A stretch of 64,000 nucleotides of DNA, taken from positions 74,639-138,638 of IMG/VR virus record IMGVR_UViG_3300017963_000200, one strand, 5' to 3'. The notes below the pieces were generated by a model. That model saw only the letters and a program-made list of their open reading frames with translations, had not been told where the DNA came from and made no database searches. Shown here piece after piece: positions 1-64,000 of this stretch. Position numbers and translations under genes: made by a program. Within the stretch, counting starts at the first letter, position 1, and the number at the start of each line of letters is the position of its first letter. The stretch is from a virus.

Positions 1-374
1 CCGATATGGACCACGATGGCACCGGCAACGGCTACGGGATCTACTTCAACTTGGGCACGTCTCAGCTGGAGGGCGTGACCATCATCGGCAACATCTTTAC
101 GGCCACTAGTGCAGCGGAGCACACTTCCATCGATAGTTCGGACGGTACCGGTACATACTACGTCCGGCACGCCGTGGTCATGGGCAACATCCAGCAGACG
201 GTCGCGACGATCCCGGTGGCCAAGTTCCTGTACTCGACGTTCCTCGGAAACGTCAACCGGAGCGTCAGTTCCACTGCCGGAACGTCCATTTCCGGCACGA
301 ACGCGTCGAACGTCTATGGCGACGACGACGAGACCGGGAACCCGAGCACCAGCGCGCCGGGCGCGAACCAGTAG
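1..374 (+). CDS. 3' fragment (122 codons) of an upstream gene. Repeated GNI(F/Q)/LGNV beta-strand motifs suggest a beta-helix fiber or tailspike-like structural protein.
   Basis: ORF in frame 3 runs open from the window edge to TAG at 372-374. Repeat pattern GNIFT/MGNIQQ/LGNVNRS resembles the parallel beta-helix repeats of the 44565..49250 protein. Confidence 0.4.
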   Translation, partial: DMDHDGTGNGYGIYFNLGTSQLEGVTIIGNIFTATSAAEHTSIDSSDGTGTYYVRHAVVMGNIQQTVATIPVAKFLYSTFLGNVNRSVSSTAGTSISGTNASNVYGDDDETGNPSTSAPGANQ

Positions 375-383
375 GAGGTCGAG

Positions 384-611
384 ATGCCGACGCGGCAAGA
401 GCTTTTGGCGAGCATCGAATCCAAGTTGTCCGAGATCGAGACGGCCAGGGCCACGTACATCACGTCCTTGGAGGAGGATCTGGCGAGTCTTCGAGCCCAG
501 GTCGAGGCAGAGGAAACTTCTTGCGGATGTTCGACCTTGACCAAGATCGAAGATGGCAAGTACCAGTGCTCCAACGCGGATTGTCAAAAGGAGTTCGAGT
601 TCGCGAGGTAA
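384..611 (+). CDS. Small hypothetical protein (75 aa) with an N-terminal coiled-coil and a C-terminal C-x-C ... C-x4-C cluster.
   Basis: ATG 384 preceded by GTAGGAGGTCGAG. No similarity recognised. Confidence 0.5.
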   Translation: MPTRQELLASIESKLSEIETARATYITSLEEDLASLRAQVEAEETSCGCSTLTKIEDGKYQCSNADCQKEFEFAR

Positions 612-670
612 TCTCCGGCGCAATCCATCTGGTATATTATATCCAGGACTTTTCGATCCTGGAGGATGAG

Positions 671-1114
671 ATGACCGAAAACGACAAAGACAACGACAAC
701 GTGCGCAACATCTACGAGAAGCCGGAGGAGGGTTCTCAAGTTCCGGAATCCGAGGATCCCGAAGATGGTGCCGAGGAAGTGTCCGAAGATGTCCCCAAGG
801 AGGATGCTCCGAAGCGAGATCCGCAACGTTTCATCCAACTGAACCGGTTGCACGCCGCCGAAGCCCAGCTGGCCGGCCTCAAGGTCCAGGAGGCCGAGAA
901 TCGGATCCGGCAGGCCAACCGCGAGCTGGAGCAGGCCCAGAAGGACCTCAAGCAGGCCCAGAAGGACCATCGGGAAGCCCAGATGGAGGGACAGCAGGCT
1001 GCGGACCGGATTCTCAAGGAGATGGCGCTCTCTTCTCAGAACGTCATCAATGTCGACAACAAAGTTGTGGTGCCCCCCAAGGGGCAGGAGTTCGTGGTCT
1101 TCTTGAATGACTGA
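671..1114 (+). CDS. Acidic coiled-coil protein (148 aa). The alternative start at 521 would overlap the preceding gene.
   Basis: ATG 671 preceded by CTGGAGGATGAG. The Asp/Glu-rich N-terminus and the heptad-like repeat QANRELEQAQKDLKQAQKD are read from the translation. The stop overlaps the next gene's ATG (ATGACTGA). Confidence 0.5.
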   Translation: MTENDKDNDNVRNIYEKPEEGSQVPESEDPEDGAEEVSEDVPKEDAPKRDPQRFIQLNRLHAAEAQLAGLKVQEAENRIRQANRELEQAQKDLKQAQKDHREAQMEGQQAADRILKEMALSSQNVINVDNKVVVPPKGQEFVVFLND

Positions 1115-4100
1115 TGATCTGAAAGAAAGCTTCATTCCGACGCGCAGGGCTGCCGCCAACCAGTTCCAGCCTCGGCTCATTAACGCCGACCCCTCCTATC
1201 ATCGGAGGGAGCTGGCGGCGAGCGTGTTGCCGAAGGGTGCCACCTTGGCGATGACGCCTTCGCGTCGCGAAGGTTCTGGCTACTTCTCTGGGATGCCATA
1301 CGGCGTCACGCCGTATTCCGGTGGCGGAGGTGGAGGGGGCAGCTCGCTGTACCACATGCAGCGGCCTTACCTGCCGCAGGTCGAATCCCCGGACCGAGTT
1401 CAGTATCCGAAGAGCCGGGAGGAGGCCAACGAGGACTGGCGACTGTTCCATCGTGTCGATCCGATCTTCGGATGCGCGATAGACATGTACGCCGAGATGC
1501 TCGTCAGCGACTTCGACATCGTGGTCGGGGACGAGAAGAGCCACGAGATCCGGGACACGCTGGAATACATGTGTCAGGTCACGAACCTGATGGATCGTCT
1601 CCGGTACATCGTTCGCGACTACTTGGTCTTCGGCGAAGCCATCCCCCACTGTTTCTTCGATGACGATCTGGGCATCTGGACCTACATCGGGATGCATGAT
1701 CCCGACTACGTCGAGGTCATCGACGCTCCCATCGTCAACATGGACCCAATCCTCAACTTCGTGCCGGACGAGAGCATCCGGCGGCTGCTTTCGGATGGAT
1801 CTCCGGAATCGAGGGAGTTCCGGTCGAGGTTGCCCGCCGAGTTCGTGGCCAAGATCATGGCGCGGCAGAAGATCAGGCTGAGTCCGCTCAACGCCACGTT
1901 CATTCCGAGGAAGCTCCATCTTCATGAAGTTCGCGGAACGAGCCTGGCGAGTCGGATGTGGCGCATCTTCATGGTCGAGGATGCGGTCTACAACAGCACC
2001 ATCGCCACCTATCGAAGACACGCGGCCCCGGTCAAGGTCATCAAGTTGGGTGATCCCCAGACCGGGTGGATCCCGGCTCCCGGTGCCGAGGTGAAGTTGC
2101 TGGAGATGTTGAACCGCGCCGAGGCCGACCCGCAGGCGTGGATCATCTACCACTACGGCATCAACTTCGAGGCCTGGGGCACGACCGACCGCGCCATCTC
2201 GATTCACCAACAGCACGACGTCATCGAGAAAGTGAAGTTGCTGGCGCTGGGTCTTTCGAAGAGCTTCATGACCGGCGAAGTGACCTACGCTTGTAGCCTC
2301 TCTCGCACTCCTGTGCGGAAGGGGGATTCCTCATACGTAGGGGTTGAAGAGATTCGGAAGGGCGATGCTGTAATGGATCGCTTCGGGAAGTCTCGTAAGG
2401 TAGTTGATGTCTTGGAGTATCCGGCTCCGGACGAGATGGTCAAGATCACTTTATACGGTGACCGCGAGCTTACTCTTACTGATTACCACGAGCTTCCTGT
2501 ATTCGCTCGACCACATAAATGCTTGTGTGGTTGCGGGGAGGATCTTGGGGACGAGAAGGGAACAAGTCAAGGACGACGGCAATGGCGCTCCTTCTCTCCG
2601 CAGCATCACAAGAATACCCTCCGTGCAGGTCGAGACCGCGAGTGGATCGACTACAAGCACGGGGACGCTGTCATTGCGTCTTTCCCCAGTGAGCACTATC
2701 CTTATCAACGGTTGCGCGCTGACGAAGTTCGTATGGGGGACTGGTTGATGATCCCTCGCGGATTCGAGGTGTCCGCTACTCCTTCTTCAGAGGAAAATTT
2801 GGCTAAGGCCAGGTTGCTGGGATACTACGCGGCGGAGGGTTCGACGGAGTTCACGGTTTCCGATTCTGGAAACAAGACGACGAGGTTCTCGTTCGGGAGA
2901 GTGGATTGTGCCAAAGAAGAGTTCTACGTTGCGGATGTGGCCGAGCTGTTGGAATCTTTTGGTCACCTCTGTACCATCCAGCGTTCCTACAAGCAGCCTG
3001 ACTCGGAGGTTCCATCTTTCACGGTGTATGTTCCCACGACGGCAACCCCGCTGAGCACCTATCTGGAAGAGAATGGAGGAAAAGGGAGTGGCACGAAGCG
3101 ACTCTCGTCCGAGGTGATGGGCTGGAACCTGGAGTTGAAGAAAGAACTCCTGAAAGGCATGTATCGAGGCGACGGCTATCTTTTCAAGAATGGTAATCGC
3201 CTCGATGTAGTATACACTACTACCTCGACTCAACTGATGCGACAGCTCGAAGTTATTCTCGCTCAGTTGGGGTATTCATGCTACGTGCATACCTCTCCTG
3301 AGCGCAGGGACGAGAAAGGGTACGTCCACCAGGAATGTCATTATATTACTTGTTCCGGAAAGCAAGCTCGACCTCTTGCTGAGCTGGTTTGGTCGGAGGT
3401 TTCTGCTGTCTGGGATGAGGTAGATTGGACTGGGTTCGAGAAGGATAACCATCAAGGTGAACGTCACGAGGTTTTCGTAGACGACGAGTACATCTATCTT
3501 CCGGTCAAGTCGGTAGAGACTGTGCAGGTGGACAAGAAGCTCAATCCTTACGTTTATAGTCTGACGGTACAGGAGACGAGCAGCTATACATTGAACAACG
3601 TCGCATCGTTCAATTCGGCCAAGAGTGGTCTTCAGGTCTTCTTGCGCCGGCTGCTCTCGCTGCGTCAGTTCCTGGAGAACTTCTGGCTCTATCCGAAGTT
3701 CTTCCGCCCCATCTCCGAGATCAACGAGTGGTTTACCGCGAAACCCTCTGAGGTGCATCATCGCTACCGCATCAAGCGGACCGCACAGGAGATCGAAGAG
3801 GAGAACATGATCCTGATGCCCACTCTCAAGTGGCGCAACAAGCTCGATCCGGGCGTGGATCAGGATCTTCTCCAGGCCTATGCGATGCTGGCGAAGTTTG
3901 GCATCCAGATCTCCGATTCGACCGTTGCCGGGGCCGTGGGTCTCGACGCCACCGAGGAACTCGAAAAGTCCATGAAGGAGTTCAAGTCCAAGCGCGAGAA
4001 GATCGAACAGACCCTCGGCAAGGACCTGGCTCGGGAATTCCTCCAGCAGACGCAGCAGGCCGGCGCTGGAGGCGCGAAGCCGCCCGGAGGACCCGGAGCA

Positions 4101-4253
4101 GGGGCCAAGCCTCCTGGAGCAGCCGGAAAGCCTTCTGGAGGCATGGACGACGTTTCGAAGCCGCCGGGGAGCGCTCCTGGTGGGGGAGAGGCCTTGGACG
4201 AGGGAATCGAACGTCCGGCAGGCGGTGGTCTGCCGACTGGTGTCGGTGACTAG
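1107..4253 (+). CDS. Putative portal protein (608-aa host protein) interrupted in-frame by a 441-aa intein. It ends in a Gly/Pro/Ala-rich low-complexity tail.
   Basis: 1048-aa ORF. The position immediately upstream of a Mu F/gp7-like head morphogenesis gene, the absence of a Walker A motif (which argues against terminase), and the disordered C-terminal tail (QQAGAGGAKPPGGPGAGAKPPGAAGKPSGG) fit a portal. The portal call is inference from gene order and size. Confidence 0.55.
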   Translation: MTDDLKESFIPTRRAAANQFQPRLINADPSYHRRELAASVLPKGATLAMTPSRREGSGYFSGMPYGVTPYSGGGGGGGSSLYHMQRPYLPQVESPDRVQYPKSREEANEDWRLFHRVDPIFGCAIDMYAEMLVSDFDIVVGDEKSHEIRDTLEYMCQVTNLMDRLRYIVRDYLVFGEAIPHCFFDDDLGIWTYIGMHDPDYVEVIDAPIVNMDPILNFVPDESIRRLLSDGSPESREFRSRLPAEFVAKIMARQKIRLSPLNATFIPRKLHLHEVRGTSLASRMWRIFMVEDAVYNSTIATYRRHAAPVKVIKLGDPQTGWIPAPGAEVKLLEMLNRAEADPQAWIIYHYGINFEAWGTTDRAISIHQQHDVIEKVKLLALGLSKSFMTGEVTYACSLSRTPVRKGDSSYVGVEEIRKGDAVMDRFGKSRKVVDVLEYPAPDEMVKITLYGDRELTLTDYHELPVFARPHKCLCGCGEDLGDEKGTSQGRRQWRSFSPQHHKNTLRAGRDREWIDYKHGDAVIASFPSEHYPYQRLRADEVRMGDWLMIPRGFEVSATPSSEENLAKARLLGYYAAEGSTEFTVSDSGNKTTRFSFGRVDCAKEEFYVADVAELLESFGHLCTIQRSYKQPDSEVPSFTVYVPTTATPLSTYLEENGGKGSGTKRLSSEVMGWNLELKKELLKGMYRGDGYLFKNGNRLDVVYTTTSTQLMRQLEVILAQLGYSCYVHTSPERRDEKGYVHQECHYITCSGKQARPLAELVWSEVSAVWDEVDWTGFEKDNHQGERHEVFVDDEYIYLPVKSVETVQVDKKLNPYVYSLTVQETSSYTLNNVASFNSAKSGLQVFLRRLLSLRQFLENFWLYPKFFRPISEINEWFTAKPSEVHHRYRIKRTAQEIEEENMILMPTLKWRNKLDPGVDQDLLQAYAMLAKFGIQISDSTVAGAVGLDATEELEKSMKEFKSKREKIEQTLGKDLAREFLQQTQQAGAGGAKPPGGPGAGAKPPGAAGKPSGGMDDVSKPPGSAPGGGEALDEGIERPAGGGLPTGVGD
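2292..3614 (+). mobile_element. Intein with a LAGLIDADG homing endonuclease domain, inserted in the portal ORF.
   Basis: The N-terminal Cys at 2292 sits in the sequence TYA|CLSRTPV...GDAV. A block-B-like T-x-x-H motif (LTLTDYHELP) is present. There are two LAGLIDADG motifs (LLGYYAAEGS and LLKGMYRGDGYL). The C-terminal block YVYSLTVQETSSYTLNNVASFN is followed by the +1 Ser at 3615. The flanking extein sequence is continuous in frame. Confidence 0.75.
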
Positions 4254-4256
4254 CAC

Positions 4257-5333
4257 ATGGGTGAGAACTATCGTCAGATCGTCCAGGAGGTTCTCAACTC
4301 CTATCCGGACGATCAGCCTCTTCTGAAGTTCGATGACTTCTTCGTCGGAGGAGCCTACAAGCAGCAGTTGCCGGACTTCGCGGCGAGCCAGAAGCCGCTT
4401 ACCTGGCAGCTGACAGGCATCTCCGACGTGGAAGCTTTGAAACGCGGTGAAGTACAGCAGGAGGTCCTTGTCGAAGCCGAGAACGATCTTGACGTATTCG
4501 TTCCTGAAAAGGTGGATCTCCTGGACGAGGAGCAGTACGAGAAGTTGTTCATGGCAATGAAGTCGCGAGCTTTTCGAGTCTTCAACTTCTTGGACATCAA
4601 GTCTGCCGCTCTCGGAGACATCCCTATCAAGGAGAAGGATCTCGTACTGGACGAAGACGACTACTACATCATGGACTACCTGCGCGGAGCGGTGTCGGAT
4701 TACTACGCCGTCGCCTCCATCGCCACGTTGCTCGCCTACGAGAACATGGGGATCTACACTGTCCGGTTCCGGCAGCAGGATGGTTGTCCGATCTGCAAGG
4801 CCCTCGACGGCATCTTCTTCGAGACGCGGTCTCTCATCAGCTTGCTGGGAACGGGGGATCACGTCTCGCACCGTTACTGCGATTGCCAGCTCGTTCCCGT
4901 CATCTTCCGGGAGATGTATAGCGGCCCGTTGGAGGGCTATCTGAACTTGGAAGAGACGCGGCATGGACCGGTCACGATCTTGAACGCGCCGTTGGAGTTG
5001 GAGGTCGAGCTGCGGCAGCTGTCCGAACAACTCGATGTCGACTGTATCGAGTTCGTCGACATGAAAGATCACCTTCGGGAGAACCTGGAGGTCACGGATA
5101 TCGAGGGCGTCGTCGCCATCCTGGAAGACGGGGTGCTCTCGGTCCACAACAGCTACGTCGGGTCTCACGGTCCGCTGGACTTTCTCCGTGAATTCGCCGA
5201 AGCGGACAGTCTCCCGGATCGGATTTCGCCAGCTTCCCTCGAAGATGCCGAGATCTACTTGATGGGGGGAAGGCGCGTGGCGAAGAAGGACGGGAAGTAC
5301 TGGGATCCCGAGACCGGCGAGCGCTTGAAATGA
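4257..5333 (+). CDS. Head morphogenesis protein of the Mu F / SPP1 gp7 family (putative minor head protein).
   Basis: 358 aa. C-P-I-C-K-A-L-D-G followed by H-x-x-C-D-C-x-x-V-P, which resembles the H..CRC..P signature of the Mu F-like domain. The position directly after the portal gene is typical. Confidence 0.5.
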   Translation: MGENYRQIVQEVLNSYPDDQPLLKFDDFFVGGAYKQQLPDFAASQKPLTWQLTGISDVEALKRGEVQQEVLVEAENDLDVFVPEKVDLLDEEQYEKLFMAMKSRAFRVFNFLDIKSAALGDIPIKEKDLVLDEDDYYIMDYLRGAVSDYYAVASIATLLAYENMGIYTVRFRQQDGCPICKALDGIFFETRSLISLLGTGDHVSHRYCDCQLVPVIFREMYSGPLEGYLNLEETRHGPVTILNAPLELEVELRQLSEQLDVDCIEFVDMKDHLRENLEVTDIEGVVAILEDGVLSVHNSYVGSHGPLDFLREFAEADSLPDRISPASLEDAEIYLMGGRRVAKKDGKYWDPETGERLK

Positions 5334-5455
5334 GGAGGAAACATGTCGTTCAAAAAGACAGGTGATGCGCAGCCGTTGAGTCAGCCTTTCCCTGCGAAAA
5401 AGAACGAGAAATCCGGAAAGCCATCTGACAAAAAGCCGGAAAAAAAGCAGGAAAA

Positions 5456-5779
5456 GTGAGATACTTCGTCGTCACCGATCCGACCGAGCTTCCGGTCGCA
5501 GTCGTCTTCCACGACTACCGTGATCAAGTTCTCTACTGCCGCTCCAAGAAGGAGTCCTTCCTGCGCGCGTTCAACGCGGTCTGCGCGCGATCCGGCATCG
5601 AGTTCGTCAAGGAAGATGCGGTTTTGCGCGCCGTGCAGCACGGCCCCGAAGATTATGATTGGATGGGGTTAATCCTTGATCAAGTTTGTGAAGATTATTG
5701 GTCGGTATCCGATATAGGTGAGGTTCGGCACACGGAAGTCAGTGTAGACGCGGTGATTCAGAGATATCTCGCCCCATAA
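5456..5779 (+). CDS. Hypothetical protein (107 aa, GTG start).
   Basis: ORF with GC-rich codon usage. Weak RBS AGGAAAAG. Followed by a palindrome (GAGATATCTC) and a T7 run. Confidence 0.4.
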   Translation: MRYFVVTDPTELPVAVVFHDYRDQVLYCRSKKESFLRAFNAVCARSGIEFVKEDAVLRAVQHGPEDYDWMGLILDQVCEDYWSVSDIGEVRHTEVSVDAVIQRYLAP

Positions 5780-5861
5780 TCTGTTTTTTTCACAACTTTA
5801 AGGTTCCTAAACCAGATTGATATATAATATCGTCTGGAACTGCGGATTAGTGTGTTGAATC

Positions 5862-6779
5862 ATGTCGTTCTGGAAAACAGCAAGTATCTCCGTCCTCGGC
5901 GTCCACGCGGATCACGGCTGGAATAAGGTCGCGACCGAAAAGTTCGCCTCGTTCTATATGGACGGCGGCGAGATTGACATCGAAGCCGCGCTCGACACCG
6001 TTGCCGACGCCTACCGGATATCTCGCGATCCAGATGATTATCTCCTGATTCCAACGCGGGCCAACTCGACGGATCGCCCGAACGAGAACATGGACGGTTG
6101 GCGCAGGGGAGAGCTGCTCCGGTTCGATCCTCGCATCGGACGCCGGGTCTATCAGACCTATCTCCTCAAGCCGCATTTCGTGAACCATAACGCCTCCAAC
6201 TTCGCCCTGTCTCGGGGAGTCATCCTCGACGCGCACTACAACGACGTCAATCCGGCCAACGACATGGTCAAGGAAGCGGTCTTCGAGGCGACCGGTGAGA
6301 TTCCCGATCGCGATGAGTTCGTCGAGACCTTGATCGCGATGGATACCACCAAGGATCCTCGCCTGGCGGAAGCGTACAAGAACGGTTCCGTCGACAAGTT
6401 CTCGATGGGTTGCGACGTGGAGAGCACCGAGTGCTCTGTCTGCGGCAAGACCGCGATGACCACCTTCCAGTTCTGCGATCACGTCCGCGCCAAGCTCTCG
6501 AAGCGTGCCTATCCCCTCGACGGTGGTGGCACGCGACGAGCTTTCGAGTGGTGCAACGGTACGATCTTCGCGGAGGAATCCGCCGTGGATGATCCTGCCG
6601 ACAAGGATGCCATCGTCCAGGAGGGTCTCTTGCAAGCGGTTGCGAGCGGTGCGCGCGTGTTGACGGCTTCCGAAGTCCGTCAGATCACGGCGTTCGTCGC
6701 GAAGCATCCGCGCGACATTCCGGAGCCCCTCGCTGCCTTGATCACATCGGCCCTCCAGAGGGCGTCAGGAGTGAACTGA
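5862..6779 (+). CDS. Hypothetical head-module protein (305 aa) with a C-x2-C ... C-x-H cluster.
   Basis: Long ORF between the head morphogenesis and scaffold genes. CSVCGKT...FCDHV suggests metal binding. No protease motif recognised. Confidence 0.5.
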   Translation: MSFWKTASISVLGVHADHGWNKVATEKFASFYMDGGEIDIEAALDTVADAYRISRDPDDYLLIPTRANSTDRPNENMDGWRRGELLRFDPRIGRRVYQTYLLKPHFVNHNASNFALSRGVILDAHYNDVNPANDMVKEAVFEATGEIPDRDEFVETLIAMDTTKDPRLAEAYKNGSVDKFSMGCDVESTECSVCGKTAMTTFQFCDHVRAKLSKRAYPLDGGGTRRAFEWCNGTIFAEESAVDDPADKDAIVQEGLLQAVASGARVLTASEVRQITAFVAKHPRDIPEPLAALITSALQRASGVN

Positions 6780-8602
6780 TGACGCAACATCGACTCCAGC
6801 TTCTCAACACCGTCAAGGAGCTTCACGAGGCCGGGACGGTCAAGCTTTCCGATGCCGACAAGGCCAGGATCGAGGCGGAGACCGCCGATCTGATCCAACG
6901 TTCGCTCTTGAACTCGAAGCTGGCGATGAAGGCTCCTCCGGGTTTTGACGCGCTGCTCGAAGAGCTGAAGAAGGCCGAGGCCGCCGATGCCGCCTTCGAG
7001 ACCGTGGTGAAGTTCTTGGATTCTCTCGAAGGCATGGAAGTTGAGTCCGAGGAAGAGGAAGAAGAGGAGGAATCCGAAGAGGAGGAATCCGAGGCGAAGA
7101 ATGGGGGGCCGGAGATGGGCGAGAAGAAGCCCGAACCTCCGAAGCCGAAAGAAGAAAAACCCTTCCCTCCGAAGCCGAAAGACGAGAAGAAGCCCGGCCC
7201 ACCCGAGGGCGGTCCGCCCAAATCCGGTCTCCCGAAGCCCGGTGAACCCAAGGAAGACGAGATGAAGGAAGCGCGGCAACAGCTCCTGCGCCGAGCCCAG
7301 GAGCAGGAGACCCCCGAAGGCGGCATCAGCGATCTCCAGGAGAAGAAGCGCGAGAAGGCCGAAGCGCCGTCCGCTGACGAAATGGGCGTCGGGGACATGA
7401 CGCCCGTCGCCAGAGCCGCGAAGATCAAGGTCGCGCTGACCAAGGATCGTAACCTCGTAGCCTCTCATCAGGATTTCGGTCCCGTGTTCTATGCGATGCC
7501 GGCCCCGGAAGTGAAGCGTGACGAGAACGCGCTGCGCCGGTTGGCCAACAAGGTCTTCGGGATCGCCCTCTACCAGGGCTTCAAGGAGGCCGCGCGCCTG
7601 TGCAAGGCGAAGCTGCTCATTGAAGCCGGGGTCGATGACGACGTCGTCACCGACTCCCAAGTGGAGGTGCCCCCGGCCACGCAGGGCATCACTGCCGATG
7701 AGGAGACCGATACGCGAGAGAAGCCAGAAGAAGGTGATTCCTCGGCGCTGCCGGGCATGGAGGTCGACACGCGCGAGAAGCCGCCGACCGTTTCCGACAC
7801 CAAGACCAAGATGATCACGAGCAAGCGCAAACGCATCGCGTTGGCGAGTGCTCGTCATCGCGGCAAGGATATTCTCGACGAGGCCGAGGGCGTCACCCAG
7901 ACGCACAAGCCCTCGAAGCCGTCCGGCGATACCACCGATGACGCCGAGTTCAACAGCCAGGAAACGCCTCCTGCGCCTGCCGGTGACGTGCTCGCCGACG
8001 CGGACAACGATATTCGGACCACTCAGGCGAACATGAGCGAGCTGTACAAGCACCGGCTGGAGAAACGCCTCGCCGCCGAGAAGGAGCAGTTCGTCCGGAA
8101 GTTCACGCGGGCGCTCAGGATCGCGGGTACCCGAATGCTGCTCAACCACGAAGAGCATCCGCTCAAGGTGGCAGCGGTCGATGTGCTCACCGGGGAGGAC
8201 ATCGAATTCAGCGACGGCGAGCGCTATACCGGCATGGATGTCGGGACGGCGGTCGAGTTGACCGAGCTGATCGCTTCCGAAGGTCATGAGAGCTTCATGA
8301 CCCGGCTGCTCTCCCGAGCTGCCGATCTGCTCGAAAAGGACGATCAGTATCTCGCCGATGCGGAGACCGATCTTCAGGATCAGGCTCCTGTCCCGGTGGG
8401 AGACGGTGGTCAAGCGACAGCGAGAAAGCGTTCCTCGCGGAATCGGCGTTCGGCGCGCGTGCGCCGGGAAGCCGCCGAGGGGAACTTCGGTAAGGAAAAC
8501 GGAGCACCTGTTTCCAGCTCCAAACAAGCTTCTGGCGGTATTCGTGACGCCCTCAGTGGAGGCACCCTGCTCGGTCGTAGGATCGGCAGGCTTCAGGGCT
8601 GA
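6779..8602 (+). CDS. Putative scaffolding protein (607 aa, highly acidic, poly-Glu and PPKPK(E/D)EK repeats).
   Basis: Contains EEEEEEEESEEEESE and the repeats KPEPPKPKEEKPFPPKPKDEKKPGPP. Predicted largely helical and disordered. The position immediately upstream of the capsid genes is typical of scaffolds. 1-nt overlap (TGATG) with the preceding gene. Confidence 0.5.
   Translation: MTQHRLQLLNTVKELHEAGTVKLSDADKARIEAETADLIQRSLLNSKLAMKAPPGFDALLEELKKAEAADAAFETVVKFLDSLEGMEVESEEEEEEEESEEEESEAKNGGPEMGEKKPEPPKPKEEKPFPPKPKDEKKPGPPEGGPPKSGLPKPGEPKEDEMKEARQQLLRRAQEQETPEGGISDLQEKKREKAEAPSADEMGVGDMTPVARAAKIKVALTKDRNLVASHQDFGPVFYAMPAPEVKRDENALRRLANKVFGIALYQGFKEAARLCKAKLLIEAGVDDDVVTDSQVEVPPATQGITADEETDTREKPEEGDSSALPGMEVDTREKPPTVSDTKTKMITSKRKRIALASARHRGKDILDEAEGVTQTHKPSKPSGDTTDDAEFNSQETPPAPAGDVLADADNDIRTTQANMSELYKHRLEKRLAAEKEQFVRKFTRALRIAGTRMLLNHEEHPLKVAAVDVLTGEDIEFSDGERYTGMDVGTAVELTELIASEGHESFMTRLLSRAADLLEKDDQYLADAETDLQDQAPVPVGDGGQATARKRSSRNRRSARVRREAAEGNFGKENGAPVSSSKQASGGIRDALSGGTLLGRRIGRLQG
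7136..7182. repeat. 17-nt direct repeat CCTCCGAAGCCGAAAGA occurring twice (7136-7152 and 7166-7182), encoding the PPKPK(E/D) repeats of the scaffold.
   Basis: Identical 17-mers 30 nt apart, read directly from the sequence. Confidence 0.6.
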
Positions 8603-8638
8603 ACGACACGGGATCGCCCCAACTGACGGAGGATAGAG

Positions 8639-9409
8639 ATGGCCTTCTCGCCGCGTATGGAAGCCTTCAGGGTTTCGAGCCGAGCAATCGGCATCGACCT
8701 GATGCGCTCCCAGTACACGCGGAACCTGGGCACCTACGTCGCCAACGCCGCGACCACCTTCCGCGCGGGGATGCTCGTGTCCCTCAACGCGAGTCAGGAG
8801 ATCGTGGTGTGCGACGGCACGACGCCTTTCGGTTTCGCGAAGTACACCAAGGCGCAGACGCTGTACGCAGCTGTGACTGCCGAGCAGATCCAGCTGAACG
8901 GCGTCATCGCCACCAACCTCGCCCACGGCAACCTCTGGACGCCGGGCGCAACCGGCGGCGTGCGCGTGACCGACATCACGGGTACGACCGTCTACACCGA
9001 GGGTGCCGGTAACGACTACACGGTCAACTATGTCAACGGACAGGTGACCCGCGTGGCGACCGGTACCATCGGCGACGGTGACTATGTACTGGTGGATTAC
9101 CAGTATCAGGTCACCGAGCAAGAGCTGAAGTTCGAGGGGCGCAACTTCTGGAACTTCATCGACGACGTCACCATTCAGGGCGACAAGATCACCGTGATCA
9201 ACGACTGGTCGTTCATCTGGACGACCCAGTACGATCCGGCCCAGACCTACGCCGTGAACGACGTCCTGAACGCCGGTATGTCGGGTGCCTCCAAGGCCGG
9301 TCTCGTGACCAAGGGCGGTGGTGGTGCCTACATCGGCAGGGTCTTCCAGGTCCCGACAGCGGACGATCCCTTCCTGGGCATCCGTTACGTCGGCGGCATG
9401 GTCAGCTAG
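8639..9409 (+). CDS. Hypothetical beta-rich structural protein (256 aa), possibly a head decoration or accessory protein.
   Basis: RBS GGAGGATAGAG. Positioned between the scaffold and the putative capsid gene. No motif recognised. Confidence 0.45.
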   Translation: MAFSPRMEAFRVSSRAIGIDLMRSQYTRNLGTYVANAATTFRAGMLVSLNASQEIVVCDGTTPFGFAKYTKAQTLYAAVTAEQIQLNGVIATNLAHGNLWTPGATGGVRVTDITGTTVYTEGAGNDYTVNYVNGQVTRVATGTIGDGDYVLVDYQYQVTEQELKFEGRNFWNFIDDVTIQGDKITVINDWSFIWTTQYDPAQTYAVNDVLNAGMSGASKAGLVTKGGGGAYIGRVFQVPTADDPFLGIRYVGGMVS

Positions 9410-9424
9410 GAAAGGAGGAGGACG

Positions 9425-10735
9425 ATGAAGAATCCGTACAAGCGAATCGCCAAGAATCGTCGCCCCGTTTCCTCGCGGACCGCCCGCAGGACCTCGGAGC
9501 GTCAGCGTCCGGAACGTCCGGAGCGCAAGCCTGCCGCGCAGCCGCGTGACCGTCGCCAGTCGGAGCGCCGCCCCGAGGGGAGCGACGACAAGCGTCAGCG
9601 CTTGGCCGCTCGTCCGCGTGAGCGGTTCGGGTCGCGGAGGGACGAGGGTCTCTTCGAGGGAGGCGGCTCCTTCAACCCGCAGCGGTACGACCATCCGTCG
9701 AGCCGTCGGGCGACCGCGAGCCAGACCGACCGGCGCATGTTCGACAAGCGCGGCGAGGTCAACGCCTACGACAAGCGGGACGCGATGGTGCAGGTCAACG
9801 AGCTGCTGAACGAGATCACCAAGAAGAACGCCAAGGCGCTCTCGTTCTATCGCCCGGACACCGAGTCGAGCATCTCCAAGGAGGCCCGGCGCGACATCCT
9901 CGGCGCAGCGCTCACCGACCCGACCGGCCAGGGCTTCCACATCGTGGGCCAGGAGCTGGCTCTGCCGATCAAGGCGATCCTCGACTACGAGGGCTTCAGC
10001 CGGAAGATCTACCGGGTGCGGAAGCTGGCTCAGGCCGAGCTGTTCCGTCTCCCGGTCGACATCCGGTCGACCGCCTGGGTCGTGGGTCAGGACGGCCAGT
10101 CGCCCGAGTCGCGGATCAAAACCAAGTGGATCACGCCACCCGAGTGGAAGGTCACTTCGTTCCCGAGCATCGACATCCAGGACATCTACCAGATGAACTT
10201 CGATGTGCTCGACCGCGCTCAGGACACGGCCCGCCAGGAGATCGAGCTGCAAGAGGACAAGGCCGGCATCAGCCTGATCGACGAGGCTGCGCAGACCGAG
10301 AACGCCGTGACGACCTTCGCCACGCTGGGCATCGCCGCGTTCGAGGACGTGCGGTTCCAGGTCGAGCGGCACCGCCTCATGGTCGAGAACTTCCTGATCT
10401 CCCGCGCCGAGCTGTCCGACATCGTGAAGACGATGTCCGCAGCCGTGGATCCGGTCACCGAGCGTGAGCTGATCCTGGCCGGGTACATCGGGAACATCCT
10501 GAACGCCCAGATCCTGACCGCCGCCGGTACCGGCGTCGAGGAAGTCATCCCTCCGGGGACCTTCTACGCGACGACCGGCGCGGACTACATGGGCGAGATG
10601 GGTGTGCGGATCGAGCTGTTCAGCGAGCCCTACAACAAGTACTCCCACCAGGAGACGGTGAAGGGCTGGGCGTTCATCGAGATGATCGGTTTCGCCATCG
10701 CCAACAGCCGGTCGTGCGCGAAGGGCCAGAAGTAG
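9425..10735 (+). CDS. Putative major capsid protein (436 aa) with an unusual Arg/Ser-rich N-terminal extension of about 120 aa.
   Basis: Strong RBS AAAGGAGGAGG. Downstream of the scaffold. The C-terminal ~320 aa has a size and alpha+beta pattern compatible with an HK97-fold capsid protein. The capsid call is inference from position. Confidence 0.45.
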   Translation: MKNPYKRIAKNRRPVSSRTARRTSERQRPERPERKPAAQPRDRRQSERRPEGSDDKRQRLAARPRERFGSRRDEGLFEGGGSFNPQRYDHPSSRRATASQTDRRMFDKRGEVNAYDKRDAMVQVNELLNEITKKNAKALSFYRPDTESSISKEARRDILGAALTDPTGQGFHIVGQELALPIKAILDYEGFSRKIYRVRKLAQAELFRLPVDIRSTAWVVGQDGQSPESRIKTKWITPPEWKVTSFPSIDIQDIYQMNFDVLDRAQDTARQEIELQEDKAGISLIDEAAQTENAVTTFATLGIAAFEDVRFQVERHRLMVENFLISRAELSDIVKTMSAAVDPVTERELILAGYIGNILNAQILTAAGTGVEEVIPPGTFYATTGADYMGEMGVRIELFSEPYNKYSHQETVKGWAFIEMIGFAIANSRSCAKGQK

Positions 10736-10756
10736 CGAGAGCTGCTTGATGGGTGC

Positions 10757-10814
10757 GCCGGGAGGCGCTGAAGGTCTCCCGGCCCATCCTGGGCCATAAC
10801 CCCGCGAGAGCGGG
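10757..10814 (+). promoter_or_regulatory. Two GC-rich stem-loops immediately after the putative capsid gene: GCCGGGAG-N11-CTCCCGGC at 10757-10783 and CCCGC-GAGA-GCGGG at 10801-10814. Possible transcript-stabilising or attenuating elements.
   Basis: Perfect 8-bp and 5-bp inverted repeats read from the sequence. Neither has a downstream U-run, so they are not classical intrinsic terminators. Confidence 0.35.
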
Positions 10815-11010
10815 AGGTGGGGTAACACCCTGGCACACCACGAGGAATCTGGATGTGGGTAATCGAGTTCCCGTCCTGGGGCCGGACGATACCGTTCTGT
10901 CCTATACCCACCCTGCCAGGGCAAGGAAACTGGTCAAGAACGGAAAGGCGGTCGTCGCCAACGGACGACCTTTCATCATTCGGTTAAACCGAGATCCCAG
11001 GGAGGACAAA

Positions 11011-11679
11011 ATGCCGAAGCCCGTACCAATCATTACGAATTTCACCGAGTACTTCAGGGTCGAGCGGGACGTGTACGTCCAGAATATGAGCAACACCCAG
11101 GTGTCGCTCCAGTTCGAGACGTTTCCCGGTCGGATCGAGAGCGTGCTGCTCCCGAAGACCAAGAACCCGCTCAACTTGACGCAGCTCATACCTTTCAGCG
11201 CGATCAAGCAGTCGGTCGATCTGCGGAAGATGGTCAATCGTCGTCCGCCGGTTCTGCGGCTGCTGGAGGAGAACGAGTACATCGAGTTCTACCAGAACCT
11301 TGCCAAGCGCCGGGGCGTTTCGCCCGAAGAGGTGATGGATGAGGCGCACCAGTCGCAGTCCGATCTCCAGAACAAGCGTGCTTTCACCAATCCGACCAGG
11401 AAGGCCAGGAAGACCATCGAGGAGGAGGCTGAGGAGCGCAAGAACGAGCCGATGGATCCGGACGAAAAGGTCACGGCTCGGGTCGTGGGTCTCTGTGCCA
11501 GCGTCGGGGACGACCTCGACGAGAAAGATCGCATGGGTGCTCGCGAAATGCTCGATGAGCTGCGCGAGATGGATCTGACCACGGCGGACCTGGAGTACCT
11601 GCTCGGCCACGGCTACTACAAGTCGGTCAAGAAGTACGCGCAGAAGGAGCTGGAGGAACGCGTCAACGAGCCTGCATAA
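11011..11679 (+). CDS. Hypothetical head or head-completion protein (222 aa), acidic at the C-terminus.
   Basis: ATG 11011 preceded by CCAGGGAGGACAAA. The longer ORF from GTG 10753 is rejected because that stretch is hairpin-rich and lacks an RBS. Confidence 0.5.
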   Translation: MPKPVPIITNFTEYFRVERDVYVQNMSNTQVSLQFETFPGRIESVLLPKTKNPLNLTQLIPFSAIKQSVDLRKMVNRRPPVLRLLEENEYIEFYQNLAKRRGVSPEEVMDEAHQSQSDLQNKRAFTNPTRKARKTIEEEAEERKNEPMDPDEKVTARVVGLCASVGDDLDEKDRMGAREMLDELREMDLTTADLEYLLGHGYYKSVKKYAQKELEERVNEPA

Positions 11680-11755
11680 TCGCCTTCCATCTTTAATTCT
11701 CCGACATCAACCCGTGATATTGTATCTTGAGGTACCACTACGTCTGAGGTGACTC

Positions 11756-12217
11756 ATGGGGCAGGCCAGAGAGACGATTCGAGATATCATTGTTCCCGCC
11801 GGGGGCAAGATTCGTGTCTGGGATGCTCCGATCAGTATGCCTCTCAAGGATCTCTACATCTGGGCCAGTACGAGAGGATCGAAGTTGTCGCTTGCGCTCG
11901 ATTGGGAGGTCTTTTACGGTGGCGGCTGGACGGGAAGTCCCTTCGGTGAGAACGACCGCGAAGGTGTCGCGCCGAGTGCGCACAAAGGGGGTGTCAGTCA
12001 AGGCACCGGTTCGTTCGCGGCAGCGGCTGAGCTTGCCACGATGTTCTATTCCGATCTGGATCATCTGCCGGGGAATCGGATAGCACCTACGCCACCACAA
12101 CCGGTTCATCGAGCCCCGGGTTTTCCTATTGTCGTCGAACTGGATAATACCCTTGGGGGTACTCCTGTAAAGATCACGATTATCTTCCTGACTCAAGTGG
12201 TCACGGATCGCTACTAG
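11756..12217 (+). CDS. Hypothetical protein (153 aa), first of a tandem paralog pair.
   Basis: RBS GAGGTGA. About 60% identical to the next gene product. Conserved blocks are WDAPISM, DLYIWA, ALDWEVFYGGGWTG, GFPIVVELDN and FLTQVVTDRY. Confidence 0.6.
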   Translation: MGQARETIRDIIVPAGGKIRVWDAPISMPLKDLYIWASTRGSKLSLALDWEVFYGGGWTGSPFGENDREGVAPSAHKGGVSQGTGSFAAAAELATMFYSDLDHLPGNRIAPTPPQPVHRAPGFPIVVELDNTLGGTPVKITIIFLTQVVTDRY

Positions 12218-12225
12218 GAGGAAGT

Positions 12226-12672
12226 ATGGGACAGGCCAGGGAGACGGTTCGAGAGGTTGTTGTTCCAGCCGGGACTACGATCCGTATCTGGGATGCCCCG
12301 ATCAGTATGCAGATCAAGGATCTCTACATCTGGGCGACCACGCGTGGCGTTCAGCTGGCGGGTGCCCTCGACTGGGAAGTCTTCTACGGAGGGGGTTGGA
12401 CCGGGCAGCCCTTCGACGAGAACGATTCCGGCAGCACACATCAAGGCGGCGTCAGTCAAGGCAGCGGCACGTTCGCTGGCGGTGCGGAACTCGTCAGCAT
12501 GTTCCATTCTGACACGGATCATATGCCTGCGAATCGAGTGGAACCAACACCGCCTCGACCGGCAGTACGCGCAGCAGGTTTTCCCATTGTTGTCGAGCTG
12601 GACAATGGCGGTCTCGTGGATATTTCTATCGTGATCACCTTTTTGACTCAGGTGGTCACTGACCGTTACTAG
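12226..12672 (+). CDS. Hypothetical protein (148 aa), second of the tandem paralog pair.
   Basis: RBS AGGAGGAAG. Paralog of 11756..12217. Confidence 0.6.
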   Translation: MGQARETVREVVVPAGTTIRIWDAPISMQIKDLYIWATTRGVQLAGALDWEVFYGGGWTGQPFDENDSGSTHQGGVSQGSGTFAGGAELVSMFHSDTDHMPANRVEPTPPRPAVRAAGFPIVVELDNGGLVDISIVITFLTQVVTDRY

Positions 12673-12681
12673 GGAGGAGTC

Positions 12682-13002
12682 ATGGAAAATTTCATAGAGA
12701 TTCTCAAGGAATACGGTCCCTACGTAGGTCTCGCGGTCGTTGTTGCGGGCATCGTTCAGGCGCTCAAGCTGAGCTTCAAGAAATTCTTCCAGAAGAACCA
12801 GATCGGGATGCGGATTCTGCCATTCATTCCCATCGTGCTCGGCCTGATCGGGGGTCTGCTGCTGCCGCTCGAAACCGTCAAGGAGCAGCTGCTGACCGGT
12901 GGAGCGCTCGGGACCGTCTCGTCTCTCATCTACAAGATGGTGACTCGGACATTCGCCTCGAAGGCCAAGCTGGAAGAGAAGGCCAACGGACGGGAGGAGT
13001 AG
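12682..13002 (+). CDS. Small membrane protein (106 aa, 2-3 predicted TM helices, charged C-terminus). Holin-like.
   Basis: RBS GGGAGGAG. Hydrophobic segments GLAVVVAGIVQALKL, ILPFIPIVLGLIGGLLLPL and GGALGTVSSLIY, followed by a Lys/Glu-rich tail. Confidence 0.4.
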   Translation: MENFIEILKEYGPYVGLAVVVAGIVQALKLSFKKFFQKNQIGMRILPFIPIVLGLIGGLLLPLETVKEQLLTGGALGTVSSLIYKMVTRTFASKAKLEEKANGREE

Positions 13003-13272
13003 GTGCGGCGCGGTATTCCCGATGAAGGTCTGAAGCGGATTGCTTCGCAGCTGGATAAAGCTGCGCAAGCTCCAGATTTTCTGACCGACATGGGACGTAC
13101 TGTGCAGAGTCTTGGAGGCTTCGAGCAGGGCTACGACGAATGGATCGAGGCGGTAACCTCTCAGCTCCAAGCTGCGGGCCTCCAGGTCGGTGATTACGGC
13201 TCCGAGCTGGCCTACATGAGGGAGAGCAACTACACGCCGGAGGAAGCTGTACAGGAGCTTCTGGGAGGTTGA
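13003..13272 (+). CDS. Small helical protein (89 aa). Shares the N-terminal motif RGI(P/S)xxGLKRIAS with the next gene product.
   Basis: GTG start directly after the TAG stop of the previous gene. RBS GGGAGGAG. Confidence 0.45.
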   Translation: MRRGIPDEGLKRIASQLDKAAQAPDFLTDMGRTVQSLGGFEQGYDEWIEAVTSQLQAAGLQVGDYGSELAYMRESNYTPEEAVQELLGG

Positions 13273-13273
13273 G

Positions 13274-13558
13274 ATGAAGCGTGGGATTTCGGAAGATGGG
13301 TTGAAGAGGATCGCCTCGAAAATGGAACGTCAAGGAGTGTACGCAACTCCCGAGGTGGAAGCGGAACAGCTCTACGACAAAGTGCTTCAGTTCGTCTCAG
13401 AAGAATTGTCGCACAGCTACACCGATCCGGGGATGATCGCGGATGAGCTGACTAAGCTGATGGCCAATTTCGGAAGGGACATAGAACCTTTGGCCGGGGC
13501 GGCGGGAGAAATGGATCCCGAGGAAGCCCGAAAGTACTGGGAGGAGAAGGGTTATTGA
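13274..13558 (+). CDS. Small helical protein (94 aa). Paralogous N-terminus to 13003..13272, divergent remainder.
   Basis: RBS GGAGGTTGAG. N-terminus MKRGISEDGLKRIASK compared with MRRGIPDEGLKRIASQ. Confidence 0.5.
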   Translation: MKRGISEDGLKRIASKMERQGVYATPEVEAEQLYDKVLQFVSEELSHSYTDPGMIADELTKLMANFGRDIEPLAGAAGEMDPEEARKYWEEKGY

Positions 13559-13565
13559 TCCCAAG

Positions 13566-13928
13566 ATGTCCTGGTTGAAACGAGCCTGGGGATGGATGAA
13601 GCGGCACTGGAAAGCGGTCGCTGCTACGGTGGGGATTATCCTCGCCGCCATCGCCGGAATCGTCATTGCCAGCAATGTTCGAAAACGGAAGAAGCAAGAG
13701 CACAAGATCAAGGTGCTCAAGGCCGAGAAGGAAGTCGCCAAGCTCGAAGGCAAGCGTGAAGTCATTCGGCGGCAAGAAAATGCCGTCGAGAAGGACATCG
13801 AGGAGATCGACAAGAAGATCGAGGCCAAGAACGAAGAGATCAAGGTCGCTCGCAAGGAGATTGATCGGCTCTCTTCGAAGGAAAAGCTTAAAGAGTTCAA
13901 GAATTTGGGATATGGAGGCGACGAGTGA
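13566..13928 (+). CDS. Membrane-anchored coiled-coil protein (120 aa, N-terminal TM helix then Lys/Glu-rich heptads). Resembles an i-spanin or Rz-like protein.
   Basis: TM segment AVAATVGIILAAIAGIVIA followed by the charged coiled-coil KVLKAEKEVAKLEGKREVIRRQENAVEKDIEEIDKKIEAKNEEIK. Confidence 0.4.
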   Translation: MSWLKRAWGWMKRHWKAVAATVGIILAAIAGIVIASNVRKRKKQEHKIKVLKAEKEVAKLEGKREVIRRQENAVEKDIEEIDKKIEAKNEEIKVARKEIDRLSSKEKLKEFKNLGYGGDE

Positions 13929-14356
13929 GGTTCGTGGCTTCCATCCTGGTCGTTTTGATGGTTATGCTGCCGCGCGTGGCGCTCAGCGAGGTGCCGGAAA
14001 CCATCGAGCTGGAGCATGACGGCCATCCAGGCTACTGGTTCGCGGAGGAGACCGCGACCAAGATGCTCAAGGACCTCAAGGAGCTGAAGCTGCTGCGCGA
14101 GAAGCTGGAGCTGATCGACACGAAACTCGAACTGCGAGACCACCACTTGGAGCTGATCCGGGAGGATCTGCGCATCACCGAGAACATCGGGGAGAAGTGG
14201 CGGCTCGCATTCGAAGAGCAGGCTCAGCTCACTCAGATGTGCGAGGAGGAGAAAGACGCCTGGTACCGGCACCCGGCCCTCTGGGGCGCGGTGGGCTTCG
14301 TGGTGGGCGTTGGAGTTACGGTAGGAATCGGCTACGCCCTGGCGGGCGCGAGATAA
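13925..14356 (+). CDS. Secreted or bitopic coiled-coil protein (143 aa). Signal-peptide-like N-terminus, central coiled-coil, Gly-zipper C-terminal TM helix.
   Basis: GTG start with RBS GGAGGCGACGA. N-terminus MRFVASILVVLMVMLPRVALSE. C-terminus ALWGAVGFVVGVGVTVGIGYALAGA. Confidence 0.4.
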   Translation: MRFVASILVVLMVMLPRVALSEVPETIELEHDGHPGYWFAEETATKMLKDLKELKLLREKLELIDTKLELRDHHLELIREDLRITENIGEKWRLAFEEQAQLTQMCEEEKDAWYRHPALWGAVGFVVGVGVTVGIGYALAGAR

Positions 14357-14366
14357 GGAGAGCCCG

Positions 14367-14774
14367 ATGTCAGAGGAAGCAACGGTCACTGCCAAGATCA
14401 CCTATCCCTCGGTTCCCGGTGGGCCGAATGTCGCGCCGGTCTTCGGGTCTCCGATCATCAATCCGGCTTCGGCGACGGGACCGGTGTTGGAGTTCAACGA
14501 GAAAGTCGAGGGCAACTACATCATCCCGCCTTCCGGGACCGTGGACGTCGACTTCCAGACGCTGTCCAAGGCGAGCTTCGTCTACATCGGTACCGACCAG
14601 CCGATTCGCGTTTTCTTCAACGGTGGCGCGGAGTACATCGACCTGGAGGGTAGCCCGGCAACGGACGAGTCGGGAGGCTGGATCGCGATGTTCAAGACAG
14701 ACATCACCGCCGTTCAGATCATCTCGACAGCTCCCATCAACGCAAAGGTCGTTGTCATCCTGCTGGGAGATTGA
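14367..14774 (+). CDS. Hypothetical beta-rich protein (135 aa), neck/head-tail module.
   Basis: RBS AAGGAGAG. Confidence 0.5.
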   Translation: MSEEATVTAKITYPSVPGGPNVAPVFGSPIINPASATGPVLEFNEKVEGNYIIPPSGTVDVDFQTLSKASFVYIGTDQPIRVFFNGGAEYIDLEGSPATDESGGWIAMFKTDITAVQIISTAPINAKVVVILLGD

Positions 14775-14775
14775 G

Positions 14776-15144
14776 ATGCGGCTCGAAGGCATCAGGACGA
14801 TCAACTTCTACCGGCTGGCCCAGCAGTGGGCCGTCGACTTCGACCGTCGCCAGCGCATCATGGACAGCATCATGTGGCATCTCGGCGACTACATCCAGGC
14901 CGATCGTCCCGGGAGGGCCGTCTGGAACAACCTGATGGAGAACAGCCAAGGTCCGGATGTCTATGTCTTCGACGGCAGGGAGTTGCTCGACGAGAACTTC
15001 GACGAGAGCGACGAGCTGATCGAGGGGCTCTGGGAAGTCAAGGAGGACCTCGAACGTCAGCTCGGCTTCGACACACGCCTGCTCGATGACTGGGCGGTCG
15101 AGTTCCGCAACCCGAATCCGGAGGAACGTGAGCTAGCAGCATGA
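14776..15144 (+). CDS. Hypothetical acidic protein (122 aa).
   Basis: ATG 14776 with RBS GGGAGATTGAG. The longer ORF from 14197 is an Arg-rich read-through artefact. Confidence 0.5.
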   Translation: MRLEGIRTINFYRLAQQWAVDFDRRQRIMDSIMWHLGDYIQADRPGRAVWNNLMENSQGPDVYVFDGRELLDENFDESDELIEGLWEVKEDLERQLGFDTRLLDDWAVEFRNPNPEERELAA

Positions 15145-16064
15145 TCATCCAGCCTGGCATGGAGGAACCGTCTGTTGCGGCCATGATCGAGCTGGCTCGG
15201 ACGAACTCGAAGCGCCGGGTCGACATCGAGCTGCGCAATGCCGCCGGAGAACTCGTCGACATCAATGCCAGCACACCGGCCAGTGGCGATCCCGAGGGTG
15301 AACTTGACCTCGAAGTGACCGACCTGGGGGGCAATTCACTCTTCATCGAGGCTTATTATCCCCCGAGTGACGCGCCGAGTGCGACGGACCGTATCAAGCG
15401 GCCTTCTGCCGGGAAGTACTACATCACCTGGGGTGAAGAAGACGACGAGACCGAGACGGCTCAGCGGTTGCTGTTCAACTGGCACAGCCGGGAGGACGCC
15501 AGCTCCGAGGATGTCTACCGGACTCAGGTCCTGGACATTGTTTCGCCGCGCGTGCTCTCGCTGCTGCCGTCTCTTCGGGTGATGATCGACAAGGTCATCA
15601 AGCCGAATCTGCCGGAGCAGTACTGTTTCCTGGGCTACACAGACGGGATACTGCTCCTGTTCTTGCGTCTCGGGTTGAATATGATCAACGAGGCCCAGCC
15701 GTACCCGACCTGGGTATCGCTGGAGTATTTCCCCATCGAGATGTTCTCGAACATCTTGATCAAAGCCGCGATCTACCAGGGCATCACGAGCCAGTTGCTC
15801 TTCAGCATCGATACGGACGTGCCCCAGTACAGCGATTCGGGACATTCCTTCGTACTTCAGCACGCCACTCCGTTTGCCGGCTATCTGAGCCACTTGAAGT
15901 CGGAGTTGGACATGGCGATTCCGAACTTCAAGCGCCACTTCGTGAACAGCGGCACGATGAGCGCCGAGGTGAGAATGGACATGGCCTTTTCCATGCTCCT
16001 TGCTTCTGCGCCTTACGGCAGCTTGTTCCGCAACCTCTGGCCTGGCGGCGTCTCGGGGGTCTAA
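15141..16064 (+). CDS. Hypothetical head-tail joining protein (307 aa).
   Basis: ATGA overlap with the upstream gene. Consistent codon usage. Confidence 0.5.
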   Translation: MIIQPGMEEPSVAAMIELARTNSKRRVDIELRNAAGELVDINASTPASGDPEGELDLEVTDLGGNSLFIEAYYPPSDAPSATDRIKRPSAGKYYITWGEEDDETETAQRLLFNWHSREDASSEDVYRTQVLDIVSPRVLSLLPSLRVMIDKVIKPNLPEQYCFLGYTDGILLLFLRLGLNMINEAQPYPTWVSLEYFPIEMFSNILIKAAIYQGITSQLLFSIDTDVPQYSDSGHSFVLQHATPFAGYLSHLKSELDMAIPNFKRHFVNSGTMSAEVRMDMAFSMLLASAPYGSLFRNLWPGGVSGV

Positions 16065-16238
16065 ATGCCGGTCAAGGAAATCAAGATCGACCTCTTCGAC
16101 GGTAGTCGGGAGGGGAACAAGAAGTTCGCCAACTTGCTGGATCCGGGGAAGTGGCAGCAACTGGTGTCCGAGTACGATGAGGGACGCGGTGAGCAGTCTT
16201 TGGATGATCTTCTTGCGGAGCTGATTGAGAGTCGATGA
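16065..16238 (+). CDS. Small acidic protein (57 aa). Not in the supplied ORF track because it is under 60 aa.
   Basis: ATG at 16065 directly after the TAA of the upstream gene. The TGA overlaps the ATG of the next gene (ATGA), exactly filling the gap. Translated by hand: MPVKEIKIDLFDGSREGNKKFANLLDPGKWQQLVSEYDEGRGEQSLDDLLAELIESR. Confidence 0.5.
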   Translation: MPVKEIKIDLFDGSREGNKKFANLLDPGKWQQLVSEYDEGRGEQSLDDLLAELIESR

Positions 16239-17335
16239 ACAACGGTGGGTGTGAAGAAGCCGGCAACGGCAACGGGACTGGAAATGGCAACGACGGGGAT
16301 GCCGTCTGCGGCCAGGACACGGCGACCAAGGGTTGCAAGGTTCCCGGTGCCCACATGGCGGTGGGCTACTGGGGGCGCGATATTCATGCTCAAATCTTTG
16401 CCAACCAGGAACACGCCCGCCAACGCGCGCTCCTGACGGAGCAGATCCTGGCAGGTTCGATTCGCGCGGCTCTCTGGAGGGGTGTCACCGAAGGACCGCA
16501 GTGCGCTTGTTACAAGGAGAGCAACCAGCAGGCCGACAGGAAGTGCGGGGCCTGTCACGGCGTCGGCATCGTGCCTGGCTACGTGAAGTTCGGTTACGAG
16601 ACTTTCTGGCTCTCCGGAAGCGACCCAGACGCCACGCTGACGGACGTACACCTCACCCAAGGGTGGAAGTCGTCCAAGGTCATTCTCGCGGACGGAGCGG
16701 TCACTGGTGTCATCGAGAGCGTCGACATGTCGTTCAATCGGGACGCTTTCGGATCGGCCTGGTCGGCGCAGGCGCTCTACTTCTTGCCGGAGGAGTCCGA
16801 GTCCTCGGTGGTGGTCGAATACTCGTTGGACGGCGGAGACACCTGGGCATCCCTGGATACCTTGTGCTCGGTGAACCCGACCAGCGGCACCATTCGGTTT
16901 CGGGCGACTTTGAACCGGGATTCAGTGGACGTGATCTCTCCACAGTTCGAGATCATCAGGGCTCGCTTCGCGCGGCTGCCGCTCTCGCATCCGTCTGCGG
17001 GTCAGTACCGGATGGGTCCTTGGATCCTGATCATGCGCGAACCACCCAAAACACGGGCTCGCAAGTACGAATACGGTGATATCCCGGTCGAGGATGGCCT
17101 CTCGTTCTGGACCGCCGGACTCGCTTTCTTCGATCCGACAATCGAGATGGGTAGCCAGGATGAGTTGCTCAAAGGTCCGTTGGCCTTCATCGAAGTCTTG
17201 GATGGCGCTCGGATAGGTTCGCGCTATGTGACGACATCTTGGCAGAACTCTGATCCGTTCGGATACATCCTGGTTTCGCAGACCTTCGAGATTCGCATCG
17301 CGGATCCGGCAGGCCCATTTCATTTGGTGTGGTGA
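16235..17335 (+). CDS. Hypothetical structural protein (366 aa) with an N-terminal Gly/Asn-rich region and a Cys cluster (CACYKES...CGACHG).
   Basis: ORF with coupling overlaps on both sides. Confidence 0.5.
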   Translation: MNNGGCEEAGNGNGTGNGNDGDAVCGQDTATKGCKVPGAHMAVGYWGRDIHAQIFANQEHARQRALLTEQILAGSIRAALWRGVTEGPQCACYKESNQQADRKCGACHGVGIVPGYVKFGYETFWLSGSDPDATLTDVHLTQGWKSSKVILADGAVTGVIESVDMSFNRDAFGSAWSAQALYFLPEESESSVVVEYSLDGGDTWASLDTLCSVNPTSGTIRFRATLNRDSVDVISPQFEIIRARFARLPLSHPSAGQYRMGPWILIMREPPKTRARKYEYGDIPVEDGLSFWTAGLAFFDPTIEMGSQDELLKGPLAFIEVLDGARIGSRYVTTSWQNSDPFGYILVSQTFEIRIADPAGPFHLVW

Positions 17336-18510
17336 TGGCGAACGATTTCTCAGAGCCGCGTGAATATCGACCGGCGGATCCCTACGATCCGAAGGATCCT
17401 CCTCGTTTCGGACAACTCATCGAGACGACCAAGGACGCGGTTGCCTCCGAACTTCGGAGATTCTTTGATTATCGGTCCCAGACTATGCGGGCCAAGATCT
17501 CAGAAATACCTACTATCGAGAAGTTCGCGCACATGGGGAGTGGGTCGACCGAGCGCAGCATGGAGACGGTGATGAACCTCATCATGTCCCAGGCTGACAC
17601 TCCGGATCGATTTCCAATGATTGCCATCACTTCTGCCTCGATGCGGGAGAAGCGTTTGAGCATCGGGGGCAACTTCGCCTCGGACGGCCAGTATCCTTCC
17701 AGCGTGCAGGGCACGACGCAGGGAAATGTCGATCTCAATCCCGGTTGGACGCTCCAGCTGAAGACCTATCCCTATGCCAACAGCCGAGATCCTGAACTTC
17801 GAGAGATTGCCGAAATCTCTACCATCTTGTTCGAGGAAGTCATCTTCGGAGACATCCACAACGCTTCTCCCGAAGACGTGGCGGCGGCGATCAACATGCA
17901 GGCGCTCTTCTACCACGCGGTCACGACTCCGGATGGATTCATGCGGATCGTAGCCGGCGGTCCTGCGGCGTCGGGGGTTCCTAACTCCATCGAGATCATC
18001 GGGGGTGATCCGGAATGCCTGGCGGCGCTCGGGTTCACGGTAGGGCAGTACGATACCTATGAAAATCTGGAGAATCCTCCGAAGCAGCGTTTCGTGGTGG
18101 CGGCAGAGATGACCATCAACATCGACGTGGTCACGGATTCTCTGAATACCCGGACCGAGCTGGCGGATCTTGTCTACGATTATTTCGCGTTCTACATGGA
18201 GCGTCAGTACTTCCAGATCATCGGGAGATCCTACTACAATCCTGACCTCGAACCTCCCGAGTGGTACCAGCTTATCCTCAAGGGCGAGTTCAACTGGGCC
18301 GGCGAGTATGCCACTCCGAGGGCTGGTGGCGACCAGCGCGAGCAGATATACTCCATCCGGGGTTCGGTACCTTTGATCGCTGTCGACTTCGTCAATCGGG
18401 ACGTCAATCGTGGTACCGCTACCTGGATAAAGCCCGAGAATGTTGTGTATAATCCGGAACTTCCCTCCGGAGACTACTACAATGTCCACCGGATCGACCT
18501 CGAAGAGTAG
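17335..18510 (+). CDS. Hypothetical tail/neck protein (391 aa) immediately upstream of the sheath gene.
   Basis: ATG at 17335 overlapping the previous stop (TGATG). Position suggests a tail completion or sheath-terminator-type protein. No motif recognised. Confidence 0.5.
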   Translation: MANDFSEPREYRPADPYDPKDPPRFGQLIETTKDAVASELRRFFDYRSQTMRAKISEIPTIEKFAHMGSGSTERSMETVMNLIMSQADTPDRFPMIAITSASMREKRLSIGGNFASDGQYPSSVQGTTQGNVDLNPGWTLQLKTYPYANSRDPELREIAEISTILFEEVIFGDIHNASPEDVAAAINMQALFYHAVTTPDGFMRIVAGGPAASGVPNSIEIIGGDPECLAALGFTVGQYDTYENLENPPKQRFVVAAEMTINIDVVTDSLNTRTELADLVYDYFAFYMERQYFQIIGRSYYNPDLEPPEWYQLILKGEFNWAGEYATPRAGGDQREQIYSIRGSVPLIAVDFVNRDVNRGTATWIKPENVVYNPELPSGDYYNVHRIDLEE

Positions 18511-18545
18511 TCTTCTTCCCCGTCTTTAGATTCCCGACGACTGTC

Positions 18546-18558
18546 GAGATATAATAAT
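18546..18558 (+). promoter_or_regulatory. AT-rich -10-like element GAGATATAATAA in the intergenic region upstream of the sheath gene.
   Basis: TATAAT at 18550-18555 in an otherwise 60%+ GC genome. Near-identical GATATAATAA is found at 49855-49864, and TATATAAT at 5821-5828. Confidence 0.3.
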
Positions 18559-18584
18559 CCGAGATTCAAGGGAGGTTCATCCAA

Positions 18585-21080
18585 ATGGCCATCTCGATTT
18601 CGAAATACGTCGATCCGGGCGTGTATATCCAAGAAGTGATCGCTCCTGGAGCGGTTTCTGTTTCTTCAGAACGCGTCATGTGCATCGTCGGGATCGCGCC
18701 TCGGACTCGTCGCGAAGTCGATGAACCCATCACTCGCGGGAAGGTATACGAGGAGACGCTCACCGTTGCCGCCTCGACTCCTCACACGGCCCAGCTGGTG
18801 AACGTGTCGAATCGGGACCGCAACGAGGCCAAGCTGTACCTGAACGGCAATGAGCTGGGTCTGGGAGACTGGTGGTTCCTGTCGGCCTATCTCGTAGGGA
18901 ACGAGTGGGCGGGCGCGACCATCGATGTTTCCAGTGGTACCGGAACGGCGCAGTACTTCACCATCTCCCTCGACGGCAAGCGCGTGGTCACCCTCGACAT
19001 GAACGCAGCGGTGACGGCGGTCGGTGGCGCTCCGGCTGCGGCCACGGCCACCGATATCTGCGACGCCATCAACTACGAGCTGGGCAACGCCGCCGGTACG
19101 TACTATTCGGATTACGGTGCGGATTATGCCGGCGTGGCGACCCATGCGACGGGGGCCGTGAACGAGATCATCACGATCGCGTCGCCGAGCACGACTCCGG
19201 CCTCGGATGTCAAGGTGTTCCTGTCCTTGGCGACCACCAACGACGGCGCGTCGGAGATTTCAAACGCCGCGTGGGTTCCGACCGCGACGGCAGGCATCCA
19301 GGCCTCGACCTGGATCCAGATCAAGGACGAGAGCTATATCTCGACCGCGACCTACACCCTCGACTACATTGCCATCGACATCCTGACCGATGTTCTGGCC
19401 AGCGCCACGGCGACCACGCCGCTCGACAAGATCGTCAACGTCGGGACCTACCCCGGCGGCACCTCGTTCACGAAGAACACCGACTACCAGGAGACGGGTA
19501 ACACCCTCGACTGGACCAGCACCGTCTGGGCCAATTCGACGATCACCGGTCTCACCGGTCCCTACAACATCACCGCAGCGACGAACGACAAGCTCTACCT
19601 TTCCATCAACAGCGGCACTCCGATCACCATCACGCTGACCGCAGGCGTCGGGCGCACCGCGACCCAGATCGCCGCTGACATCAACACGGCTCTGAACGCA
19701 TCGACCTACTACGGTCCGGCCTACGCGCACGTCGCTTCCGATGACGGCTTCGGAGCGATCAAGCTCGACGTTCCCGATCCTTTCGAGAACTTCCCGCAGC
19801 CGAAGGGAGCGTCCTCGTCCATCGAGTTCTTGGATACGTCCGACAACTCCTTCGCCACCCTCTTCGGCACGATCACGCTGCCCTACGAGGTCTACGGCGT
19901 CGGGCTGCGGCCCGAGTTCGGCGCGGAATATTTCGCGACCTACGACTACACGCGGCCCTCCACCGACTACGAGACGGCGCACCGCGTGTTCGATCCGGAC
20001 CAGCTCTACGAGTACACGTCTCCGTTGACCCTCGACAACTACCTGCGCAACAAGCTGTGCATTGCGGGCGAGGTCGCCTTCGAGAACGAGGCGAACAGCG
20101 TCTGGCTCGTCCAGATCAACGACTCGACCACGCCGGGCATCCCGACCCAGAACCAGATCAACGCCGCCATCGACGTCTGCGAGGAGAAGAAGGGCATCAC
20201 CGAGATCGTGGTGCTCGACACCGCTCGGGCGACGGCGGTCTACACGATGCAGCACGTTTCCGAGCAGTCGTCCATGCTGGAGAAGCATTATCGGCGCGGC
20301 TGGTACGGGATGGCCCGTGATACCGATCCTGGCGATCCGGACACACCGGACACGTTCATCTACCGGTCGACGCAGGTTCTCCAGCCGGGGAACACGTCGC
20401 CGGGTCGTGGTCGTCACGTTCTCTGCGCGCCGGGCGATGTCGAGCGCACCATCACGCTGGATACCCAGCAGGAGATCACGCTCGAACTCGACGGTACCTA
20501 CCTCGCGACCGCCGTCTGCGCTGCGTTCACGGCCCTCCCGAGCCCGTCCAGCGCTCTGATCGGCAAGTTCGTCAAGGGTTTCAACGAGGAGGGCTTCGGG
20601 ACGTACCTGCGCGGCGAGCGGCATGCGATGGCCGACAAGGGCGTCACGGTTGTGACCTTGGACGCGGGTCGCTTCGTGCTGCTCGATCCGTTGACCACCG
20701 AGGCCGGGGGCGGCAAGGTCGTCCAGTTCGAGGAGCCGTCCGCGAGCGCCCAGAAGGACGCCGTCACCGACACCATCGACAACTTGGTGTCGACCAACCT
20801 CGTCGGCGTCGTACCGGATGATCTGGCGGACTTCATCTCGGACGTCAAGAAGTGGATCATGATCGGGCTGCTCGCCCAGATCAACGCCGGCACCATCGCG
20901 CCGTACCGCGACGAGGCCGGCTTCCCGAGGGACATCGACGCTTCGAGCGACATCCAGGTGTACCAGTCGAGCACCGATCCTCGCACCTTCTATTTCAAGT
21001 ACTGGTTCAACCTGAAGTACCCGGCGAAGCGGTTCTTCGGCGAGTACAGCGTGGATAACCCCTTCTTCGCCCCGGCGTAA
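18585..21080 (+). CDS. Tail sheath protein (831 aa).
   Basis: The N-terminus MAISISKYVDPGVYIQEV matches the conserved Y-x-x-PGVY-x-x-E start of contractile tail sheath proteins. Strong RBS AAGGGAGGT. Size and position (upstream of the tube genes) are consistent. Confidence 0.8.
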   Translation: MAISISKYVDPGVYIQEVIAPGAVSVSSERVMCIVGIAPRTRREVDEPITRGKVYEETLTVAASTPHTAQLVNVSNRDRNEAKLYLNGNELGLGDWWFLSAYLVGNEWAGATIDVSSGTGTAQYFTISLDGKRVVTLDMNAAVTAVGGAPAAATATDICDAINYELGNAAGTYYSDYGADYAGVATHATGAVNEIITIASPSTTPASDVKVFLSLATTNDGASEISNAAWVPTATAGIQASTWIQIKDESYISTATYTLDYIAIDILTDVLASATATTPLDKIVNVGTYPGGTSFTKNTDYQETGNTLDWTSTVWANSTITGLTGPYNITAATNDKLYLSINSGTPITITLTAGVGRTATQIAADINTALNASTYYGPAYAHVASDDGFGAIKLDVPDPFENFPQPKGASSSIEFLDTSDNSFATLFGTITLPYEVYGVGLRPEFGAEYFATYDYTRPSTDYETAHRVFDPDQLYEYTSPLTLDNYLRNKLCIAGEVAFENEANSVWLVQINDSTTPGIPTQNQINAAIDVCEEKKGITEIVVLDTARATAVYTMQHVSEQSSMLEKHYRRGWYGMARDTDPGDPDTPDTFIYRSTQVLQPGNTSPGRGRHVLCAPGDVERTITLDTQQEITLELDGTYLATAVCAAFTALPSPSSALIGKFVKGFNEEGFGTYLRGERHAMADKGVTVVTLDAGRFVLLDPLTTEAGGGKVVQFEEPSASAQKDAVTDTIDNLVSTNLVGVVPDDLADFISDVKKWIMIGLLAQINAGTIAPYRDEAGFPRDIDASSDIQVYQSSTDPRTFYFKYWFNLKYPAKRFFGEYSVDNPFFAPA

Positions 21081-21100
21081 GAAAGGGAGGAGGCTAAGAT

Positions 21101-21547
21101 ATGCCAGTTCCGAACACGACGATTCGTAGTAGCCACGCGGTATCTCTCCGCGCCGCCGGTACTACCATCGGCCAGATCCAGACCTGGGCACCGAACCAGT
21201 CTCGGACCGTCACGCCAGCCTACGAGCTTCGGGCGGAGACCTCCGGGGAGGTCATCGAGAACGTGCCCGGCAACGTCACCGGCCTCACCATCCAGGTATC
21301 CCGCTATGACCTGTTCGCGTCGAAGATGGAGCAGGTCTGGGGTACCCCGAAAGCGCTCTGGATGCTCACCGACCAGAACAACAAGATCGAGGTCGAGGAG
21401 AAGTGGAGCAACCCGGACGGCACTAGCGAGAAGTTCATCTACTTCGACTGCTGGTTCAGCCAGCTGGGGCGCAACCTCCAGGCGCAGGGCGACCGGATCG
21501 TGATGGTCAACGCGACGTTGAACTACGCTCGTGTGCGGCCCGTTTAA
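21101..21547 (+). CDS. Tail tube protein (148 aa), first of two paralogs.
   Basis: Strong RBS AAAGGGAGGAGG. Located immediately after the sheath gene. Paralog of 21561..22169. Confidence 0.65.
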   Translation: MPVPNTTIRSSHAVSLRAAGTTIGQIQTWAPNQSRTVTPAYELRAETSGEVIENVPGNVTGLTIQVSRYDLFASKMEQVWGTPKALWMLTDQNNKIEVEEKWSNPDGTSEKFIYFDCWFSQLGRNLQAQGDRIVMVNATLNYARVRPV

Positions 21548-21560
21548 GCCGTGAGATGAG

Positions 21561-22169
21561 ATGCCCGTACCCGCCACGCAGATCCGTACCTCTCATGCGA
21601 TCTCGATCAAGGCCGGGAACCAGATAATCGGTCACATCCAATCGTGGGCTCCCAATCAGGCGCGGGCGGTGCAACCGTTCTACGAGATCAGCGCTGTCGG
21701 CACCGGGGAGCCTTTCGAAAACGTTCCCGGCATCGCGACGGGCCTGACGATTCAGATTGGCCGGTACGATCTTTTCACCAACAAGATGGAGGAGGTGTGG
21801 GGGACGCCGAAACCGTTTTGGATGTTGACGGACCAACACAATCCCATCGACATCGAGGAGAAGTGGATTCGCTTCAAGAGCGACAAGGATCCTTCCATCC
21901 CGTGGCTCGACAAGAAGGCGGGAGATCCTTTCTCGTTCGGCAAGAAGCTCAACAAGAAGGTCGAACAGGCCACGGGAGCCATCTTGAGCGCCGCTGGGGT
22001 CAAGGATGATCTGGAGGACGTTCAGGTGGGTGCCGAGTACTACGTCGAGAAGTTCTGGTATTCCGGGTGCTGGTTCAGCCAGCTGGGTCGGAATCTCCAG
22101 GCGCAAGGTGATCGAATCGTGATGGTGCACGCCACGTTGAACTATACCAAAGTACGAATGATTTCGTAA
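21561..22169 (+). CDS. Tail tube protein paralog (202 aa) carrying an internal insertion of about 55 aa.
   Basis: N- and C-terminal regions about 65% identical to 21101..21547 (MPVP..TIR.SHA; ..CWFSQLGRNLQAQGDRIVMV.ATLNY..VR). Extra segment KWIRFKSDKDPSIPWLDKK...YYVEKFWYSG. Confidence 0.65.
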   Translation: MPVPATQIRTSHAISIKAGNQIIGHIQSWAPNQARAVQPFYEISAVGTGEPFENVPGIATGLTIQIGRYDLFTNKMEEVWGTPKPFWMLTDQHNPIDIEEKWIRFKSDKDPSIPWLDKKAGDPFSFGKKLNKKVEQATGAILSAAGVKDDLEDVQVGAEYYVEKFWYSGCWFSQLGRNLQAQGDRIVMVHATLNYTKVRMIS

Positions 22170-22171
22170 GC

Positions 22172-22204
22172 GGTGCCGTAGGCACCATACCCCGCTGATG
22201 CGGG
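22172..22204 (+). promoter_or_regulatory. Two stem-loops after the tube genes: GGTGCC-GTA-GGCACC (22172-22186) and CCCGC-TGAT-GCGGG (22191-22204).
   Basis: Perfect inverted repeats. The second shares the CCCGC-N4-GCGGG stem with the hairpin at 10801-10814. Confidence 0.35.
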
Positions 22205-22224
22205 AGAGAGGAGCGAAAGCCACC

Positions 22225-22758
22225 ATGTCCGAGGAAGAAGTCCAGAATCCAAAAATGATCCTCATGGATCTTGCCAGGGAACTAGACGGCGAGACCCTGG
22301 AGCATACCTGCATGGTTCACAACCACAAGTGGACGATGCGGCTGCTCAATGAGGAGGAAAGCAACTGGCGCAACGGGTTCGTCAACATGGGGACGCGGCT
22401 GTCGGCCATCACGTCGTGGAGGCTGCCGACACTGGCCATCGGCATCCGCGCCATCGACGGCGTCCCCATCTTCGAGTTCTTCAAGGAGCAGTGGTCGACT
22501 ACCGAGGAGCTGCGCAAGGCGCTCGAAACGATGGAAGGACGCGGCAAGTTCTCGCAGAAGTACTTCGCCGCCGAGCACCTTATGGAGTTCTTGTCGAGCC
22601 GATTCCCGGAGGTCTTGGAACCGCTGTGGGAGGAATGGCAGAAGCTCGAAGAAAGGAGAGAAGGGGCGCAGGCCTCGATAAAAAAATCCTTCGGGGAGAA
22701 TTCGGGAGAGGGCACGAAGCCCTCTGGGACCGAATCTTCCCCGTCTGGAGACGAATAA
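22225..22758 (+). CDS. Tail assembly chaperone, gpG-like (zero-frame product).
   Basis: Located between the tube and tape-measure genes. ATG 22225 with RBS GAGAGGAGCG. The ATG at 22198 lies inside a hairpin. Ends TAA at 22756-22758. Confidence 0.65.
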   Translation: MSEEEVQNPKMILMDLARELDGETLEHTCMVHNHKWTMRLLNEEESNWRNGFVNMGTRLSAITSWRLPTLAIGIRAIDGVPIFEFFKEQWSTTEELRKALETMEGRGKFSQKYFAAEHLMEFLSSRFPEVLEPLWEEWQKLEERREGAQASIKKSFGENSGEGTKPSGTESSPSGDE

Positions 22759-23516
22759 CATCGAGGCTGCAAATCAAGGCCAAGATCCTGGCCCGGAGGC
22801 GTATCCCGGTCGGCGATCCTCGTTTGAAAGGATCGAATGACACTCAATGGGTCTTCGAGCTGGAATCGATGAACCTGGAGGACGAAGAGAAATTCGAGCG
22901 GGCGAATGAAATCGCCAAGGTGGTCCGAACGGAGCTGCTCAACATGTTGGGGTTGAACCTGATGCCGGTCGAGGATGAAGAGACGGGTCTTCTGCGTGCG
23001 CCTGAAGTCGAGGAGTGTGTTCCGTTGGCCTTGGCCATCGGACGCGACGAGTTCGTTCAGATGGTTCTCGAAAAACGCGACGAATTCGCTACTCAGGAGC
23101 GCGAGCGCCGCAAGCTGGAGCTGGAGGAGGCCGGCATAGTCCCGACGTACCCGACCGAGGGAGACTTCGTGGAGATGACGCCCGAAGAGCTGGACGAGTT
23201 CATGAAAAGCGACAGCGATGTCGAGTTCGAGAATACGCCCGAAGAAGTGCGCAAATTTCTCGACTGGGGTTCCAAGGAGACGCAGCTGTACCTGGAGAAC
23301 CTCGTGCTCAACAAGGATGATATCGACGAGGGTTCCCTGGACCAACAGCCGGCGCGGACCCTCGGTCAAGCTCGGCGTGATCTCATTCAGGAGCTTCAGC
23401 GGGAGCGCCAGCAGGACGGCAAGTTGATTCCGGTCAGGATCGAATCGGATTCGATCCTGGGAGGCATTCCGGAGAAGCCGGAACGTAGCAGAATCACGGT
23501 GGAAACCAGCGAATGA
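22225..23516 (+). CDS. Tail assembly chaperone gpGT-like fusion product made by a programmed -1 ribosomal frameshift: join(22225..22686,22686..23516).
   Basis: The slippery heptamer A_AAA_AAA at 22680-22686 is in the correct phase of the upstream frame. The -1 frame is open to 23516, and the translation across the site reads ...ASIKK|ILRGEFGRG.... A 6-nt spacer is followed by a 13-bp imperfect stem (22693-22705 with 22730-22742) enclosing a GAGGGC-ACGAA-GCCCTC hairpin. Confidence 0.7.
22680..22742 (+). promoter_or_regulatory. Programmed -1 frameshift cassette: slippery site A_AAA_AAA plus downstream stimulatory stem-loop.
   Basis: Read directly from the sequence (see the fusion CDS above). 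Confidence 0.7.
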
Positions 23517-25813
23517 CCGATCCCAAGGAATACCTGCTGAAGTTCGATTTCTCCGAGTTCGAAGGAGAGGCCGATCGCGTCAGCCGGGCCTACACCGACT
23601 TCGGTTCCTCGGTAAGGGAGGTCGTCAACTCGGTTTCCAACGATCTGTCGGCCCTCCAACGGGAGGCGGGTGTCGTCTCGTCCTCGGTGGCCACGTTGAC
23701 TCCGCAGATCAACCGTTCCTTCCAGTCGGCCCGGATTCAGCTTGGCCATACTGTTCGGGGGATGGATGACATTGCTCGCCACGGGGACAAGATCGCCAAC
23801 GACATGACCCGGCTCTCGGGGATGCGCCTGGGCGCTCTCGTCAACGAAGGTGGCGCTCCTCCTGGCCAATCGAAGGCGGCTGCGGAGGCGGAAGCAGCGG
23901 TCGCCACGGCTGACGTGGCCAAGGAGACTTCCGAAACTTCGGAGAAACAGTCGAAGGACGTTGAAAAGCGTATGAAGGAGGCGGATGAGGCGTCCAAGAA
24001 GCAGACCGACGCCATCACGGCCTACATCAAGGCCGAGATCAGTTCCGCCAAGGGCGCGATTCGAGGTCTTCTTTCTCACGTTCCGGGAGGCGTTCTGAGC
24101 GGTGGCGTCATCTCCGGTCTCATCGGGGCGATGATCCTCGGCTACACGGAACGAGATCGTCTCCGGGCCGAGGCCGGCGAAGTTCGAAACGTCTTCGAGG
24201 CGACAGGAGAAGCCCTCTTCGGTGGCGAAGCGCGGAGAGCTACCCGTTATTTCGCCAACTTCCAGGAGAGAGCCCAGTGGTACTTCGGGGTCGGCAGGAA
24301 GGAGACCCAGGGCGTTCTCAAAATGATGGTCGATGCCGGCTACAGGTCCAAGGAGATCATGACCGCTTTCGACAAGGACCTGGGCCGCGTGGGCGACAAC
24401 GTCACCATCGCTTCCATCGCGGTCGACAAGCACTTCAATCAGGCCACCGGCACCTCGATGCAGGGCATCATTCAGATCACGACCGAGCTGGGTGACTCGC
24501 TCGACGTCGCCACTGATAAGTACGTTCGGATCGCCTTTGCGGGGCAGCGCAGCGCGATGGGGATCGAAAAGTTCACGAACGCGGTCCTCTCGGGGGCGTC
24601 CGCGATGCAGCAATACGGTGTAGATGTTGAAGACGTGGCCGATGTGATGGGCAAGATCCAACGCCACTACCAGGACATGGGTCTGAGTCCGCAGTATGCC
24701 GGCGATCAGGCTGCGAGGGTGGTGGGAGGTCTCACACGCGGTCTGGCGAGCCTCAGCCCCGGCATGAAGGCCGTTCTCGCCCAGAGGATGTTCCCGGAGC
24801 TGAGCGCCCTCGACGCCCTTCAGAAGTGGGAGGACGGCTTCCTACGGGCAGGGAAGGGAGAGGACAACAACTTCATGCTCCGTGCGACCACGGAGCTTCA
24901 GCAGTGGGCTACCGAAGGGGGTCGGGGGCGCGCCGAGGCGATCAAGGTCATGGAGATGCAGGGCCTCGACAATCGAACCGCTGCGACCCTTCACGATCTC
25001 GGCGGCAAGATCAAGGAGCAGAACAGTCTCCAGGCCCTCACCAACGATGAGATGAAGCGCCTGTCGGACGCTTTCAAGACGGAAGGCCAGCGTGTTTCGT
25101 CCTTGGAGAAGACGCAGAAACGCCTGCGCGAGGCCATCGGGCACATCGGACGCGGTCTGCTCAAGATCCTCGTGGGCATCCTGGGGGTGCTGGCGGTCGG
25201 TCTCAAGACTATCCCGCAGGTGATCCAGGCAGCTCTGGACAAGGATGTCAACAAGGCGGCTTCCGCCATCGCGGAGGCTGGAGCCCGGCAGTCGATGCTG
25301 TTCGCCCACATGAGCGCCGGGGCCAAGGACGTCATGACCGGAGGGGGACTTCTCAAGGATGCGCTCGGTGGAGAGTTCAAATCGCTGATCGATCCCATCG
25401 AGGCCGCGTTGAGCGAGAAGTTCGAGACTCCGCAGGTCGACTGGGGTGTAGCCGTCGAGCGGAAGGCTCGGGAGCTGCTGGGACAGCAACAAGGGGGCAC
25501 CAAGGCGGTTCGGCGCGGGATGGCAGCTCCGCGACCTAGCCCTGTCGGCCTTCAGCCGGGCCAGAGGGCCGTTCTGACCGGTGAGGCTCCCAGTGGTACC
25601 AAGAATGTCCTGCGCTCCGGTCAAGCACAGATGGGGAGCGTCAGCACGAGCGTGCAGGCGACTCCTCCCCCTCCGCCTTCGACTGGCAGGGGGACCGGCA
25701 TTGTCCCGACGACACAGCAGAAGATCACCCAGCAACAGCTGACGGAGACGAGGATTTACCAAGCCGAGCATGTGCTGACATCCAGCGGCAATACGATGGG
25801 TGCGGATCCCTGA
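23513..25813 (+). CDS. Tape measure protein-like protein 1 (766 aa).
   Basis: Follows the frameshifted chaperone pair. N-terminal coiled-coil, Gly-rich TM-like hairpin (GGVLSGGVISGLIGAMILGY), and a conserved central domain (IASIAVDKHFNQATGTSMQGI...AFAGQRSAMGIEKFTNAV...QYAGDQAARVVGGL) reminiscent of phage tape-measure / minor tail protein domains. Paralogous to the next two genes. Confidence 0.6.
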   Translation: MTDPKEYLLKFDFSEFEGEADRVSRAYTDFGSSVREVVNSVSNDLSALQREAGVVSSSVATLTPQINRSFQSARIQLGHTVRGMDDIARHGDKIANDMTRLSGMRLGALVNEGGAPPGQSKAAAEAEAAVATADVAKETSETSEKQSKDVEKRMKEADEASKKQTDAITAYIKAEISSAKGAIRGLLSHVPGGVLSGGVISGLIGAMILGYTERDRLRAEAGEVRNVFEATGEALFGGEARRATRYFANFQERAQWYFGVGRKETQGVLKMMVDAGYRSKEIMTAFDKDLGRVGDNVTIASIAVDKHFNQATGTSMQGIIQITTELGDSLDVATDKYVRIAFAGQRSAMGIEKFTNAVLSGASAMQQYGVDVEDVADVMGKIQRHYQDMGLSPQYAGDQAARVVGGLTRGLASLSPGMKAVLAQRMFPELSALDALQKWEDGFLRAGKGEDNNFMLRATTELQQWATEGGRGRAEAIKVMEMQGLDNRTAATLHDLGGKIKEQNSLQALTNDEMKRLSDAFKTEGQRVSSLEKTQKRLREAIGHIGRGLLKILVGILGVLAVGLKTIPQVIQAALDKDVNKAASAIAEAGARQSMLFAHMSAGAKDVMTGGGLLKDALGGEFKSLIDPIEAALSEKFETPQVDWGVAVERKARELLGQQQGGTKAVRRGMAAPRPSPVGLQPGQRAVLTGEAPSGTKNVLRSGQAQMGSVSTSVQATPPPPPSTGRGTGIVPTTQQKITQQQLTETRIYQAEHVLTSSGNTMGADP

Positions 25814-28224
25814 TGGATGGCGATCTGAAAATAGCGATTGACGTCGCGACTTTGGACCGGAGCACCGAGAACGCCTCTCGGGCATATACCAACTTCGGTG
25901 TCGCCGTTCGCTCGGTTGCCGCCGCCGTGGAGCGGGATATAACGCATCTACTCGACGAGGCGGCAGATGTCTCGTTGCCGTTGAAGCCGCTCATGCAGAC
26001 TGCCTCCACGTTGTATCCGGAGGCTGATTACATCTCGATGGAAAACTACCTGCGGCAGTGGGAACGTCAGGATCGCGCCATTTCAGACACCTTCGAGAAA
26101 CTCGGGTCGATCAAGCTCGGCAGTGACATCAGGGTTCCGCGCTCCGAGTTCGAACCGCCTCCTGTCGATATTCCGGTCGTGGAGGTCACTTTCGCTGCGA
26201 ACAAGGCCGATCAGGCTCTTCGGAAGGCGGAAGATTCGTTCGACGAGACAGAAGAGGCCGAAGACAAATCCATCAAGCGCATTTCCATGTGGCGACGGTT
26301 TGTGGAACGCGAGGTCAGATCGGCCAAGGGGGCCATCAAGGATCTCATCTCCCAGATTCCTGGCGGCATTGTCGGTGGTTTCGTCTCCGGTCTCATCGGC
26401 ACCATCATCCTGGGTTACCAGGAGCGCAACCGTCGTCGGGCCGAGATGGGGGAGATGTCCAACGTGTTCGCGGCGGGTCTCGACTCGATCTTCTCGACGG
26501 AAACGCGCAAGGCGGTCCGTTGGATGGGCAACTGGGCCGAGCGCGCTCAATGGCACTACGGCATCGCTCGGCAAGAGGTACAGAAGACCGTTGCCGAGAT
26601 GATCGATAACGGTTTCAAGAGTGCAGACTTGATCGAGACCTATGACCGGGGTCTCAAGTCGGCTGGCCGCAATGTCGTGGTCGCTTCCATTGCGCTGGAT
26701 CGGCACTTCAACTTCGCCACCGGTACCAGCATGGAGGAGATCGTGAGCTTCGTGCGCGAGTACGGGATGGAGCTTCGCGGGGCGACTGACTTCTTCTTCA
26801 AGATGTCGATGGCCGGTCAACGCAGCGGAATGGGGACGATGAACTTCATCCGGGCGGTCAAGTCCAGTCAGGACAGCTTGAGCCGGTTCGGGATCAACGC
26901 TGAGAACGTGGCCGTCCTGATGGAGGACGTCATCGGATTCTACGAGAGCATGGGGCTCAATCAGCGCTATGCCGGTCAGCAGGCTGTGGGCGTCGTCCAG
27001 GACCTCATGTCAGCCTTCTCCAACCTCGACAGCGGGATGAAGGTCGTCTTGGCCAGGAGGATGTACAACGACGAGGAGACGGACGCCTATTCGCTCCTGA
27101 TCCAGTTCCAGGACGGTCTGCGGCGCATCGCCGGAGGTGAGGAGGACCAATACCTGGAGAACTTGATTCGCTCCTACATCGAGGTCATGCGCGAGACCGG
27201 TCTCGGGGGTCGCTCCCGGATGATCCGTACCATCCAGCAGAACCTGGGTGTCCGCAATCGGACTGCGGCGCTCTTGTACGACGCGGGCGATCTCATCGCC
27301 AAAGGGGGGAAGCTCAAGGATCTTACCAAGGAGGAACGTTCCAACCTCAAACGTGCTTTCAAGGTCGAGGCCTCTCAGGTTTCGAGCCTGCATCGGACGC
27401 GCCGCGAGCTAGTACGGGGCATGGCCATGCTCGGGGAAGCTCTCACGGCCATTGTTGCTGACATTTTCGGCATTCTCGTGATCGGTGTTCGAAGCTTGCC
27501 GGCGCTCCATTGGGCTTGGCAGAATCGACAGCTCGACCGGGTGGTCGGTAACATCGTGGCCGAGCAACGGCAGCGCATTGCTGAAATCTCCGACCACTGG
27601 AAGAAGGGCGAGGAGGGAATCAACCTCGTGTCCAAGGCACTTGGCTCCGAATTCGCCGAGACCATCCAGCCGTTGATCGATGCTATTTCCGGCCCTGTGA
27701 AGGTTCCGAAGAGAGCTGCTCCGTGGACGGCTGCGGTGACGGAGCTGGAGGAGGCCTGGGCGCGGCGTGAGGAATATCGGCAGCTCGGAGAACGCTTCAA
27801 CAAGCTTTATCTCGACAAGGAGATCGAGGAGACCACCTTCGGCAGCATGCTGCACGACACCCCCTTGTGGGAAGCTCCGTTGGTCGGCGTGAAGTTGCCC
27901 TACCAGGACGAGTTCACGGGTGCGATGCTTCAGGCTACTTCCGATGCTGACATCGGTGGTCAGACCGAGTGGGCCAAGAAAAATCCGGGCAAAGTCGCGG
28001 AGATGCGCCGCAAAGTCAACCAAGGTTGGGAACTCGATCCGGTGACGGGCATCATGGAGAACCCCCAGACCGGAGAACGTTGGAGCCCGTCTGAAGGAAC
28101 TCTTCGTCGAGCTGCGGATCGGGACTATGGGGCGCTCCCGATTGAAGTGGGAAAGCCCAAAATTCCGCGTAGTACTGACGCGGTGAACAAGGCCGACAAG
28201 GCGGCTGCGGAGAATATCTTCTAA
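25813..28224 (+). CDS. Tape measure protein-like protein 2 (803 aa), paralog.
   Basis: Shares domain order and many identical blocks with 23513..25813 (KGAIKDLISQIPGGIVGGFVSGLIGTIILGY; ASIALDRHFNFATGTSMEEI; MAGQRSGMGTMNFIRAV; RYAGQQAVGVVQDL). Start overlaps the previous stop (TGATG). Confidence 0.6.
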   Translation: MDGDLKIAIDVATLDRSTENASRAYTNFGVAVRSVAAAVERDITHLLDEAADVSLPLKPLMQTASTLYPEADYISMENYLRQWERQDRAISDTFEKLGSIKLGSDIRVPRSEFEPPPVDIPVVEVTFAANKADQALRKAEDSFDETEEAEDKSIKRISMWRRFVEREVRSAKGAIKDLISQIPGGIVGGFVSGLIGTIILGYQERNRRRAEMGEMSNVFAAGLDSIFSTETRKAVRWMGNWAERAQWHYGIARQEVQKTVAEMIDNGFKSADLIETYDRGLKSAGRNVVVASIALDRHFNFATGTSMEEIVSFVREYGMELRGATDFFFKMSMAGQRSGMGTMNFIRAVKSSQDSLSRFGINAENVAVLMEDVIGFYESMGLNQRYAGQQAVGVVQDLMSAFSNLDSGMKVVLARRMYNDEETDAYSLLIQFQDGLRRIAGGEEDQYLENLIRSYIEVMRETGLGGRSRMIRTIQQNLGVRNRTAALLYDAGDLIAKGGKLKDLTKEERSNLKRAFKVEASQVSSLHRTRRELVRGMAMLGEALTAIVADIFGILVIGVRSLPALHWAWQNRQLDRVVGNIVAEQRQRIAEISDHWKKGEEGINLVSKALGSEFAETIQPLIDAISGPVKVPKRAAPWTAAVTELEEAWARREEYRQLGERFNKLYLDKEIEETTFGSMLHDTPLWEAPLVGVKLPYQDEFTGAMLQATSDADIGGQTEWAKKNPGKVAEMRRKVNQGWELDPVTGIMENPQTGERWSPSEGTLRRAADRDYGALPIEVGKPKIPRSTDAVNKADKAAAENIF

Positions 28225-31040
28225 TGGCGGATGTTGCCGATACTGCTCAGCTCGATAGTGTTCGGTACAAGTTCACCGAGCTGGGAGCCGCCGTCCGCGA
28301 TCTGGCCCGGCAGAATGAAGACCTTTTCAAGAAGACCGAGGATCAGCTCAGGTTCGGGTTCAACACGGCACTGTCCGATCTGACCGAGAACCCTGAGTTC
28401 GAAGAGACGGCCAAGCTGCTCGGGATCAGCAAGCGTTACGCCCAGCAGGTTTCGTCCACTTATGATGCCATTTCCGGCAGCATGGAGAAGTCCTTCGAGA
28501 CTTTCGACCAGACCGTTCAGAAGGCTGAGAAGAACTTCGAGAATCTCTCGAACGAAGCCGCCAATCTCGTTCGTGAGGGGGAGGACATCGCATCCAAGGT
28601 CGGCAAGGGGAAAGGCGAACGGGATGCCGACCAGCGCGCCGAGCGCAAGCGCGGAACGGTTCCGGGGGTTCCGGACCGCATCTCGAAGATCATCGTCTCC
28701 GAGATCAACACGCTCAAGTCTCGCGTTCGGGGGATGCTGTCCACCTTGAAGATCCCGACTCCCGGCAACATCTTGTCCGGTGCAATCGAGATCATGGCCT
28801 ACGGCTATCTCGAAAAGGACCGTATCCGGGCCGAGACCGGCGAAGTGAAGAACATCTTGATCGCGGCCTACGACGATGGCGTCCGAGGCGCGGTTCAGTC
28901 CGGCACGCGGCACATCGCCGGCATTCAGGAAACGTTTCAACGCTTCATGGGCATCAACCGTCAGGAGGTCCAGGCGGTCTCGCAGGCGTTCGTCGACGGC
29001 GGCTTGAGCGTGAGCCAGATGCTCGCCAAGGTCGATACCCAGATCAACAACGTCCAGAGCAGTGCGTTGACGGTCACCTTCGCTCTCGACAAGATGTTCG
29101 AGATCCCTGCGGGGGATTCGGCGAAGCGGATGGTCGGCTTGATGGCCGACTATGGAAAAAATGCCGATGAGGCCCGTGAGTCCTTGATCCAGATGTACAT
29201 GGTCGGCAAGCAGTCCGGGACCGGCGCGCTCCAGTTCGTTCGCAATGTCGAGACCGCCGGGGAGGAGCTGCGTCAGTTCGGCTACGACATCGACGACACC
29301 ATCAACCTGCTGGCCCATGTCCAAGAGGACTTTGCCGGCATCGGCGTCCCCAAGCAGTTCGCGGGACGACAAGCTGCCCTCGGTATCCAGCAAATCGCTT
29401 CGGGCATCACAAAGATGTCCGATAGCTGGAAGATCATCGTGGCCGAGCGTCTCGGCTACGGGAGGGGGCTCCAAGGGCGGCAGCGGATGATGGACGCCTT
29501 TGCACGGGTCCTGGAGCGCAAGAATACCAACGAGATAGTGCGCACCGTGCAGGCTGTCTATGACATCGCGATGGAAGCGGTCGGCGGTGCAGATGAAAAC
29601 CGTGCGCGCTACTACATCGAGACCCAGATGGGCTTCGGGTTCGAAGGTGCTCGTGTCGTGGCCAAGATCGGCAAGGATGTCAAGGAAGGGAAGGTCGTCG
29701 AGGCCGCGAAGAGTGCCAAGGAGGACATGGAGATCCTTCGAAGATCGTTCGGTATAGAAGCTCAGAAGCAGAGCAAGTTCGAACGTTTCATGAACCAATG
29801 GTTGAAAGGCTTGAGCAAAGTCGGCCAGGGGCTGCTGGGTCTCGTGGGCAATACTCTCGCCATGCTCATTGCTTATTTCAGGGCTCTCCCGGCGTATCTG
29901 GCGAATGCCGTCATGGGTCGTACCCAGGCGAACGAGCAGCTTGTCGCGAACCTGCACGCCTTCGATGTCCAGGCTGCGGCGCATACGGAAAAGATGAGCC
30001 GGGGCTTCGATCAGATGATCGCCGCGATGGGGAAGATGGGCGGTGATGTCCTGGGTTCGTCCCTCAAGTCCCTCAGGGCTGCCTGGAACTTCGATCCCAC
30101 CGCTGCGATGCAGCCCGGTGCAGGAGGCGGCGCTCCGGGAGCTGTCGGCGAGATGTGGCAGCCCACGCAGGCGACCGTTCAGTTCGCGCCGATCTCGTTG
30201 TCGGCCCTCACCGAGGGCGGCGCGGGGATCAAGCACGTCGTCAATGTCAGCGTTCCGGTGAAATCGGTCCAACGCGGTCCGGGGAGCGGTCGTGGCGGCG
30301 AATGGGTCGGCGGCGGTGTTTCGGTAATCGCGACGGGGGTCGATACGCAAGGGAACATCAATCTCTCCATCATGGGGAACTGCCCGCGCTGCGGTTTCAT
30401 CTTTGGATCCACCACGCCGACTTCCGAGACCGAGATCATGGGCGAAGGTGAGTATCGTGGTCTCGATGTCGAGGCCTTGGCGCGGGTTATCCAGCGGGAG
30501 ATCGGGGGCTATACCGGTAGGAATCGGAAGCTCGCCGCTGCCCACGCGCATGCTGTCCTCAACCAGGCCAAGCAGCGCGGCACCAAGGATCTCTACGAGG
30601 TCACTACGGGAGGCCTCGGGTGGGGACGACAGGGGGGCAAGCGGAGGTTCGCGACACCGACGCCTCCCACCGAGCAGACGGTGGAGTTCGCACGGAGCGT
30701 TCTACGTGGAGAGGTCGAGGATCCGACCGGTGGGCGTGCTACCACCTTCACGCATCAGGCGCTCGGGACTGAAATCCAAGGCGGCGCGTTCGCGCCGTTC
30801 GCGCGAGAATCGCAGATCGTGGCGGCGCTTCCGATGGGACGCGGCAAGACGGCCTTCTTCTTTACGGGCCGCAAGGACATCGAGAAGGAGGCTCCGCAAT
30901 ATCGTCAGACGCGCCGTCAGTACGAAAAGGCTCTCGCCGAACGCAAGTCAGCCGGCGTGGTGCCCTCGGCAACAGGTCAGACCGGTGTCATGCAGTACGG
31001 GGAGAAAGTGACGCGTAGACCCCAGGCACCGAAGGAGTGA
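28224..31040 (+). CDS. Tape measure protein-like protein 3 (938 aa), paralog with an extended Gly-rich C-terminus.
   Basis: Same architecture (SGAIEIMAYGYLEKDRIRAETGEVKNI; TFALDKMFEIPAGDSAKRM; VGKQSGTGALQFVRNV; QFAGRQAALGIQQI). TAATG overlap with the preceding gene. Confidence 0.6.
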   Translation: MADVADTAQLDSVRYKFTELGAAVRDLARQNEDLFKKTEDQLRFGFNTALSDLTENPEFEETAKLLGISKRYAQQVSSTYDAISGSMEKSFETFDQTVQKAEKNFENLSNEAANLVREGEDIASKVGKGKGERDADQRAERKRGTVPGVPDRISKIIVSEINTLKSRVRGMLSTLKIPTPGNILSGAIEIMAYGYLEKDRIRAETGEVKNILIAAYDDGVRGAVQSGTRHIAGIQETFQRFMGINRQEVQAVSQAFVDGGLSVSQMLAKVDTQINNVQSSALTVTFALDKMFEIPAGDSAKRMVGLMADYGKNADEARESLIQMYMVGKQSGTGALQFVRNVETAGEELRQFGYDIDDTINLLAHVQEDFAGIGVPKQFAGRQAALGIQQIASGITKMSDSWKIIVAERLGYGRGLQGRQRMMDAFARVLERKNTNEIVRTVQAVYDIAMEAVGGADENRARYYIETQMGFGFEGARVVAKIGKDVKEGKVVEAAKSAKEDMEILRRSFGIEAQKQSKFERFMNQWLKGLSKVGQGLLGLVGNTLAMLIAYFRALPAYLANAVMGRTQANEQLVANLHAFDVQAAAHTEKMSRGFDQMIAAMGKMGGDVLGSSLKSLRAAWNFDPTAAMQPGAGGGAPGAVGEMWQPTQATVQFAPISLSALTEGGAGIKHVVNVSVPVKSVQRGPGSGRGGEWVGGGVSVIATGVDTQGNINLSIMGNCPRCGFIFGSTTPTSETEIMGEGEYRGLDVEALARVIQREIGGYTGRNRKLAAAHAHAVLNQAKQRGTKDLYEVTTGGLGWGRQGGKRRFATPTPPTEQTVEFARSVLRGEVEDPTGGRATTFTHQALGTEIQGGAFAPFARESQIVAALPMGRGKTAFFFTGRKDIEKEAPQYRQTRRQYEKALAERKSAGVVPSATGQTGVMQYGEKVTRRPQAPKE

Positions 31041-31043
31041 TAG

Positions 31044-31793
31044 ATGGCTGATTTCGGAACATGGTTCGTGGACACTTTCGTCGACGAGACGCAGCCGAAA
31101 CCGAGCACCGACAAGATTCTCGAACGGATCCTCAATCCCTACGAGGACATCGCGTATCGGGTGCCGTTCATGTTCACATCCGATCTCCGGACCGCCCAGA
31201 ACATTCCGCCAGTCCGGATGAAGGTGAACCCGCAGTCGGTCACGTTCACGCAGCAGAAGCGCATCACACGGCGAGATACCCAGAGCGGTGCGGTCTTCTT
31301 CCACTGGACGAATGCGCGGGGTCGTAACAACGACATCATTCAGATCCAGTTTTCGGGTCAGACCGGAAACATCAATCTTCGCAGCGGCGCGAAGAAGGCG
31401 AACTGGCTTTCCGATTCGCTCAAGCAGTTCCAGGAGTGGACGAAATCGGTCACCAAGCAGAAGGGGCTCGATGTCGCCAACTATTCCGGGGCTGCGAAGT
31501 TGGTCAACTTCTGGAATCTGTACAGTCTCACTCGGGAACCGATGATCGATCCCGTCAGCGGGATGCCGAACCAGTTTCACGTCCTCTACAGCAGCCCGAT
31601 CCTGGGCAATGCGATCATCGATTTCATCGGACACTTCGATCGCGTCATGGAGTTCACTGATGAGGCAACGGAGCCGTTCAACAAGAGCTATTCGTTCAGC
31701 TTCACGGCGCTCAGCTCAATGCCGTCGATGGATGATGTTTACAAGTACATCTCCCTGTCCATAGGCCGGGAGTTCTTCAACGACTTGGAGTAA
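31044..31793 (+). CDS. Tail/baseplate assembly protein (249 aa), function unknown.
   Basis: RBS GAAGGAGTGATAG. First gene after the tape-measure genes. Confidence 0.45.
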   Translation: MADFGTWFVDTFVDETQPKPSTDKILERILNPYEDIAYRVPFMFTSDLRTAQNIPPVRMKVNPQSVTFTQQKRITRRDTQSGAVFFHWTNARGRNNDIIQIQFSGQTGNINLRSGAKKANWLSDSLKQFQEWTKSVTKQKGLDVANYSGAAKLVNFWNLYSLTREPMIDPVSGMPNQFHVLYSSPILGNAIIDFIGHFDRVMEFTDEATEPFNKSYSFSFTALSSMPSMDDVYKYISLSIGREFFNDLE

Positions 31794-31794
31794 G

Positions 31795-34233
31795 ATGGTC
31801 ACGGAAATCGACCAGCAGTCGGTCATCGCCACGGATGGCATCTACCGCGCCGCGTTCCCGGCTTTCCGTGTATTCGTCTTCGGGCAGGAAGTATCCGGGG
31901 ACGTCGCGGAGATCCGAGTCAACCATGCGGGTGGCAGTCTCGACCGTTCGCCGGGAAACTGTGCCATCACGTTGGTCAATCCGCTCGACAAGTACATTCT
32001 CGATCATGACGACATGCTCGCTTTGAGCAACTCACGGGAGACGCTGGTCTCGACCTTGGAAAAGAACGTCCAGGACTACAAAGGCACCGAACAGTACCTG
32101 CGTGGGACTGCCGGCGAAGATCCCACGGTGCTCAAGGAATTCCTGCGGCTCATCACGGCTCAACCGGGGAAGTACGCCGAGCTGACGGCAGAGGTCGAAG
32201 CCGCCTACGGCGCGCTGGAGACGGCGCAGCTCAACTACCAGCAGTACTGGGAGGAAGGGAAGGTCCCGGACGGCATCAAGTACGAGGTCATCAAGGAAAA
32301 GGCGTTCAAGCTCTCCCAGGCCGATGAAGAGGACATCAAGTGGCACATCGAGAAGTTCGGTGAGGATTTCGACTTCTCCAACTTCAACTTCAAGTATATC
32401 TATCCTTTCCAAGAGGGTGACAGTGTTTTCCATCCGAACGATCCGATCCGGGTGGCGTTTCGAGACCCCTTCAATCCGCGCATCTGGTACTGGATGTTCA
32501 CCGGCTTCCTCGACTCCGCCACGGAGGATGTGGGGGTCAATCAGGAATCGCTCGTGACGATCACGGGGACCGATGTCTCCAAGATGGCGAGGTACAGCCT
32601 CATCCAGCTGGACACGGGCATCTTGGACCAGTCCATCCGGGATCTGTTCGCCAATGTTCCGGGTATTGCGGGGACGACTGCGGAGACCAAGTTCGTACCG
32701 ATGCAGCAGCTGTTCGCCGGCTTTACCATTTTCGAGATCTTGGAACTCTTGTTCTTTGGTCTCAACACCTTCATCGGCTCGCTCGACGAGACGACCGACC
32801 GGTTCATCGCGGGGCTGTCGGAAGAGGATATCAGGACCTACCTGATGGACAACCTCGGGAAGAGCCCCAGCGATGTGGATTCGATGTCGCCGACCGAACG
32901 CATCGCGCTCCTCCGCGAGTTCCGTCTCGAACTCAAGGCGAGCCGGTTCACGGGTGCGAACATTCCTCCCATCTCCACGCCGCAAGGCATCACGTTCAAG
33001 CGCAGGAACAACAAGTACGGCACCCACGCCTACTTCGTGGGCGATGAGATCGATGATCTGGACGCCGCCATCGGCGGTGCAGACAGTCACATCAGTCACG
33101 GCAATCTGAAGAAGCTGAACGATGTGATTCACCACCGGGTGCGCCGTGAGGATCTGGTGAACATGTCCGCTGACGCTGCGCCCACCTCGTGGGATGCGCG
33201 GCCCGAGGAGATCATCACCGAGATTGGGACGAATCCAGACAAGTATCCGGTCGGAGGGGGTCGCGTGATCTACGTCGCGCCCTCTACGCTCGGTTCCCAG
33301 CTGGAGAAGGGAGCGCTCGACGAGACCGTCGTCAATTCGGTGGCGATGCACTCCGAGTTCAAGGACCGTCTCACGTTCCTCTACGACCTTGCGGAGCGCA
33401 TCGAGTTCTGTTGCTACGCCACACCGAAGGGCGACATGGTCTTCGAGATGCCCTTCTACGACTTCGATCCGTGGCTGTTCGATGACGAAGATTTCCACAT
33501 TAGTAACGCCGAGATCCAGGCGGAGGTCAGCATCGACCAGAAACTGCTCAGCGAATGGGAGGCCTCCAGTGATTATACGGAAGACGAACTGAAGGAGATG
33601 CTCAGCTTGCGTACCAGGATTGAGCTGGAACGCGAAGGTTTTCTCCTGGACGACGAGGACGTGGAGGATTTCAGCTATATCAACCATTTCACCATCGAGA
33701 AACACGAAACGTTGGGATACTCCAACTCGATGAACGACCAGGGGATGATCACGGCCTACCGCGCTCTGCCGAACATCATCCGTAACTACGAGCAGGGCAA
33801 TGATCCCAACAGCCGTGTCTACGAATACGTCGTGGCACCCGGTCTCGCACCGATTCTGGGCTTCCGTCTCGCCGAAGGAAGTCCTTGGGGATTCACGACG
33901 GGACAGACGACCGCGCGGCTATATGCGGCGCTGGAGCTGCGGCGCACGAATGCCGAGGCGCGGAACCTCGGTCTCCAGATCGTGCCCAAGTTTGGCCTGA
34001 TGGTGAACCGTCCGCTTTATTGGCGGCAGCGGAACTACATCGCCAATATTGTGAGTAGCCAGCACAGCATAGTCTGGAACTCCAGCTGCGACAGCATGAT
34101 CAACTTGAACCATGTCAAGGGTTGGACGGGAAGCCTCGATGGCGACAAGATGGAGAAGTTCATCTACTTCGGCGGAGACATGCCGTTCAACCTGTCACGC
34201 CTCGTCTTCAAGAAGCAGGGTGGGAGTAGCTGA
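31795..34233 (+). CDS. Large baseplate/tail hub-like protein (812 aa).
   Basis: Position between the tape-measure genes and the spike gene. No motif recognised. Confidence 0.4.
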   Translation: MVTEIDQQSVIATDGIYRAAFPAFRVFVFGQEVSGDVAEIRVNHAGGSLDRSPGNCAITLVNPLDKYILDHDDMLALSNSRETLVSTLEKNVQDYKGTEQYLRGTAGEDPTVLKEFLRLITAQPGKYAELTAEVEAAYGALETAQLNYQQYWEEGKVPDGIKYEVIKEKAFKLSQADEEDIKWHIEKFGEDFDFSNFNFKYIYPFQEGDSVFHPNDPIRVAFRDPFNPRIWYWMFTGFLDSATEDVGVNQESLVTITGTDVSKMARYSLIQLDTGILDQSIRDLFANVPGIAGTTAETKFVPMQQLFAGFTIFEILELLFFGLNTFIGSLDETTDRFIAGLSEEDIRTYLMDNLGKSPSDVDSMSPTERIALLREFRLELKASRFTGANIPPISTPQGITFKRRNNKYGTHAYFVGDEIDDLDAAIGGADSHISHGNLKKLNDVIHHRVRREDLVNMSADAAPTSWDARPEEIITEIGTNPDKYPVGGGRVIYVAPSTLGSQLEKGALDETVVNSVAMHSEFKDRLTFLYDLAERIEFCCYATPKGDMVFEMPFYDFDPWLFDDEDFHISNAEIQAEVSIDQKLLSEWEASSDYTEDELKEMLSLRTRIELEREGFLLDDEDVEDFSYINHFTIEKHETLGYSNSMNDQGMITAYRALPNIIRNYEQGNDPNSRVYEYVVAPGLAPILGFRLAEGSPWGFTTGQTTARLYAALELRRTNAEARNLGLQIVPKFGLMVNRPLYWRQRNYIANIVSSQHSIVWNSSCDSMINLNHVKGWTGSLDGDKMEKFIYFGGDMPFNLSRLVFKKQGGSS

Positions 34234-35852
34234 TGGCCGGTCGTTCCAACGCGAATCCGAACTCGTCGCCCTCCCTGCGTGGGAGAGCGCGCCACAATGC
34301 CTTCTACAGCTCTCTTCATCGAGTTCGGGTGACCGATCTGCACATCGAACGGGGAACCGTCGAGGTGACACCCCTCAGCGGCGGCACTCCGTATGAGGTT
34401 CTGATGCCGTTGGTGGGGCTGTCGATTCCTCCGCCGCAGACTTCCGAAGACAACAACTTCGCCCGGTCCTCCTGGGGAGTCTACTACCCCCAGGTGGATG
34501 ACATCCTCGTCGTGGGCTTCGACACGCTCGGTTTTCCGATGGCGCTTGGTTTCAGTGCCGTCGATTTCAATGTGATGAAACGCCGCGATGATGCTTTGGA
34601 TGAGCGTGGGGGCATCGGTTGGGCCGATGCTTCCGGCAAGCGGTTGCAACCGGGTGATGTTTCGTTCCGGTCGGCGCGCAACTCCAGCATCTACCTGGGA
34701 GATCGTGCCCGACTCGGGAGCGGCCCCCATTCGATCACGTTGGACAAACCCAACGGAGAGACCGTCATCCAGTCGGACATCGTCCATACTCGTTACGGGG
34801 CTGCCGGCGAAAAACGCGAGGGATCTGCGCGTCGGATCCTGGTGCCCGGAGTCGATACTCAGGAGAGCTATATCTACGGTATCTTCGGGACGGTTGCGCA
34901 GGAGCATACCAACTACGTGCGTCGCGGCGCGATCACGGCTCCTGGCGGACAGTTGCTGATGGTGCAGGAGTCGCGCGGAGAAATCATCGACGACCTGACC
35001 GGCCTCATCATGGTGCCAGCGACTTCGTATCCGGATCTCGCGGTCGCGCTCGCCGGCACCGGGGCTCGGAAGTTGACCACTGTGAAGGATGACGGCGCAG
35101 GCGTTGTCGACATGTATGTCGAGGTGGTAGATAACCTCGGCAATCGGGGGATTTCGGCCAAGACCGCTCTCGGCTTCCAGTGGTTCACTCCGGCAGCAAC
35201 CTGGACCATCTTGAACAACCTCGTCAACTGGACGACGAGCAGTACGTACAGTCTCACTGCGGGAGCCAGCATGTCGCTCACCGCAGGCACGGCGCTCACT
35301 GCCAGCGCAGGAGCCGCCTTGAGCTTGACGGCTGGTGCAGCGCTTACCGCGACTGCCGGAGCGACGATGGGGTTGACGGCGACCGGCGCGATGACGCTGA
35401 CTGCCCCTTCAATCACGTTGGCATCCGGTGTCCTCAACCTGGGGGCGAGCCCGGTGGTCGCGACCGCGAAGGACGCGCTCACTTTCAACGCGACCGACCT
35501 CACGATGGTGGCCACGGCGGCGATGGAGCTGGTGGCGACCGGCGAGATTGGTATCGACACGGCGGCGAAGCTCGTGCTGATCGCCGCCACCCAGATCGAC
35601 ATCGGAGCCCCGATTGTCAATCTCGGAGGTGCTGCGGCTACGGAATTCTTGGTGAAGGGAACGACTTTCATCACGGAACTGACCACTTTCATGACGGCGC
35701 TCAACACGTTCTTTGCCGCTTTCGCGGCTGATCCCGCGCTGAACGGTGTGCTTCCGGCCACGAAGAGTGCGCTTGGAGCGCTCATTCCGTTCGGCATCGA
35801 TTTCCAGGCGAGTCTGGCGACCGCGTTGTCGACAGTCTCGAAGACGGTGTAG
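34233..35852 (+). CDS. Baseplate central spike protein (539 aa), gpV / Mu gp45-like: N-terminal OB-fold-like region plus Ala/Thr/Gly-rich beta-helix repeats.
   Basis: Repeats LTAGASMSLTAGTALTASAGAALSLTAGAALTATAGATMGLTATGAMTLTAP. N-terminus RVRVTDLHIERGTVEVTPLSGGTPYEVLMP resembles the OB-fold of spike proteins. Confidence 0.55.
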   Translation: MAGRSNANPNSSPSLRGRARHNAFYSSLHRVRVTDLHIERGTVEVTPLSGGTPYEVLMPLVGLSIPPPQTSEDNNFARSSWGVYYPQVDDILVVGFDTLGFPMALGFSAVDFNVMKRRDDALDERGGIGWADASGKRLQPGDVSFRSARNSSIYLGDRARLGSGPHSITLDKPNGETVIQSDIVHTRYGAAGEKREGSARRILVPGVDTQESYIYGIFGTVAQEHTNYVRRGAITAPGGQLLMVQESRGEIIDDLTGLIMVPATSYPDLAVALAGTGARKLTTVKDDGAGVVDMYVEVVDNLGNRGISAKTALGFQWFTPAATWTILNNLVNWTTSSTYSLTAGASMSLTAGTALTASAGAALSLTAGAALTATAGATMGLTATGAMTLTAPSITLASGVLNLGASPVVATAKDALTFNATDLTMVATAAMELVATGEIGIDTAAKLVLIAATQIDIGAPIVNLGGAAATEFLVKGTTFITELTTFMTALNTFFAAFAADPALNGVLPATKSALGALIPFGIDFQASLATALSTVSKTV

Positions 35853-35854
35853 GA

Positions 35855-36355
35855 ATGCCCGATACGCCAACCCAGGCCCTCGCGACGTGCGTCTTGCGAT
35901 GGATCTATTCACAGATTGCCGCCATCCTGGAGGCGCTCAAGGCAATCTTGTTGGCGCTCATCGCGTTCATCGACGCCTACATCTTGTGGCTCAAGGCGTG
36001 GCTCGCGCAGTTCGACATCCTGTCCCAGATAGAGGAGGCGGCGTGGGCCATCGTGCAAGCCTTGATTGAGGAGATCCGAAACCTGCTGACCAATATCCCG
36101 GACGGGCCGCTCAAGGAGCTGTGTCCGGAGTTCTACCAGCTCTTCACCGATCCGGCGCTCCAGTTGTTCGATACAGCCGTGTCGGGCCTGACGATCTGGC
36201 GCGAGCGTTACAAGAACGTGGTTAGCTTCATGGATGAGATCGAAGCGCTCCTGCTGTACTGGGAGGCCATCAAGGCCGATCTGGTCGCAACCGTGGAGAT
36301 TCTCGATGACGCCATCTACCTGGCGCTCATGGACGCCGCCGACGAGGTGCCGTGA
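35855..36355 (+). CDS. Small helical baseplate-associated protein (166 aa).
   Basis: ORF between the spike and the gp25-like gene. Confidence 0.45.
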   Translation: MPDTPTQALATCVLRWIYSQIAAILEALKAILLALIAFIDAYILWLKAWLAQFDILSQIEEAAWAIVQALIEEIRNLLTNIPDGPLKELCPEFYQLFTDPALQLFDTAVSGLTIWRERYKNVVSFMDEIEALLLYWEAIKADLVATVEILDDAIYLALMDAADEVP

Positions 36356-36789
36356 TGTCGTGGGAACTGAAAATAGTCGAGGGGGACATCGTTCGAAATA
36401 GTGTCAACACCGGCTACGAGCAGGTAACGGGGAAGGACAAGCTCAAGCAGAACGTCGTGATGACGCTCCAGACGGCGATTCGACCGGATACCGGCATTGG
36501 GACCGGCCTCGGGAAGGTTCTCGGAGATCGCAGTGACAAAGAGCCCGATCAGGTCTACAGCACGCCGGCCATGTTCAAGTTCCAGACGTTGGTGCGCAAC
36601 GGGCTGAGCCGTCTGAAGTACAACCAACGCAACTACCTCTTCAGCCGGCGCACCCCGTCCGAGATGCTCGACGATTTCTCTCCCGTCCAGGTATGGGCGA
36701 CCGACGATCCTCGCAATTTTCGCTGGAGGGTCGATGTCTACACGATGGGAAACCTGCCCAACTTCGTGGTGGGCGGTACGATTACGTGA
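36355..36789 (+). CDS. Baseplate wedge protein, gp25/gpW-like (144 aa).
   Basis: Size about 140 aa. N-terminal pattern WELKIVEGDIVRNSVNTGYEQVTGKDKLKQNVVMTLQT typical of the GPW/gp25 family. Immediately upstream of a gpJ-sized gene. ATG 36355 overlaps the previous stop (TGATG). Confidence 0.5.
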   Translation: MSWELKIVEGDIVRNSVNTGYEQVTGKDKLKQNVVMTLQTAIRPDTGIGTGLGKVLGDRSDKEPDQVYSTPAMFKFQTLVRNGLSRLKYNQRNYLFSRRTPSEMLDDFSPVQVWATDDPRNFRWRVDVYTMGNLPNFVVGGTIT

Positions 36790-36797
36790 GGTAAGCC

Positions 36798-38228
36798 ATG
36801 ACCATTCGGAGAAGGACCGAGACGGAGTTCGCTGACCAGATTGCCGATGGGATCGCCCAGCGGGACGAGACCGTCGACACCAGGATCGGCTCGATTCGGG
36901 ACATCTTCATCACTCCGCCGTCCGTGGTGATGAAGGACATCAACGACAACATCGTCTACTTGTCGCAGCTCACGAGCTTGCAGAACGCGGAGCAGTTCGC
37001 TCCCGCCGATCTGGATGGCTTCGTCTTCAACGAGGGTCTCGTGCGGTGGGACGGTGCTCCGTCGCTCGCCATCGTCACCTTCGCGCGCATCCAGCCGCCG
37101 ACTGCCAACATTCCCATCCCGTCGAACTTCCCGTTGTCGACGGTGCAGGATCCTTCGACGGGTCAGATCACGGAGTTCAAGACCATCGAATCGGCGGTCA
37201 TGTACGGGCCTGCCACAGTGCCGGCCTCTGCGTACTACAATGCCGATACGGAGCGTTACGAGATCGATGTGGCTGTTGCCAGCGTGGTGAAAGGCGAATC
37301 GACTGCGGTGGGGGCCTACACGATCACGCAGTTCCGACGTCCCTTCCCGGATTTCGACTATGTGTACAACAAGGAGGCTACGACCAGCGGACGCGGCTTG
37401 GAGACGAATCTCGAACTCGCCCGGCGTTACCAGATGCAGGTAGAGGGCTCGCAGCTGGGGCCGGCTCGCGGTCTTCAGCGTTTCATTCTCGACAGTTTCA
37501 GCAGCTCCTTAGATGCCTACGTGGTTTACGGAGAGAACGAGAATCTGCTGCGGGAGATGTACGATGCCGGCGCGGTCGACTGCTGGATCCTCGGCGATTC
37601 GCCGGCAACCGTTTCCATGACGACCAACTATCCCGGTATCGAGACGTTGATCCCTTTGGAAAAGCAGCCGGTGGTGGAGGTCATCTCGGTTTCGGACTCG
37701 GGGACGACTTATATCGCGGGGACCGACTACGTAGTCGTGACCGGCGAGACCATCTACGCCTACAGCGACCGTGGCCAGGACGGCATCCGCTTCATTGCCG
37801 GGGGATCGGCCCCCACCTTGAACGCGGCGATCACCATCGTCTACTCGTACAACAGCCTCATCACCACGATGACGGCCTACTACCGTCAATCCGAGTACTA
37901 CGTGATGGGATCGGACGTCTTGTTCCGCTGGGCGCAGGCTCAGCAGCTGGAAATCGAGGCTAACTTGAAAGTATCTTCGGGCAATCCGGACTCGGTGCTC
38001 CAGCTGGTTCGCGAGCGTGTTTTGAACTACATCAACGGGCTCCTTCTGGGCAATAACGTCGAGGAGTTCGATATCGATGCGGAGGTTGCGCGCGTTTTCG
38101 GGGTCGATAACTGGACCTACACCACCCTCGCGGTCGAGGGTGGTACGGGAGTTGCGGACATCGAGATTCCACCGAACCAGTATGCGCGGCTGGAAGAGGC
38201 GAATCTCATCGTGAACTTGGTGTCGTAA
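36798..38228 (+). CDS. Baseplate J-like protein (476 aa).
   Basis: Size and position after the gp25-like gene. RBS GTGAGGTAAG. Confidence 0.5.
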   Translation: MTIRRRTETEFADQIADGIAQRDETVDTRIGSIRDIFITPPSVVMKDINDNIVYLSQLTSLQNAEQFAPADLDGFVFNEGLVRWDGAPSLAIVTFARIQPPTANIPIPSNFPLSTVQDPSTGQITEFKTIESAVMYGPATVPASAYYNADTERYEIDVAVASVVKGESTAVGAYTITQFRRPFPDFDYVYNKEATTSGRGLETNLELARRYQMQVEGSQLGPARGLQRFILDSFSSSLDAYVVYGENENLLREMYDAGAVDCWILGDSPATVSMTTNYPGIETLIPLEKQPVVEVISVSDSGTTYIAGTDYVVVTGETIYAYSDRGQDGIRFIAGGSAPTLNAAITIVYSYNSLITTMTAYYRQSEYYVMGSDVLFRWAQAQQLEIEANLKVSSGNPDSVLQLVRERVLNYINGLLLGNNVEEFDIDAEVARVFGVDNWTYTTLAVEGGTGVADIEIPPNQYARLEEANLIVNLVS

Positions 38229-39229
38229 TGCGATACGCGCTGTTCAAGTACGGGACCGGAGTGCTCTACGGGCCGAGCACCATGCTCGACGTGGTGGATC
38301 CGGAGCGGGGACCATCGCCGGGAGGTAACCCCTTCATTCTTAAGGGGACCGGTTTCGATCCGCGTCAATGGGATGACTTTTTCACCGGAGGTGTCCTCGA
38401 TCCGTCGAAGTGGGTCGACATCTCCTACGGCTCCGGATCCGTCAACACCGGACCGTTCCATCTGGAGATGGTGACGGGCTCGACCGCCAGCTCGGCTGCT
38501 GCAATCGAATCGGTTGCGTTGTGGGGTTCTACGCAAGGCGAGATCAGATTCAGTCTGCCCGTGATTCGAGAATACCCCGCTGACGTCGTCACGTTGATGG
38601 CGCTGTCACTCTGGGTGGGAGTCAACGATTACGCCGAGATGCGCATCGAAGTGGGGACGGAGCCGGGGACACTGGTGCTGCGTTGTGAGGTCTACCGGGG
38701 CGGCATCCTCGCCGACGAGATGATCAAGCCTCTCTCGTGGACGACTGGCACCTCGATGTTCAAGATCCTGCGCTGGAACAGTGACGTCTACTTCTACGCC
38801 AACGGAGAGCGCGTTTTCAAGAGCGTTCGGTTCACGAGCACTGCTGCGAAGTTCCGAATCTATACAACGAACGGCACGACTACCTACAACCTCCAAGGGG
38901 TCCGGGTCGAGTGGTTCTACTATCGGCCCTTCGCGGTCTTCCAGAATCAGCCGGTCCACGATACCATCGTTGTCTCGGATTTTCGGATGCGCGGTCTAGT
39001 GACGCCCAGCATGGACGACAAGCGCCAGCCGGCTGCCTATAAAGGTCTCGTGGATGTCCATGTCGTCGGCAATGGGGTATACACCAAGAGCAATGCCTAC
39101 GAGTACTACTATCTGGACGCGCTCAAGGTGATCAACAGCGCTCAGGCCGATACGAGGTTCTCGATCATCGATGACGCGCAGCTCTTCACGCCGCAAGGTG
39201 AGCAGAAGGGTCTCGGAGGAGGTAAGTGA
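38228..39229 (+). CDS. Baseplate/tail fiber-associated protein (333 aa).
   Basis: TAATG overlap. Position after the gpJ-like gene, analogous to gpI. Confidence 0.4.
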   Translation: MRYALFKYGTGVLYGPSTMLDVVDPERGPSPGGNPFILKGTGFDPRQWDDFFTGGVLDPSKWVDISYGSGSVNTGPFHLEMVTGSTASSAAAIESVALWGSTQGEIRFSLPVIREYPADVVTLMALSLWVGVNDYAEMRIEVGTEPGTLVLRCEVYRGGILADEMIKPLSWTTGTSMFKILRWNSDVYFYANGERVFKSVRFTSTAAKFRIYTTNGTTTYNLQGVRVEWFYYRPFAVFQNQPVHDTIVVSDFRMRGLVTPSMDDKRQPAAYKGLVDVHVVGNGVYTKSNAYEYYYLDALKVINSAQADTRFSIIDDAQLFTPQGEQKGLGGGK

Positions 39230-42200
39230 TGGCCCTCGAAGGTGTGAATCGCTATGCAGAGCTGATCAAGGCCATCCCGCCGGGGCCGTTCTACGATTCG
39301 CGCGGCATTGTCGTTCCGTACCGGCACGGAAACCACGAAGTGCGCCTTGAAACCGACAATCCGAATACCACTTATATCCTTTATATTGCAGGAGTTTATT
39401 CTGGTTCTGTCGTGTCGGACATCAACGGGAATGTTGTCTTCAGTCGCCATCTGGATCGTGGCGAGAACGAGATCCGACTCGTCAATTCCGAGACCAACAA
39501 TACCCTCATCAGCTACGTGACTGTGCGGGAGTACGCCCTGTGGCTCATAGCTTATGCGGAGACCTTCGAGAGCATCGACGACGACTGGAAGGAAGCCTAC
39601 GACGACATCTTCATCGAGACGGTCACCGTCAACGGCATCGAAGGTCGTTTTGGTCGCGACATCCAGACCTACAACAATATCGGGCAGTCCCTGGACGACT
39701 ATCGGTGGCTCCTTCACGAGCTGCGGTTGGCATACCGCAACTATGGGGGACGATTTCGGGGTTTCGAGACCGCTGTGGCCGAGTTTACCCAGATTCCGCA
39801 GTTCGGCTACTCGCGCCGGCTCTGGGGTCCGAACTGGACCTTGGATCAGTCGATGCTCATCAACGCCCGTTGGAAAGAACGGTCTCACGTCGTCTCTTAC
39901 AACGGAGCTGGAATTACCGGAGTCGCGCTTGACCGTGTCGAAGCAGATGTTCCTTCTGGAGTTGCGGCACGGGTCATCCAGTACGATGCCACGCTCGATT
40001 CCCTACGGTGGGGAACTTTCTTGACGCCCGGTCCTTACGTGCCGGCGAACGATGGATTGCTGTTCCTGCCAGGACCGCCCTCGACCGTACCGGCGTTCAT
40101 TCTGGGACTCGCGGGTCCTTTCGCTCTGGCAGCTGCGGAGACGACTCTCTATATCGATGACGGCACCGGGACCATTATTGTGCCGTTGGTCACGGGATGG
40201 CCGACACCGACAGCGGCACAGGTGGTCGGCGACATCAACACGGCGATGGGGTACGCCTTGGCGTCGGTCTACAACGGCAAAGTGCTCCTGGTGAATCCGG
40301 CCTCGCAGCCACTCCTGGAGATTGAACACGGCGCGAACAACGCCGCCGTCCGGATCTTCGGCGTCGAGCCGGGCAATCTGACATTCGCTCCGAACGTCAT
40401 GAACGGGGTCACCATTGTCAGTATTTCGGGATCGGTGGACGTCAACGCCAACTCCGAGATCGCCTACCGATATGATGGGTCCGTGACGCCGCCGACCAGG
40501 GAGCTACGCTGGCGCTCGCCACTCGCGGCCTGGTCGCCGTGGGTCTCGATCAGCGGAGATGGCACCTACTCGCTCATCGATGGTTTCGGCTACACCTTGA
40601 AGGTCCATTGCTACGAAGATGACATGGACGTTCTGAGCGGTCCGTGGCCCGCCACAACGTCCGTTCTCTTCTCCGTGGGGTACGGCAAGGAGGCGAGGCA
40701 GATCGAGCAGACAGGGGGACTCTGGGTGTACGTGGATCGCACCCAGCTGCCGGCCATCAACACTTTCGACTTTGTTGACGTCTTCGATGATGCTTCGACC
40801 CCGGGCGTGGCCGAGCTTCCTGATAACTGGTGGCTTGGGCTGCCGCTGCCAACGACTTCTACAGTCATTCTGGAATCCAGGGTCGTGACCGACAAGATCG
40901 ATCTCTATGATCCTTCACCGGCTTTTCGGGTGCATCTCCAAGATTCTGGTGCGCGGGTTCACGAGCTGTTTTCGAGGGTTCTTCAGTACCCGATGCCCCG
41001 ACCGGGTCCGAGGGGTCAGAACTATCCGCAGCAGAGTCCGGGCCTCTTCTACGACTACGAGGGCTTCAAGGCGAAGTTCTCCGGCTGGGTGTCCAGCACC
41101 ACGGTAGGGCCAACCACAGCCACGCTGAGCTTCTCTTTCGACAACGGGGCTACCTGGGTGTCCAGCGCGCCTTTCCCGGTCGTACAGGATACTGGGGGCT
41201 TCTGGTACGAAGATTTCACCTACATCGAGTTCGAGACCATCATCCCCGCCGGTCTCACTGACAACGGGGTCTTGGTGGCCGTCACCATCGATGACCCCGT
41301 GGGCATCGATGTGATGTTGGATAGCTTCCGTGTGGACGTCGAATACATCACCTCTCGGGTTCTGACGAGCAACACCGTCGTCAGGACGCGTCATCGGCAG
41401 TACTTCGGCGAGCTGGCGTGGACGTGGTCCGTAGATCCGCTCTCCCTCCTGGAGAAGGAGTATATCGGACTGCCCCACAAGCGCCCCGACAAGACAGTGC
41501 CGATCTCCGGCGTCACGGTCACTGACATCTCGATGGACACCGATCCGGGGAATGGCACCGTCGACTACGAGTACAACAGTCTCGGGGACATCCACCGGCT
41601 TCGTTGGAACGCTCCGAACGCTGCGTGGGGTCCGGGGCTCGGCTGGGTCTCGATCCTGAGTGCGGGAGCTTACGTGCTGCCGGCGAGCGACGGATCCTCG
41701 ATGACGACCTTGGTGGACTACGCGTTGCTGCCCGTGCTGGACGGCACTCCTCCGGGAGCCACGATTACCCGGAGCGTGACCATCACCGATACCACCATCC
41801 GGCAGGGACACGTCCGGAGGATCTCTCCGGCTCATTCGTCCATCGATATCTTCGATGTTACCGAATATAATTCGGATAATGTGCCGATCAATCTCAAGGG
41901 AGCCGTTACAGAAGGTGATTTTTCCTCCTGTACCCTCACAAATCTCGATATCCATGCGTCGAGCCCCTTCCGGTACTCGTACCTCCTCCCGAACCTGCTT
42001 CCCGTGGAGGACGAGCCGCTGACGTTCTCGGTGGCCGCTCCCTACGTGGCTCCCCTTCTCTATGATTCGGACCAGGATCAAGAATATGCCATGTTGTTCG
42101 AGGATGGGATTCTTGTTCCGAACGATCAGTGGTGGTTCAATTCCGCATCCGAAGTTCAGGTGGCTACTGCTTACTACAACTCTGGTGCCACTTACACCAT

Positions 42201-42819
42201 CAGCTACAATCCGATCTGCGTGATTGAGACGCCGTTGTTGGATCTCGGCGCTCTCACCTACCAGGACTACGTCTGGTTCGCTGACTACATGCTCTGGGAT
42301 CGGATGGAGCACAACGTCATCGGACGCATCGTGACCGTGCCGCTCTTCTTCAATCCGGACATCGGTCGCACCACGCTGGAGTACCGCTCCTCAATGGACA
42401 TGGCGGTCTCCAAGCTCTACATCGAGGACGCAGACGGACGCAGGGAGATCTCGACGGCCAACTGGAGGTTCATCGACCCGACCACGGTCGAGATGGACGC
42501 TTCCCAGTTCGTCGGAGGCGCGGTCTATTACCTGGAGCACGAGGAAATCCGGATGTATCGGCAGAGCGCCTTGACGATCACTTTCGAACACCGCTCCGGC
42601 GTAGATGCGCCGTCGTGCCTGGCAGCCGGCTGGAACACGATCCAGCGCAACGAGAACGTCGACGTGAACCAGAGTCCGGCAGGACACCTGATCCATCAGC
42701 TGCGCCTGTCGGTGAGCAACATCCGCGATCTGAGCGACTTCAAGATTCGGTCCTTGGTGCTCAAGGGCCTTCACATGTTCGGGAGCAATCCGGACATACC
42801 GGGGTTGACCAATGTATAG
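39229..42819 (+). CDS. Large tail fiber or baseplate structural protein (1197 aa).
   Basis: ATG 39229 overlaps the upstream stop (TGATG). RBS GGAGGAGGTAAG. Beta-rich. Confidence 0.45.
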   Translation: MALEGVNRYAELIKAIPPGPFYDSRGIVVPYRHGNHEVRLETDNPNTTYILYIAGVYSGSVVSDINGNVVFSRHLDRGENEIRLVNSETNNTLISYVTVREYALWLIAYAETFESIDDDWKEAYDDIFIETVTVNGIEGRFGRDIQTYNNIGQSLDDYRWLLHELRLAYRNYGGRFRGFETAVAEFTQIPQFGYSRRLWGPNWTLDQSMLINARWKERSHVVSYNGAGITGVALDRVEADVPSGVAARVIQYDATLDSLRWGTFLTPGPYVPANDGLLFLPGPPSTVPAFILGLAGPFALAAAETTLYIDDGTGTIIVPLVTGWPTPTAAQVVGDINTAMGYALASVYNGKVLLVNPASQPLLEIEHGANNAAVRIFGVEPGNLTFAPNVMNGVTIVSISGSVDVNANSEIAYRYDGSVTPPTRELRWRSPLAAWSPWVSISGDGTYSLIDGFGYTLKVHCYEDDMDVLSGPWPATTSVLFSVGYGKEARQIEQTGGLWVYVDRTQLPAINTFDFVDVFDDASTPGVAELPDNWWLGLPLPTTSTVILESRVVTDKIDLYDPSPAFRVHLQDSGARVHELFSRVLQYPMPRPGPRGQNYPQQSPGLFYDYEGFKAKFSGWVSSTTVGPTTATLSFSFDNGATWVSSAPFPVVQDTGGFWYEDFTYIEFETIIPAGLTDNGVLVAVTIDDPVGIDVMLDSFRVDVEYITSRVLTSNTVVRTRHRQYFGELAWTWSVDPLSLLEKEYIGLPHKRPDKTVPISGVTVTDISMDTDPGNGTVDYEYNSLGDIHRLRWNAPNAAWGPGLGWVSILSAGAYVLPASDGSSMTTLVDYALLPVLDGTPPGATITRSVTITDTTIRQGHVRRISPAHSSIDIFDVTEYNSDNVPINLKGAVTEGDFSSCTLTNLDIHASSPFRYSYLLPNLLPVEDEPLTFSVAAPYVAPLLYDSDQDQEYAMLFEDGILVPNDQWWFNSASEVQVATAYYNSGATYTISYNPICVIETPLLDLGALTYQDYVWFADYMLWDRMEHNVIGRIVTVPLFFNPDIGRTTLEYRSSMDMAVSKLYIEDADGRREISTANWRFIDPTTVEMDASQFVGGAVYYLEHEEIRMYRQSALTITFEHRSGVDAPSCLAAGWNTIQRNENVDVNQSPAGHLIHQLRLSVSNIRDLSDFKIRSLVLKGLHMFGSNPDIPGLTNV

Positions 42820-43087
42820 GATTACGATTGAGGTGATTTTGGTTATGTTAGCTTTCATCATCTTTTCGTCCGGCTGTCACGATGGATGTGAACCGGAAGA
42901 GATGAAGTGTGAAGGCTCCAGGGTCATGATCTGCAACGCCGAAACCGATTGGGAGGTCCACGACGACTGTGCCGACGTGGAGGACTTCGGCCAGGATCTG
43001 GAATGGGTGTGCTGCGAAGATCCGACTGACGGAATCCCGGCGTGCCTCCCGATCGAAGCCTGCGAAGAACTGGACGGAGGTGTGTGA
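42812..43087 (+). CDS. Small Cys-rich acidic putative lipoprotein (91 aa, 8 Cys after the signal peptide).
   Basis: Hydrophobic N-terminus ending ...IFSSGC (lipobox-like). Mature part very acidic with CHDGCEPEEMKCEG...WVCCEDPTDGIPAC. Confidence 0.4.
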   Translation: MYRITIEVILVMLAFIIFSSGCHDGCEPEEMKCEGSRVMICNAETDWEVHDDCADVEDFGQDLEWVCCEDPTDGIPACLPIEACEELDGGV

Positions 43088-43692
43088 TGCCGCAAGTATC
43101 TGGGGATCAGGTCCGGCTCTACTGGAAGTACATGCAGAAGCAGTACCGCTTCAAGGTGGTCGACAAAGACGACGCCGGGGAGATGCAGCTCATCGGATGG
43201 GCGCTCGACACGATGGGCATCCAGGACCAGGACTACTTTCTGCACAACTACACGACCACTGTCGGCAGCAAGATCTACATCCCCTTCGAGGTCGGCGTCG
43301 GCACCCAGAAGCAGCTCGTTGGGCAGATCATGACCTGCGCCCACGAATGCCAGCACATCGTGCAGTCGCGCCGTGATCCAATGTACGAGATCAAGTACCT
43401 CACCAGTGATGCTGCCCGGACGCTCTACGAGGTGGATGCCTACCAGGCGAACATGGAGATCCACTGGTGGTGGTATCAGAAGACTTTGAATCCGACGATT
43501 CTGGTAAACACTTTGAAGGGTTACAGCATCGATGCGCCGAACCGGCGCGTTGCCAAGAAGCGCTTCATCAGCGCGAACAAGATGATCGAGTACGGTGGCG
43601 TCACTACTGGGACGGCCATCAAGACGATCCGGTGGTGCAACCGGAACCTGAAGCCGGCCCGGTCGCGGACGGTTCGCGTGATAAAAGTGTAG
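43087..43692 (+). CDS. HExxH-motif protein (201 aa), possible zinc metallopeptidase-like domain.
   Basis: ATG 43087 (TGATG overlap). The motif CAHECQHIV contains H-E-x-x-H. No further similarity recognised. Confidence 0.35.
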   Translation: MPQVSGDQVRLYWKYMQKQYRFKVVDKDDAGEMQLIGWALDTMGIQDQDYFLHNYTTTVGSKIYIPFEVGVGTQKQLVGQIMTCAHECQHIVQSRRDPMYEIKYLTSDAARTLYEVDAYQANMEIHWWWYQKTLNPTILVNTLKGYSIDAPNRRVAKKRFISANKMIEYGGVTTGTAIKTIRWCNRNLKPARSRTVRVIKV

Positions 43693-43695
43693 GAA

Positions 43696-44568
43696 ATGAT
43701 AATTAGAGATAAAGAACGAGAAGTTCGAACCTGCACTAAGTGTATGGAAGTAAAGTCTTTTTCTGAGTTTTCTTACTCAAGAACTGGTTTTGCTAATCGA
43801 AAGAGTATGTGTAAGAATTGCATGTATGAACATCGTCGCGAATACATGAAGAATTACAAGAAAAAGAAACTCAAGACTTTTGTTGAGGTTACATCTGGAG
43901 TTAAAACATGTACGCATTGCAAAGTAGAGAAACCGGTAACTGAATTTAGAAAACTTGTTACAGTTAAGGACGGTCGTCAGAGTTGGTGTATCCGATGTAC
44001 TCAGAAGCAGAGTCATGAGCGGGATAAACGGTTGAACTTCCCCCCTCGCAAGGAAGGGGTAAAAAAGTGTTCTCGATGTGAACAAGTCAAGTCTGTACGA
44101 GAATTTAGTCCGCATAAATACCATAGGGATGGTTTAGCTTCTTGCTGTAAAAAATGTGATGGACAACGTAGTGTATGTCGCAACAGACGTGATCCGCAGT
44201 CGAGATTGGCTTCAACTTTACGGAGTCGTTTGTTGGTAGCGTTGCAGTATCGTGATGGGACGGGCTATAAAGGAGGATCTGCCGTAGCAGATTTAGGGTG
44301 TACAATTCCAGAATTGAAGAAATATTTGGAAGATCAGTTTTATCCGCATCCCCATACTGGGGAATTGATGAACTGGGATAATTGGTCTAACTCGGGATGG
44401 CAGATCGATCATATAAAGCCTCTTTCTTCTTTTGATTTATTGGATCGGGCACAATTTTTGGAGGCATCTCGGTATACAAATCTACGACCTTTATGGTTGG
44501 TAGATCATATTAGGAAAACAAAGCGGGAGCAGAAAGCTCTGAAACTTTCTGAGGAGAAAAAATCATGA
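43696..44568 (+). CDS. HNH homing endonuclease (290 aa) with three N-terminal Cys4 zinc-ribbon repeats, encoded in an AT-rich island.
   Basis: Three repeats of C-x2-C-x3-K-S/P-x3-EF-x8-12-C-x2-C. The C-terminus GWQIDHIKP...NLRPLWLVDHIRK is a canonical HNH motif. GC content is about 40% against about 60% in the flanks. Confidence 0.7.
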   Translation: MIIRDKEREVRTCTKCMEVKSFSEFSYSRTGFANRKSMCKNCMYEHRREYMKNYKKKKLKTFVEVTSGVKTCTHCKVEKPVTEFRKLVTVKDGRQSWCIRCTQKQSHERDKRLNFPPRKEGVKKCSRCEQVKSVREFSPHKYHRDGLASCCKKCDGQRSVCRNRRDPQSRLASTLRSRLLVALQYRDGTGYKGGSAVADLGCTIPELKKYLEDQFYPHPHTGELMNWDNWSNSGWQIDHIKPLSSFDLLDRAQFLEASRYTNLRPLWLVDHIRKTKREQKALKLSEEKKS

Positions 44569-47500
44569 GGGGCAGCATTTATCCGGATGGGGTCGTTGTT
44601 GACCACACGGCGCTCCGACGCACGGAAACCAGCAAGTCCGAGGAGATCCTTCGGAATCGCCTGGATTGGACATCTCGGGGGATGTACACGGGCGGCGAAG
44701 TCACGGTGAACACCAGCGGTGCTCCGCCCTATCTCCACATCGATGTCGCGCAGCTGTCCGGATTTGCCCCGAACGGTGAATTTTTGCAGACTGCCAGTGA
44801 CTACTACGACATCGCGCTCGATGACGAGACGAGCGGTGTCGTGAACCTCGTCTGCGCGGTCTACACCGAGAACGAGATCCACAGGCAGCCGCACGAGAGC
44901 GACGGAGAGACCTATCCGACCGAGGCCGAGATGGCGTGGCGCATCCGGGTCTACTCGGAGGCCAATTACGCGGCGCTCCCGGCGACCGACGACAACCTGG
45001 CCAACGATGCCAAGAATCGGATGCTCGTCGTCAGCAAAGTCACGGCCAATGGTCCGTCGACCTCCTTGACGGCGAGCAGCATCCAGAGCCCGACGTCCTA
45101 CGACAGCATCCTCTACGCGGAGCCCCGCGAGTTCACGTCGATTCCTGGGATTGCGATTCTCGGCGTCTCGTCGGACACGCCGGTCGGTGACGGCACTTTG
45201 GACTACACCTACAGTGTGGGTCCGACCTACGACTTCACCTGGACCACAACCAACGGTGTCGGCGTGACGTTGTCACCGACCGTGGACGGCATTTACAACC
45301 TCACGGACGGTGCAGGAGCCTACCTGCGAGTTCAGATCGTCATCTCGATGCTGCCGACGAGCGGCACCTTCCCGATCTCCGAGACGGTCACGATTCATAA
45401 CCTCTACTACCAGGACATCCCGCGCCTGACTGCCGAGGACGAGCTGCACCGGCACTTCATCGGGACCGGTGTCGTGACTCCCACCAACCCGCACGGGACA
45501 TCGCTGAACGATATCCTGGAGCAGGAGTTCACTCTCCTCGAAGAGCACCAGGATATCGAACACTGCAACGGCATCTGGAAGGGTTCCAGTCCCAACGTCT
45601 TCGCCACGGCGGTCAACAATGCCTCCCCAGCCGACCAGCTGCTCATCACAGCTCCGGTGGCAGGCGATCTCTACTACGTCAACGGCAAGAAGCTCAGCTC
45701 CGTCGACGTGACCACCGTCGTCTTCTCCACTCCGGCGAACCAGACGGCCTATATGTACGAGATCTATGTTTCCGACGAGGAGACGGTCCAATACCTCCAG
45801 AAGATGTCCTATCCGGCGTCTCGGACGGTGACGGGGACTTGGATCATCGACGCGAGCCACGATTATCCGTTCGGCTCGGCCATTCTGGAGGTGCAGGTCA
45901 CCAACACGCCGTCGCTGCGGTACATCTTCAGGTGGGACAACGGGGATCAGGTCACGCTGCTGAGCACGAATCCGTCCCAGGTCATCAGGCTCTATGCCGA
46001 GGATGGAGAGCACTGGATCGATCTGTACGTGAACATGACGCCGGGCTCTGGCGACGAGTTCCTGCCCGGACTCGGTACTTTCACCGATTCAATCACCATC
46101 GCGGCCTCTCTGGATTTCGACCAGCACATCCAGATCGCGTCGACTCCGTACTGGTACGATGGTGCCTCCGCGACCTGGGTCATGGGCTACCCTCCGACGA
46201 CGTGGCCGGGCCGTGTGACTGTCGATAAGCGTCCGTGGGGCACCTTGTGCTTCGAGAATATGGCCGACACGGCCCTGGAGCAGATTGCCTGGGATCCCAA
46301 CAACGAGCTGGGGCGCTCCGGGGTTCTGCTGCGGCGTAACGGCTACAACAACGAGTTCCGGCTGGACTACGGAGGCAGCGGCCTCAACGCTGACATCAAC
46401 GGAGGATCCTACTACTGCCGGGGACGCCGCATCAGCATCGATTCGGTATCGAGCCTCGCGTTCTCCACCAACTCCACGTCGCTCGTCTGGGCCGACTACG
46501 AGGGGACGGTTCGAGTGCTGAACGTGAATGCTCTTTTCGCGGGGGATCTGACGGCGGCGATGCACTACATCCTCGGCTCGATGACCGATGTGCCGACCAA
46601 GAGCGCGATCTATCACGCCACCGACCTTCACGACGCTCCGGAGCGGGGCGTGATCCTCTGGTATGTCGAAACAGATGCCACCAACATCATCTACAACTGC
46701 GACTTCTCCCAGAATGTCAATCAGGTGCTCCACCCGTGGTCGGTCAGCTCGCGGAACGTCGGTTTCTATCCGGCGCAGGCAGCCTACGATTCGTTGTTCA
46801 CCGCCTTCGAGTACGCGAAGGTCTCCGGTCTCAAGGATCCGTACAGGGATGCGGCGGTCACCATCTACGTGACCGGGATGTGCGGCATCAACCGGGAGAT
46901 CACGCAGCCGCCCAATGTGAACGTCTGCGGCACGCGAGGCGCAGCCCTGACCCTCGCCAGGGTGGAAGTGGTCCACGTCGACATTACAGGAGCTTGGAAG
47001 CTCTCTTCCGGTTGCCAGATCTCCGGCCTCACCATCGACATGTACGCGAACAACGGGACCGTCTTCGCGCTGCACAACAACACCATCGTCGAGAAGTGCA
47101 ACTACACGGCGTTCGGTACGACCAATGACGCCATGTTCGCCCTCGACAACGGCGAGCGCACCATCGTGGGGGTCCGGATCCGTGACAACCTGATCGCCAC
47201 CTACAGCGGAATGTTCTTGAACGTCGCGCCCGTCCCGGACGGCTACATCGATTGGGAGATCATCGGCAACAATGTCGTGGTCGCCGCCAACTCGAACTAT
47301 CCCGTGATCAACCTCGACAGCGCATCGGCGATCCACATCAAGCGCAACAACATCGCGATCTTGAACGCCGGTTCGAACCCTACTCCCGGAATCTATGTCC
47401 AGACGAGCGGCACCTACCAGACGCGGGAGATCTTCATCGAGGACAACGTCATCAAAGCCGACTGCACGAGTCTCTCGAACACACCGACCTGCGTCTACTT

Positions 47501-49250
47501 CGAGAACGTGCAGTTGTCTACGATCAACGGCAACACCTTCGAGCCTCGGACGGTCCCCGGCACGACGCTCTTGACCGGGATCGCCACTCTCGGCGTCTCC
47601 AACATCGCCATCTGCGACAACAAGTTCAACGCCCTTGGCATCGGCGTCTACATCGCGGATTACTTCTATGATGTCGAGATCTTCAACAACAAGTTCTTGG
47701 CCTGTTACCACCGGGGCGTCAAGGTCGAGACCTTGAGCTATCCCGTCCTGAACAGCGTCTACGGCCTTCGGGTCGAAGAGAACGACATGAACATCTTCAT
47801 CAAAGGCGCGGTCGGCGGCAGCGGCTACGACGGCCAGTTGATGGGGGTCGAGATCGATCTGGGGACGCTGGATGTCGCGGATTCTGCGGTGACGGATATC
47901 TCCGTCTCGAACAACAACTTTTTCGGGTTCACCAACTCCACCGGTAACATCCGGGTCGTGCAGGCGCTGGTGAACTCCAACTCCAACACCATCCAGCGGA
48001 ACTTCAAGATCAACGGCAACCTGATGTCGGGAATGAACGCCCCCAACGGCAGCTTCCGGGGCGTGTACGTCTTGGCTTCCACTGCGGGTCAAGCAGGCTA
48101 CCCCATCGAGAACATTTCCGTCAGCCACAACCATATCTATGCGGAAGTCGATACAACTTCGTTCCGGATCGCGGGTCTTGACCTCGCGCACAAGATGACG
48201 GCTTCGGTCATCCAAGGGAACCAGATCCGCCTCATCAGCTCGAACGTGAACAGCAACGGCACCGGTATCTACATCGGCCAGGGCACGAACTCCGCTTCTT
48301 CCAGCGGGGTCGTGGTCGAAGGGAACACGATCACGACCCTTCGCGCCGGCATCTACGCCAATGTCACTTCCTCCAGCGTGATCGGCAACCGGGTCTTCTG
48401 CTTCGGGGAGGGGATCTTCCTGGAGGGCATAGCTCCTCCCAACGAGTCCCATCTGCTCTGCGACGGCAACAATATCCGGGTGCTCGGGCACAACAGCAAC
48501 CCATTCACGAGCGTTGGGGGCGGAGGGGGCTCCCATTGCATCACCGTCAGGACGGAGATGCTGCGCTTCTCGATCACGAACAACATCTGTCATTTGGAAG
48601 GTGTCCTCAATGCTTATCTGCCGGGATCGAAGGGTCTCATCGATGGCAGCAGCTGCATCAAAGTTCGAGACGGCGCTCAGTACGTGATCGAGGGCAACCA
48701 CACCCGGATCGAAGCCGGGGACGTCGAGGGAACGGACGGCAGCGGAGGCACGCGGGCTCACCACATCTACGTCCGGGCCGGAGCTGGCCTTTCCTATCCG
48801 TTCTACGGGGTCACCATCGAGGGCAACCACATCGACAACTGGAGAGCCCTGGGAGTTGCCTCGGTGTGCTACGGAATCTACGTTATTCCGGGCTCTGGGT
48901 GGTCGCACGCTGCCGGAGATGCCGGTCGTGCGGCCATCATCGGCAATCACATCGTCTCCTCCACCTGGGAAGCGGCGACCCCGTTCAACAACGACGCGGT
49001 CAACGGCAATCCTCCGGGGACGACCATTCCACGCCCCTTCGAGATCTACATCCCCGATTTCGGAGGTGACAGCGGCATCTACTCCACCGATATCTTCCTG
49101 GGTGCCAACGCCATCATGTCGCCGGACGACCCGCTCCCAAGACCGCGTGTCTACATGTGGAATCTCCATCTGACCATCGGTACCTGTCAGTCCAACTTGA
49201 CCAACTGGGGCGAGCTGGTCGGCCCCCCCTTCGCGACTCACTTCTGGTAG
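44565..49250 (+). CDS. Tailspike / tail fiber protein (1561 aa) with an extensive right-handed parallel beta-helix (pectate-lyase-like repeats). Possible glycan depolymerase.
   Basis: Dozens of repeats of the type (I/V)xGNx(I/V)...N: IIGNNVVVAANSNYPVINLD, RNNIAILNAG, VIGNRVFCFG, IIGNHIVSS, plus Asn ladders. ATGA overlap with the HNH gene. The GAGGAG RBS lies inside the HNH 3' end. Confidence 0.6.
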   Translation: MRGSIYPDGVVVDHTALRRTETSKSEEILRNRLDWTSRGMYTGGEVTVNTSGAPPYLHIDVAQLSGFAPNGEFLQTASDYYDIALDDETSGVVNLVCAVYTENEIHRQPHESDGETYPTEAEMAWRIRVYSEANYAALPATDDNLANDAKNRMLVVSKVTANGPSTSLTASSIQSPTSYDSILYAEPREFTSIPGIAILGVSSDTPVGDGTLDYTYSVGPTYDFTWTTTNGVGVTLSPTVDGIYNLTDGAGAYLRVQIVISMLPTSGTFPISETVTIHNLYYQDIPRLTAEDELHRHFIGTGVVTPTNPHGTSLNDILEQEFTLLEEHQDIEHCNGIWKGSSPNVFATAVNNASPADQLLITAPVAGDLYYVNGKKLSSVDVTTVVFSTPANQTAYMYEIYVSDEETVQYLQKMSYPASRTVTGTWIIDASHDYPFGSAILEVQVTNTPSLRYIFRWDNGDQVTLLSTNPSQVIRLYAEDGEHWIDLYVNMTPGSGDEFLPGLGTFTDSITIAASLDFDQHIQIASTPYWYDGASATWVMGYPPTTWPGRVTVDKRPWGTLCFENMADTALEQIAWDPNNELGRSGVLLRRNGYNNEFRLDYGGSGLNADINGGSYYCRGRRISIDSVSSLAFSTNSTSLVWADYEGTVRVLNVNALFAGDLTAAMHYILGSMTDVPTKSAIYHATDLHDAPERGVILWYVETDATNIIYNCDFSQNVNQVLHPWSVSSRNVGFYPAQAAYDSLFTAFEYAKVSGLKDPYRDAAVTIYVTGMCGINREITQPPNVNVCGTRGAALTLARVEVVHVDITGAWKLSSGCQISGLTIDMYANNGTVFALHNNTIVEKCNYTAFGTTNDAMFALDNGERTIVGVRIRDNLIATYSGMFLNVAPVPDGYIDWEIIGNNVVVAANSNYPVINLDSASAIHIKRNNIAILNAGSNPTPGIYVQTSGTYQTREIFIEDNVIKADCTSLSNTPTCVYFENVQLSTINGNTFEPRTVPGTTLLTGIATLGVSNIAICDNKFNALGIGVYIADYFYDVEIFNNKFLACYHRGVKVETLSYPVLNSVYGLRVEENDMNIFIKGAVGGSGYDGQLMGVEIDLGTLDVADSAVTDISVSNNNFFGFTNSTGNIRVVQALVNSNSNTIQRNFKINGNLMSGMNAPNGSFRGVYVLASTAGQAGYPIENISVSHNHIYAEVDTTSFRIAGLDLAHKMTASVIQGNQIRLISSNVNSNGTGIYIGQGTNSASSSGVVVEGNTITTLRAGIYANVTSSSVIGNRVFCFGEGIFLEGIAPPNESHLLCDGNNIRVLGHNSNPFTSVGGGGGSHCITVRTEMLRFSITNNICHLEGVLNAYLPGSKGLIDGSSCIKVRDGAQYVIEGNHTRIEAGDVEGTDGSGGTRAHHIYVRAGAGLSYPFYGVTIEGNHIDNWRALGVASVCYGIYVIPGSGWSHAAGDAGRAAIIGNHIVSSTWEAATPFNNDAVNGNPPGTTIPRPFEIYIPDFGGDSGIYSTDIFLGANAIMSPDDPLPRPRVYMWNLHLTIGTCQSNLTNWGELVGPPFATHFW

Positions 49251-49260
49251 TCTTCCCATA

Positions 49261-49290
49261 TTGACAGCCTCTTAGACTCCGTGCTATATG
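49261..49290 (+). promoter_or_regulatory. Sigma-70-like promoter candidate TTGACA-N18-TATATG upstream of the regulator gene.
   Basis: TTGACA at 49261-49266 and TATATG at 49285-49290, in the 89-nt gap after the fiber gene. Confidence 0.35.
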
Positions 49291-49339
49291 GAGAGAGGTA
49301 TTGATCCCTCATTCTGTATATTGAGGGAGGAGGAAGTGG

Positions 49340-49807
49340 ATGGCTCCCCAGACGGATGAAGTTGATCTCATCGAGCTGCGCAGGTTGATGCTCGAAGCGC
49401 TGGAGAAGATGGAAGCCGAGCACCCACGCGTCACCGCCGAGGTGCTTCAGACGTACCTGGAGATGACGACCGGCAAGAAGTACAGTCTATCCCAGCTGGG
49501 CAACAACCTTCGAATCTTGAAGAAGAAACGAATCGTGGAGGATGTCCGGAGCAGAGGTCATCGGTACTGGGCTCTCACCGGCAAGAAGTACTCCGAGGAT
49601 GAAGTAGTGCGCGTCCTGGTAGCTTTTCCGAAGAGGATGCACGACCAAATTGTGGAGTTCTCGAAGTTCGCGAGCTTGTCCAAGACCCAGTTCGTCGTCA
49701 ACATGGTCGGAGTGGGGCTCCGGAGCTTGAGTCCTCTCAAGAGAGAGATGGATTTTCCGGCTGTACCGGAAGTTCCGGAATCGGCGCAAGTTCCGAACAC
49801 TGAATGA
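49340..49807 (+). CDS. Putative transcriptional regulator (155 aa): N-terminal winged-helix-like region plus a C-terminal ribbon-helix-helix-like segment.
   Basis: Strong RBS GGGAGGAGGAAG. LSQLGNNLRILKKKRIVEDVRSRGHRYWALT resembles a wHTH recognition helix and wing. KRMHDQIVEFSKFASLSKTQFVVNMVGVG resembles CopG/RHH. Sits at the boundary between the structural and replication modules. Confidence 0.4.
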   Translation: MAPQTDEVDLIELRRLMLEALEKMEAEHPRVTAEVLQTYLEMTTGKKYSLSQLGNNLRILKKKRIVEDVRSRGHRYWALTGKKYSEDEVVRVLVAFPKRMHDQIVEFSKFASLSKTQFVVNMVGVGLRSLSPLKREMDFPAVPEVPESAQVPNTE

Positions 49808-49839
49808 TCTTGGACCTTTACAGAGAGGAGCTTTTTATA

Positions 49840-49863
49840 TTGACAAGCCTCTAGCGATATAAT
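49840..49863 (+). promoter_or_regulatory. Promoter-like element TTGACA-N12-TATAAT (non-canonical spacer) with the GATATAATAA motif.
   Basis: TTGACA 49840-49845. TATAAT 49858-49863. Same GATATAATAA motif as upstream of the sheath gene. Confidence 0.3.
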
Positions 49864-49885
49864 AAGAACATCGCTGGAGGTCCGT

Positions 49886-51082
49886 ATGCAGCTGTATGGA
49901 AGTCTGGGAAGGATCGAAAATGTAGTTGTCCCGGTTCTGACTGGGATGCTCACACGAGTACGGGAGCACAAGGAGAAGGTCATGGCGGATGATCGTAGGT
50001 ACAAATGTCCTCTCTGCGACTTCGGAGAGAAGGGCGACAAGACCAAGCGCGCAGTCAACATCCATCTGGGGACGGGCCACAAGGACGTCCCGAAGGAAGA
50101 ACGTCCGGCACCTATCGAAGTTGGCGGCGAGTCTCCAGAGATGCCTACGGCTGCGGAACCTGGAACCGAACCTCAACCTCCGACGCAGGAACCCCCGGTT
50201 CCGGAACGGGAGTCCAAGCCCGTTTCTCCGGAAGACGCCCCACAGCCTCCGAGCGCGGCTCCTCCGTTTCCCCCTCCGGACGCCCCACAGCCGCACCCGA
50301 CGAGCATCACGCCGGGATCGGCCCTTCTGCTCAACGGTCCAGCATGGCAACAGAACCCCGCGACCAAGGCGTGGGAGGCTGGTATCGCCGACCAGTTGAC
50401 CGTCCAGGTGCTCAAGAAGGAGTTGTCGACATCGGGGGATGTGGTCCTCATCTGCCGTGCGGAGAAATCCTCGGTTCTGTGGTCCGTCCAGGAGGAACTC
50501 GTTCTGAAGGGGATCGTGAAGCTTCTGTATCTCGCTCCGGGGAAACCTCACATCGAATCGGAGGCCGCGCGCCCGGAAGATGGTCCTCGTAACATCTCGG
50601 ATCCCGAGCACAACTACTTCGAGAAGCAGCGCAAGGCGCAGGAACTGCGGCAACAGCAGGAAGCGGAACGTGAAGATTACGGTACACGTCTCAGGCGCTA
50701 TACCGATGCGAATCGCCGCAAGAAGAGCGCTGAGAAGGAGTTCGAAGCGATCCGCGAGGAGGACTACGAGAAGCTCAAGTCCTATGTCAAGAAGTACGGA
50801 GAGCCTTCGGGACCCGGCAAGGACGACTGGATGATTGTCGATTTCGACTACAAGGCTCACATCGTGCGCCGACCCGGCGACAGCGGAGTCAAGCTCGACA
50901 CGGAAGTCATCGTCCAGTGGCTGCGTGATCACGACATGGAGGAGTGCTTGAACCACACCCTCAACATCACTGCCTGGGAGACGGCCAAGAAGGAGGGGAA
51001 GGTTCCTGCCGACTTTGTTCGTGAAGTCGAGGAGCCTTACAAGGATGCCGACGACTTCCAGTTCCGTATCGATCCTCTCTGA
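49886..51082 (+). CDS. Hypothetical early protein (398 aa; alternative start ATG 49982 gives 366 aa) with an N-terminal C2H2-like zinc finger and a Pro/Gln-rich linker.
   Basis: YKCPLCDFGEKGDKTKRAVNIHLGTGHK is C-x2-C...H-x4-H. Long PEPPQPP linker. Both candidate starts have GGAGG-like RBSs. Confidence 0.5.
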   Translation: MQLYGSLGRIENVVVPVLTGMLTRVREHKEKVMADDRRYKCPLCDFGEKGDKTKRAVNIHLGTGHKDVPKEERPAPIEVGGESPEMPTAAEPGTEPQPPTQEPPVPERESKPVSPEDAPQPPSAAPPFPPPDAPQPHPTSITPGSALLLNGPAWQQNPATKAWEAGIADQLTVQVLKKELSTSGDVVLICRAEKSSVLWSVQEELVLKGIVKLLYLAPGKPHIESEAARPEDGPRNISDPEHNYFEKQRKAQELRQQQEAEREDYGTRLRRYTDANRRKKSAEKEFEAIREEDYEKLKSYVKKYGEPSGPGKDDWMIVDFDYKAHIVRRPGDSGVKLDTEVIVQWLRDHDMEECLNHTLNITAWETAKKEGKVPADFVREVEEPYKDADDFQFRIDPL

Positions 51083-51118
51083 TCTTCCCGAACATTCCAG
51101 TCCAGTAATTTAAGAGGT

Positions 51119-52690
51119 ATGAATGTCGTTCTCCTCATCGACGGGAACCCTCTGCTCTGGCGCGCGGCCTACGCCGGCTACGGAACCGGCGACAGCTCTC
51201 TGGCGAAAGGGGTCTTGAACTACTTCTACTCGATGATTCACAAGTTCCGACCGCAGGACCTCGTGGTGTGCTGGGACAAGGGAATGTCCTGGTGGCGCTC
51301 GCAGCTCTACCCCGATTACAAGGCTCACCGGATGGAGAAGAAACGGGAGAGCGACATCGATCTGGAGATGGTCCAGGAGCAAGCAGGCTACGCCAGGAGG
51401 TACTTCGAGGCCCTCGGGGTGCGTCAGGTCATCTTGCCTGGCGTCGAGGCTGACGACGTCCTCTCGTGGCTCTCAGAGCACTATCTGAAGCGCATCGAGC
51501 ACTTCCCGGATTGGAAGATCGTCATCGCTACCGGGGATCAAGACCTGTGGCAGCTCGTTCGGGAAGATGGGCGCATCCTCATCTGGGATCCTCAGAAGGA
51601 ACTTCTAGTAGATCATTCAAAGGTAGTGGAGGTCCTTGGTGTATCTCCGGAACGCATCCCCGATCTGAAGTCGATGATGGGGGATGCTTCGGACAATTTG
51701 CCGGGGGTGAAGGGGATCGGCCAAAAGATAGGCTCGAAGTTGCTCCGCGAGTACGAGACGTTGGGCAATATCATGAGCCTCGATGAGAACCTCATCAAGG
51801 AACTGAAGAAGCGCAAGACGACGGCGCGGATCCTGGATGCCGATGACGTTCTTGGGGAGACGTACCGTCTTGTGAAGTTGCCCGCTATCCGCGAAGCCGC
51901 GCATTGCCTTTCTTCACAGGACCTGAAGCTTCTTCGAGAGCAGCTCGGGCAACCGCTCGACCGGGATTCCTTCCGACTCCAGGTGATGGCGGAGCGCATC
52001 GGGAAGTCGTGTGCGAACATCGAGCCGTTGGTTCCCACGTCGGCTTCGGATCTGACGGTCATGGTGGATGAAATGGAAGTATATCTATCGAATCAGACCT
52101 GGACCGATCTTCGAGAGGTCGACTGGGCGATCCTCGGATGCAACCAGTGCGCTCTCCGGGCCGACACGGGCGAGAAGGGGCCGACTCTTCCCCAAGGTCA
52201 TCAAGGGGTCGACATCATGCTCGTGGGCCGTAACCCTGGCCAGCAGGAGCTGGAGAACGGTGTTCCGTTCTGGCCGGATGCGCCGGCAGGAGGTCGGCTC
52301 AATCGCTTCTTGGAGGTGGTTGGTCTGGAGCGACACGAGTGCTGGATCACCAACGCGTGCAAGTGCTACTCCCAGGCCAATCGTCCTCCGACATGGCCCG
52401 AGGTTTTGGCGTGCTCGCGGTATCTCCGGGCCGAGATTGACCTCGTCAAGCCCAAGCTTATCATCTGTTTCGGTAACGAGGCGATGAGTCTCGTCACTCC
52501 ATACCGGAGCCGGGTGACGAAGCACTGCGGCGAGATTCTGGACAAACCCCGCAGTGTGATCGGTGACATCGACGCGCTGGTGGCAATCAGCGTACATCCG
52601 TCGGCGGCGTGTCGGGGTGGTCAGGGAGAATCGAACATGCAGTACGCCGAGACTAACGTCAAGGCCCTCCTGGACAAGGTGACCCAATGA
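51119..52690 (+). CDS. Fusion protein: 5'-3' exonuclease (FEN/Pol I N-terminal family, PIN + H3TH) joined to a C-terminal family-4 uracil-DNA-glycosylase-like domain with Fe-S cysteines.
   Basis: N-terminal LLIDGNPLLWRAAYA, YKAHR, EADDVLS and ATGDQDLWQLV match the FEN consensus. H3TH GDASDNLPGVKGIGQKIGSKLL. C-terminal GCNQCALR, GRNPGQQELENGVPFWPDAPAGGRLNRFL (like the GEAPG...PF.G.AG..L motif A of UDG family 4), NACKC, and VHPSAA (motif B, HPS). Confidence 0.75.
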   Translation: MNVVLLIDGNPLLWRAAYAGYGTGDSSLAKGVLNYFYSMIHKFRPQDLVVCWDKGMSWWRSQLYPDYKAHRMEKKRESDIDLEMVQEQAGYARRYFEALGVRQVILPGVEADDVLSWLSEHYLKRIEHFPDWKIVIATGDQDLWQLVREDGRILIWDPQKELLVDHSKVVEVLGVSPERIPDLKSMMGDASDNLPGVKGIGQKIGSKLLREYETLGNIMSLDENLIKELKKRKTTARILDADDVLGETYRLVKLPAIREAAHCLSSQDLKLLREQLGQPLDRDSFRLQVMAERIGKSCANIEPLVPTSASDLTVMVDEMEVYLSNQTWTDLREVDWAILGCNQCALRADTGEKGPTLPQGHQGVDIMLVGRNPGQQELENGVPFWPDAPAGGRLNRFLEVVGLERHECWITNACKCYSQANRPPTWPEVLACSRYLRAEIDLVKPKLIICFGNEAMSLVTPYRSRVTKHCGEILDKPRSVIGDIDALVAISVHPSAACRGGQGESNMQYAETNVKALLDKVTQ

Positions 52691-53634
52691 GCAAGCGTCT
52701 GGAAATCGACCGGAATTCCCCTGGCAACGAAAAGAAGCACTATGACGGCAAGTATCAACCCATCGATTTCATCGAGGACTGGAAGCTGGGCTTCACCGAG
52801 GGCTGCGTGGTCAAGTACGTGTCGCGCCACAAGAAGAAGAACGGCAAGGAGGATGTCAAGAAGACCATCTGGTATCTGAGCGTTCTCAAGGCGCGGTTCC
52901 AGTCGGGGAAGTTCGAGAAGCGCGAGTATCAAGGAGAGATCACGTTCAAGGAGTTCAGCAAAGCGCAGCATCTTGGCATCCTGGAGGACAACATCATCTA
53001 CTGCATGCTCGATGCACTTCGGTATGGGCGCGAGAGCCGGGTTGACGACGCCATCAACTACGCGGTCGACTTGCTGAGATGTTACGAGACGACTGGCGAT
53101 GTGGTCGACCGGGCCTTCGGAGGTGAGGAGCCGGAGAGCTTGAGGCCCAAGGGTTCCGTGACTCGGCAGCCCTTCAAGTTGATCGAGGATCGGATCTTCG
53201 ATGCGAACCCTTCTCCGCGTGGAGCACCCCATCCGAGGCGGTTTCATCTCGACGACGAGCGTGACAGCTATACAGTACGTTTTCAAATCAGCGGTCAGCA
53301 CGGCTACTTCACGGTGGGCACCTACGCGGATGGTACTCCAGGTGAGGTGTTCATCCGTCTTGGCAAAGAGGGTGCAGAATCGCACGGTTTCGCGGACATG
53401 TGGGCCATCGCGGTGTCGATGCTGCTCCAGTACGGAGTCGATCCGAAGAAAATCTATGACAAGTTCAAGTTCCAGCAGTTCGAACCTTCCGGTTTGACCG
53501 GTGTGAAGAAGGTGACCTTCTGCAAGTCGATCCCCGACCTGATCATGAAGTGGATGGAACGCCGGTTGCCACCTACCGGAGGTCCGGAAGACGATGATTA
53601 TGGCGACGCCATCGAGGAGATGATCTCTCAATGA
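52687..53634 (+). CDS. Hypothetical protein (315 aa) with a DUF3310-like N-terminal domain. The C-terminal region distantly resembles the C-terminal segment of class II ribonucleotide reductase but lacks its cysteines.
   Basis: HYDGKYQPIDFIEDWKLGFTEGCVVKYVSRHKKKNGKEDVKKTIWYLSVL fits the DUF3310 pattern (HY...IDxIE...L.F..GN.IKY..R...KNG.EDL.KA.WYL). The C-terminal GTYADGTPGEVFIRLGKEGAESHG...AIAVSMLLQYGV resembles the PFEVF..LGKAGGC...AI.RLIS.ALR.GV block of class II RNR. This is a memory-based comparison. Confidence 0.4.
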   Translation: MSKRLEIDRNSPGNEKKHYDGKYQPIDFIEDWKLGFTEGCVVKYVSRHKKKNGKEDVKKTIWYLSVLKARFQSGKFEKREYQGEITFKEFSKAQHLGILEDNIIYCMLDALRYGRESRVDDAINYAVDLLRCYETTGDVVDRAFGGEEPESLRPKGSVTRQPFKLIEDRIFDANPSPRGAPHPRRFHLDDERDSYTVRFQISGQHGYFTVGTYADGTPGEVFIRLGKEGAESHGFADMWAIAVSMLLQYGVDPKKIYDKFKFQQFEPSGLTGVKKVTFCKSIPDLIMKWMERRLPPTGGPEDDDYGDAIEEMISQ

Positions 53635-54056
53635 GAGTGATCGTCCAGATCGGCTTCCAGAAGGCTGCTGGGAGACGTCGGGAGGGGCAGCTCGTCCAGG
53701 CCTGGGTGAACGACGAGGAATGCTCCTGGAGCGACGGCTGCGGGAAGTACCTCACGTCTCGCGCGGAGTCCGCTCAGGGCGTTCTCTGGTATCTGTGGCA
53801 GGGAGATGTGGGCTCCGACGACACGATCCGCATCGCGGTGAAGACATCTTTGGCCAAGATCGGCACCGACGAGGCGCGAACCTTCGAGACACTCTACTAC
53901 ATGAACCCGGATGCCCCGGTGCGGCAGATCGAGGTGAAGGGAGTGGGTCGTCGAGGCTATCCTCTGCTCAAGGGACGGCTCATCGAGGCAGCACACGTCT
54001 CCGAGAAGGACAAGCGTGAGGCCGAGATCGAGGCCTTTCTGGAGGGGGACTTTTGA
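53631..54056 (+). CDS. Hypothetical protein (141 aa).
   Basis: ATGA overlap upstream. Consistent codon usage. Confidence 0.45.
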   Translation: MRVIVQIGFQKAAGRRREGQLVQAWVNDEECSWSDGCGKYLTSRAESAQGVLWYLWQGDVGSDDTIRIAVKTSLAKIGTDEARTFETLYYMNPDAPVRQIEVKGVGRRGYPLLKGRLIEAAHVSEKDKREAEIEAFLEGDF

Positions 54057-55861
54057 TCGATGTCTTCTTGAGACGCTGGCGCATCTGCGTCCGGCTCGAT
54101 CCGACCCATCCCTACTACCAGCGGGCCTATCTGGTCGTGCGCTCGTTGCTGTCGGCCTACGAGATCGAAGAGAACCTCTGGACCATCAACTTCCACGACA
54201 TGAACCTCCTCCGAGCCCGTTTGGACCAGCTCGGCCTGGTGGAGGGGCGCACCATCACCGATGATGCCTGGGACAGGCTCGCTTATCTGGGTTCTCGGCA
54301 GGTGCGCAACATCGACATCAAGCGGGGGGTCAACAACGATCAGGTTCGGGGTGCCCTCAACGGGAAGCTCAAGTGCGTGCCCTACGAGGACCAGCTACCG
54401 GCCATCTCCTTCGCCGTGAACAATCGGAGAGCCGGGATCTTCGACGAGATGGGGGTGGGGAAGAGCCTTGAGGCGCTCGCGGCTATCGTCGTCCTCGACA
54501 CGTTGGTACGGCGTTCTCTCGTCATCTGTCCTTACACGGCCCAAATTTCCTTCAGACGGGAGGTTGAGAAGCATACCTACCTCAAGGTGGTCCAGGTGCC
54601 TTCGGGGCGTAAGCGGGCGTTCAAGTTCATCCAAGAGCACCAGGAAACCGAGTGGGACCTGATGCTCATCCACCCCGAGAATCTTATCGGAGGGGGCGGG
54701 CGAGGAAACATCTACGGAGACACTACGAAGCTATTGCGTTCGATGCTGTGGGATTTGATCATCGTCGACGAATTCCACATGTATAAGAACCTGACTGCCA
54801 AGCGCACGAAGTGCGTGTTATCCCTCCTGAATGAGTCGAAGGATCGGGCTGGGAAGCGCCCGAGGACCATCTTGCTGACCGGGACTCCCGTTTCGGAGAG
54901 CCCGTTGAACGCTTACGTGGCCCTGAAGGTGTTGACGCAGGGCTATCTGCCCCACATCAATAAGTTCGAGCATCATTTTGTCGTGAAACAGGCGATCAGC
55001 TACGGATCGAAGGGCACTCATGCCAAGGTAGTGGGATATCGCAACCTGGACGAGCTGAAAACGATGATCGAAGCTGTCTCCATCCGGCGCACCAAGGCCG
55101 ACATGCATGGATTTCCGGATCGCGTCTTCATGATCCGGGATGTGGAGCTGTCCGGGAAGCAGCTGGCCCTTTATCGCACGATCTGTGGCGAAATCGTTGC
55201 CGGATTGCCGAAATCCACCGTCATCAACCTGATGCGCTTCTTGTCGAACAACACGACAGTGCTGCGCCTGCGCCAGGTCATGAATCATCCGAATCTTCTC
55301 GATGAAGCTGGCGAATCGGCCAAATATGTCGAAATTGACAACATTCTTGAGGAGATTCTGGCCGATCCGGAGCAGAAGGTCATCCTGTGGACCGAATTTC
55401 GACGCGCAGTTGAGAATCTCTACGAGAGGTACGATCCCATCTACGGCGCGTACCAGATCTACGGCGGCGTCACCAACGAGCAGCTCGAACAGATGGCCTT
55501 CGACTTCGAGAACCGGGACAAGCCTCGCGTGGTCGTCGCCATTCCGGCCAAGGCCGGGACGGGTCTCGATTTCCTGGCTAGGGCGCGCACCGCCATCTAC
55601 GTCGATCGTCCTTACAGCTTCACGCTTTACAAGCAGAGCATCGACCGCATCCACCGCCGGATCACGAGCGGCCAGATGTCGCGGCTGGATACCATTCGGG
55701 CGAAGCCGGCGACGATGATCTTTCTGGATGTCATCAACTCCGTCGACGAGCTGATTCGTGACCGCCTGCACGGAAAGCAGGACCTCGCGGACGCATTGAC
55801 CACTTCGGACGAGAAGTTGGTCGAGCTGGGCCGTGAAGACCTGTTGAGGTACTTGAAATGA
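54053..55861 (+). CDS. SNF2/Rad54-family helicase (602 aa).
   Basis: Motif I GVGKSLEA. Motif II LIIVDEFHMYKN. Motif III LLTGTPVSESPLNAYVALKVL. C-terminal helicase domain with the Gln-Arg motif QSIDRIHRRITSGQ. TTG start overlapping the upstream TGA is inferred. Confidence 0.75.
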   Translation: MIDVFLRRWRICVRLDPTHPYYQRAYLVVRSLLSAYEIEENLWTINFHDMNLLRARLDQLGLVEGRTITDDAWDRLAYLGSRQVRNIDIKRGVNNDQVRGALNGKLKCVPYEDQLPAISFAVNNRRAGIFDEMGVGKSLEALAAIVVLDTLVRRSLVICPYTAQISFRREVEKHTYLKVVQVPSGRKRAFKFIQEHQETEWDLMLIHPENLIGGGGRGNIYGDTTKLLRSMLWDLIIVDEFHMYKNLTAKRTKCVLSLLNESKDRAGKRPRTILLTGTPVSESPLNAYVALKVLTQGYLPHINKFEHHFVVKQAISYGSKGTHAKVVGYRNLDELKTMIEAVSIRRTKADMHGFPDRVFMIRDVELSGKQLALYRTICGEIVAGLPKSTVINLMRFLSNNTTVLRLRQVMNHPNLLDEAGESAKYVEIDNILEEILADPEQKVILWTEFRRAVENLYERYDPIYGAYQIYGGVTNEQLEQMAFDFENRDKPRVVVAIPAKAGTGLDFLARARTAIYVDRPYSFTLYKQSIDRIHRRITSGQMSRLDTIRAKPATMIFLDVINSVDELIRDRLHGKQDLADALTTSDEKLVELGREDLLRYLK

Positions 55862-57009
55862 GCGACTTCGTCACCGAGCAGGTCCACGCCGACCTCTACG
55901 AGTACTCTCTCGCTTTGTCTCAGAAGTATGGCGTGCGCCCGGTCTATTTTACGAACAAGAACCTCCTCGATCCTCGGGAGTGCTTTGACGATATCATCTA
56001 TCTTTCTCGATATTTTTGGACCTGTTTCGTCTTCACCGGCTTGCTGACGCCGTGGCACGATGATCCCGATCCCATTGGACTTCTTCGCAAGAGTGTCGAC
56101 TACGTGCGCCGCTGGCTCTGGATCTGTGAGGACATGGATGTCGATTGGCGCAGTTACTGCGTGCTCTCCTTCTGCATGACTCCCTACGAGATGTATGAAC
56201 GTCCTACGATGCTTCTTGGGCAGCGCAAGCACTGGACCTGGATGCGCAAGTTCAGGAAGTACACCAAGAGTCGAAAGCTCGTGGATGAAGTGGCCTTCTT
56301 CATGCTGGAGTTCATTCGTCTTCAGATCGAGCACAGCGGACGCGCCTCCTTTTCGAAGCGTGTCTTCATCGGCCCCGACTTGAGCAGGGGAGTCGAGAAG
56401 GGAAAAGCTCCTCCGAAGACATTGGTGCTCTATCAGCAGGTTGCGAACCGTATCAATCAGATTCACAACGAAGGGGTCGACTATCTCGATTGGTTGGTGC
56501 TCAAGTGCCGCAATCTTTACAAGATGGCTCCCGAGCAGCCTCTCCAGATCCAGACGGTTGTGAACGTCAACCAGCTCGATCCCGATTTTGACCTGCTCCG
56601 TATCCGCGCTGCCGACGAATGGCGCGCGGTGCGGGAGTTCTTGGGGCTCTCTTTCGAATGTGAGTTCCCAGACGGGGCGATTCCGAAGGGATGGCAGCCG
56701 GCTTCCGACGACATGATCGACCGGAGCAAGATTCGGAGAATCACCGCTGACGGTTACTACTACTATGCGGACGGCACCCAACGACGCGGTAAGCGTCACT
56801 ATGCCACCAACAAGTACCTGACGATCCGAGTGTCGCCCGAGAACTTCGAGGAGTTCCATAAAGAATGGGATGATCCGCGTCTGTTGACGGCTATGCCGAC
56901 GTGGGAAGAGTACTCGCGTTACGGAATGTATCCTGATCTGTGGGACGAGAATGGTACCAACATTTCGCCCTACCAGGCGATCCGGGACGTGCGCTGGAGG
57001 AGGGGATGA
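55858..57009 (+). CDS. Hypothetical protein (383 aa), Trp/Tyr-rich.
   Basis: ATGA overlap upstream. Confidence 0.5.
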   Translation: MSDFVTEQVHADLYEYSLALSQKYGVRPVYFTNKNLLDPRECFDDIIYLSRYFWTCFVFTGLLTPWHDDPDPIGLLRKSVDYVRRWLWICEDMDVDWRSYCVLSFCMTPYEMYERPTMLLGQRKHWTWMRKFRKYTKSRKLVDEVAFFMLEFIRLQIEHSGRASFSKRVFIGPDLSRGVEKGKAPPKTLVLYQQVANRINQIHNEGVDYLDWLVLKCRNLYKMAPEQPLQIQTVVNVNQLDPDFDLLRIRAADEWRAVREFLGLSFECEFPDGAIPKGWQPASDDMIDRSKIRRITADGYYYYADGTQRRGKRHYATNKYLTIRVSPENFEEFHKEWDDPRLLTAMPTWEEYSRYGMYPDLWDENGTNISPYQAIRDVRWRRG

Positions 57010-57686
57010 GCAAGAAGAAACAGAATCCTGAGCTGGGACCAGAGGTGCATGAGCTGGTTCTCGTTGTAGATCGCGAGGTTCTGGAGGACTTCGACGGCCT
57101 CGACGGATGTTCGATCACCACGCAGCCTGACGATCTGGACCAGATCTCAGCGAGTCTGCGGGGGGCCTTTTTCATGTCGCGTCGTGAGGCCGAGGAGAAT
57201 CCGGTCTATAAGCAGATCATTCCTTACTTGATTGTCTCTTCAGGAGACCGCTACTTGACGTACCGGCGATCCGGGGCCGAGAAGCGCCTCACCGATCTTT
57301 TCTCCATCGGCATCGGGGGGCATATCAATCCTGCCGATAGCGCCGAGCGTCGGATGGGGCTGATCCGGAACAACGTGCGGCGCGAGGTGGCCGAGGAGCT
57401 GAGCCTCGATGGAGCCGAGTCCATCTGGGACGAGCTGTCAGATGACTTTGCCGTAGTCGGCGTCCTCTATGATGATTCGAACGATGTGGGTCGGGTCCAC
57501 TTGGGAATCGTCTTGCGCATCGACGTGCGTCCCGCGCTTGCCAAGCGCCTTCGGATGGGAGACGAGGGCAAGGAGATGTCCTGGAAGGTTCAGGAGGAAC
57601 TGGAGGGTATCTACAACGTCCTGGAGGGGTGGAGCAAGGTTTGCGTGGACGCGCTCGCTGACTTCGTCGAGGTGCACGCTCAATGA
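57006..57686 (+). CDS. Nudix-like hydrolase (227 aa), divergent Nudix box.
   Basis: ATG 57006 overlaps the upstream TGA. GGHINPADSAERRMGLIRNNVRREVAEELSL approximates G-x5-E-x7-REUxEExGU (REVAEELS). Confidence 0.35.
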   Translation: MSKKKQNPELGPEVHELVLVVDREVLEDFDGLDGCSITTQPDDLDQISASLRGAFFMSRREAEENPVYKQIIPYLIVSSGDRYLTYRRSGAEKRLTDLFSIGIGGHINPADSAERRMGLIRNNVRREVAEELSLDGAESIWDELSDDFAVVGVLYDDSNDVGRVHLGIVLRIDVRPALAKRLRMGDEGKEMSWKVQEELEGIYNVLEGWSKVCVDALADFVEVHAQ

Positions 57687-58429
57687 CCGATCTGAAGCAG
57701 CTGAAGGAGCGCATCATGGGGGGCTGCCCCGCTTGTGGCGGAGACGGCTACATCGACTTCGATCTGTGCAACTGCGCGATCAAGTTCCGCGCCTTCAGCT
57801 GGCTCATCGATGGTGGATTTCATGAAGATACTCTCGATCTGGTGAGTTCTTCGAACTACGTGCTGCCGATGCTGGAATCTGGTGGAGAGTCGGTGGACTA
57901 CTTCTTGCGCAATCCCTTCGACGTGATGGACAAAGGGTTGAGCCTTTACCTGTTTTCTAAGGAGAACGGGCGCGGCAAGACGACGCTGGCTCACTACCTC
58001 GTGTACGCGTTGGCGTGGCCCTTCTGCAAGACCGAGAATTACAGTCGTCAACGCACCTACGGCTTTGCCGACATGCATTCCTTGCTGGAGGCGTTTCTGG
58101 AGCGCGAGGATGTTGGGGACGCCTGGAAGTCGACGGTGTTGGTGATCGATGACCTCGGCAGTGAGAGTAGGAGCGCCGCGTGGAAGACCGACACTGTCAT
58201 CTCGATGCTGCACCGTATCATGCACTACCGTCGCAACAACAAGTTGCCCACGATCATCACCTCGAACTTCGCTCCCGCAAGCCTTGTCGGCTTCTACCAA
58301 GGGGTTCTCGACTCGGTCCTGGAGATACGTCCGGACGGCATTGTCGGAGGTAAGATCTTCCGTCAGGTCGAGGTAGGGGGCGGCGAGGATTTCCGGCTCA
58401 TGGACGGTAGGAGCGATTGGCCGACCTGA
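57683..58429 (+). CDS. DnaC/IstB-like AAA+ helicase loader (248 aa) with an N-terminal Cys4 zinc finger.
   Basis: CPACGGDGYIDFDLCNC. Walker A GRGKTTLA. Walker B VLVIDDLGSE. Confidence 0.6.
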   Translation: MTDLKQLKERIMGGCPACGGDGYIDFDLCNCAIKFRAFSWLIDGGFHEDTLDLVSSSNYVLPMLESGGESVDYFLRNPFDVMDKGLSLYLFSKENGRGKTTLAHYLVYALAWPFCKTENYSRQRTYGFADMHSLLEAFLEREDVGDAWKSTVLVIDDLGSESRSAAWKTDTVISMLHRIMHYRRNNKLPTIITSNFAPASLVGFYQGVLDSVLEIRPDGIVGGKIFRQVEVGGGEDFRLMDGRSDWPT

Positions 58430-59775
58430 TGCAGATTGACGTCAACATCGAGGCCGAATTTCTCGCCTCCATTTTGCAAAACGCTGGGTTCGTCGAGGTC
58501 GACGTCCTTCGTGTCGTAGAGCCTGAATATTTTCAGGTCGATTCCTACCAGTGGCTCGTCAGGATCTTGCAGAAGCGCAACTGGAAACCGCCTGTCTTCG
58601 AGTATCTAGATCAAGAGCTGCTCTCCGTCGAGAACGAGGAGACGCGGTTCAAGTACCGTAACCAGCTCTACGCGCTCTACATCCGTAAACTGTCGTTCAT
58701 CGAGGACGCATCCAGTACGTTCCGTGCTTACGTTGCATTCTGTATCGCCAACACCAAGACGCGGAGTGCCTTCGAGGGTTTCGCGCGCACGAGTCGGGTC
58801 GATTTCCTGCTCGACGAGATCGAAGAAGGTTTCCACAGCGCGAAGGATGTCATTCGAACCAACCGGCTTCCGGTCGTCGACTACGCCACTACGTACCAGG
58901 AACGCCAGGAGCAGCGACGGTACATCCGTGACAACCCGAGCATGAGCCCCCGGATCCTGACCGGCATCATGGGGCTCGATCAGCAGTTCGTTATCAAGGC
59001 ACCGATGCTGGCGGACATGCTTGCTCCGTTCAAACGCTACAAGAGCATCTTTTTGAATGCCTTCGGTTACGCCTTTCTGCTTCAAGGCTTCGATGTGCTG
59101 CATGTCACCTACGAGAATTCGATGGACATGACGATGGATCGCTACGACGCCATGTTCTCCGAGCTGAACTACGACCGCGTCTCGAACCTGCTGCTCACCA
59201 AGAAGGAGAAGGAGGACCTCGACCGCACGTTCTCCTGGATGCAGACCTGGAAAAATCGGTTGAAGATTATCAAGGGCACTTCTTACGAGACCAAAGTCTC
59301 GGACGTGGAAGAGGAGATCGAACGTCTCAAAGACCGTGAGGGTTTTGTTGCAGATGTAGAGATATGGGATTATTTGAATATCATTGCACCTTCGAAATCG
59401 TTCAATCAGGAACGCCACGAGCAGCGTCAGATTGTCTGGGATTTGAAAATTCACGCAGAACGATACAATGTGGCAATCTTCGAGGCTTCCCAGTCGAATT
59501 TGGAGGGTGCACAGGCGGATCGTCTCGGACTTGGCCACCGAGGATTATCCACGGATATCTCTCGCGGAATCGACCTTTGTATCGGAATCGATCAAAATGA
59601 AAAGGAGGCCGAGGCCGGCATCATAGTGCTGTCTCCGCAGTTCTTCCGGGGTGGCCCTATTACTATACCTGAAATAGTTTTAGATTCTGATCTTCCAAGG
59701 ATGGTAGTTAGTCGTGAATTGCATCGTTTATGGCAGCATGCTGCACGAATAAATCCTTACGTTCCGAATACTTAG
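58429..59775 (+). CDS. DnaB-family helicase-like protein (448 aa) with a degenerate Walker A (no GKT/S).
   Basis: ATG 58429 (TGATG overlap). N-terminal EAEFLASILQN...EPEYFQVDSYQWLVR resembles the DnaB N-domain. TGIMGLDQQF corresponds to the DnaB motif TG..eLD..t. ASQSNLEG is like SQLNR. At the P-loop position the sequence is VIKAPMLADMLAP instead of ARP.MGKT. Confidence 0.45.
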   Translation: MQIDVNIEAEFLASILQNAGFVEVDVLRVVEPEYFQVDSYQWLVRILQKRNWKPPVFEYLDQELLSVENEETRFKYRNQLYALYIRKLSFIEDASSTFRAYVAFCIANTKTRSAFEGFARTSRVDFLLDEIEEGFHSAKDVIRTNRLPVVDYATTYQERQEQRRYIRDNPSMSPRILTGIMGLDQQFVIKAPMLADMLAPFKRYKSIFLNAFGYAFLLQGFDVLHVTYENSMDMTMDRYDAMFSELNYDRVSNLLLTKKEKEDLDRTFSWMQTWKNRLKIIKGTSYETKVSDVEEEIERLKDREGFVADVEIWDYLNIIAPSKSFNQERHEQRQIVWDLKIHAERYNVAIFEASQSNLEGAQADRLGLGHRGLSTDISRGIDLCIGIDQNEKEAEAGIIVLSPQFFRGGPITIPEIVLDSDLPRMVVSRELHRLWQHAARINPYVPNT

Positions 59776-59817
59776 AACTTTTCTCGGCACTGAACATAAA
59801 TTAAGTGGTGTTTTTTC

Positions 59818-59846
59818 TTGACATGGGTTTTCGTGGCTGCTAGTTA
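59818..59846 (+). promoter_or_regulatory. Sigma-70-like promoter candidate TTGACA-N17-TAGTTA upstream of the primase gene.
   Basis: TTGACA at 59818-59823 and TAGTTA at 59841-59846, in an AT-rich 85-nt intergenic gap. A T6 run lies just upstream. Confidence 0.4.
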
Positions 59847-59860
59847 TACGGTCTGAGTAT

Positions 59861-60823
59861 GTGACAGAGTACTGGTTTTTCGGGGAAGATATGGTCGATC
59901 CGCAGTCGTACATTCTGTCCAAGTTTCCCGATAAGGAACCCAACTCCTCCGGGGAGATACATGCTCGATGTCCATTCCATGATGACCATAATCCTTCATT
60001 CTCAATAAACATTGACCGGGGAGTCTTTGTGTGCGGCTCCGGACGGTGTGGAGTACGTGGGAATTTTGCTCTTTTTTACAAGCTCATGGAAAATATCACC
60101 TCTTGGCGCGAGGTCTACGAACGCCTGAAGGTGACTCGGCTCGCCGTGGATATCAAGGAGTTATTGGCCGAGAAGCCCAAGGGGATCAAGCAGTATACTA
60201 TCAGTGAGTTTCCGCAGGCTCCCAACGCTCTCGTTGAAAACATCGGTCGCGTCCCGTACCTGGAGGAGCGTGGTCTCGACCGGAATGTCATCGATACTTT
60301 TGGGCTGCTCTACGGGCGTCTCGGCGTTTCAGCTGGCATCAGCGTGCAGGACTCGATCATTCTTCCCGTCTACGATCTCAACGGTGTCTATCTCACCTTC
60401 CAGGTCCGCTACCTCAACCCAAAATCGCGGCTGCGTTGGCGCAGTCCTTCGTCTTCACCGATTCAACGACTGTTGTACGGGGGGTGGCTGCTTCCTTGGA
60501 ACCGGTCGGGCCGTTTCTGGATCGTGGAGGGCGCGTCCGACGTATGGAACCTCTATCGTTTCGGCATTCAGAGCGTCGGCCTCTTCACAAAGGAGGCATC
60601 CGATGCGCAGCTCAACCGCATCGTGCAGATCTGCCGTGACCTCGGACTTACGCCCGAGGTGTGCCTCGACGGCGATGCGGCGACACCGAAGAAGAACTAC
60701 GGGAAGGTGATCCAGAACGAGCTGCTCGCGTCCGGTGTCAACGCGGGTCTCATTCAACTGGAACGCCACGAGGACCCTGGCGGTTTGTCCGCAGAACGAA
60801 TCGCGGAGTTGTGGAGGGCGTGA
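59861..60823 (+). CDS. DNA primase, DnaG-like (CHC2 zinc finger + Toprim).
   Basis: CPFHDDHNPSFSIN...FVCGSGRCGVRGN is the CHC2 zinc-binding motif. WIVEGASDVWNL and CLDGDAATPK are Toprim E and DxD. GTG 59861 or ATG 59891 as start. Confidence 0.7.
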   Translation: MTEYWFFGEDMVDPQSYILSKFPDKEPNSSGEIHARCPFHDDHNPSFSINIDRGVFVCGSGRCGVRGNFALFYKLMENITSWREVYERLKVTRLAVDIKELLAEKPKGIKQYTISEFPQAPNALVENIGRVPYLEERGLDRNVIDTFGLLYGRLGVSAGISVQDSIILPVYDLNGVYLTFQVRYLNPKSRLRWRSPSSSPIQRLLYGGWLLPWNRSGRFWIVEGASDVWNLYRFGIQSVGLFTKEASDAQLNRIVQICRDLGLTPEVCLDGDAATPKKNYGKVIQNELLASGVNAGLIQLERHEDPGGLSAERIAELWRA

Positions 60824-61716
60824 TGAAGCTGGACGTCATGGTGAGGATGACCATCGCCGGCCTGGAACGGGAGCATCCAGCGCTGGCGGCTGCGATTAAC
60901 AGATGGTCGAATTTCTTGTGCCATGCCGTCGAACGAGTTTCCAGGATAACCAACACCCCTCCGGAAGATGTGCTTGGAGACATCTTCGTCGGCCTCGTCA
61001 AGGTCAACGACATGTACCGCCAAAATCTGTGGCGCTACAACGGGAACCTGTACCGCATTGTCGCCTTCGATGGAATGGCGGTCCTGATTGAGACGTTGCC
61101 GCACAACGTGCGTCTCCATAAACGCTTCTGGACCGACTGCAAGAACCTGGAGCTGGTCAAGCGCGGCAAGATCGAGTCGAGCGTCTACCGTGAGATCCAT
61201 CAGCAGTATGTGAATCTGCTCGCTTCTCACTTCACGGCTAAGAAAGGCTTCGTGATCGACAGTATCAGCGAACGTGCTGTCACCGTCCGGAGTGGTCCGA
61301 GGAAGACGTTTTCCGAGAAGCGCAAGGTCAAGAACATGCGCAAGTCCGTCCATCTGGTCGACATCGATATCCCCAGCTCACGCGAAGAATTCGACCACAC
61401 TCTCTATCCGTCTTCCGCCGAGATTTCCAGCTATCTATCTGACTACGGCTCCAACCCGGAGCAGCAAGTTATCTCCGACGAGACAATCATGGGACTCGGT
61501 GACACACTGTCTCCCGAAGCGCTCGTCGTCCTGGGCTGCTTGCTCGACAATCCTGCGATGCCCACACGGTCGATCTCTCAATATACCGGACTGTCTCATC
61601 GTCAGGTCGGTTTGTCGCGTTTCGAGATCGAGCGCGATTACGAAGTATCCAGTGGCATTCCGCTCCACACCTTCGGCAAGACGCCGATCTACCTTCGAGC
61701 GAGTCAAGTATGCTGA
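60823..61716 (+). CDS. Sigma-70-family-like protein (298 aa), possible phage-encoded sigma factor.
   Basis: EDVLGDIFVGLVKVNDMYRQN resembles sigma region 2.1-2.2. C-terminal LSPEALVVLGCLLDNPAMPTRSISQYTGLSHRQVGLSRFEIER resembles the region 4 HTH. ATG overlaps the primase stop. Confidence 0.35.
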   Translation: MKLDVMVRMTIAGLEREHPALAAAINRWSNFLCHAVERVSRITNTPPEDVLGDIFVGLVKVNDMYRQNLWRYNGNLYRIVAFDGMAVLIETLPHNVRLHKRFWTDCKNLELVKRGKIESSVYREIHQQYVNLLASHFTAKKGFVIDSISERAVTVRSGPRKTFSEKRKVKNMRKSVHLVDIDIPSSREEFDHTLYPSSAEISSYLSDYGSNPEQQVISDETIMGLGDTLSPEALVVLGCLLDNPAMPTRSISQYTGLSHRQVGLSRFEIERDYEVSSGIPLHTFGKTPIYLRASQVC

Positions 61717-62822
61717 TTCAACCAGAAGGAGACAGCTTCATCATCGATCATGGACTGGGCGTCCAGTTCTGTACGGCCATCGAGCGCACCAACTCGAAGA
61801 ACTCCTATATCTACCTGTCTTGCGACGGGAGCGTGTTCTCGATGTTCGCGCAGTCCCAGCTGGCCTTCGTCATGGTCCACATCGAGGTAGCCGGAGGAAC
61901 TCCTTTTCAAGGGGGTGTCGAGTCGTCCAAGTTCATCGCGCTCTTCAAGAAGCTTTATCCCGGCAGTCGGATCAAGCTGACTCCGGTGGGGAACAGCTTG
62001 CGAATCGAAGAGGACAACATCTCAGTTACGTTCCCCACGCTGGAGTTCTACCAACCGATGCGTATGCCGGTGTTCGAGACGCTCCAGGGTGACGAAGCCA
62101 AGTGGCTCATGAACGCGGTGTCGGCTGCCTATTCGTCCGTTGGGAAGACTAAGCGGTTTCAGGGAGTTCTGGTGGACAACACGGGAGCTGTGGCACGCGT
62201 GTTCAAGTTCTCGCACGCGGCGTGGCGCAGTATCGCCTGCACTCCGTTGAGCTGCGCTACTCGGCGCTTTGTGGTCTCCGATGAGATGTCCCGGGCGATC
62301 TACTCCTTCAAGGATAATGTGGTCGGTGTCTTCGTGGGAGAGAACCATCTGGGGCTTCGGCTGGACAAGGACGTCTTTTTCTACATGCCGCTCTGGGCCG
62401 ATGAGATAGGCGAGTACGTGGGCCAACTTGGGCTCGTGGACGGTCTCCCGCAGGTGGAGGTGGCCGGTGACCGGTATGCCTTTGACCGTAAGCAGCTCAC
62501 GGACGTTCTCGACCTCATCTCGGCGGTCGTAGGAACTGACGAATCTCAGGTCCACTTTGAGCAAATAGGCCGCAATCAGAACTGTACGGTATGGAAGGTA
62601 AGTGCGGTCACGTTTTCTAAGTGCGAGGCGTCTGAAACTATTCAGTGCGTAGAGCCGGGACCGTACCGAAAAATCAAGTTTCGTGTTCATAAAAACAAGC
62701 TGCTCAGTGGTCTCAAGTCTTATGGGGAGCGCATTGACTTGTACGATGCGGGGGCTCGACTGATCCTCGCTGACAACGAGAGCTTCAACGACGTGACTCT
62801 GTTTCCGAAGGCATCTGGTTAG
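61710..62822 (+). CDS. Hypothetical protein (370 aa), possibly a DnaN-like sliding clamp.
   Basis: Size about 370 aa. LRIEEDNISVTFPTLEFYQP and the C-terminal ...NDVTLFPKA resemble domain-end motifs of beta clamps (..f.LptL.aedFP; ..LmP). This is a weak, memory-based resemblance. Confidence 0.3.
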   Translation: MLIQPEGDSFIIDHGLGVQFCTAIERTNSKNSYIYLSCDGSVFSMFAQSQLAFVMVHIEVAGGTPFQGGVESSKFIALFKKLYPGSRIKLTPVGNSLRIEEDNISVTFPTLEFYQPMRMPVFETLQGDEAKWLMNAVSAAYSSVGKTKRFQGVLVDNTGAVARVFKFSHAAWRSIACTPLSCATRRFVVSDEMSRAIYSFKDNVVGVFVGENHLGLRLDKDVFFYMPLWADEIGEYVGQLGLVDGLPQVEVAGDRYAFDRKQLTDVLDLISAVVGTDESQVHFEQIGRNQNCTVWKVSAVTFSKCEASETIQCVEPGPYRKIKFRVHKNKLLSGLKSYGERIDLYDAGARLILADNESFNDVTLFPKASG

Positions 62823-62831
62823 GAGGGCACC

Positions 62832-63482
62832 GTGGCTCGGATAAAGCAGAAGGTTCACCTCGACGCAGAGGTGCTCAAGCAGATCAACGAGTTCTACTCT
62901 TCGCGACTTGGTGACGAGGTCATTGGGCTGGAGTGCTTCTCTGATCCCAAGTTGAAGGCGCATGTTTGCAACATCCAAGCTCCTTTGGAGAACGGGGAGC
63001 CGTGCGAATACTGCAACAATGTTCCAGGGCGACAGTGCAAGATCACCTGCCATATCCATTACTTCTGCTTGGCTGCTCTGGCGTACCGGCTCGGCATCGG
63101 GGAGGCCAAGAAGAAGCCGACCCTCAAGAAGGCCCTTACCCACAACCTCAAGAAGATGACCTACAAGCGGCTTTACGAACTTGTGATGGAGCGCCTGGCA
63201 GCCGAGAACCCGGAGGACGAACCTTCCGATGAAGCCCAGATGGGGCTTGGGATCGAGGAGGACGATTCGAAGAAGCATCTCAAGAAGAAGAAGGGGCCGG
63301 TTTTCGATGAAGACGGAAATGAACTCATCACCATCGCGAAGGCCGCTAAAGTGTACGGCTGCACCTATGTGAACATGTACAGTCACGTCCGGCGCAAGAA
63401 CGTCGAGAAGGTCGTCGTGGACGGTATGACCTACGTGCGCGAGAAGGACGTGATCGAGTATCGCGACCGCAAGAAGAGCTGA
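62832..63482 (+). CDS. Hypothetical protein (216 aa) with a Cys/His cluster and a Lys-rich C-terminus.
   Basis: GTG start 6 nt after AGGAGGG. CEYCNN...CKITCHIHYFC. Confidence 0.45.
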   Translation: MARIKQKVHLDAEVLKQINEFYSSRLGDEVIGLECFSDPKLKAHVCNIQAPLENGEPCEYCNNVPGRQCKITCHIHYFCLAALAYRLGIGEAKKKPTLKKALTHNLKKMTYKRLYELVMERLAAENPEDEPSDEAQMGLGIEEDDSKKHLKKKKGPVFDEDGNELITIAKAAKVYGCTYVNMYSHVRRKNVEKVVVDGMTYVREKDVIEYRDRKKS

Positions 63483-63499
63483 TCTACCGAGGTTTACGG

Positions 63500-64000
63500 A
63501 TGGACGTCTCCTACGAAGATGTGAAAATCGCCGAAGCAGTCAACAACAGTGTTGTGCTCGAAATCTGGAAGAGGGGTACCCAGGAAAGGGTCTACTTCGA
63601 TGTCATCTGCAAGACGGAGACGAAGATCGGGGAAGATCGATTCTTCTCTTCTTTTTTGCGTGTTGTCGATGTGCCTTGCTTGGTGATCGCCGCTACTCGG
63701 GCCATGGAGTACATTTCTGTCTGCCACAAAGAGATGCGACGTTTCGGGCGCAACACGAAAACGGTGGCCACGACCGATATCATCACGACATGGGCTCCCG
63801 TCGAGCACGAGGATCGGCAGGATGAACGTGTGATCCCCTACATCCGACCTGTTCGAGAGTTCAAGTGCGGGTCGGTCGTGGCGGAACTGTATATTAACGA
63901 AGGAGGAACTTACTTAGCTCGTTTCCAGCATGAGTGGCACAGCGACAGCCAGTGGAACCGCAGCGAGTTCCTCCAGCAGCGAGAGCTGCGAGATCTGATA
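63500..64000 (+). CDS. 5' part of a hypothetical gene (at least 167 codons) running off the window end.
   Basis: ATG 63500 preceded by GAGGTTTACGG. Frame open to the last base. Hand-translated MDVSYEDVKIAEAVNNSVVLEIWKRGTQERVYFDVICK.... Absent from the ORF track because it is unterminated. Confidence 0.45.
   Translation, partial: MDVSYEDVKIAEAVNNSVVLEIWKRGTQERVYFDVICKTETKIGEDRFFSSFLRVVDVPCLVIAATRAMEYISVCHKEMRRFGRNTKTVATTDIITTWAPVEHEDRQDERVIPYIRPVREFKCGSVVAELYINEGGTYLARFQHEWHSDSQWNRSEFLQQRELRDLI

Follow-up and report, generated by a model that had tools for sequence, protein, structure and literature searches.

A stretch of viral DNA of 64,000 nucleotides (hereafter, the window) includes a putative phage portal gene that contains 441 codons interpreted, in a preliminary description of the DNA, as an intein. 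This locus raises the question of whether the insert is a genuine intein, whether the interrupted gene encodes a portal and whether splicing can be expected of an element that departs from the canonical residues at several positions. We conclude, with a probability of about 90%, that nucleotides 2292-3614 correspond to a mobile class 1 intein, consisting of a Hint domain and a two-motif LAGLIDADG endonuclease, in the portal gene of a large uncultured tailed phage.

Boundaries of the insertion and identity of the host gene

The gene for the portal protein precursor occupies positions 1107..4253 of the forward strand (1048 codons and a stop codon), as judged from the list of open reading frames, a PHROG match and a portal fold. 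It consists of three parts, all on the forward strand. The N-extein (1107..2291), delimited by alignment with intein-free homologues, encodes 395 aa that end in ...SKSFMTGEVTYA. The intein (2292..3614; codons 396-836 of the reading frame) encodes 441 aa, CSLSRTPV...NNVASFN, in which a LAGLIDADG homing-endonuclease domain interrupts the Hint splicing domain; its assignment draws on an empty allele, Pfam, an AF2 model and Foldseek. The C-extein (3615..4253) encodes 212 aa followed by the stop codon, and begins with the Ser+1 nucleophile (TCG, 3615-3617; SAKSGLQ) as SAKSGLQVFLRR....

A MAFFT alignment of 120 homologues reveals one insertion, of 441 residues, immediately downstream of extein residue 395. 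Intein-free homologues (n = 59, approximately 600 aa) align contiguously across this site, and one of them (P0003) shares 83% amino acid identity with the portal exteins. At the DNA level, the locus of this empty allele (L002) is 75% identical over 1717 nt and lacks exactly 1323 bp at GCT|TCG, where its sequence reads ...ACCTATGCT|TCGGCCAAGTCC.... The intein boundaries are thus set by homology as well as by motifs. The 441-codon in-frame insert that had been proposed at these positions is therefore confirmed, as it is absent to the base from the intein-free allele. The host protein was also described as continuous, which the alignments and the PHROG match bear out, but its length requires a small correction: the joined exteins comprise 607 aa, not 608, with the junction ...GEVTYA-SAKSGL... 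and a predicted tryptic junction peptide SFMTGEVTYASAK.

The composition of the intein is foreign to the surrounding portal gene. Its GC3 is 0.585, as compared with 0.805 and 0.741 for the exteins, and its G+C content falls within the lowest 3.7% of 1323-bp segments (the G+C content of the N-extein is 0.60). The same gene call is present in an independent public contig of 146.8 kb (L001) with 99.99% identical DNA, and a near-identical protein (P0001; 99% identity over the exteins) is recorded on three contigs of up to 188.5 kb. Therefore, the insertion is no accident of assembly.

Several types of evidence establish that the host protein is a tailed-phage portal. The joined exteins match PHROG 16240 ("portal protein") in one contiguous stretch (residues 102-558, E = 4e-77), and thus align as a single homologue of a known family. 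An AF2 model of the joined exteins (pLDDT 72.5, with 85-95 in the core) was compared with known structures by using Foldseek, and the best 50 PDB matches are all phage portals, including those of lambda, T4 (gp20), G20c, phage 812, HFTV1 and GTA. In tblastn searches, the exteins match annotated portals of Bacillus phage G (28% identity, E = 1e-41), PaBG and phiRSL1. The genes downstream of the portal gene encode a head maturation protease (5862-6779; phrog_18299, E = 5e-34), an acidic scaffold-like protein (6779-8602) and a major head protein (9425-10735; phrog_2522, E = 4e-58), which is the synteny of a head module. Pfam yielded no match to the joined exteins, a few of whose homologues carry PF06074, and a search of PDB sequences with an extein profile detected no portal at E <= 1. 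The nearest phage by portal sequence is Virus Rctr197k (45% identity), which was also the only match when phage genomes were searched at the nucleotide level (68% identity across 15% of the gene). The portal proposed in the preliminary description is thus upheld, and its alternative, a host other than a portal, is contradicted by the PHROG E-value and by fold matches to portals only.

The insertion site is within the most conserved stretch of the portal protein. In the AF2 model, it is located where a conserved loop (381-393) ends and a long helix (394-431) starts. From this predicted secondary structure and the generic topology of portals, we infer that the site is the junction of the tunnel loop and the long wing helix, and would line the DNA channel.

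Fold of the intein and its endonuclease

The AF2 model of the intein has a pLDDT of 81.6 and a pTM of 0.84. Its top Foldseek matches are PI-SceI (E = 1e-19), followed by TliVMA, PhoVMA, PI-PfuI and PI-TkoII. The endonuclease part is matched by I-DmoI (E = 1e-6, target-length TM-score of approximately 0.7) and I-SceI, and the splicing part by the Hint domains of Prp8, DnaB and Hedgehog, with E-values of 1e-3 to 1e-4 for mini-inteins and Hedgehog Hint.

Sequence models recognize the two domains unequally. The Pfam model LAGLIDADG_3 (PF14528) matches the intein in two stretches with E = 3.4e-13 and a score of 50.1 bits (cut-off, 22.5), and the best stretch (residues 283-365) surrounds the second motif. 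Scores for the splicing domain are under the curated thresholds: 22.6 bits against 35.8 for Pfam Intein_splicing, 14.4 bits against 27 (E = 0.03) for Vint and 17.5 against 24.5 for TIGR01445. A Pfam search, which had been suggested as a check of the insert, therefore supports the endonuclease at a curated threshold but not the Hint domain, whose assignment rests on fold and catalytic residues. Several relatives of the intein do exceed the curated intein or Hint thresholds in Pfam. With sequence alone, phmmer matched the intein to PI-SceI in the PDB only at E = 0.78, and predicted structures were required to recognize the folds of both the intein and the exteins. When the intein by itself was used as the query of a word-indexed protein search, 3 matches were returned, as compared with 7418 for an exhaustive profile search. 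Among 50,697 phage records, tblastn detected one weak match, in a gene of Eggerthella phage LE2-3 that is annotated as "tRNA synthetase", and no cultured-phage counterpart of the intein. The window intein is thus divergent enough to slip past curated Hint models, and it is the only member of its clade found in the six frames of the window.

Both of the LAGLIDADG motifs mentioned in the preliminary description are present with their acidic residues. Motif 1 (LLGYYAAEG, residues 175-183; 2814..2840, forward strand) carries the catalytic acid Glu182, which is Glu in 120 of 131 relatives, and motif 2 (LLKGMYRGDG, residues 286-295; 3147..3176, forward strand) carries Asp294, which is Asp in 122 of them. 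The endonuclease is probably active. Overall, the Pfam and Foldseek matches of the intein are well beyond chance, and the reading as a LAGLIDADG intein is supported by its motifs, by the LAGLIDADG_3 match and by a fold resembling those of PI-SceI, TliVMA and PI-PfuI.

Between block B and the endonuclease is a linker (residues 72-145; 2505..2726, forward strand) that contains C77-L-C79-G-C81 (nucleotides 2520-2537) and H105/H106 (nucleotides 2601-2609). C77, C79, C81 and H105 are kept in approximately 100 of 131 relatives, and the AF2 model of the linker is poor (pLDDT 49-57). We propose that this linker is a zinc-binding or DNA-recognition module.

The weak Vint/Hint match and the Foldseek matches to BIL2 and Hedgehog Hint (E of approximately 1e-3 to 1e-4) raise the idea of another kind of Hint or endonuclease insertion, namely a class 2 or 3 intein, a BIL domain or the in-frame fusion of a free-standing LAGLIDADG gene. 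However, BIL and Hedgehog structures match the small Hint part only, with E-values that exceed those of endonuclease-bearing inteins by approximately 15 orders of magnitude. A free-standing endonuclease conflicts with the Hint halves that flank it on both sides and with an Asn-Ser end exactly at the breakpoint of the host protein. Class 3 inteins have no nucleophile at position 1, and need Trp at B:12, Cys at F:4 and Thr at G:5 (PMC5050341, PMC4031507). Inteins of this class, such as those of the mycobacteriophage Bethlehem DnaB type, resemble the window intein in being phage associated, in their non-canonical F and G residues and in a small polar G:5 residue, but the Trp-Cys-Thr triplet is missing from the window intein, which has Cys1, Leu68 at B:12, Ser at F:4 and Ser at G:5. 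We rejected all of these candidates, including class 2, on the basis of residue tests and the Foldseek comparison, and consider an insertion of any such kind to be highly improbable.

Residues and alleles of the splicing domain

The splicing motifs named in the preliminary description, an N-terminal Cys, a T-x-x-H block and a terminus of SFN followed by Ser, are all present. Block A (2292..2315, forward strand) begins with the nucleophile Cys1 (TGT, 2292-2294); of 131 relatives, 117 have Cys at position 1, 2 have Ser and 12 have an alignment gap, and inteins at the insertion site of the window intein (site c) have Cys or Ser. Block B (2478..2489, forward strand) contains T63-D-Y-H66, whose Thr (B:7) and His (B:10) are invariant in the site-c alignment and in 127/127 aligned relatives. 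Blocks F and G (3552..3614, forward strand; VYSLTVQETSSYTL NNVASFN) supply Ser423 (F:4), Ser430 (F:13), Ser439 (G:5), Phe440 (G:6) and Asn441 (G:7). The C-terminal Asn is found in 128/128 relatives, and the +1 residue, which is Ser in 103, Cys in 26 and Thr in 2 members of the clade, is invariably Ser in the site-c family.

The window intein departs from the canonical pattern at three positions. The F:4 residue of the clade is Asn in 102, Ser in 11 and Asp in 9 cases, and the usual Asp is replaced here by Ser423. Position F:13, which is His in 108/128 relatives, is Ser430, although S, N, A, H and E all appear among close site-c relatives. Position G:6 is Phe440 in a clade with Tyr in 43, Phe in 36, His in 29 and Leu in 10 of its members. 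Because these three usual helpers (Asp F:4, His F:13 and His G:6) are all missing, Asn cyclization could be slow or could need another residue. The positions of Asp F:4 and His F:13 have been called less conserved (PMC4031507), non-His penultimate residues are common among phage class 1 inteins (PMC5050341), and inteins that lack the penultimate His are documented to splice (PMC5050341, PMC4031507; Chen 2000, as cited therein). Given such exceptions, Phe440 is no bar to class 1 membership. The penultimate Phe noted in the preliminary description is therefore real, but the term "atypical splicing variant" overstates its significance, as His is found at this position in only 29 of 128 scored relatives and as other phage inteins provide precedents (PMC5050341).

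The non-canonical residues Ser F:4, Ser F:13 and Phe G:6, and the scores under curated Hint cut-offs, could alternatively reflect a decaying intein that is dead for splicing. The portal gene would then be a pseudogene on a defective phage, or the insert would be tolerated as a permanent domain. We regard this explanation as very unlikely, since the 1048-codon frame is intact and the four indispensable positions (Cys1, His66, Asn441 and Ser+1) are kept and are invariant in the family. Also, the endonuclease acids are retained, unlike in two visibly degenerate relatives (P0068 and P0122), and several long contigs carry a near-identical gene. A permanent domain of 50 kDa would be implausible at a site where this essential protein is most conserved, and splicing without a penultimate His has been demonstrated elsewhere (PMC5050341; Chen 2000, cited therein).

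A mobile class 1 intein would instead follow the splicing pathway established for this class (PMC4031507). The portal gene would first be translated into the 1048-aa precursor. Cys1, with the aid of Thr63 and His66, would attack the Ala395-Cys1 peptide bond, the N-extein would pass to Ser+1, Asn441 cyclization would free the intein, and an O-to-N shift would yield a normal peptide bond at the junction. Splicing is expected to yield the portal, of 607 aa, and to release an intein of approximately 50 kDa. During co-infection, the endonuclease of the free intein would probably cut intein-free alleles at GCT|TCG, and repair of the cut allele would copy the intein into it, which constitutes homing. 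Given an insertion point at the predicted DNA-channel loop, the unspliced precursor is not expected to assemble into a functional portal, and splicing would thus be kept under selection. For annotation, the 1048-aa product is best described as a portal precursor, and the mature portal as a protein of 607 aa.

Alleles at site c exhibit the signature of a homing cycle. Full-size inteins of 431-447 aa, endonuclease-degenerate forms of 284 and 260 aa, a mini-intein of 135 aa and many empty alleles all exist at this one site, and the intein is patchily distributed. The linker segment is found in the full-size inteins, and is missing from the 135-, 260- and 284-aa versions. These alleles bear on a further hypothesis, in which a slow or condition-dependent intein has been co-opted as a post-translational timer of portal availability, with the loss of His helpers tuning its rate. 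Such a role would be compatible with the lack of His at both F:13 and G:6 and with a conserved Cys3-His cluster that could bind metal. Moreover, the penultimate residue of a mycobacteriophage intein sets the level of unspliced precursor, and a regulatory role was proposed in that case (PMC5050341). However, the free variation of F:13 among site-c relatives looks more like drift than tuning, and close relatives of the phage, with a portal that is 83% identical, have intein-free alleles, which show that the intein is dispensable. A mixture of alleles that are empty, degenerate or reduced to mini-inteins is the pattern of a selfish homing element. We therefore view a timer function as unlikely.

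Known inteins and the wider portal family

The closest structural counterparts of the window intein are PI-SceI and the archaeal VMA and PI-PfuI inteins (1vde, 1jva, 1lws, 7qsu and 1dq3; E = 1e-19 to 1e-13, query-length TM-score 0.47-0.57). They have the same architecture of a Hint domain split by a two-motif LAGLIDADG endonuclease and share the chemistry of Cys1, a terminal Asn and a +1 nucleophile; PI-SceI also has a DNA-recognition region after block B, where the window intein has its extra segment. However, sequence identity is 11-17%, the host protein is different and, unlike these inteins, the window intein has penultimate Phe in place of His, Ser at F:4 and F:13 and the C-x-C-G-C...H linker motif.

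Inteins in portal genes have been described in actinobacteriophages, for example in cluster C1 mycobacteriophages (Kelley et al. 2016, PMC5050341) and in a 2025 survey (bioRxiv 10.1101/2025.01.02.630785). The window intein adds to these, so its kind is not new. Like it, they are class 1 inteins with LAGLIDADG endonucleases, and His at the penultimate position is poorly conserved among them. They form several independent groups, which points to several insertion events. The portal of the window belongs to a different lineage, that of uncultured large phages nearest to Virus Rctr197k, and the window intein has no detectable sequence match in actinophage records (tblastn, 50,697 phage records). 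The portal of cluster C1 is related very distantly to the window portal (tblastn, 20% identity, E of approximately 1e-4, first half only), and as these portals are too distant, their intein sites cannot be reliably mapped onto each other.

The common phage inteins of terminases, DNA polymerases and ribonucleotide reductases occupy conserved nucleic-acid-handling sites, home during co-infection and are patchily distributed with empty alleles (PMC5050341, PMC4760082). The window intein shares this selfish-element logic. In contrast to those hosts, the portal is a structural, DNA-translocation component that has no enzymatic active site, and the intein is located at a predicted loop of the DNA channel, not within a motif of an ATPase or polymerase.

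The preliminary description held portal inteins to be far less common than terminase inteins. This statement is accurate for published surveys, in which portal inteins are rarer yet described (PMC5050341; bioRxiv 10.1101/2025.01.02.630785), but not for the portal family of the window, in which they are frequent. Related inteins occur at 15 or more insertion points across this uncultured family (sites 93, 98, 101, 108, 177, 292, 295, 297, 305, 306, 343, 346, 385, 391 and 395, as numbered on the exteins of the window portal), many more occupied sites than in actinobacteriophage portals. The clade is marked by an F:4 residue that is Asn or Ser, a G:6 residue that is aromatic and the conserved Cys3-His linker module. 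Tentatively, and at somewhat less than even odds, we suggest that the portal family is an exceptional and so far undescribed hotspot for one diversified intein clade, and that the window copy is an instance that lacks the canonical helpers of Asn cyclization and uses an uncharacterized catalytic arrangement. The joint absence of Asp F:4, His F:13 and His G:6 makes this intein a useful natural test of Asn cyclization without its usual helpers.

The intein sites cluster in regions predicted to be the stem, clip and tunnel loop of the portal, and this pattern bears on why inteins favor DNA-contacting surfaces. The family, which has at least 15 sites and a portal gene (P0125, 2444 aa) interrupted by as many as four inteins, provides a large natural data set on intein site-switching within one protein; the general view of inteins as selfish homing elements is unaffected by it. 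In another portal gene (P0138), two inteins are only four residues apart.

Nature of the insert

An ORF of 1048 codons on the plus strand (1107-4253) encodes the portal precursor, and the preliminary description held that it contains an in-frame insertion of 441 codons. The segment at 2292-3614 (plus strand) corresponds exactly to codons 396-836, and every motif listed in that description was located in its translation (CSLSRTPV...YTLNNVASFN, preceded by ...GEVTYA and followed by SAKSGLQVFLRR). These are Cys1, T63-D-Y-H66, LLGYYAAEG (residues 175-183), LLKGMYRGDG (286-295) and a terminal ASFN that precedes Ser. In composition the segment stands out as foreign, with a G+C content of 0.523, compared with 0.60 and 0.62 in the flanks, and a GC3 of 0.585, compared with 0.805 and 0.741; a composition scan placed it within the lowest 3.7% of windows of its length (1323 bp).

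When the insert was compared with Pfam, LAGLIDADG_3 matched in two stretches (E=3.4e-13; 50.1 bits, cut-off 22.5). Intein_splicing (22.6, cut-off 35.8), Hom_end and Vint gave sub-threshold matches only. NCBIfam gave only weak matches, to the intein portions of proteins that contain one, with intein_Nterm below its cut-off. In sequence, then, the insert reads as a divergent intein. Its predicted fold was also tested. An AlphaFold2 model, for which nine inteins occupying this portal site were aligned, has a mean pLDDT of 81.6 and a pTM of 0.84. The best Foldseek matches in the PDB are several crystal forms of PI-SceI (E=1e-19 to 1e-15), followed by the TliVMA and PhoVMA inteins and then PI-TkoII and PI-PfuI; further down are free-standing LAGLIDADG enzymes (I-DmoI, I-SceI), and then mini-inteins and Hedgehog Hint domains. 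This order of matches therefore identifies the modeled insert as a Hint splicing domain interrupted by a LAGLIDADG endonuclease with two motifs, the classical architecture of large inteins. The earlier assignment as a LAGLIDADG intein is thus borne out by the above-threshold LAGLIDADG_3 match and the PI-SceI-type predicted fold, with Intein_splicing remaining below its cut-off.

In roughly 100 of 131 full-length relatives, the linker after block B contains the motif P-R-x-C-x-C-G-C...[F/Y]...H. In the window intein, its residues are C77, C79 and C81 (2520-2537) and H105/H106 (2601-2609), between block B and the endonuclease. The motif lies in a poorly modeled region, is missing from mini and degenerate copies, and looks like a small zinc module. 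PI-SceI has a DNA-recognition region at this place, and the linker may be a zinc-binding module for DNA recognition.

The host protein and the insertion point

The preliminary description took the host to be a portal, while allowing that it might be another protein. The alternative is rejected by several observations. The joined exteins match PHROG 16240 'portal protein' in one stretch (E=4e-77, residues 102-558). An AlphaFold2 model of the joined exteins, built on 73 sequences, has a pLDDT of 72.5 (core 85-95, termini disordered), and its 50 best PDB matches are portal proteins only (lambda gpB, T4 gp20, G20c, phage 812, P74-26, T7, HFTV1 and GTA). With tblastn, the exteins matched Virus Rctr197k (45% identity) and annotated portal proteins of Bacillus phage G (28%, E=1e-41), Xanthomonas jumbo phages, PaBG, phiRSL1 and BcepSauron. 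The gene is followed downstream by a head maturation protease at 5862-6779, then by an acidic, scaffold-like ORF at 6779-8602 and, at 9425-10735, by the major head protein.

The ORF at 6779-8602, next but two after the portal gene, encodes 607 amino acids rich in Glu, Lys and Pro, has no family match, and is likely a scaffold. Very long antisense ORFs overlap the head genes at 6680-10924, 1047-2216 and 3276-5168 (minus strand; 1414, 389 and 630 amino acids). The codon-position G+C pattern of these ORFs, together with the PHROG matches on the plus strand, marks them as artefacts of high G+C content rather than genes. The portal C-terminus (4065-4250; spliced residues approximately 545-607) is a Gly/Pro/Ala-rich, low-complexity tail with pLDDT below 50, kept as AKPPG repeats across homologues.

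The boundaries of the intein are fixed by homology as well as by motifs. Searching with the two flanks joined retrieved 205 homologues, and 59 of the best 120 are approximately 600 amino acids long, with alignments unbroken over the junction. The exteins thus read as one host protein, as had been proposed, of 607 rather than 608 amino acids. In a 122-sequence alignment, the query's surplus residues form a single 441-amino-acid block following extein residue 395 (site c), and the surrounding stretch, SK.F..GE.TYA/SAKSGLQVFLRR, is among the most conserved of the portal protein. One intein-free homologue (P0003) aligns across the junction with 83% identity and 100% coverage; the contig encoding it (L002) is 75% identical to the window over 1717 nt and lacks the 1323 bp exactly at GCT/TCG. 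A public 146.8-kb metagenomic contig (L001) is 99.99% identical to the window with the gene call unchanged, and three contigs, the largest of 188.5 kb, carry a near-identical precursor (P0001; exteins 99% identical). The interrupted gene is no assembly accident.

In predicted secondary structure, the exteins show the element order of canonical portals. A stem helix (285-306) comes first, then a small alpha/beta clip region at 310-349; a second stem helix (366-380) leads into a conserved loop (381-393), which is followed by a helix of 38 residues (394-431), the wing strands and the C-terminal crown helices. In this model, the intein would lie where the tunnel loop ends and the long wing helix starts, lining the DNA channel.

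Splicing and endonuclease residues

Residue statistics were taken from the 131 full-length relatives (the clade) recovered by exhaustive profile search. The indispensable class 1 positions are all present in the window intein and conserved in relatives: 117 have Cys at position 1 and 2 have Ser (the alignment is gapped there in 12), both Thr B:7 and His B:10 occur in 127/127, the terminal Asn in 128/128, and the +1 residue is Ser (103), Cys (26) or Thr (2). A class 3 intein is ruled out, as the Trp-Cys-Thr triplet is missing and Cys1 is present, and class 2 was also rejected. Both acidic residues of the endonuclease, Glu182 and Asp294, have been kept (conserved in 120/131 and 122/131 relatives, respectively).

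The penultimate Phe had been read as marking an atypical splicing variant, but is unremarkable in context. G:6 is Tyr in 43 clade members, Phe in 36, His in 29 and Leu in 10, and phage class 1 inteins often lack the penultimate His, yet splice (Kelley et al., PMC5050341). Less usual than Phe alone, judging from the alignment, is its combination with Ser at both F:4 (Asn in the clade; canonically Asp, PMC4031507) and F:13 (His in 108 relatives), so that all the residues that usually assist Asn cyclization are missing. The window intein is nevertheless very likely competent to splice, judging from its conserved residues. The portal gene is essential to a phage, and the phage with this gene is recorded repeatedly (L001 and the P0001 contigs).

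At site c, full-size inteins of 431-447 amino acids, two copies whose endonuclease motifs have decayed (284 and 260 amino acids), a 135-amino-acid mini-intein and many empty alleles represent the full homing cycle. Taken as a whole, the insert is a genuine class 1 intein of the LAGLIDADG type, probably active, that interrupts the portal gene of a phage.

Inteins in portals and other genes

Inteins in portal genes have been described before, with six from cluster C1 mycobacteriophages (PMC5050341) and five separate groups in a 2025 survey of actinobacteriophages (10.1101/2025.01.02.630785). Among 50,697 deposited phage genomes, the window intein has no detectable sequence relative except one weak match in another gene, and the phage lineage that hosts it is uncultured. 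As an intein it is of an ordinary kind, with a divergent sequence and a non-canonical set of helper residues.

A profile search with site-c inteins gave 7418 matches at E<=1e-3. Among the 144 top-ranking new proteins, 78 have exteins belonging to the same portal family. When inteins whose ends are exact were placed on the portal profile, at least 15 distinct insertion points emerged (window extein numbering: 93, 98, 101, 108, 177, 292, 295, 297, 305, 306, 343, 346, 385, 391 and 395). In a biased sample of 202 portal proteins, 101 have no intein, 70 have one, 23 have two, seven have three and one (P0125, 2444 amino acids) has four. Among the 120 closest portal homologues, 31 bear inteins, at extein positions 306, 343 or 395.

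Related inteins have thus invaded this portal family heavily, among others in P0124-P0149. One fragment (P0121) has both the site-306 and site-395 inteins. In P0138 (1446 amino acids), residues 356-1175 comprise two full-size inteins with four extein residues between them (FLHGE/C...GTYN/STYS/C...AVFN/SMKGN, slashes marking junctions), at sites equivalent to window extein residues 391 and 395. Inteins are also common after residues 306 and 343, but window portal residues 307 and 344 (2025-2027 and 2136-2138) are Ala; intein-free homologues have Ala or Ser there, and intein-bearing alleles have the obligatory Ser +1. Because +1 is Ala, an intein landing after residue 306 or 343 of the window portal could not splice.

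Glycosyltransferase, radical-SAM and methyltransferase proteins are further hosts of related inteins. Intein hosts usually reported are replication and packaging proteins, and glycosyltransferase hosts are unusual by comparison. Three close clade relatives (P0168, P0170 and P0177) interrupt glycosyltransferase domains of group 1, some of which are joined to radical-SAM or methyltransferase domains.

Elsewhere in the window, the stretch at 43696-44568 (plus strand) has the lowest G+C content (0.46; GC3 0.35, versus approximately 0.75-0.8 in its neighbors). In its 290-amino-acid product, CxxC pairs are repeated and the C-terminus has an HNH-like motif (...DHIKP...N...DH...); the sole Pfam match is Stc1, below cut-off, and the protein is probably a free-standing homing endonuclease. 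A single ORF at 51119-52690 (plus strand) joins an N-terminal 5'-3' exonuclease (FEN-like) half to a uracil-DNA glycosylase superfamily domain.

Follow-up and report, generated by a model that had tools for sequence, protein, structure and literature searches.

To our knowledge, leader-recognized internal proteins have so far been described only in the T-even phages, where Ip1, Ip2, Ip3, and the products of the polymorphic ip loci are small proteins with nothing in common but a short leader at the N terminus. The capsid-targeting sequence of T4 is MKTYQEFIAE, and anti-restriction factors have been proven among the internal proteins that this phage injects. In phage P1, the Dar proteins (DarA, DarB, Hdf, Ddr, and Ulx) are anti-restriction proteins that are produced late, enter the head while the capsid is being formed, and are injected, and a 2017 study by Piya et al. 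is said to have found that their N-terminal region is sufficient for targeting. Iyer et al. reportedly described, also in 2017, polyvalent proteins of phages and conjugative elements that carry anti-defense domains such as ArdA and were proposed to be codelivered with DNA. Lysis genes have their own well-described arrangement in the O operon of phage P2, which has the order L, X, Y (holin), K (endolysin), lysA, lysB, lysC, R, and S. Among the T4 internal proteins, inhibition of the restriction enzyme GmrSD has been demonstrated (PMC12373910, PMC3012670).

The DNA analyzed here is a 64,000-nucleotide stretch (the window) of a phage genome of ~188 kb that is related to Virus Rctr197k. A sequence-only reading of the window had proposed seven genes within 2.6 kb (11756 to 14356) embedded in a head-tail structural region. 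All seven plus-strand ORFs were borne out, as was the setting, with the portal, prohead protease, and major capsid protein genes upstream and Baseplate_J and a tail-tube initiator downstream. The features referred to below are the following:

5862..6779, plus strand: prohead maturation protease (phrog_18299, "head maturation protease," E 5e-34), conserved in relatives
9425..10735, plus strand: major capsid protein (phrog_2522, E 4e-58), 58% identical to that of Virus Rctr197k
11756..12217, plus strand: jelly-roll protein, paralog 1, 153 aa, 68% identical to paralog 2
12226..12672, plus strand: jelly-roll protein, paralog 2, 148 aa
12682..13002, plus strand: holin-like membrane protein, 106 aa, three hydrophobic segments and a charged C terminus
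13003..13272, plus strand: leader-tagged acidic protein 1, 89 aa, pI 4.3; leader in codons 1 to 16 (13003-13050), leader HMM score 24.2 bits
13274..13558, plus strand: leader-tagged acidic protein 2, 94 aa, pI 4.6; leader in codons 1 to 16 (13274-13321), leader HMM score 21.8 bits
13566..13928, plus strand: N-anchored coiled-coil membrane protein, 120 aa, i-spanin-like architecture
13925..14356, plus strand: protein with a predicted signal peptide, coiled coil, and C-terminal transmembrane (TM) segment, 143 aa
14367..14774, plus strand: 135-aa beta-rich protein at the end of the conserved block, beyond the originally proposed cluster
14776..15144, plus strand: leader-tagged acidic protein 3, 122 aa, pI 4.3, degenerate leader MRLEGIRTINFYRLAQ, leader HMM score 16.5 to 16.7 bits

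Neighboring ORFs among the seven overlap by up to 4 nt or are separated by up to 9 nt, and several of the ORF starts have a good Shine-Dalgarno sequence. We failed to find any plus-strand promoter-like or terminator-like sites in positions 9000 to 17000, where counts on both strands did not exceed the shuffle means. Given this tight spacing and the lack of such sites, the seven genes appear to be cotranscribed inside the late structural operon. Five of them keep their position in about 20 relatives, and variation is confined to the two leader genes; this pattern speaks against the cargo insertion that the earlier reading had raised for a synteny check. The conserved block ends with the 135-aa protein, whose orthologs (16 orthologous ORFs in related loci; 14 in the alignment, one of them from L036) always come after the membrane genes and which gave only a weak Fn3-like match in the domain search. 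We consider the chances about even that three unrelated gene sets are interleaved in the 2.6-kb cluster, namely, the jelly-roll pair, a portable lysis-type membrane module, and packaged leader-tagged proteins.

The two ~90-aa proteins align only over residues 1 to 19 (11/19 identical, E 7e-7) and have no match to each other elsewhere, consistent with the earlier remark that they share only an N-terminal leader. Judged by this comparison, the two genes are not duplicates but place one conserved leader on unrelated cargo, in a variable slot. Between the two genes, 7 of the 16 leader codons carry synonymous differences, indicating that selection acts on the peptide. A third leader-tagged gene, 14776..15144, had gone unnoticed; its cargo is orthologous to that of an ORF in a related locus (L024:15046-15402). 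The cargo part of 13003..13272, on the other hand, has no homolog in 28 related loci. None of the three cargo proteins matched Pfam, including ArdA (PF07275), and 13003..13272 had no match in PHROG or NCBIfam either. A single-sequence AF2 model of the 94-aa protein (pLDDT 68) has five helices, with leader residues 7 to 19 helical, and found no fold match. Neither of the two ~90-aa proteins has a cargo part with a recognizable domain or fold. The shared leader, which had been spotted but left uninterpreted, is in our view the most interesting feature of the locus.

The leader, with the consensus M-[KR]-x-G-I-x-D-x-G-[LMF]-x-R-[ILV]-A, stands at residue 1 of 41 distinct proteins from about 15 related phages, heading 33 unrelated cargo clusters, and this distribution is far beyond chance. 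A strict degenerate DNA pattern for it matched IMG/VR sequences only in this phage clade. The leader proteins are acidic, with a pI of 4.1 to 5.2 in all but one (L008:20551-20832, pI 6.6), and each locus carries 0 to 9 of their genes, which occupy variable slots flanked by conserved structural genes. This linkage to structural genes is not absolute, since L032 has five leader genes ~100 kb from its head module. In L017:15742-16509, a full ArdA domain directly follows the leader (PF07275, E 6e-34; phrog_2059, E 9e-41), and a second leader-ArdA fusion, 50% identical to the first, was found in L043, from another metagenome; ArdA cargo was seen only in these two. Other cargo includes a GNAT acetyltransferase, DUF5661, and a PcrA/UvrD Tudor domain. 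It is extremely improbable that the leader has no targeting function and is just what has stayed conserved in a paralog family that otherwise diverged fast. Small phage accessory genes do diverge quickly, and the GC3 of the window leader genes (0.61 to 0.64) is below that of their neighbors (0.71 to 0.91), but unrelated, independently evolved domains (ArdA, GNAT, DUF5661, and Tudor) behind the same leader require modular recombination rather than divergence, and the leader is kept at the protein level despite synonymous change and always at residue 1.

In the relatives this tag heads dozens of unrelated proteins, among them a known anti-restriction protein, and for this reason it probably acts as an address by which anti-defense proteins are loaded into the virus particle. 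By analogy, it is most likely a capsid-targeting signal like that of the T4 internal proteins, carried by anti-defense effectors that would be injected. The leader would dock its cargo to the prohead core during assembly, and the docked cargo would be packaged and then injected with the DNA to disarm host defenses; the prohead protease would be the enzyme on which such a leader depends. ArdA acts on incoming DNA and would be useless if made late and not delivered, from which we infer that an ArdA gene in this late structural setting is meaningful only if the protein enters the cell together with the DNA.

The likeness to the T-even system extends to small proteins that share only a short leader, to gene sets that are hypervariable between related phages, to the presence of a prohead protease, and to anti-restriction cargo, directed at GmrSD in the T-even phages and represented by ArdA in two relatives here. 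However, the leader is not similar in sequence to the capsid-targeting sequence of T4, and where T4 has an L/I-x-E protease site, the leader has I-x-D/E at residues 5 to 7, in which the Glu is not conserved; no consistent, fixed Glu-type cleavage motif was found after the leader. The cargo here, unlike that of the T-even phages, is nearly all acidic (with the one exception given above), the leader genes lie dispersed among the structural genes, and the clade, with its Rctr197k/PaBG-like capsid, is unrelated to the T-even phages. The P1 Dar proteins are large and follow an ordered incorporation hierarchy, whereas one short leader here heads dozens of small cargo proteins. Likewise, polyvalent proteins are giant multidomain polypeptides, in contrast to the separate small leader-bearing proteins found here, with one for each domain. 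We tentatively propose, at somewhat short of an even chance, that this uncultured jumbo-phage clade independently evolved its own capsid-targeting leader, which would load a polymorphic arsenal (at least 33 cargo families, including ArdA, GNAT, and acidic orphans) for coinjection.

The leader might instead dock to some other partner, such as a phage chaperone or a host RNA polymerase or protease adaptor, or serve export via the adjacent holin-like channel, so that the cargo would not be injected but would do its work within the producing cell or outside it. Such docking would fit the predicted short helix with a hydrophobic face (L10, I13, A14, and M17), which is typical of docking motifs generally, and the lack of a T4-like sequence and of a clear cleavage site. 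The gene positions can be read both ways: both in the window and in several relatives, leader genes are found in between the membrane genes, and the five of L032 lie far from the head genes, but many others stand among structural genes at some distance from the membrane module, and L017 has four leader genes with no membrane module at this position. Moreover, a Kyte-Doolittle scan of the leader revealed no hydrophobic core and no Tat/Sec features, and the reasoning on undelivered ArdA applies here as well. We therefore regard docking to another partner as quite unlikely and retain the capsid-targeting signal as our reading of the leader.

The tandem ~150-aa paralogs, both of which end in FLTQVVTDRY as had been noticed, are 68% identical (BLASTP E 2e-78). 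AF2 modeled the protein as a single jelly-roll beta-sandwich (pLDDT 77.6), which matched no lytic-enzyme fold (lysozyme, amidase, transglycosylase, or peptidase), so that the cryptic lysozyme, amidase, or peptidase suspected earlier is not borne out. Paralog 1 had no Pfam, PHROG, or NCBIfam match, and only 32 members of the family exist in a set of 5.8e9 protein clusters. In about 20 relatives, the jelly-roll gene is directly upstream of the holin-like gene, and its position after the capsid gene is conserved. With a dS of 1.3 and a dN/dS of 0.15, the duplication is, as estimated from the sequences, old and under purifying selection; tandem duplication of this gene arose independently in three lineages. 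The rapid evolution that had been read from two successive duplications can thus be set aside, the first being old and the second pair not being duplicates at all. The jelly-roll protein is clade specific and nonenzymatic and is probably either a virion accessory or decoration protein or a companion of lysis genes like XepA or YomS, as judged against the Bacillus PBSX and SPbeta lytic cassettes (XepA or YomS, XhlA/BhlA, XhlB/BhlB, and XlyA/BlyA). Being small, beta-rich, and encoded near the capsid gene, the paralogs are candidates for capsid decoration or cement proteins.

The topology of the three membrane proteins was predicted from hydropathy and from conservation in 10 to 11 orthologs. For the 106-aa protein, a Kyte-Doolittle scan gave hydrophobic segments at residues 14 to 32 and 45 to 63, and the ortholog alignment a conserved, weaker third segment at about 70 to 87 that is below the scan cutoff. 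A small membrane protein with two to three TM domains and a charged C terminus, as expected of a holin, is thus predicted. It matched phrog_1299 ("holin") with an E value of 3e-4, as did 6/10 orthologs (best, 5.5e-5), while we failed to find any match in Pfam or NCBIfam or, by tblastn, among GenBank phages. The family has a mean column identity of 59% in the ortholog alignment and only 21 representative clusters among 1.84e9 proteins. By its modest E value, size, TM count, and charged tail, we call the protein holin-like, in agreement with the sequence-only reading.

The 120-aa protein has a single predicted N-terminal TM segment (17 to 35) followed by a helical region with 59% charged residues, the layout of an i-spanin such as lambda Rz of the Rz/Rz1 pair (N-terminal TM segment plus charged, predicted periplasmic coiled coil). 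Its matches to the Rz-like spanin PHROGs 312, 214, and 739 (E 6e-4 to 5e-2) are at the noise level for coiled coils, as unrelated coiled-coil families match equally weakly. It has 15 orthologous ORFs in related loci, and its C-terminal F..LGY is conserved (F, L, and Y invariant and G in 9/10 in an alignment of ten). The 143-aa protein, the start of which overlaps the stop of the preceding gene by 4 nt, has a signal-like segment (3 to 21, ALS|E) and a C-terminal TM segment (122 to 140), resembling the T1 u-spanin gp11 in layout, with no PHROG, Pfam, or NCBIfam match for the window copy. Its 11 orthologs mostly have small-residue (AxA-type) SPase-I-like cleavage sites and conserve an EHxGxxGxWF motif after the signal, but a lipobox Cys is absent from all 11, and no lipobox ORF, including embedded ones, was found on the plus strand in 11700-15200. 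The defining feature of o- and u-spanins, an anchor in the outer membrane, is thus missing, and with both coiled-coil proteins predicted to be anchored in the inner membrane, classical bridging to the outer membrane is not expected. The N-terminal anchor, signal peptide, and C-terminal TM segment of the earlier description agree with hydropathy; the glycine zipper, however, is strong only in the window copy, the orthologs retaining just G124, G134, and a small-xxx-small pattern.

The three membrane genes occupy the same position in about 20 relatives, and the simplest reading of them is a lysis module positioned like that of phage P2, where holin- and spanin-type genes are likewise embedded in a late operon between head- and tail-completion genes; membrane proteins are therefore not out of place here, contrary to what had been assumed. 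P2 has an adjacent endolysin gene and the spanin genes lysB and lysC, of which lysC encodes a lipoprotein o-spanin, whereas this cluster has neither an endolysin gene nor a gene for a lipoprotein o-spanin. We found no endolysin domain in the cluster itself, among 34 other mid-size window proteins, or within 10 kb on either side of the window. The module would most likely time and execute lysis from its embedded position, with an endolysin encoded elsewhere in the genome, and the two coiled-coil proteins, whose coiled coils are predicted to be periplasmic, would stand in for a spanin or partner the holin without a lipoprotein.

A role other than lysis is unlikely but keeps some weight; the three proteins could, for example, tether the assembling head or neck to the inner membrane, exclude superinfecting phages, or signal lysis inhibition. 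Such a role would agree with the lack of an adjacent endolysin and o-spanin lipobox, the predicted inner-membrane anchoring of both coiled-coil proteins with no classical outer-membrane bridge, the position between capsid and neck genes in about 20 phages, and a sequence identity that is unusually high for a holin. Against this, the holin PHROG match is reproducible across orthologs, and the module is portable. Its absence from this position in L017 indicates that it is not an obligatory neck part, and distant holin-like homologs occur on two other, phage-like contigs, in one (L033) after a tail-fiber-like gene, with a coiled-coil membrane protein encoded by the next gene, and in the other (L034) among nonstructural genes, with such a protein one gene further on. 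Superinfection-exclusion genes, moreover, are normally variable accessory genes (morons) rather than conserved late-operon genes.

The lysis cassette lacking an endolysin that the sequence-only reading suggested thus holds for the holin-like protein, the i-spanin-like layout, and the lack of a recognizable endolysin, but not for the paralogs and leader genes as parts of it. A single lysis or membrane-targeting cassette comprising all seven genes, with the jelly-roll proteins as a cryptic endolysin and the leader proteins as duplicated lysis regulators or antiholins, is very unlikely, given the jelly-roll fold without lytic-enzyme similarity, the lack of shared sequence past the leader, the varying copy number of the leader genes, some of which are far from holin-like genes (L008:16888-21196 and the L032 cluster), and cargo such as ArdA and GNAT that is unconnected with lysis.

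The membrane module is of lesser interest, being probably ordinary lysis machinery in a P2-like position, although its conserved, lipobox-less coiled-coil pair may be a new kind of spanin substitute, and the absent lipoprotein partner makes it a test case for alternative outer-membrane disruption. If the capsid-targeting reading of the leader is true, it would explain the small variable genes sprinkled through the structural operon, and the 16-residue leader would be a sequence handle for mining new candidates for injected anti-defense proteins, mostly orphans, from metagenomes. A second, unrelated leader, with dozens of cargo families in a globally distributed clade of uncultured phages, would then make leader-directed packaging of anti-defense proteins a general strategy of phages with prohead proteases.

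Every sizeable gene in the window lies on the + strand, and the GC content is about 59%. The phage contig that carries the window (ENA ERZ27256798 k141_1251890) is 188,449 bp long. Its nearest deposited genome, with a capsid protein 58% identical, is that of Virus Rctr197k, which came from an enrichment culture of methane oxidisers. The seven-gene cluster at 11756-14356 was borne out, its ORFs being as the sequence-only reading had described them; the ~150-aa paralogs are 68% identical, the two ~90-aa proteins have a leader in common, and hydropathy supports the membrane proteins. Baseplate and tail-tube genes follow the cluster, and then a replication module. The features needed here are as follows.

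1107-4253, + strand: portal (phrog_16240), upstream of the cluster
5862-6779, + strand: prohead maturation protease (phrog_18299, E 5e-34), upstream of the cluster
6779-8602, + strand: scaffold-like protein of 607 aa, upstream of the cluster
8639-9409, + strand: 256-aa protein
9425-10735, + strand: major capsid protein (phrog_2522, E 4e-58)
11756-12217 and 12226-12672, + strand: ~150-aa paralogs
12682-13002, + strand: 106-aa holin-like protein
13003-13272 and 13274-13558, + strand: two ~90-aa leader proteins
13566-13928, + strand: 120-aa N-anchored coiled-coil protein
13925-14356, + strand: 143-aa signal/coiled-coil/TM protein
14367-14774: 135-aa beta-rich protein
14776-15144: third leader gene of the window, with a degenerate leader

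The cluster ORFs are tightly packed, and no promoter-like or terminator-like site was found on the + strand between 9 and 17 kb, both-strand counts being no higher than the shuffle means; together these fit a single long structural transcript.

Several other features of the window were recorded. The portal gene (1048 aa) contains an intein with a LAGLIDADG homing endonuclease (PF14528, E 2e-12) and a weak Intein_splicing match at residues ~537-835. The capsid protein has an N-terminal extension of about 100 residues rich in Arg/Glu/Pro (residues 1-108, 9425-9750), which begins with NPY[KR]RI[SA]KNRRPV, conserved clade-wide, and is presumably a propeptide cut off by the protease. Directly after the capsid gene, a 308-aa protein (10753-11679) carries an N-terminal RRXRR/IscB PLMP-like domain (PF14239, E 2e-8; NCBIfam guided_IscB at positions 3-49, E 5e-7), an odd domain for a head-module gene, and is kept at this position in all relatives. 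GC3 is 0.58 to 0.64 in the ~150-aa paralogs and the two leader genes (11756-13558), compared with 0.71 to 0.91 in the surrounding structural genes, and GC skew reaches its window-wide peak in the 12-14 kb bin (0.138). A second tandem paralog pair (21101-21547 and 21561-22169) is 66% identical in alignment, both members matching phrog_985 'virion structural protein'. A 290-aa ORF in the tail/baseplate region (43696-44568) has a GC3 of 0.35 against 0.7 to 0.85 for the genes around it, has the look of foreign DNA inserted recently, and may be one of the endonuclease matches in the pooled PHROG scan.

We compared the cluster with 28 related loci retrieved from IMG/VR with the capsid protein. About 20 of them share the order capsid, RRXRR-domain protein, ~150-aa protein, holin-like protein, N-anchored coiled-coil protein, signal/coiled-coil/TM protein, 135-aa protein, and a 307-aa protein. 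Orthologs of the two ~90-aa leader genes were found in none of the related loci; their slot, between the holin-like and coiled-coil genes, is empty in some relatives and holds other genes in others. Because the order is conserved and only this slot varies, the synteny rules out the suggestion that the whole cluster is a cargo insertion, and the two leader genes are its only variable part. A search of GTDB genomes for a host returned just two MAG contigs, one binned with Archaeoglobales and one with Flavobacteriaceae, neither of them informative. A 17.8-kb clade member (L007/L039, QMZE01000009.1) was deposited within an 'Archaeoglobales archaeon' MAG; since the replication genes of the window phage are bacterial in type (DnaB, DnaG, DnaC-like), this placement looks like a binning artefact and not evidence of an archaeal host.

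The ~150-aa paralogs, both terminating in FLTQVVTDRY, had been proposed for a search for cryptic lytic folds. Their family has 32 members in 5.8 billion protein clusters, without annotation. An AF2 model from the family alignment (pLDDT 77.6, pTM 0.73) has eight strands in a jelly-roll fold, and Foldseek against viral models agreed with it; neither showed a lytic-enzyme fold. The paralogs are thus predicted to be non-enzymatic jelly-roll proteins and are unlikely to be enzymes; they may decorate the virion or serve as XepA-like accessories of lysis. Their duplication is old and constrained (dS 1.3, dN/dS 0.15), under purifying selection. In a neighbour-joining tree, the two copies of the window, those of L024, and those of L022 (L024 and L022 being related loci) form separate groups, which implies three independent duplications.

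The earlier interpretation was supported in part, among other points in its view of the 106-aa protein as holin-like. Hydropathy gives the 106-aa protein three hydrophobic segments and a charged tail, the 120-aa protein a single N-terminal TM followed by a region that is 59% charged, and the 143-aa protein a signal-like N-terminus and a C-terminal TM; these features are kept across 10 to 11 orthologs. The 106-aa protein matches phrog_1299 'holin' (E 3e-4), as do six of 10 orthologs. It had no match in Pfam or NCBIfam, the NCBIfam search of all cluster proteins gave nothing beyond coiled-coil noise, and neither it nor the 143-aa protein had a tblastn match among GenBank phages. When 1.84 billion representative proteins were searched exhaustively with HMMER, the 106-aa family turned up in just 21 clusters, and neither these nor the distant relatives had a usable name.

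Distant holin-like genes occur in two further contexts. On the contig L033, it comes after an 817-aa tail-fibre-like gene and before one for a coiled-coil protein of 148 aa that has a C-terminal TM; on L034, it lies amid non-structural genes, followed by a beta-rich protein and then a 96-aa TM and coiled-coil protein. A coiled-coil membrane partner thus accompanies the holin-like gene independently of head genes, which, together with the lack of all three membrane genes at this locus in L017, favours a self-contained membrane function, e.g., lysis, rather than a structural role in the neck. A putative endolysin encoded upstream of the holin-like gene in L034 was dropped, as it had no PDB sequence match. 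Small beta-rich proteins near the holin-like module (L033:8754-9071, L034:4054-4542, and window 14367-14774) have an I-x-V-x-F-[DN]-G-G-like motif in common; homology of the 135-aa protein to the other two was not significant (hhalign E 0.019 and 0.23).

No endolysin domain was found, whether in the cluster, among 34 further window proteins, or in the 10 kb past either window end. The lipobox Cys is absent from 11 of 11 orthologs of the 143-aa protein, most of which have small-residue (AxA-type) SPase-I-like sites, and no lipobox ORF or hidden o-spanin was found in any + strand frame of 11700-15200, two minus-strand lipobox matches there being antisense artefacts. With no lipoprotein, both coiled-coil proteins are predicted to be inner-membrane anchored with their domains facing the periplasm; neither qualifies as an o-spanin or a u-spanin, although they may still work with the holin. 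Membrane genes had been called unexpected in this structural setting, a claim contradicted by the P2 O operon, in which Y (holin), K (endolysin), lysA, and lysB and lysC (spanins) lie, in that order, after L and X and before R and S. The membrane genes most likely form an ordinary lysis-type module, embedded much as in P2, with a partner pair that is atypical in lacking a lipoprotein.

The alignment of the two ~90-aa proteins is confined to residues 1 to 19. Scanning of the related loci showed the leader to be a feature of the whole clade: M-[KR]-x-G-I-[SPT]-D-x-G-[LMF]-x-R-[ILV]-A stands at the very start of 41 distinct ORFs of 67 to 451 aa, with a pI of 4.1 to 5.2 in all but one (pI 6.6). 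Past residue 24, these proteins fall into 33 unrelated clusters. Loci carry zero to nine leader genes, mostly between conserved structural genes, and a 192-kb relative has five further ones in tandem, ~100 kb from the head genes, a second leader-gene hotspot. This array (L032:1-3719, minus strand; IMGVR_UViG_3300017963_000003, 166-175 kb) encodes proteins of 97, 451, 129, 227, and >332 aa, downstream of 1000-aa and 498-aa proteins without family matches. In the window ~90-aa pair, 7 of the 16 leader codons differ synonymously, which places selection on the leader peptide, not the DNA. Residues 7 to 19 were helical in a single-sequence AF2 prediction.

A strict degenerate DNA pattern of the leader matched only this clade in IMG/VR. 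Metagenomes gave ~20 more clade contigs, plus ~10 false positives (MSAGIADEGMRRLARP...) that arise from a Met inside the proteins of one conserved, non-acidic bacterial family. A link to the capsid N-terminus (NPYKRIAK) was rejected, the conserved capsid part being NPY[KR] and not RIA. An internal segment of the prohead protease (6600-6650, residues ~250-262), VQEGLLQAVAS, and its counterpart IQEGLLRIAS in L028:47-955 recall the leader core DGLKRIAS by eye, preceded by an I/V-Q-E/D motif; the HMM score of ~0.7 bits was not statistically significant, the segment being at most a candidate for a docking or cleavage element in common with the leader.

In L017:15742-16509, a complete ArdA antirestriction domain (PF07275, E 6e-34; phrog_2059, E 9e-41) comes after the leader (residues 1-22), with residue 26 aligning to residue 4 of 2W82, a solved structure of ArdA. 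L043, an independent contig from a metagenome, has a leader-ArdA fusion 50% identical to it. Further cargo includes a GNAT acetyltransferase, DUF5661 (three members), and a PcrA/UvrD Tudor domain. All three cargo proteins of the window are orphans, and a fold search with a single-sequence model of 13274-13558 gave nothing better than E 1.

An ArdA encoded among structural genes would be of functional use only if it were carried along with the DNA. Packaging of the leader-tagged proteins is the proposed reading. As with the T-even internal proteins, many unrelated fast-turnover proteins share one short N-terminal leader, the phage has a prohead protease, and the cargo includes anti-restriction proteins. 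The clade leader is non-homologous to the T4 capsid-targeting sequence and has no fixed Glu cleavage site, so it is a functional analogue at best and not a family member. By this analogy, the leader-tagged acidic proteins seem to represent a new form of the internal-protein strategy that is specific to this clade. They are the real interest of the cluster, and their leader offers a motif for finding injected anti-defence proteins.

What the first reader, a model, noticed from the sequence alone, without database searches (positions are those of the whole stretch)
23513..31040. Three tandem, paralogous tape-measure-like genes (766 + 803 + 938 aa)
Immediately after the G/GT chaperone pair there are three consecutive ORFs, coupled by TGATG/TAATG overlaps. 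They share the same architecture (divergent coiled-coil N-terminus, Gly-rich hydrophobic hairpin, then a conserved ~300-aa TMP-like core) and many identical peptide blocks. A phage normally has a single tape measure gene that sets tail length. A triplicated TMP of about 2.5k residues in total is unusual. Either all three co-assemble into a long tail, or some copies have been repurposed, for example as ejected or membrane-channel proteins.
Basis: partly seen in the sequence, partly recalled or inferred. Interest (0 to 1): 0.75.

Follow-up and report, generated by a model that had tools for sequence, protein, structure and literature searches.

The report
Three tandem paralogous tape measure genes
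An uncultivated jumbo phage with a contractile tail carries three old, diverged copies of its tail-length "tape measure" gene in a row. Its relatives share the arrangement, I found no earlier description of it, and it suggests the ruler inside the tail is built from three different chains rather than three identical ones.

Summary
ORFs A (23513-25813, 766 aa), B (25813-28224, 803 aa) and C (28224-31040, 938 aa) are abutting paralogs (BLASTP E 2e-115, 4e-48, 9e-39). They follow a tail-chaperone pair with a conserved A_AAA_AAA -1 frameshift site, and precede a tube-initiator-like gene in a jumbo-myophage structural module.

The tape-measure (TMP) assignment is supported by position and by fold. 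Foldseek gives 58 viral hits at E<=1e-3, and the named ones are nearly all TMP or minor tail proteins. By sequence the three genes stay below Pfam and PHROG thresholds.

The array is old and kept. Nine distinct metagenomic lineages have A+B+C in the same order as three orthologous clades. Three lineages have two genes (A-like + C). The nearest GenBank relative (Rctr197k) and Bacillus phage G have one.

My best explanation, at about 0.4 confidence, is a hetero-oligomeric ruler with one chain of each paralog and only C bearing the lysin. The rivals are an end-to-end ruler for a roughly 375 nm tail, and one ruler plus two ejected accessory proteins. Sequence alone cannot separate them. I rate it a new variant of a known kind, of moderate interest.

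The parts
18585..21080 (+). Tail sheath (831 aa)
   Evidence: tblastn: 40% identity to Rctr197k gene 065; 23% (E 3e-5) to Bacillus phage G gp178, annotated 'tail sheath'.
21101..21547 (+). Tail tube paralog 1 (148 aa)
   Evidence: phrog_985 E 4.5e-6. The L010 and L024 orthologs carry a weak PF26461 Phi812_tail_tube hit. Similar to phage G gp179/gp180.
21561..22169 (+). Tail tube paralog 2 (202 aa)
   Evidence: phrog_985 E 9e-6. Paralogous to tube 1. Present in all 3-copy genomes and absent in L010 and L024.
22198..22758 (+). Tail assembly chaperone G (186 aa)
   Evidence: Position. Orthologs at 52-67% identity in all clade loci. Contains the slippery site.
22680..22686 (+). Slippery heptamer A_AAA_AAA for the -1 frameshift
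   Evidence: In the X_XXY_YYZ register of the G frame. The -1 frame is open from 22353 to 23516. The identical heptamer and frame relation occur in L002, L004, L006, L008, L009 and L010.
22686..23516 (+). T extension read in the -1 frame (GT fusion of about 439 aa)
   Evidence: Open -1 frame ending in a TGA that overlaps the ATG of A. The fusion itself is inferred.
23513..25813 (+). TMP paralog A (766 aa)
   Evidence: AF2 model is all-alpha with core pLDDT 80-90. Foldseek hits to annotated TMPs. Orthologs come first in the array in 9 lineages.
24086..24142 (+). A: Gly-rich hydrophobic segment (aa 192-210)
   Evidence: Kyte-Doolittle 19-aa window score 1.72.
25157..25213 (+). A: second hydrophobic, TM-like segment (aa 549-567)
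   Evidence: KD score 2.16. The equivalent segment is present in every paralog and in Rctr197k 071.
25813..28224 (+). TMP paralog B (803 aa)
   Evidence: B clade has 99% NJ bootstrap. Hydrophobic segments at aa 182-200 and 539-557.
28224..31040 (+). TMP paralog C (938 aa), which carries the lysin
   Evidence: C clade has 100% bootstrap and includes the second gene of the 2-copy genomes. PF10145 E 0.0057 at aa 283-367.
30303..30410 (+). C: small beta module with a W-x-GGG ... GNCPRCG (CxxC) motif (aa 694-729)
   Evidence: Invariant G696, G718, C720, P721, C723 and G724, plus W694, G697 and N719 conserved in >=90%, across 21 C-type sequences. Beta strands in the model, at low-to-moderate pLDDT. 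Function unknown.
30438..30950 (+). C: SleB-type (Hydrolase_2) lytic transglycosylase domain (about aa 739-909)
31044..31793 (+). Tube-initiator-like protein (249 aa)
   Evidence: PF23980 Phage_tail_tube_init E 2.5e-5, just below cutoff. phrog_1011. Follows the array in every locus.
31795..34233 (+). Conserved 812-aa tail or baseplate protein, function unassigned
   Evidence: Syntenic ortholog in all loci. No family hit.
34233..35852 (+). Possible baseplate hub protein (539 aa)
   Evidence: phrog_4540 'baseplate hub and tail lysozyme' E 1.3e-4, weak.

Best explanation
A, B and C are three anciently duplicated tape measure proteins of a contractile-tailed jumbo phage, and they work together as one hetero-oligomeric ruler. 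The tightly coupled genes would be made in similar amounts, and the single G/GT chaperone pair would hold them soluble. One chain of each (or two of each, if the ruler is hexameric) would lie side by side in the tube lumen, in the place that three identical chains occupy in other tails. Tail length would then be set by one chain length, about 115-140 nm, and not by the sum.

On infection the bundle would be expelled. The single SleB-type domain on C would cut peptidoglycan, and the hydrophobic segments of all three chains would insert into the membrane to help form the DNA conduit.

Shown: paralogy, TMP slot and fold, the lysin on C only, and conservation and orthology of the three genes. Inferred: co-assembly, stoichiometry, parallel register, and the membrane role.
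For: (1) Each paralog is a complete TMP-like protein, not a fragment. Each has the N-terminal motif, a helical spacer, a core of 336-347 residues between landmarks and a TM-like segment, all colinear.

(2) Solved TMPs are homotrimers that span the tube (diffocin, PMC10996793; three TMPs in 80alpha, PMC10747895). A duplicated chain would therefore co-assemble with its parent from the start.

(3) All three keep a conserved N-terminal island: mean pairwise identity is 33-48% in the first 30 aa against 10-26% in the next 150. This fits three N-termini doing the same job at the same end.

(4) The three genes fall into three well-supported orthologous clades in fixed order in 9 lineages that have diverged to 28-59% identity (NJ bootstrap A 96, B 99, C 100). 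All three are therefore under purifying selection and are not redundant.

(5) Start and stop codons overlap by 1 nt here and overlap or lie within about 10 nt in relatives, which fits coupled expression.

(6) Only C carries a lysin, and that module is swapped among C orthologs (PF07486, PF05951, PF08291, PF01551). This indicates a division of labour among the chains.

(7) The poorly conserved N-terminal spacer keeps its length: A 180+/-2, B 171+/-3, C 171+/-8 residues. It is shorter in all three paralogs of L008 and L019 (mean r 0.76, permutation p 0.0007). That signal rests on those two genomes only.
Against: There is no direct evidence of co-assembly or stoichiometry. The C-terminal tails of A and B are unconserved (2-10% pairwise identity) and unlike that of C. 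In solved tails the TMP C-termini form a symmetric bundle with the hub or spike.

In the 2-copy genomes the N-motif-to-core spacing differs by about 30 residues between the two paralogs (192-197 against 160-165), which argues against strict register. The length covariation vanishes without L008 and L019 (mean r 0.06).

B-type sequences are rare among the family members retrieved (14 of 177), so many relatives may manage with two genes. That sample is biased, because two of the searches were seeded with A and C.
Confidence: 0.4

Rival explanations
1. One true ruler plus two accessory ejected proteins. C, which is always present, always last and carries the lysin, forms the homotrimeric tape measure. 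A and B are TMP-derived passengers stored in the tube lumen or baseplate. They would be ejected to build the periplasm- and membrane-spanning conduit, as the first reader suggested with 'repurposed' copies.
For: C-type genes are present in every 2- and 3-copy genome and split off first (100% bootstrap). Only C has a conserved C-terminal module. A and B have the stronger hydrophobic segments, including the Gly-rich one that is weak in C. Their C-terminal tails are unconserved, as expected if they do not dock to the hub.
Against: A and B keep the full TMP architecture, the same core length and the same N-terminal motif as C. Paralogs of a trimer-former must evolve to avoid mixing, and nothing suggests they have. 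The lumen has little room for two extra proteins of about 800 aa beside a full-length trimer.
Confidence: 0.25
2. Serial ruler. The three proteins, each presumably a homotrimer, join end to end in gene order, with the lysin end of C at the tip. Tail length would follow the sum of 2507 residues, about 375 nm at 0.15 nm per residue. Each duplication would then have lengthened the tail by one unit.
For: The related sheath, tube and chaperone module of Bacillus phage G is followed by a single 2893-aa TMP of similar total size. The 0.15 nm per residue rule comes from PMC3556154. Gene order puts the lysin-bearing protein last, as expected for the tip end. The graded series of 1, 2 and 3 genes exists among relatives.
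Against: A new whole-gene duplicate does not lengthen a tail unless new end-to-end contacts evolve. The conserved N-terminal motif in all three contrasts with three unrelated and unconserved C-termini, so no conserved head-to-tail interface is visible. Phage G gp183 matches the family core only once (residues 1186-1389), so it is not three units in series. I know of no precedent for a non-covalently concatenated ruler.
Confidence: 0.15
3. Interchangeable TMP isoforms with no fixed stoichiometry. Mixed or alternative trimers form at random or under regulation, giving virions with different ejected payloads, for example for different host envelopes or to escape host sensors of TMPs.
For: Copy number varies among relatives (1, 2 or 3), so no single number is essential. 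The lysin module on C is swapped frequently, which points to pressure from the host envelope.
Against: Three distinct orthologous clades have kept a fixed order over deep divergence, which argues for distinct and non-interchangeable roles. The genes are coupled, not separately regulated.
Confidence: 0.1
4. The genes are not tape measure proteins. They could be another class of helical tail or baseplate protein that merely occupies this position.
For: No curated Pfam or PHROG threshold is reached. A PDB sequence search finds only generic coiled coils. Foldseek TM-scores are low, 0.2-0.3.
Against: The slot after a conserved G/GT frameshift pair is diagnostic (rule as stated in PMC3556154). Three independent TMP models give weak hits. 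Of the 58 Foldseek hits at E<=1e-3, the named ones are almost all TMP or minor tail proteins. A family HMM matches the annotated TMP of phage G. No other TMP candidate lies between the tube genes and the baseplate genes.
Confidence: 0.05

Closest known systems
TP901-1 / lambda gpH-type tail tape measure proteins (Pfam PF10145 PhageMin_Tail core, PF20155 TMP_3)
   Same: Gene slot after the G/GT frameshift chaperones. All-alpha build with a central core domain and hydrophobic segments. Predicted fold matches annotated TMPs.
   Different: Sequence similarity is sub-threshold. There are three diverged paralogs where known phages have a single gene.
Bacillus phage G gp183 (2893-aa 'tail protein with lysin activity; tapemeasure')
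   Same: Same module order: sheath, two tube-like genes, frameshifted chaperones, TMP. The sheath is distantly homologous. The family HMM matches gp183 residues 1186-1389. It also carries lysin activity, according to its annotation.
   Different: It is one giant gene with a single core, not three genes of about 800 aa each with its own core.
Virus Rctr197k gene 071 (KX853510, the closest GenBank relative)
   Same: Syntenic structural module: MCP 58%, sheath about 36-40% and tube 44% identity. One 669-aa ORF in the same slot has the same 341-residue core spacing and a TM-like segment.
   Different: Single copy, about 16% identity to each of A, B and C. No C-terminal lysin was recognised. Different slippery heptamer, CCCTTTA.
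Diffocin TMP (CD1366) and the 80alpha TMP, with structurally resolved tape measures
   Same: They give the expected arrangement: a three-chain helical bundle that spans the tube, plus a predicted globular domain (PMC10996793, PMC10747895).
   Different: Those are homotrimers of one gene product. Here three different chains are available.
TMPs carrying peptidoglycan hydrolase modules (TM4 Rpf motif, phiCbK gp95 CHAP domain)
   Same: C ends in a muralytic domain, as cited for other TMPs in PMC3556154.
   Different: The domain here is SleB-type (Hydrolase_2). It sits on only one of three paralogs and is exchanged for M15 or M23 peptidases in orthologs.
SleB spore cortex lytic transglycosylase catalytic domain (PDB 4FET, 4F55; Pfam PF07486)
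   Different: 18% identity. The window's own sequence gives no PF07486 hit at E 0.05. It is fused to a TMP and preceded by a CxxC beta module.

Membership tests
Phage tail tape measure protein (functional class) | Gene lies immediately downstream of a tail assembly chaperone pair made by a programmed -1 frameshift (G/GT) | tested here: met
   In-frame A_AAA_AAA at 22680-22686 and an open -1 frame to 23516 that overlaps the ATG of A. Conserved in 7 of 7 clade genomes.
Phage tail tape measure protein (functional class) | Located between the tube genes and the tube-initiator or baseplate genes | tested here: met
   Order is sheath, tube x2, G/GT, A, B, C, PF23980-like initiator, baseplate J-like.
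Phage tail tape measure protein (functional class) | Largely alpha-helical protein with hydrophobic or TM-like segments | tested here: met
   In the AF2 model of A every secondary-structure element is a helix. Hydrophobic segments lie near residues 190 and 535-570.
Phage tail tape measure protein (functional class) | Predicted fold resembles annotated TMPs | tested here: met
   Foldseek against BFVD gives 58 hits at E<=1e-3, best 1.4e-6, and the named ones are nearly all TMP or minor tail proteins. TM-scores are only 0.2-0.3, as expected for flexible helical proteins.
Phage tail tape measure protein (functional class) | Protein length proportional to tail length, and residence as a trimer or hexamer in the tube lumen | not testable with these tools
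   The phage is uncultivated, so there is no EM or proteomics.
Pfam PF10145 PhageMin_Tail / PF20155 TMP_3 / phrog_167 | Score above the curated threshold of the family model | tested here: not met
   PF10145 E 0.0057, 17 bits against a cutoff of 33.2, on C only. PF20155 best E 3.4e-4 in 2 of 20 members. phrog_167 E 0.0095 on B only.
Pfam PF07486 Hydrolase_2 (SleB/CwlJ cell wall hydrolase), C-terminus of C | Sequence match to the family model | tested here: inconclusive
   The window's C gives no hit at E 0.05. Two of 20 family members scanned (C-type orthologs) hit at up to 1.4e-6. Nine of 30 C-type homologs have a precomputed PF07486 hit. The aligned region is conserved.
Pfam PF07486 Hydrolase_2 (SleB/CwlJ cell wall hydrolase), C-terminus of C | SleB catalytic-domain fold | tested here: met
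Pfam PF07486 Hydrolase_2 (SleB/CwlJ cell wall hydrolase), C-terminus of C | Conserved acidic residue in the first helix of the domain | tested here: met
   Glu759 of C is invariant in 21 aligned C-type proteins. That this is the catalytic Glu rests on my own knowledge of SleB.
G/GT tail assembly chaperones | Slippery X_XXY_YYZ heptamer in the 0 frame with an overlapping -1 ORF that extends the protein | tested here: met
   No Pfam or PHROG family hit for G or T.

The most novel reading that the evidence does not exclude
The tail ruler of this jumbo-phage clade is an obligate heterotrimer (or 2:2:2 hexamer) of three paralogous tape measure chains. It would have arisen from a homotrimer by two successive gene duplications, with labour divided so that only one chain carries an exchangeable cell-wall lysin. 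This would be the first tape measure built from non-identical chains.
Probability: 0.4. Interest if true: 0.7.

Novelty: new variant of a known kind. Interest (0 to 1): 0.55.

Why it matters
Tape measure proteins are the textbook molecular ruler. In every tail resolved so far the ruler is made from a single gene product. A clade in which two or three diverged paralogs have been kept in fixed order gives a natural test of how rulers evolve by duplication. The outcome could be a heteromeric bundle, an extended ruler or spun-off ejected proteins.

The array also affects annotation. These jumbo-phage TMPs fall below Pfam and PHROG thresholds. At least one recent metagenomic study of large phages (of a different lineage, not linked to this clade) reported finding no TMP (PMC12619734). 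The family has 372 clusters at 50% identity. The swappable lysin module on only one chain is a compact example of modular evolution at the tail tip.

Tried and rejected
1. Sequence-family assignment. Pfam and PHROGs on the three proteins and on 20 family members gave only sub-threshold TMP hits and assorted coiled-coil noise. An hmmsearch of a 20-sequence profile against PDB sequences found only designed or viral coiled coils.

2. tblastn of A and C against 50,697 phage records found no match.

The metagenome scan returned only two loci that were already known.

5. Classifying 177 family proteins by best BLAST hit gave C 84, A 65, A-like 14 and B 14. Of these, 64 were ambiguous and the sampling was biased, so I did not use it as a copy-number census.

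6. Length covariation as a test of parallel register looked significant at first (p 0.0007) but is carried by two genomes. I rejected it as strong evidence.

7. The order of the A/B duplication relative to the 2-copy lineages is unresolved (A+A-like 76% against A+B 20% bootstrap).

8. Recent duplication or assembly artefact is rejected. Paralogs share only 24-35% identity, and the array recurs on independent contigs from JGI, ENA, Logan and NCBI.

9. A split gene or pseudogene is rejected. Each ORF is a complete homolog, not a fragment.
Full report
**Observation**

The window carries three abutting + strand ORFs: A 23513-25813 (766 aa), B 25813-28224 (803 aa) and C 28224-31040 (938 aa). The junctions are cccTGATGg and ttcTAATGg, and the upstream ORF overlaps A by ATGA.

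| Pair | Identity | Aligned length | BLASTP E |
|---|---|---|---|
| A-B | 35% | 652 aa | 2e-115 |
| A-C | 27% | 482 aa | 4e-48 |
| B-C | 24% | 468 aa | 9e-39 |

The three proteins are colinear:
- a short N-terminal motif (L-x-x-D ... Y/F-T-x-F/L-G);
- a variable helical spacer of about 170-180 residues;
- a Gly-rich hydrophobic segment, clear in A and B and weak in C;
- a core of 336-340 residues between invariant glycines;
- a second hydrophobic, TM-like segment near residues 535-570.

After that they diverge completely.

**Context**

The window is the structural module of a large phage with a contractile tail. Its exact proteins sit on a 188,555-bp metagenomic contig.
- Portal: 1107-4253 (phrog_16240, E 1e-71).
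- Prohead protease: 5862-6779.
- Major capsid protein: 9425-10735 (phrog_2522, E 4e-58).
- Sheath: 18585-21080, distantly similar to phage G gp178, annotated 'tail sheath'.
- Two paralogous tube genes.
- A chaperone gene, then A, B and C.
- A tube-initiator-like gene (PF23980, E 2.5e-5).
- Baseplate genes, including a Baseplate_J-like wedge (phrog_6, E 1.5e-19).

The closest GenBank record is the uncultured 'Virus Rctr197k' (MCP 58% identity). More distant capsid relatives are jumbo phages: phiRSL1, Bacillus phage G, Lu11 and Yoloswag.

**G/GT chaperones**

The 186-aa ORF 22198-22758 contains an in-frame A_AAA_AAA at 22680-22686, and the -1 frame is open from before that site to 23516. The same heptamer (TAAAAAAATCCT), the same register and the same -1 ORF occur in all six other clade genomes examined. 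Rctr197k has CCCTTTA in the equivalent place. In long-tailed phages the gene after such a pair is the tape measure gene, as stated in PMC3556154 citing Xu et al..

**Are they tape measure proteins?**

By sequence the evidence is only suggestive:
- PF10145, E 0.0057, on C.
- PF20155 TMP_3, best E 3.4e-4, in 2 of 20 family members.
- phrog_167, E 0.0095, on B.

All are below curated cutoffs.

An HMM I built from 190 family sequences matches the annotated TMP of phage G (gp183) once, at residues 1186-1389, with domain E 5.8e-7 in an 11-protein search.

An AF2 model of A (50-sequence alignment, mean pLDDT 67.7, core residues 200-640 at 80-90) is entirely helical. Foldseek against BFVD returns 58 hits at E<=1e-3, and the named ones are almost all 'tape measure protein' or 'minor tail protein', including a TP901-family core. 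TM-scores are low (0.2-0.3), as expected for such proteins.

No other TMP candidate lies between the tube and baseplate genes. I accept the functional class but not membership of any curated sequence family.

**The C-terminus of C**

C-type proteins share a W-x-GGG ... GNCPRCG beta module followed by a domain that aligns with Hydrolase_2. The window's own sequence misses PF07486 at E 0.05 and Foldseek against PDB finds nothing.

Among 30 C-type homologs the precomputed C-terminal domains differ: PF07486 in nine, PF05951 (M15) in five, PF08291 together with PF05951 in one of those five, and PF01551 (M23) in one. The lysin module has therefore been exchanged. A and B have no such domain, and their tails are essentially unconserved (2-10% mean pairwise identity).

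**Distribution**

The family has no homolog by tblastn in 50,697 phage records. It is large in metagenomes: 372 clusters at 50% identity with E<=1e-3, and 177 at E<=1e-30.

I examined the gene neighbourhood in every long contig I could reach.

| Genes in the TMP slot | Where seen | Sizes (aa) |
|---|---|---|
| Three (A+B+C, same order) | 9 distinct lineages: window, L002, L004, L006, L008, L009, L013, L019, L025 | e.g. 777+768+945, 790+796+963, 794+785+1024 |
| Two (A-like + C-like) | 3 lineages: L010, L021, L024 | 781+949, 784+928, 785+914 |
| One | Rctr197k | 669 |
| One | Phage G | 2893 |

Sheath identity to the window falls in the same order: 60-74%, then 55-57%, then about 36-40%.

A bootstrapped NJ tree (657 columns, 200 replicates) gives three orthologous clades:
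- A 96%, B 99%, and C including the 2-copy genomes 100%.
- A+A-like+B together, 100%.

The C / non-C split therefore came first. Whether the 2-copy lineages predate the A/B duplication or lost B is unresolved (A+A-like 76% against A+B 20%). Within-clade identities are 28-59% and between-clade identities 15-38%. All three genes have thus been kept under selection for a long time.

**How it most likely works**

Full-length TMP density in diffocin is a coiled-coil homotrimer that spans the tube, and 80alpha has three TMP C-termini in the tip (PMC10996793, PMC10747895). A duplicate of a trimer-forming chain co-assembles with its parent by default.

Several features fit a hetero-oligomeric ruler with one chain of each paralog:
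- long-term retention of complete, colinear paralogs;
- a shared N-terminal island (33-48% identity against 10-26% in the spacer);
- identical core length;
- tight gene coupling;
- a lysin on one chain only.

At 0.15 nm per residue (rule as used in PMC3556154) that predicts a tail of about 115-140 nm. A serial arrangement predicts about 375 nm.

I tested one prediction of in-register assembly. The sequence-variable N-terminal spacer has a conserved length (A 180+/-2, B 171+/-3, C 171+/-8). It is shorter in all three paralogs of L008 and L019 (mean r 0.76, permutation p 0.0007). The signal disappears without those two genomes (r 0.06), so it amounts to one or two evolutionary events.

Points against the hetero-oligomer:
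- The C-termini of A, B and C are unrelated, and those of A and B are unconserved.
- In the 2-copy genomes the two spacers differ by about 30 residues.

I put the hetero-oligomer at about 0.4, 'C is the ruler and A/B are ejected accessory proteins' at 0.25, a serial ruler at 0.15, interchangeable isoforms at 0.1 and 'not TMPs' at 0.05. The membrane-conduit role of the hydrophobic segments is inferred from what is known of other TMPs, not shown here.

**Novelty**

Four full-text searches found no description of paralogous multi-gene tape measures. Hits for 'two tape measure' or 'three TMPs' refer to chaperone pairs or to three copies of one protein.

The components are known kinds: TMP, G/GT chaperones and a SleB-type lysin. 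The conserved two- or three-paralog array is a new variant. The mechanism cannot be settled from sequence, and the phages are uncultivated. This limits both confidence and immediate impact, so I rate interest as moderate.

Noticed in passing
window 1107-4253: The portal protein (phrog_16240, E 1.4e-71; 1048 aa) is interrupted by an intein with a LAGLIDADG homing endonuclease. PF14528 hits aa 678-760 (E 2.4e-12) and Intein_splicing hits weakly across 537-835.
   Followed up: partly
window 10753-11679: A 308-aa ORF with an RRXRR domain (PF14239, E 2.3e-8) lies directly after the major capsid gene. It is probably a homing-type endonuclease. Rctr197k has a similar sequence at the same place.
   Followed up: no
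window 21101-21547 and 21561-22169: There are two paralogous tail tube genes (148 and 202 aa, the second with an internal insertion). Both are kept in all 3-copy genomes, in Rctr197k and in phage G (gp179/gp180). The 2-copy genomes L010 and L024 have a single tube gene, but L021 has two. The link to TMP copy number is therefore imperfect and unexplained.
   Followed up: partly
window 30303-30410 (C aa 694-729): A conserved W-x-GGG ... GNCPRCG module (two Cys only, beta strands in the model) sits between the TMP part and the SleB domain of every C-type protein, even where the lysin domain differs. Its function is unknown. It could be a metal knuckle or a docking element.
   Followed up: partly
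C-termini of A- and B-type proteins (e.g. window 25780-25810; L002, L004, L006, L009, L013): Many A and B orthologs end in a short [ST]-x-M-G-x(2-4) motif (NTMGADP, PRMGTP, STMGAL, TRMGAR) within otherwise unconserved tails. The window's B ends in ENIF instead. It might be a processing or docking signal.
   Followed up: no
window 51119-52690: A single 523-aa protein fuses a 5'-3' exonuclease (PF02739, E 1.6e-27, and PF01367) to a C-terminal uracil-DNA-glycosylase-superfamily domain (PF03167, E 1.2e-23).
   Followed up: no
window 6680-10924 (- strand): A 1414-aa minus-strand ORF is a shadow of the high-GC + strand genes (607-aa protein, 256-aa protein, MCP) and is not a gene. Several other long minus-strand ORFs in 5.8-14.8 kb and opposite A, B and C are likewise shadows.
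   Followed up: partly
L008 1881-3071 (- strand) and L008 4400-7540: In one relative a TnpB/Cas12f1-like gene (PF07282) sits inside the structural module. The sheath there is 1046 aa against about 830 aa elsewhere, through an inserted domain.
   Followed up: no
L001 (Rctr197k) 28063-30072: The single TMP-slot gene of Rctr197k is annotated only as a misc_feature 'similar to hypothetical protein', although it is an uninterrupted 669-aa ORF. It should be annotated as the tape measure gene.
   Followed up: partly
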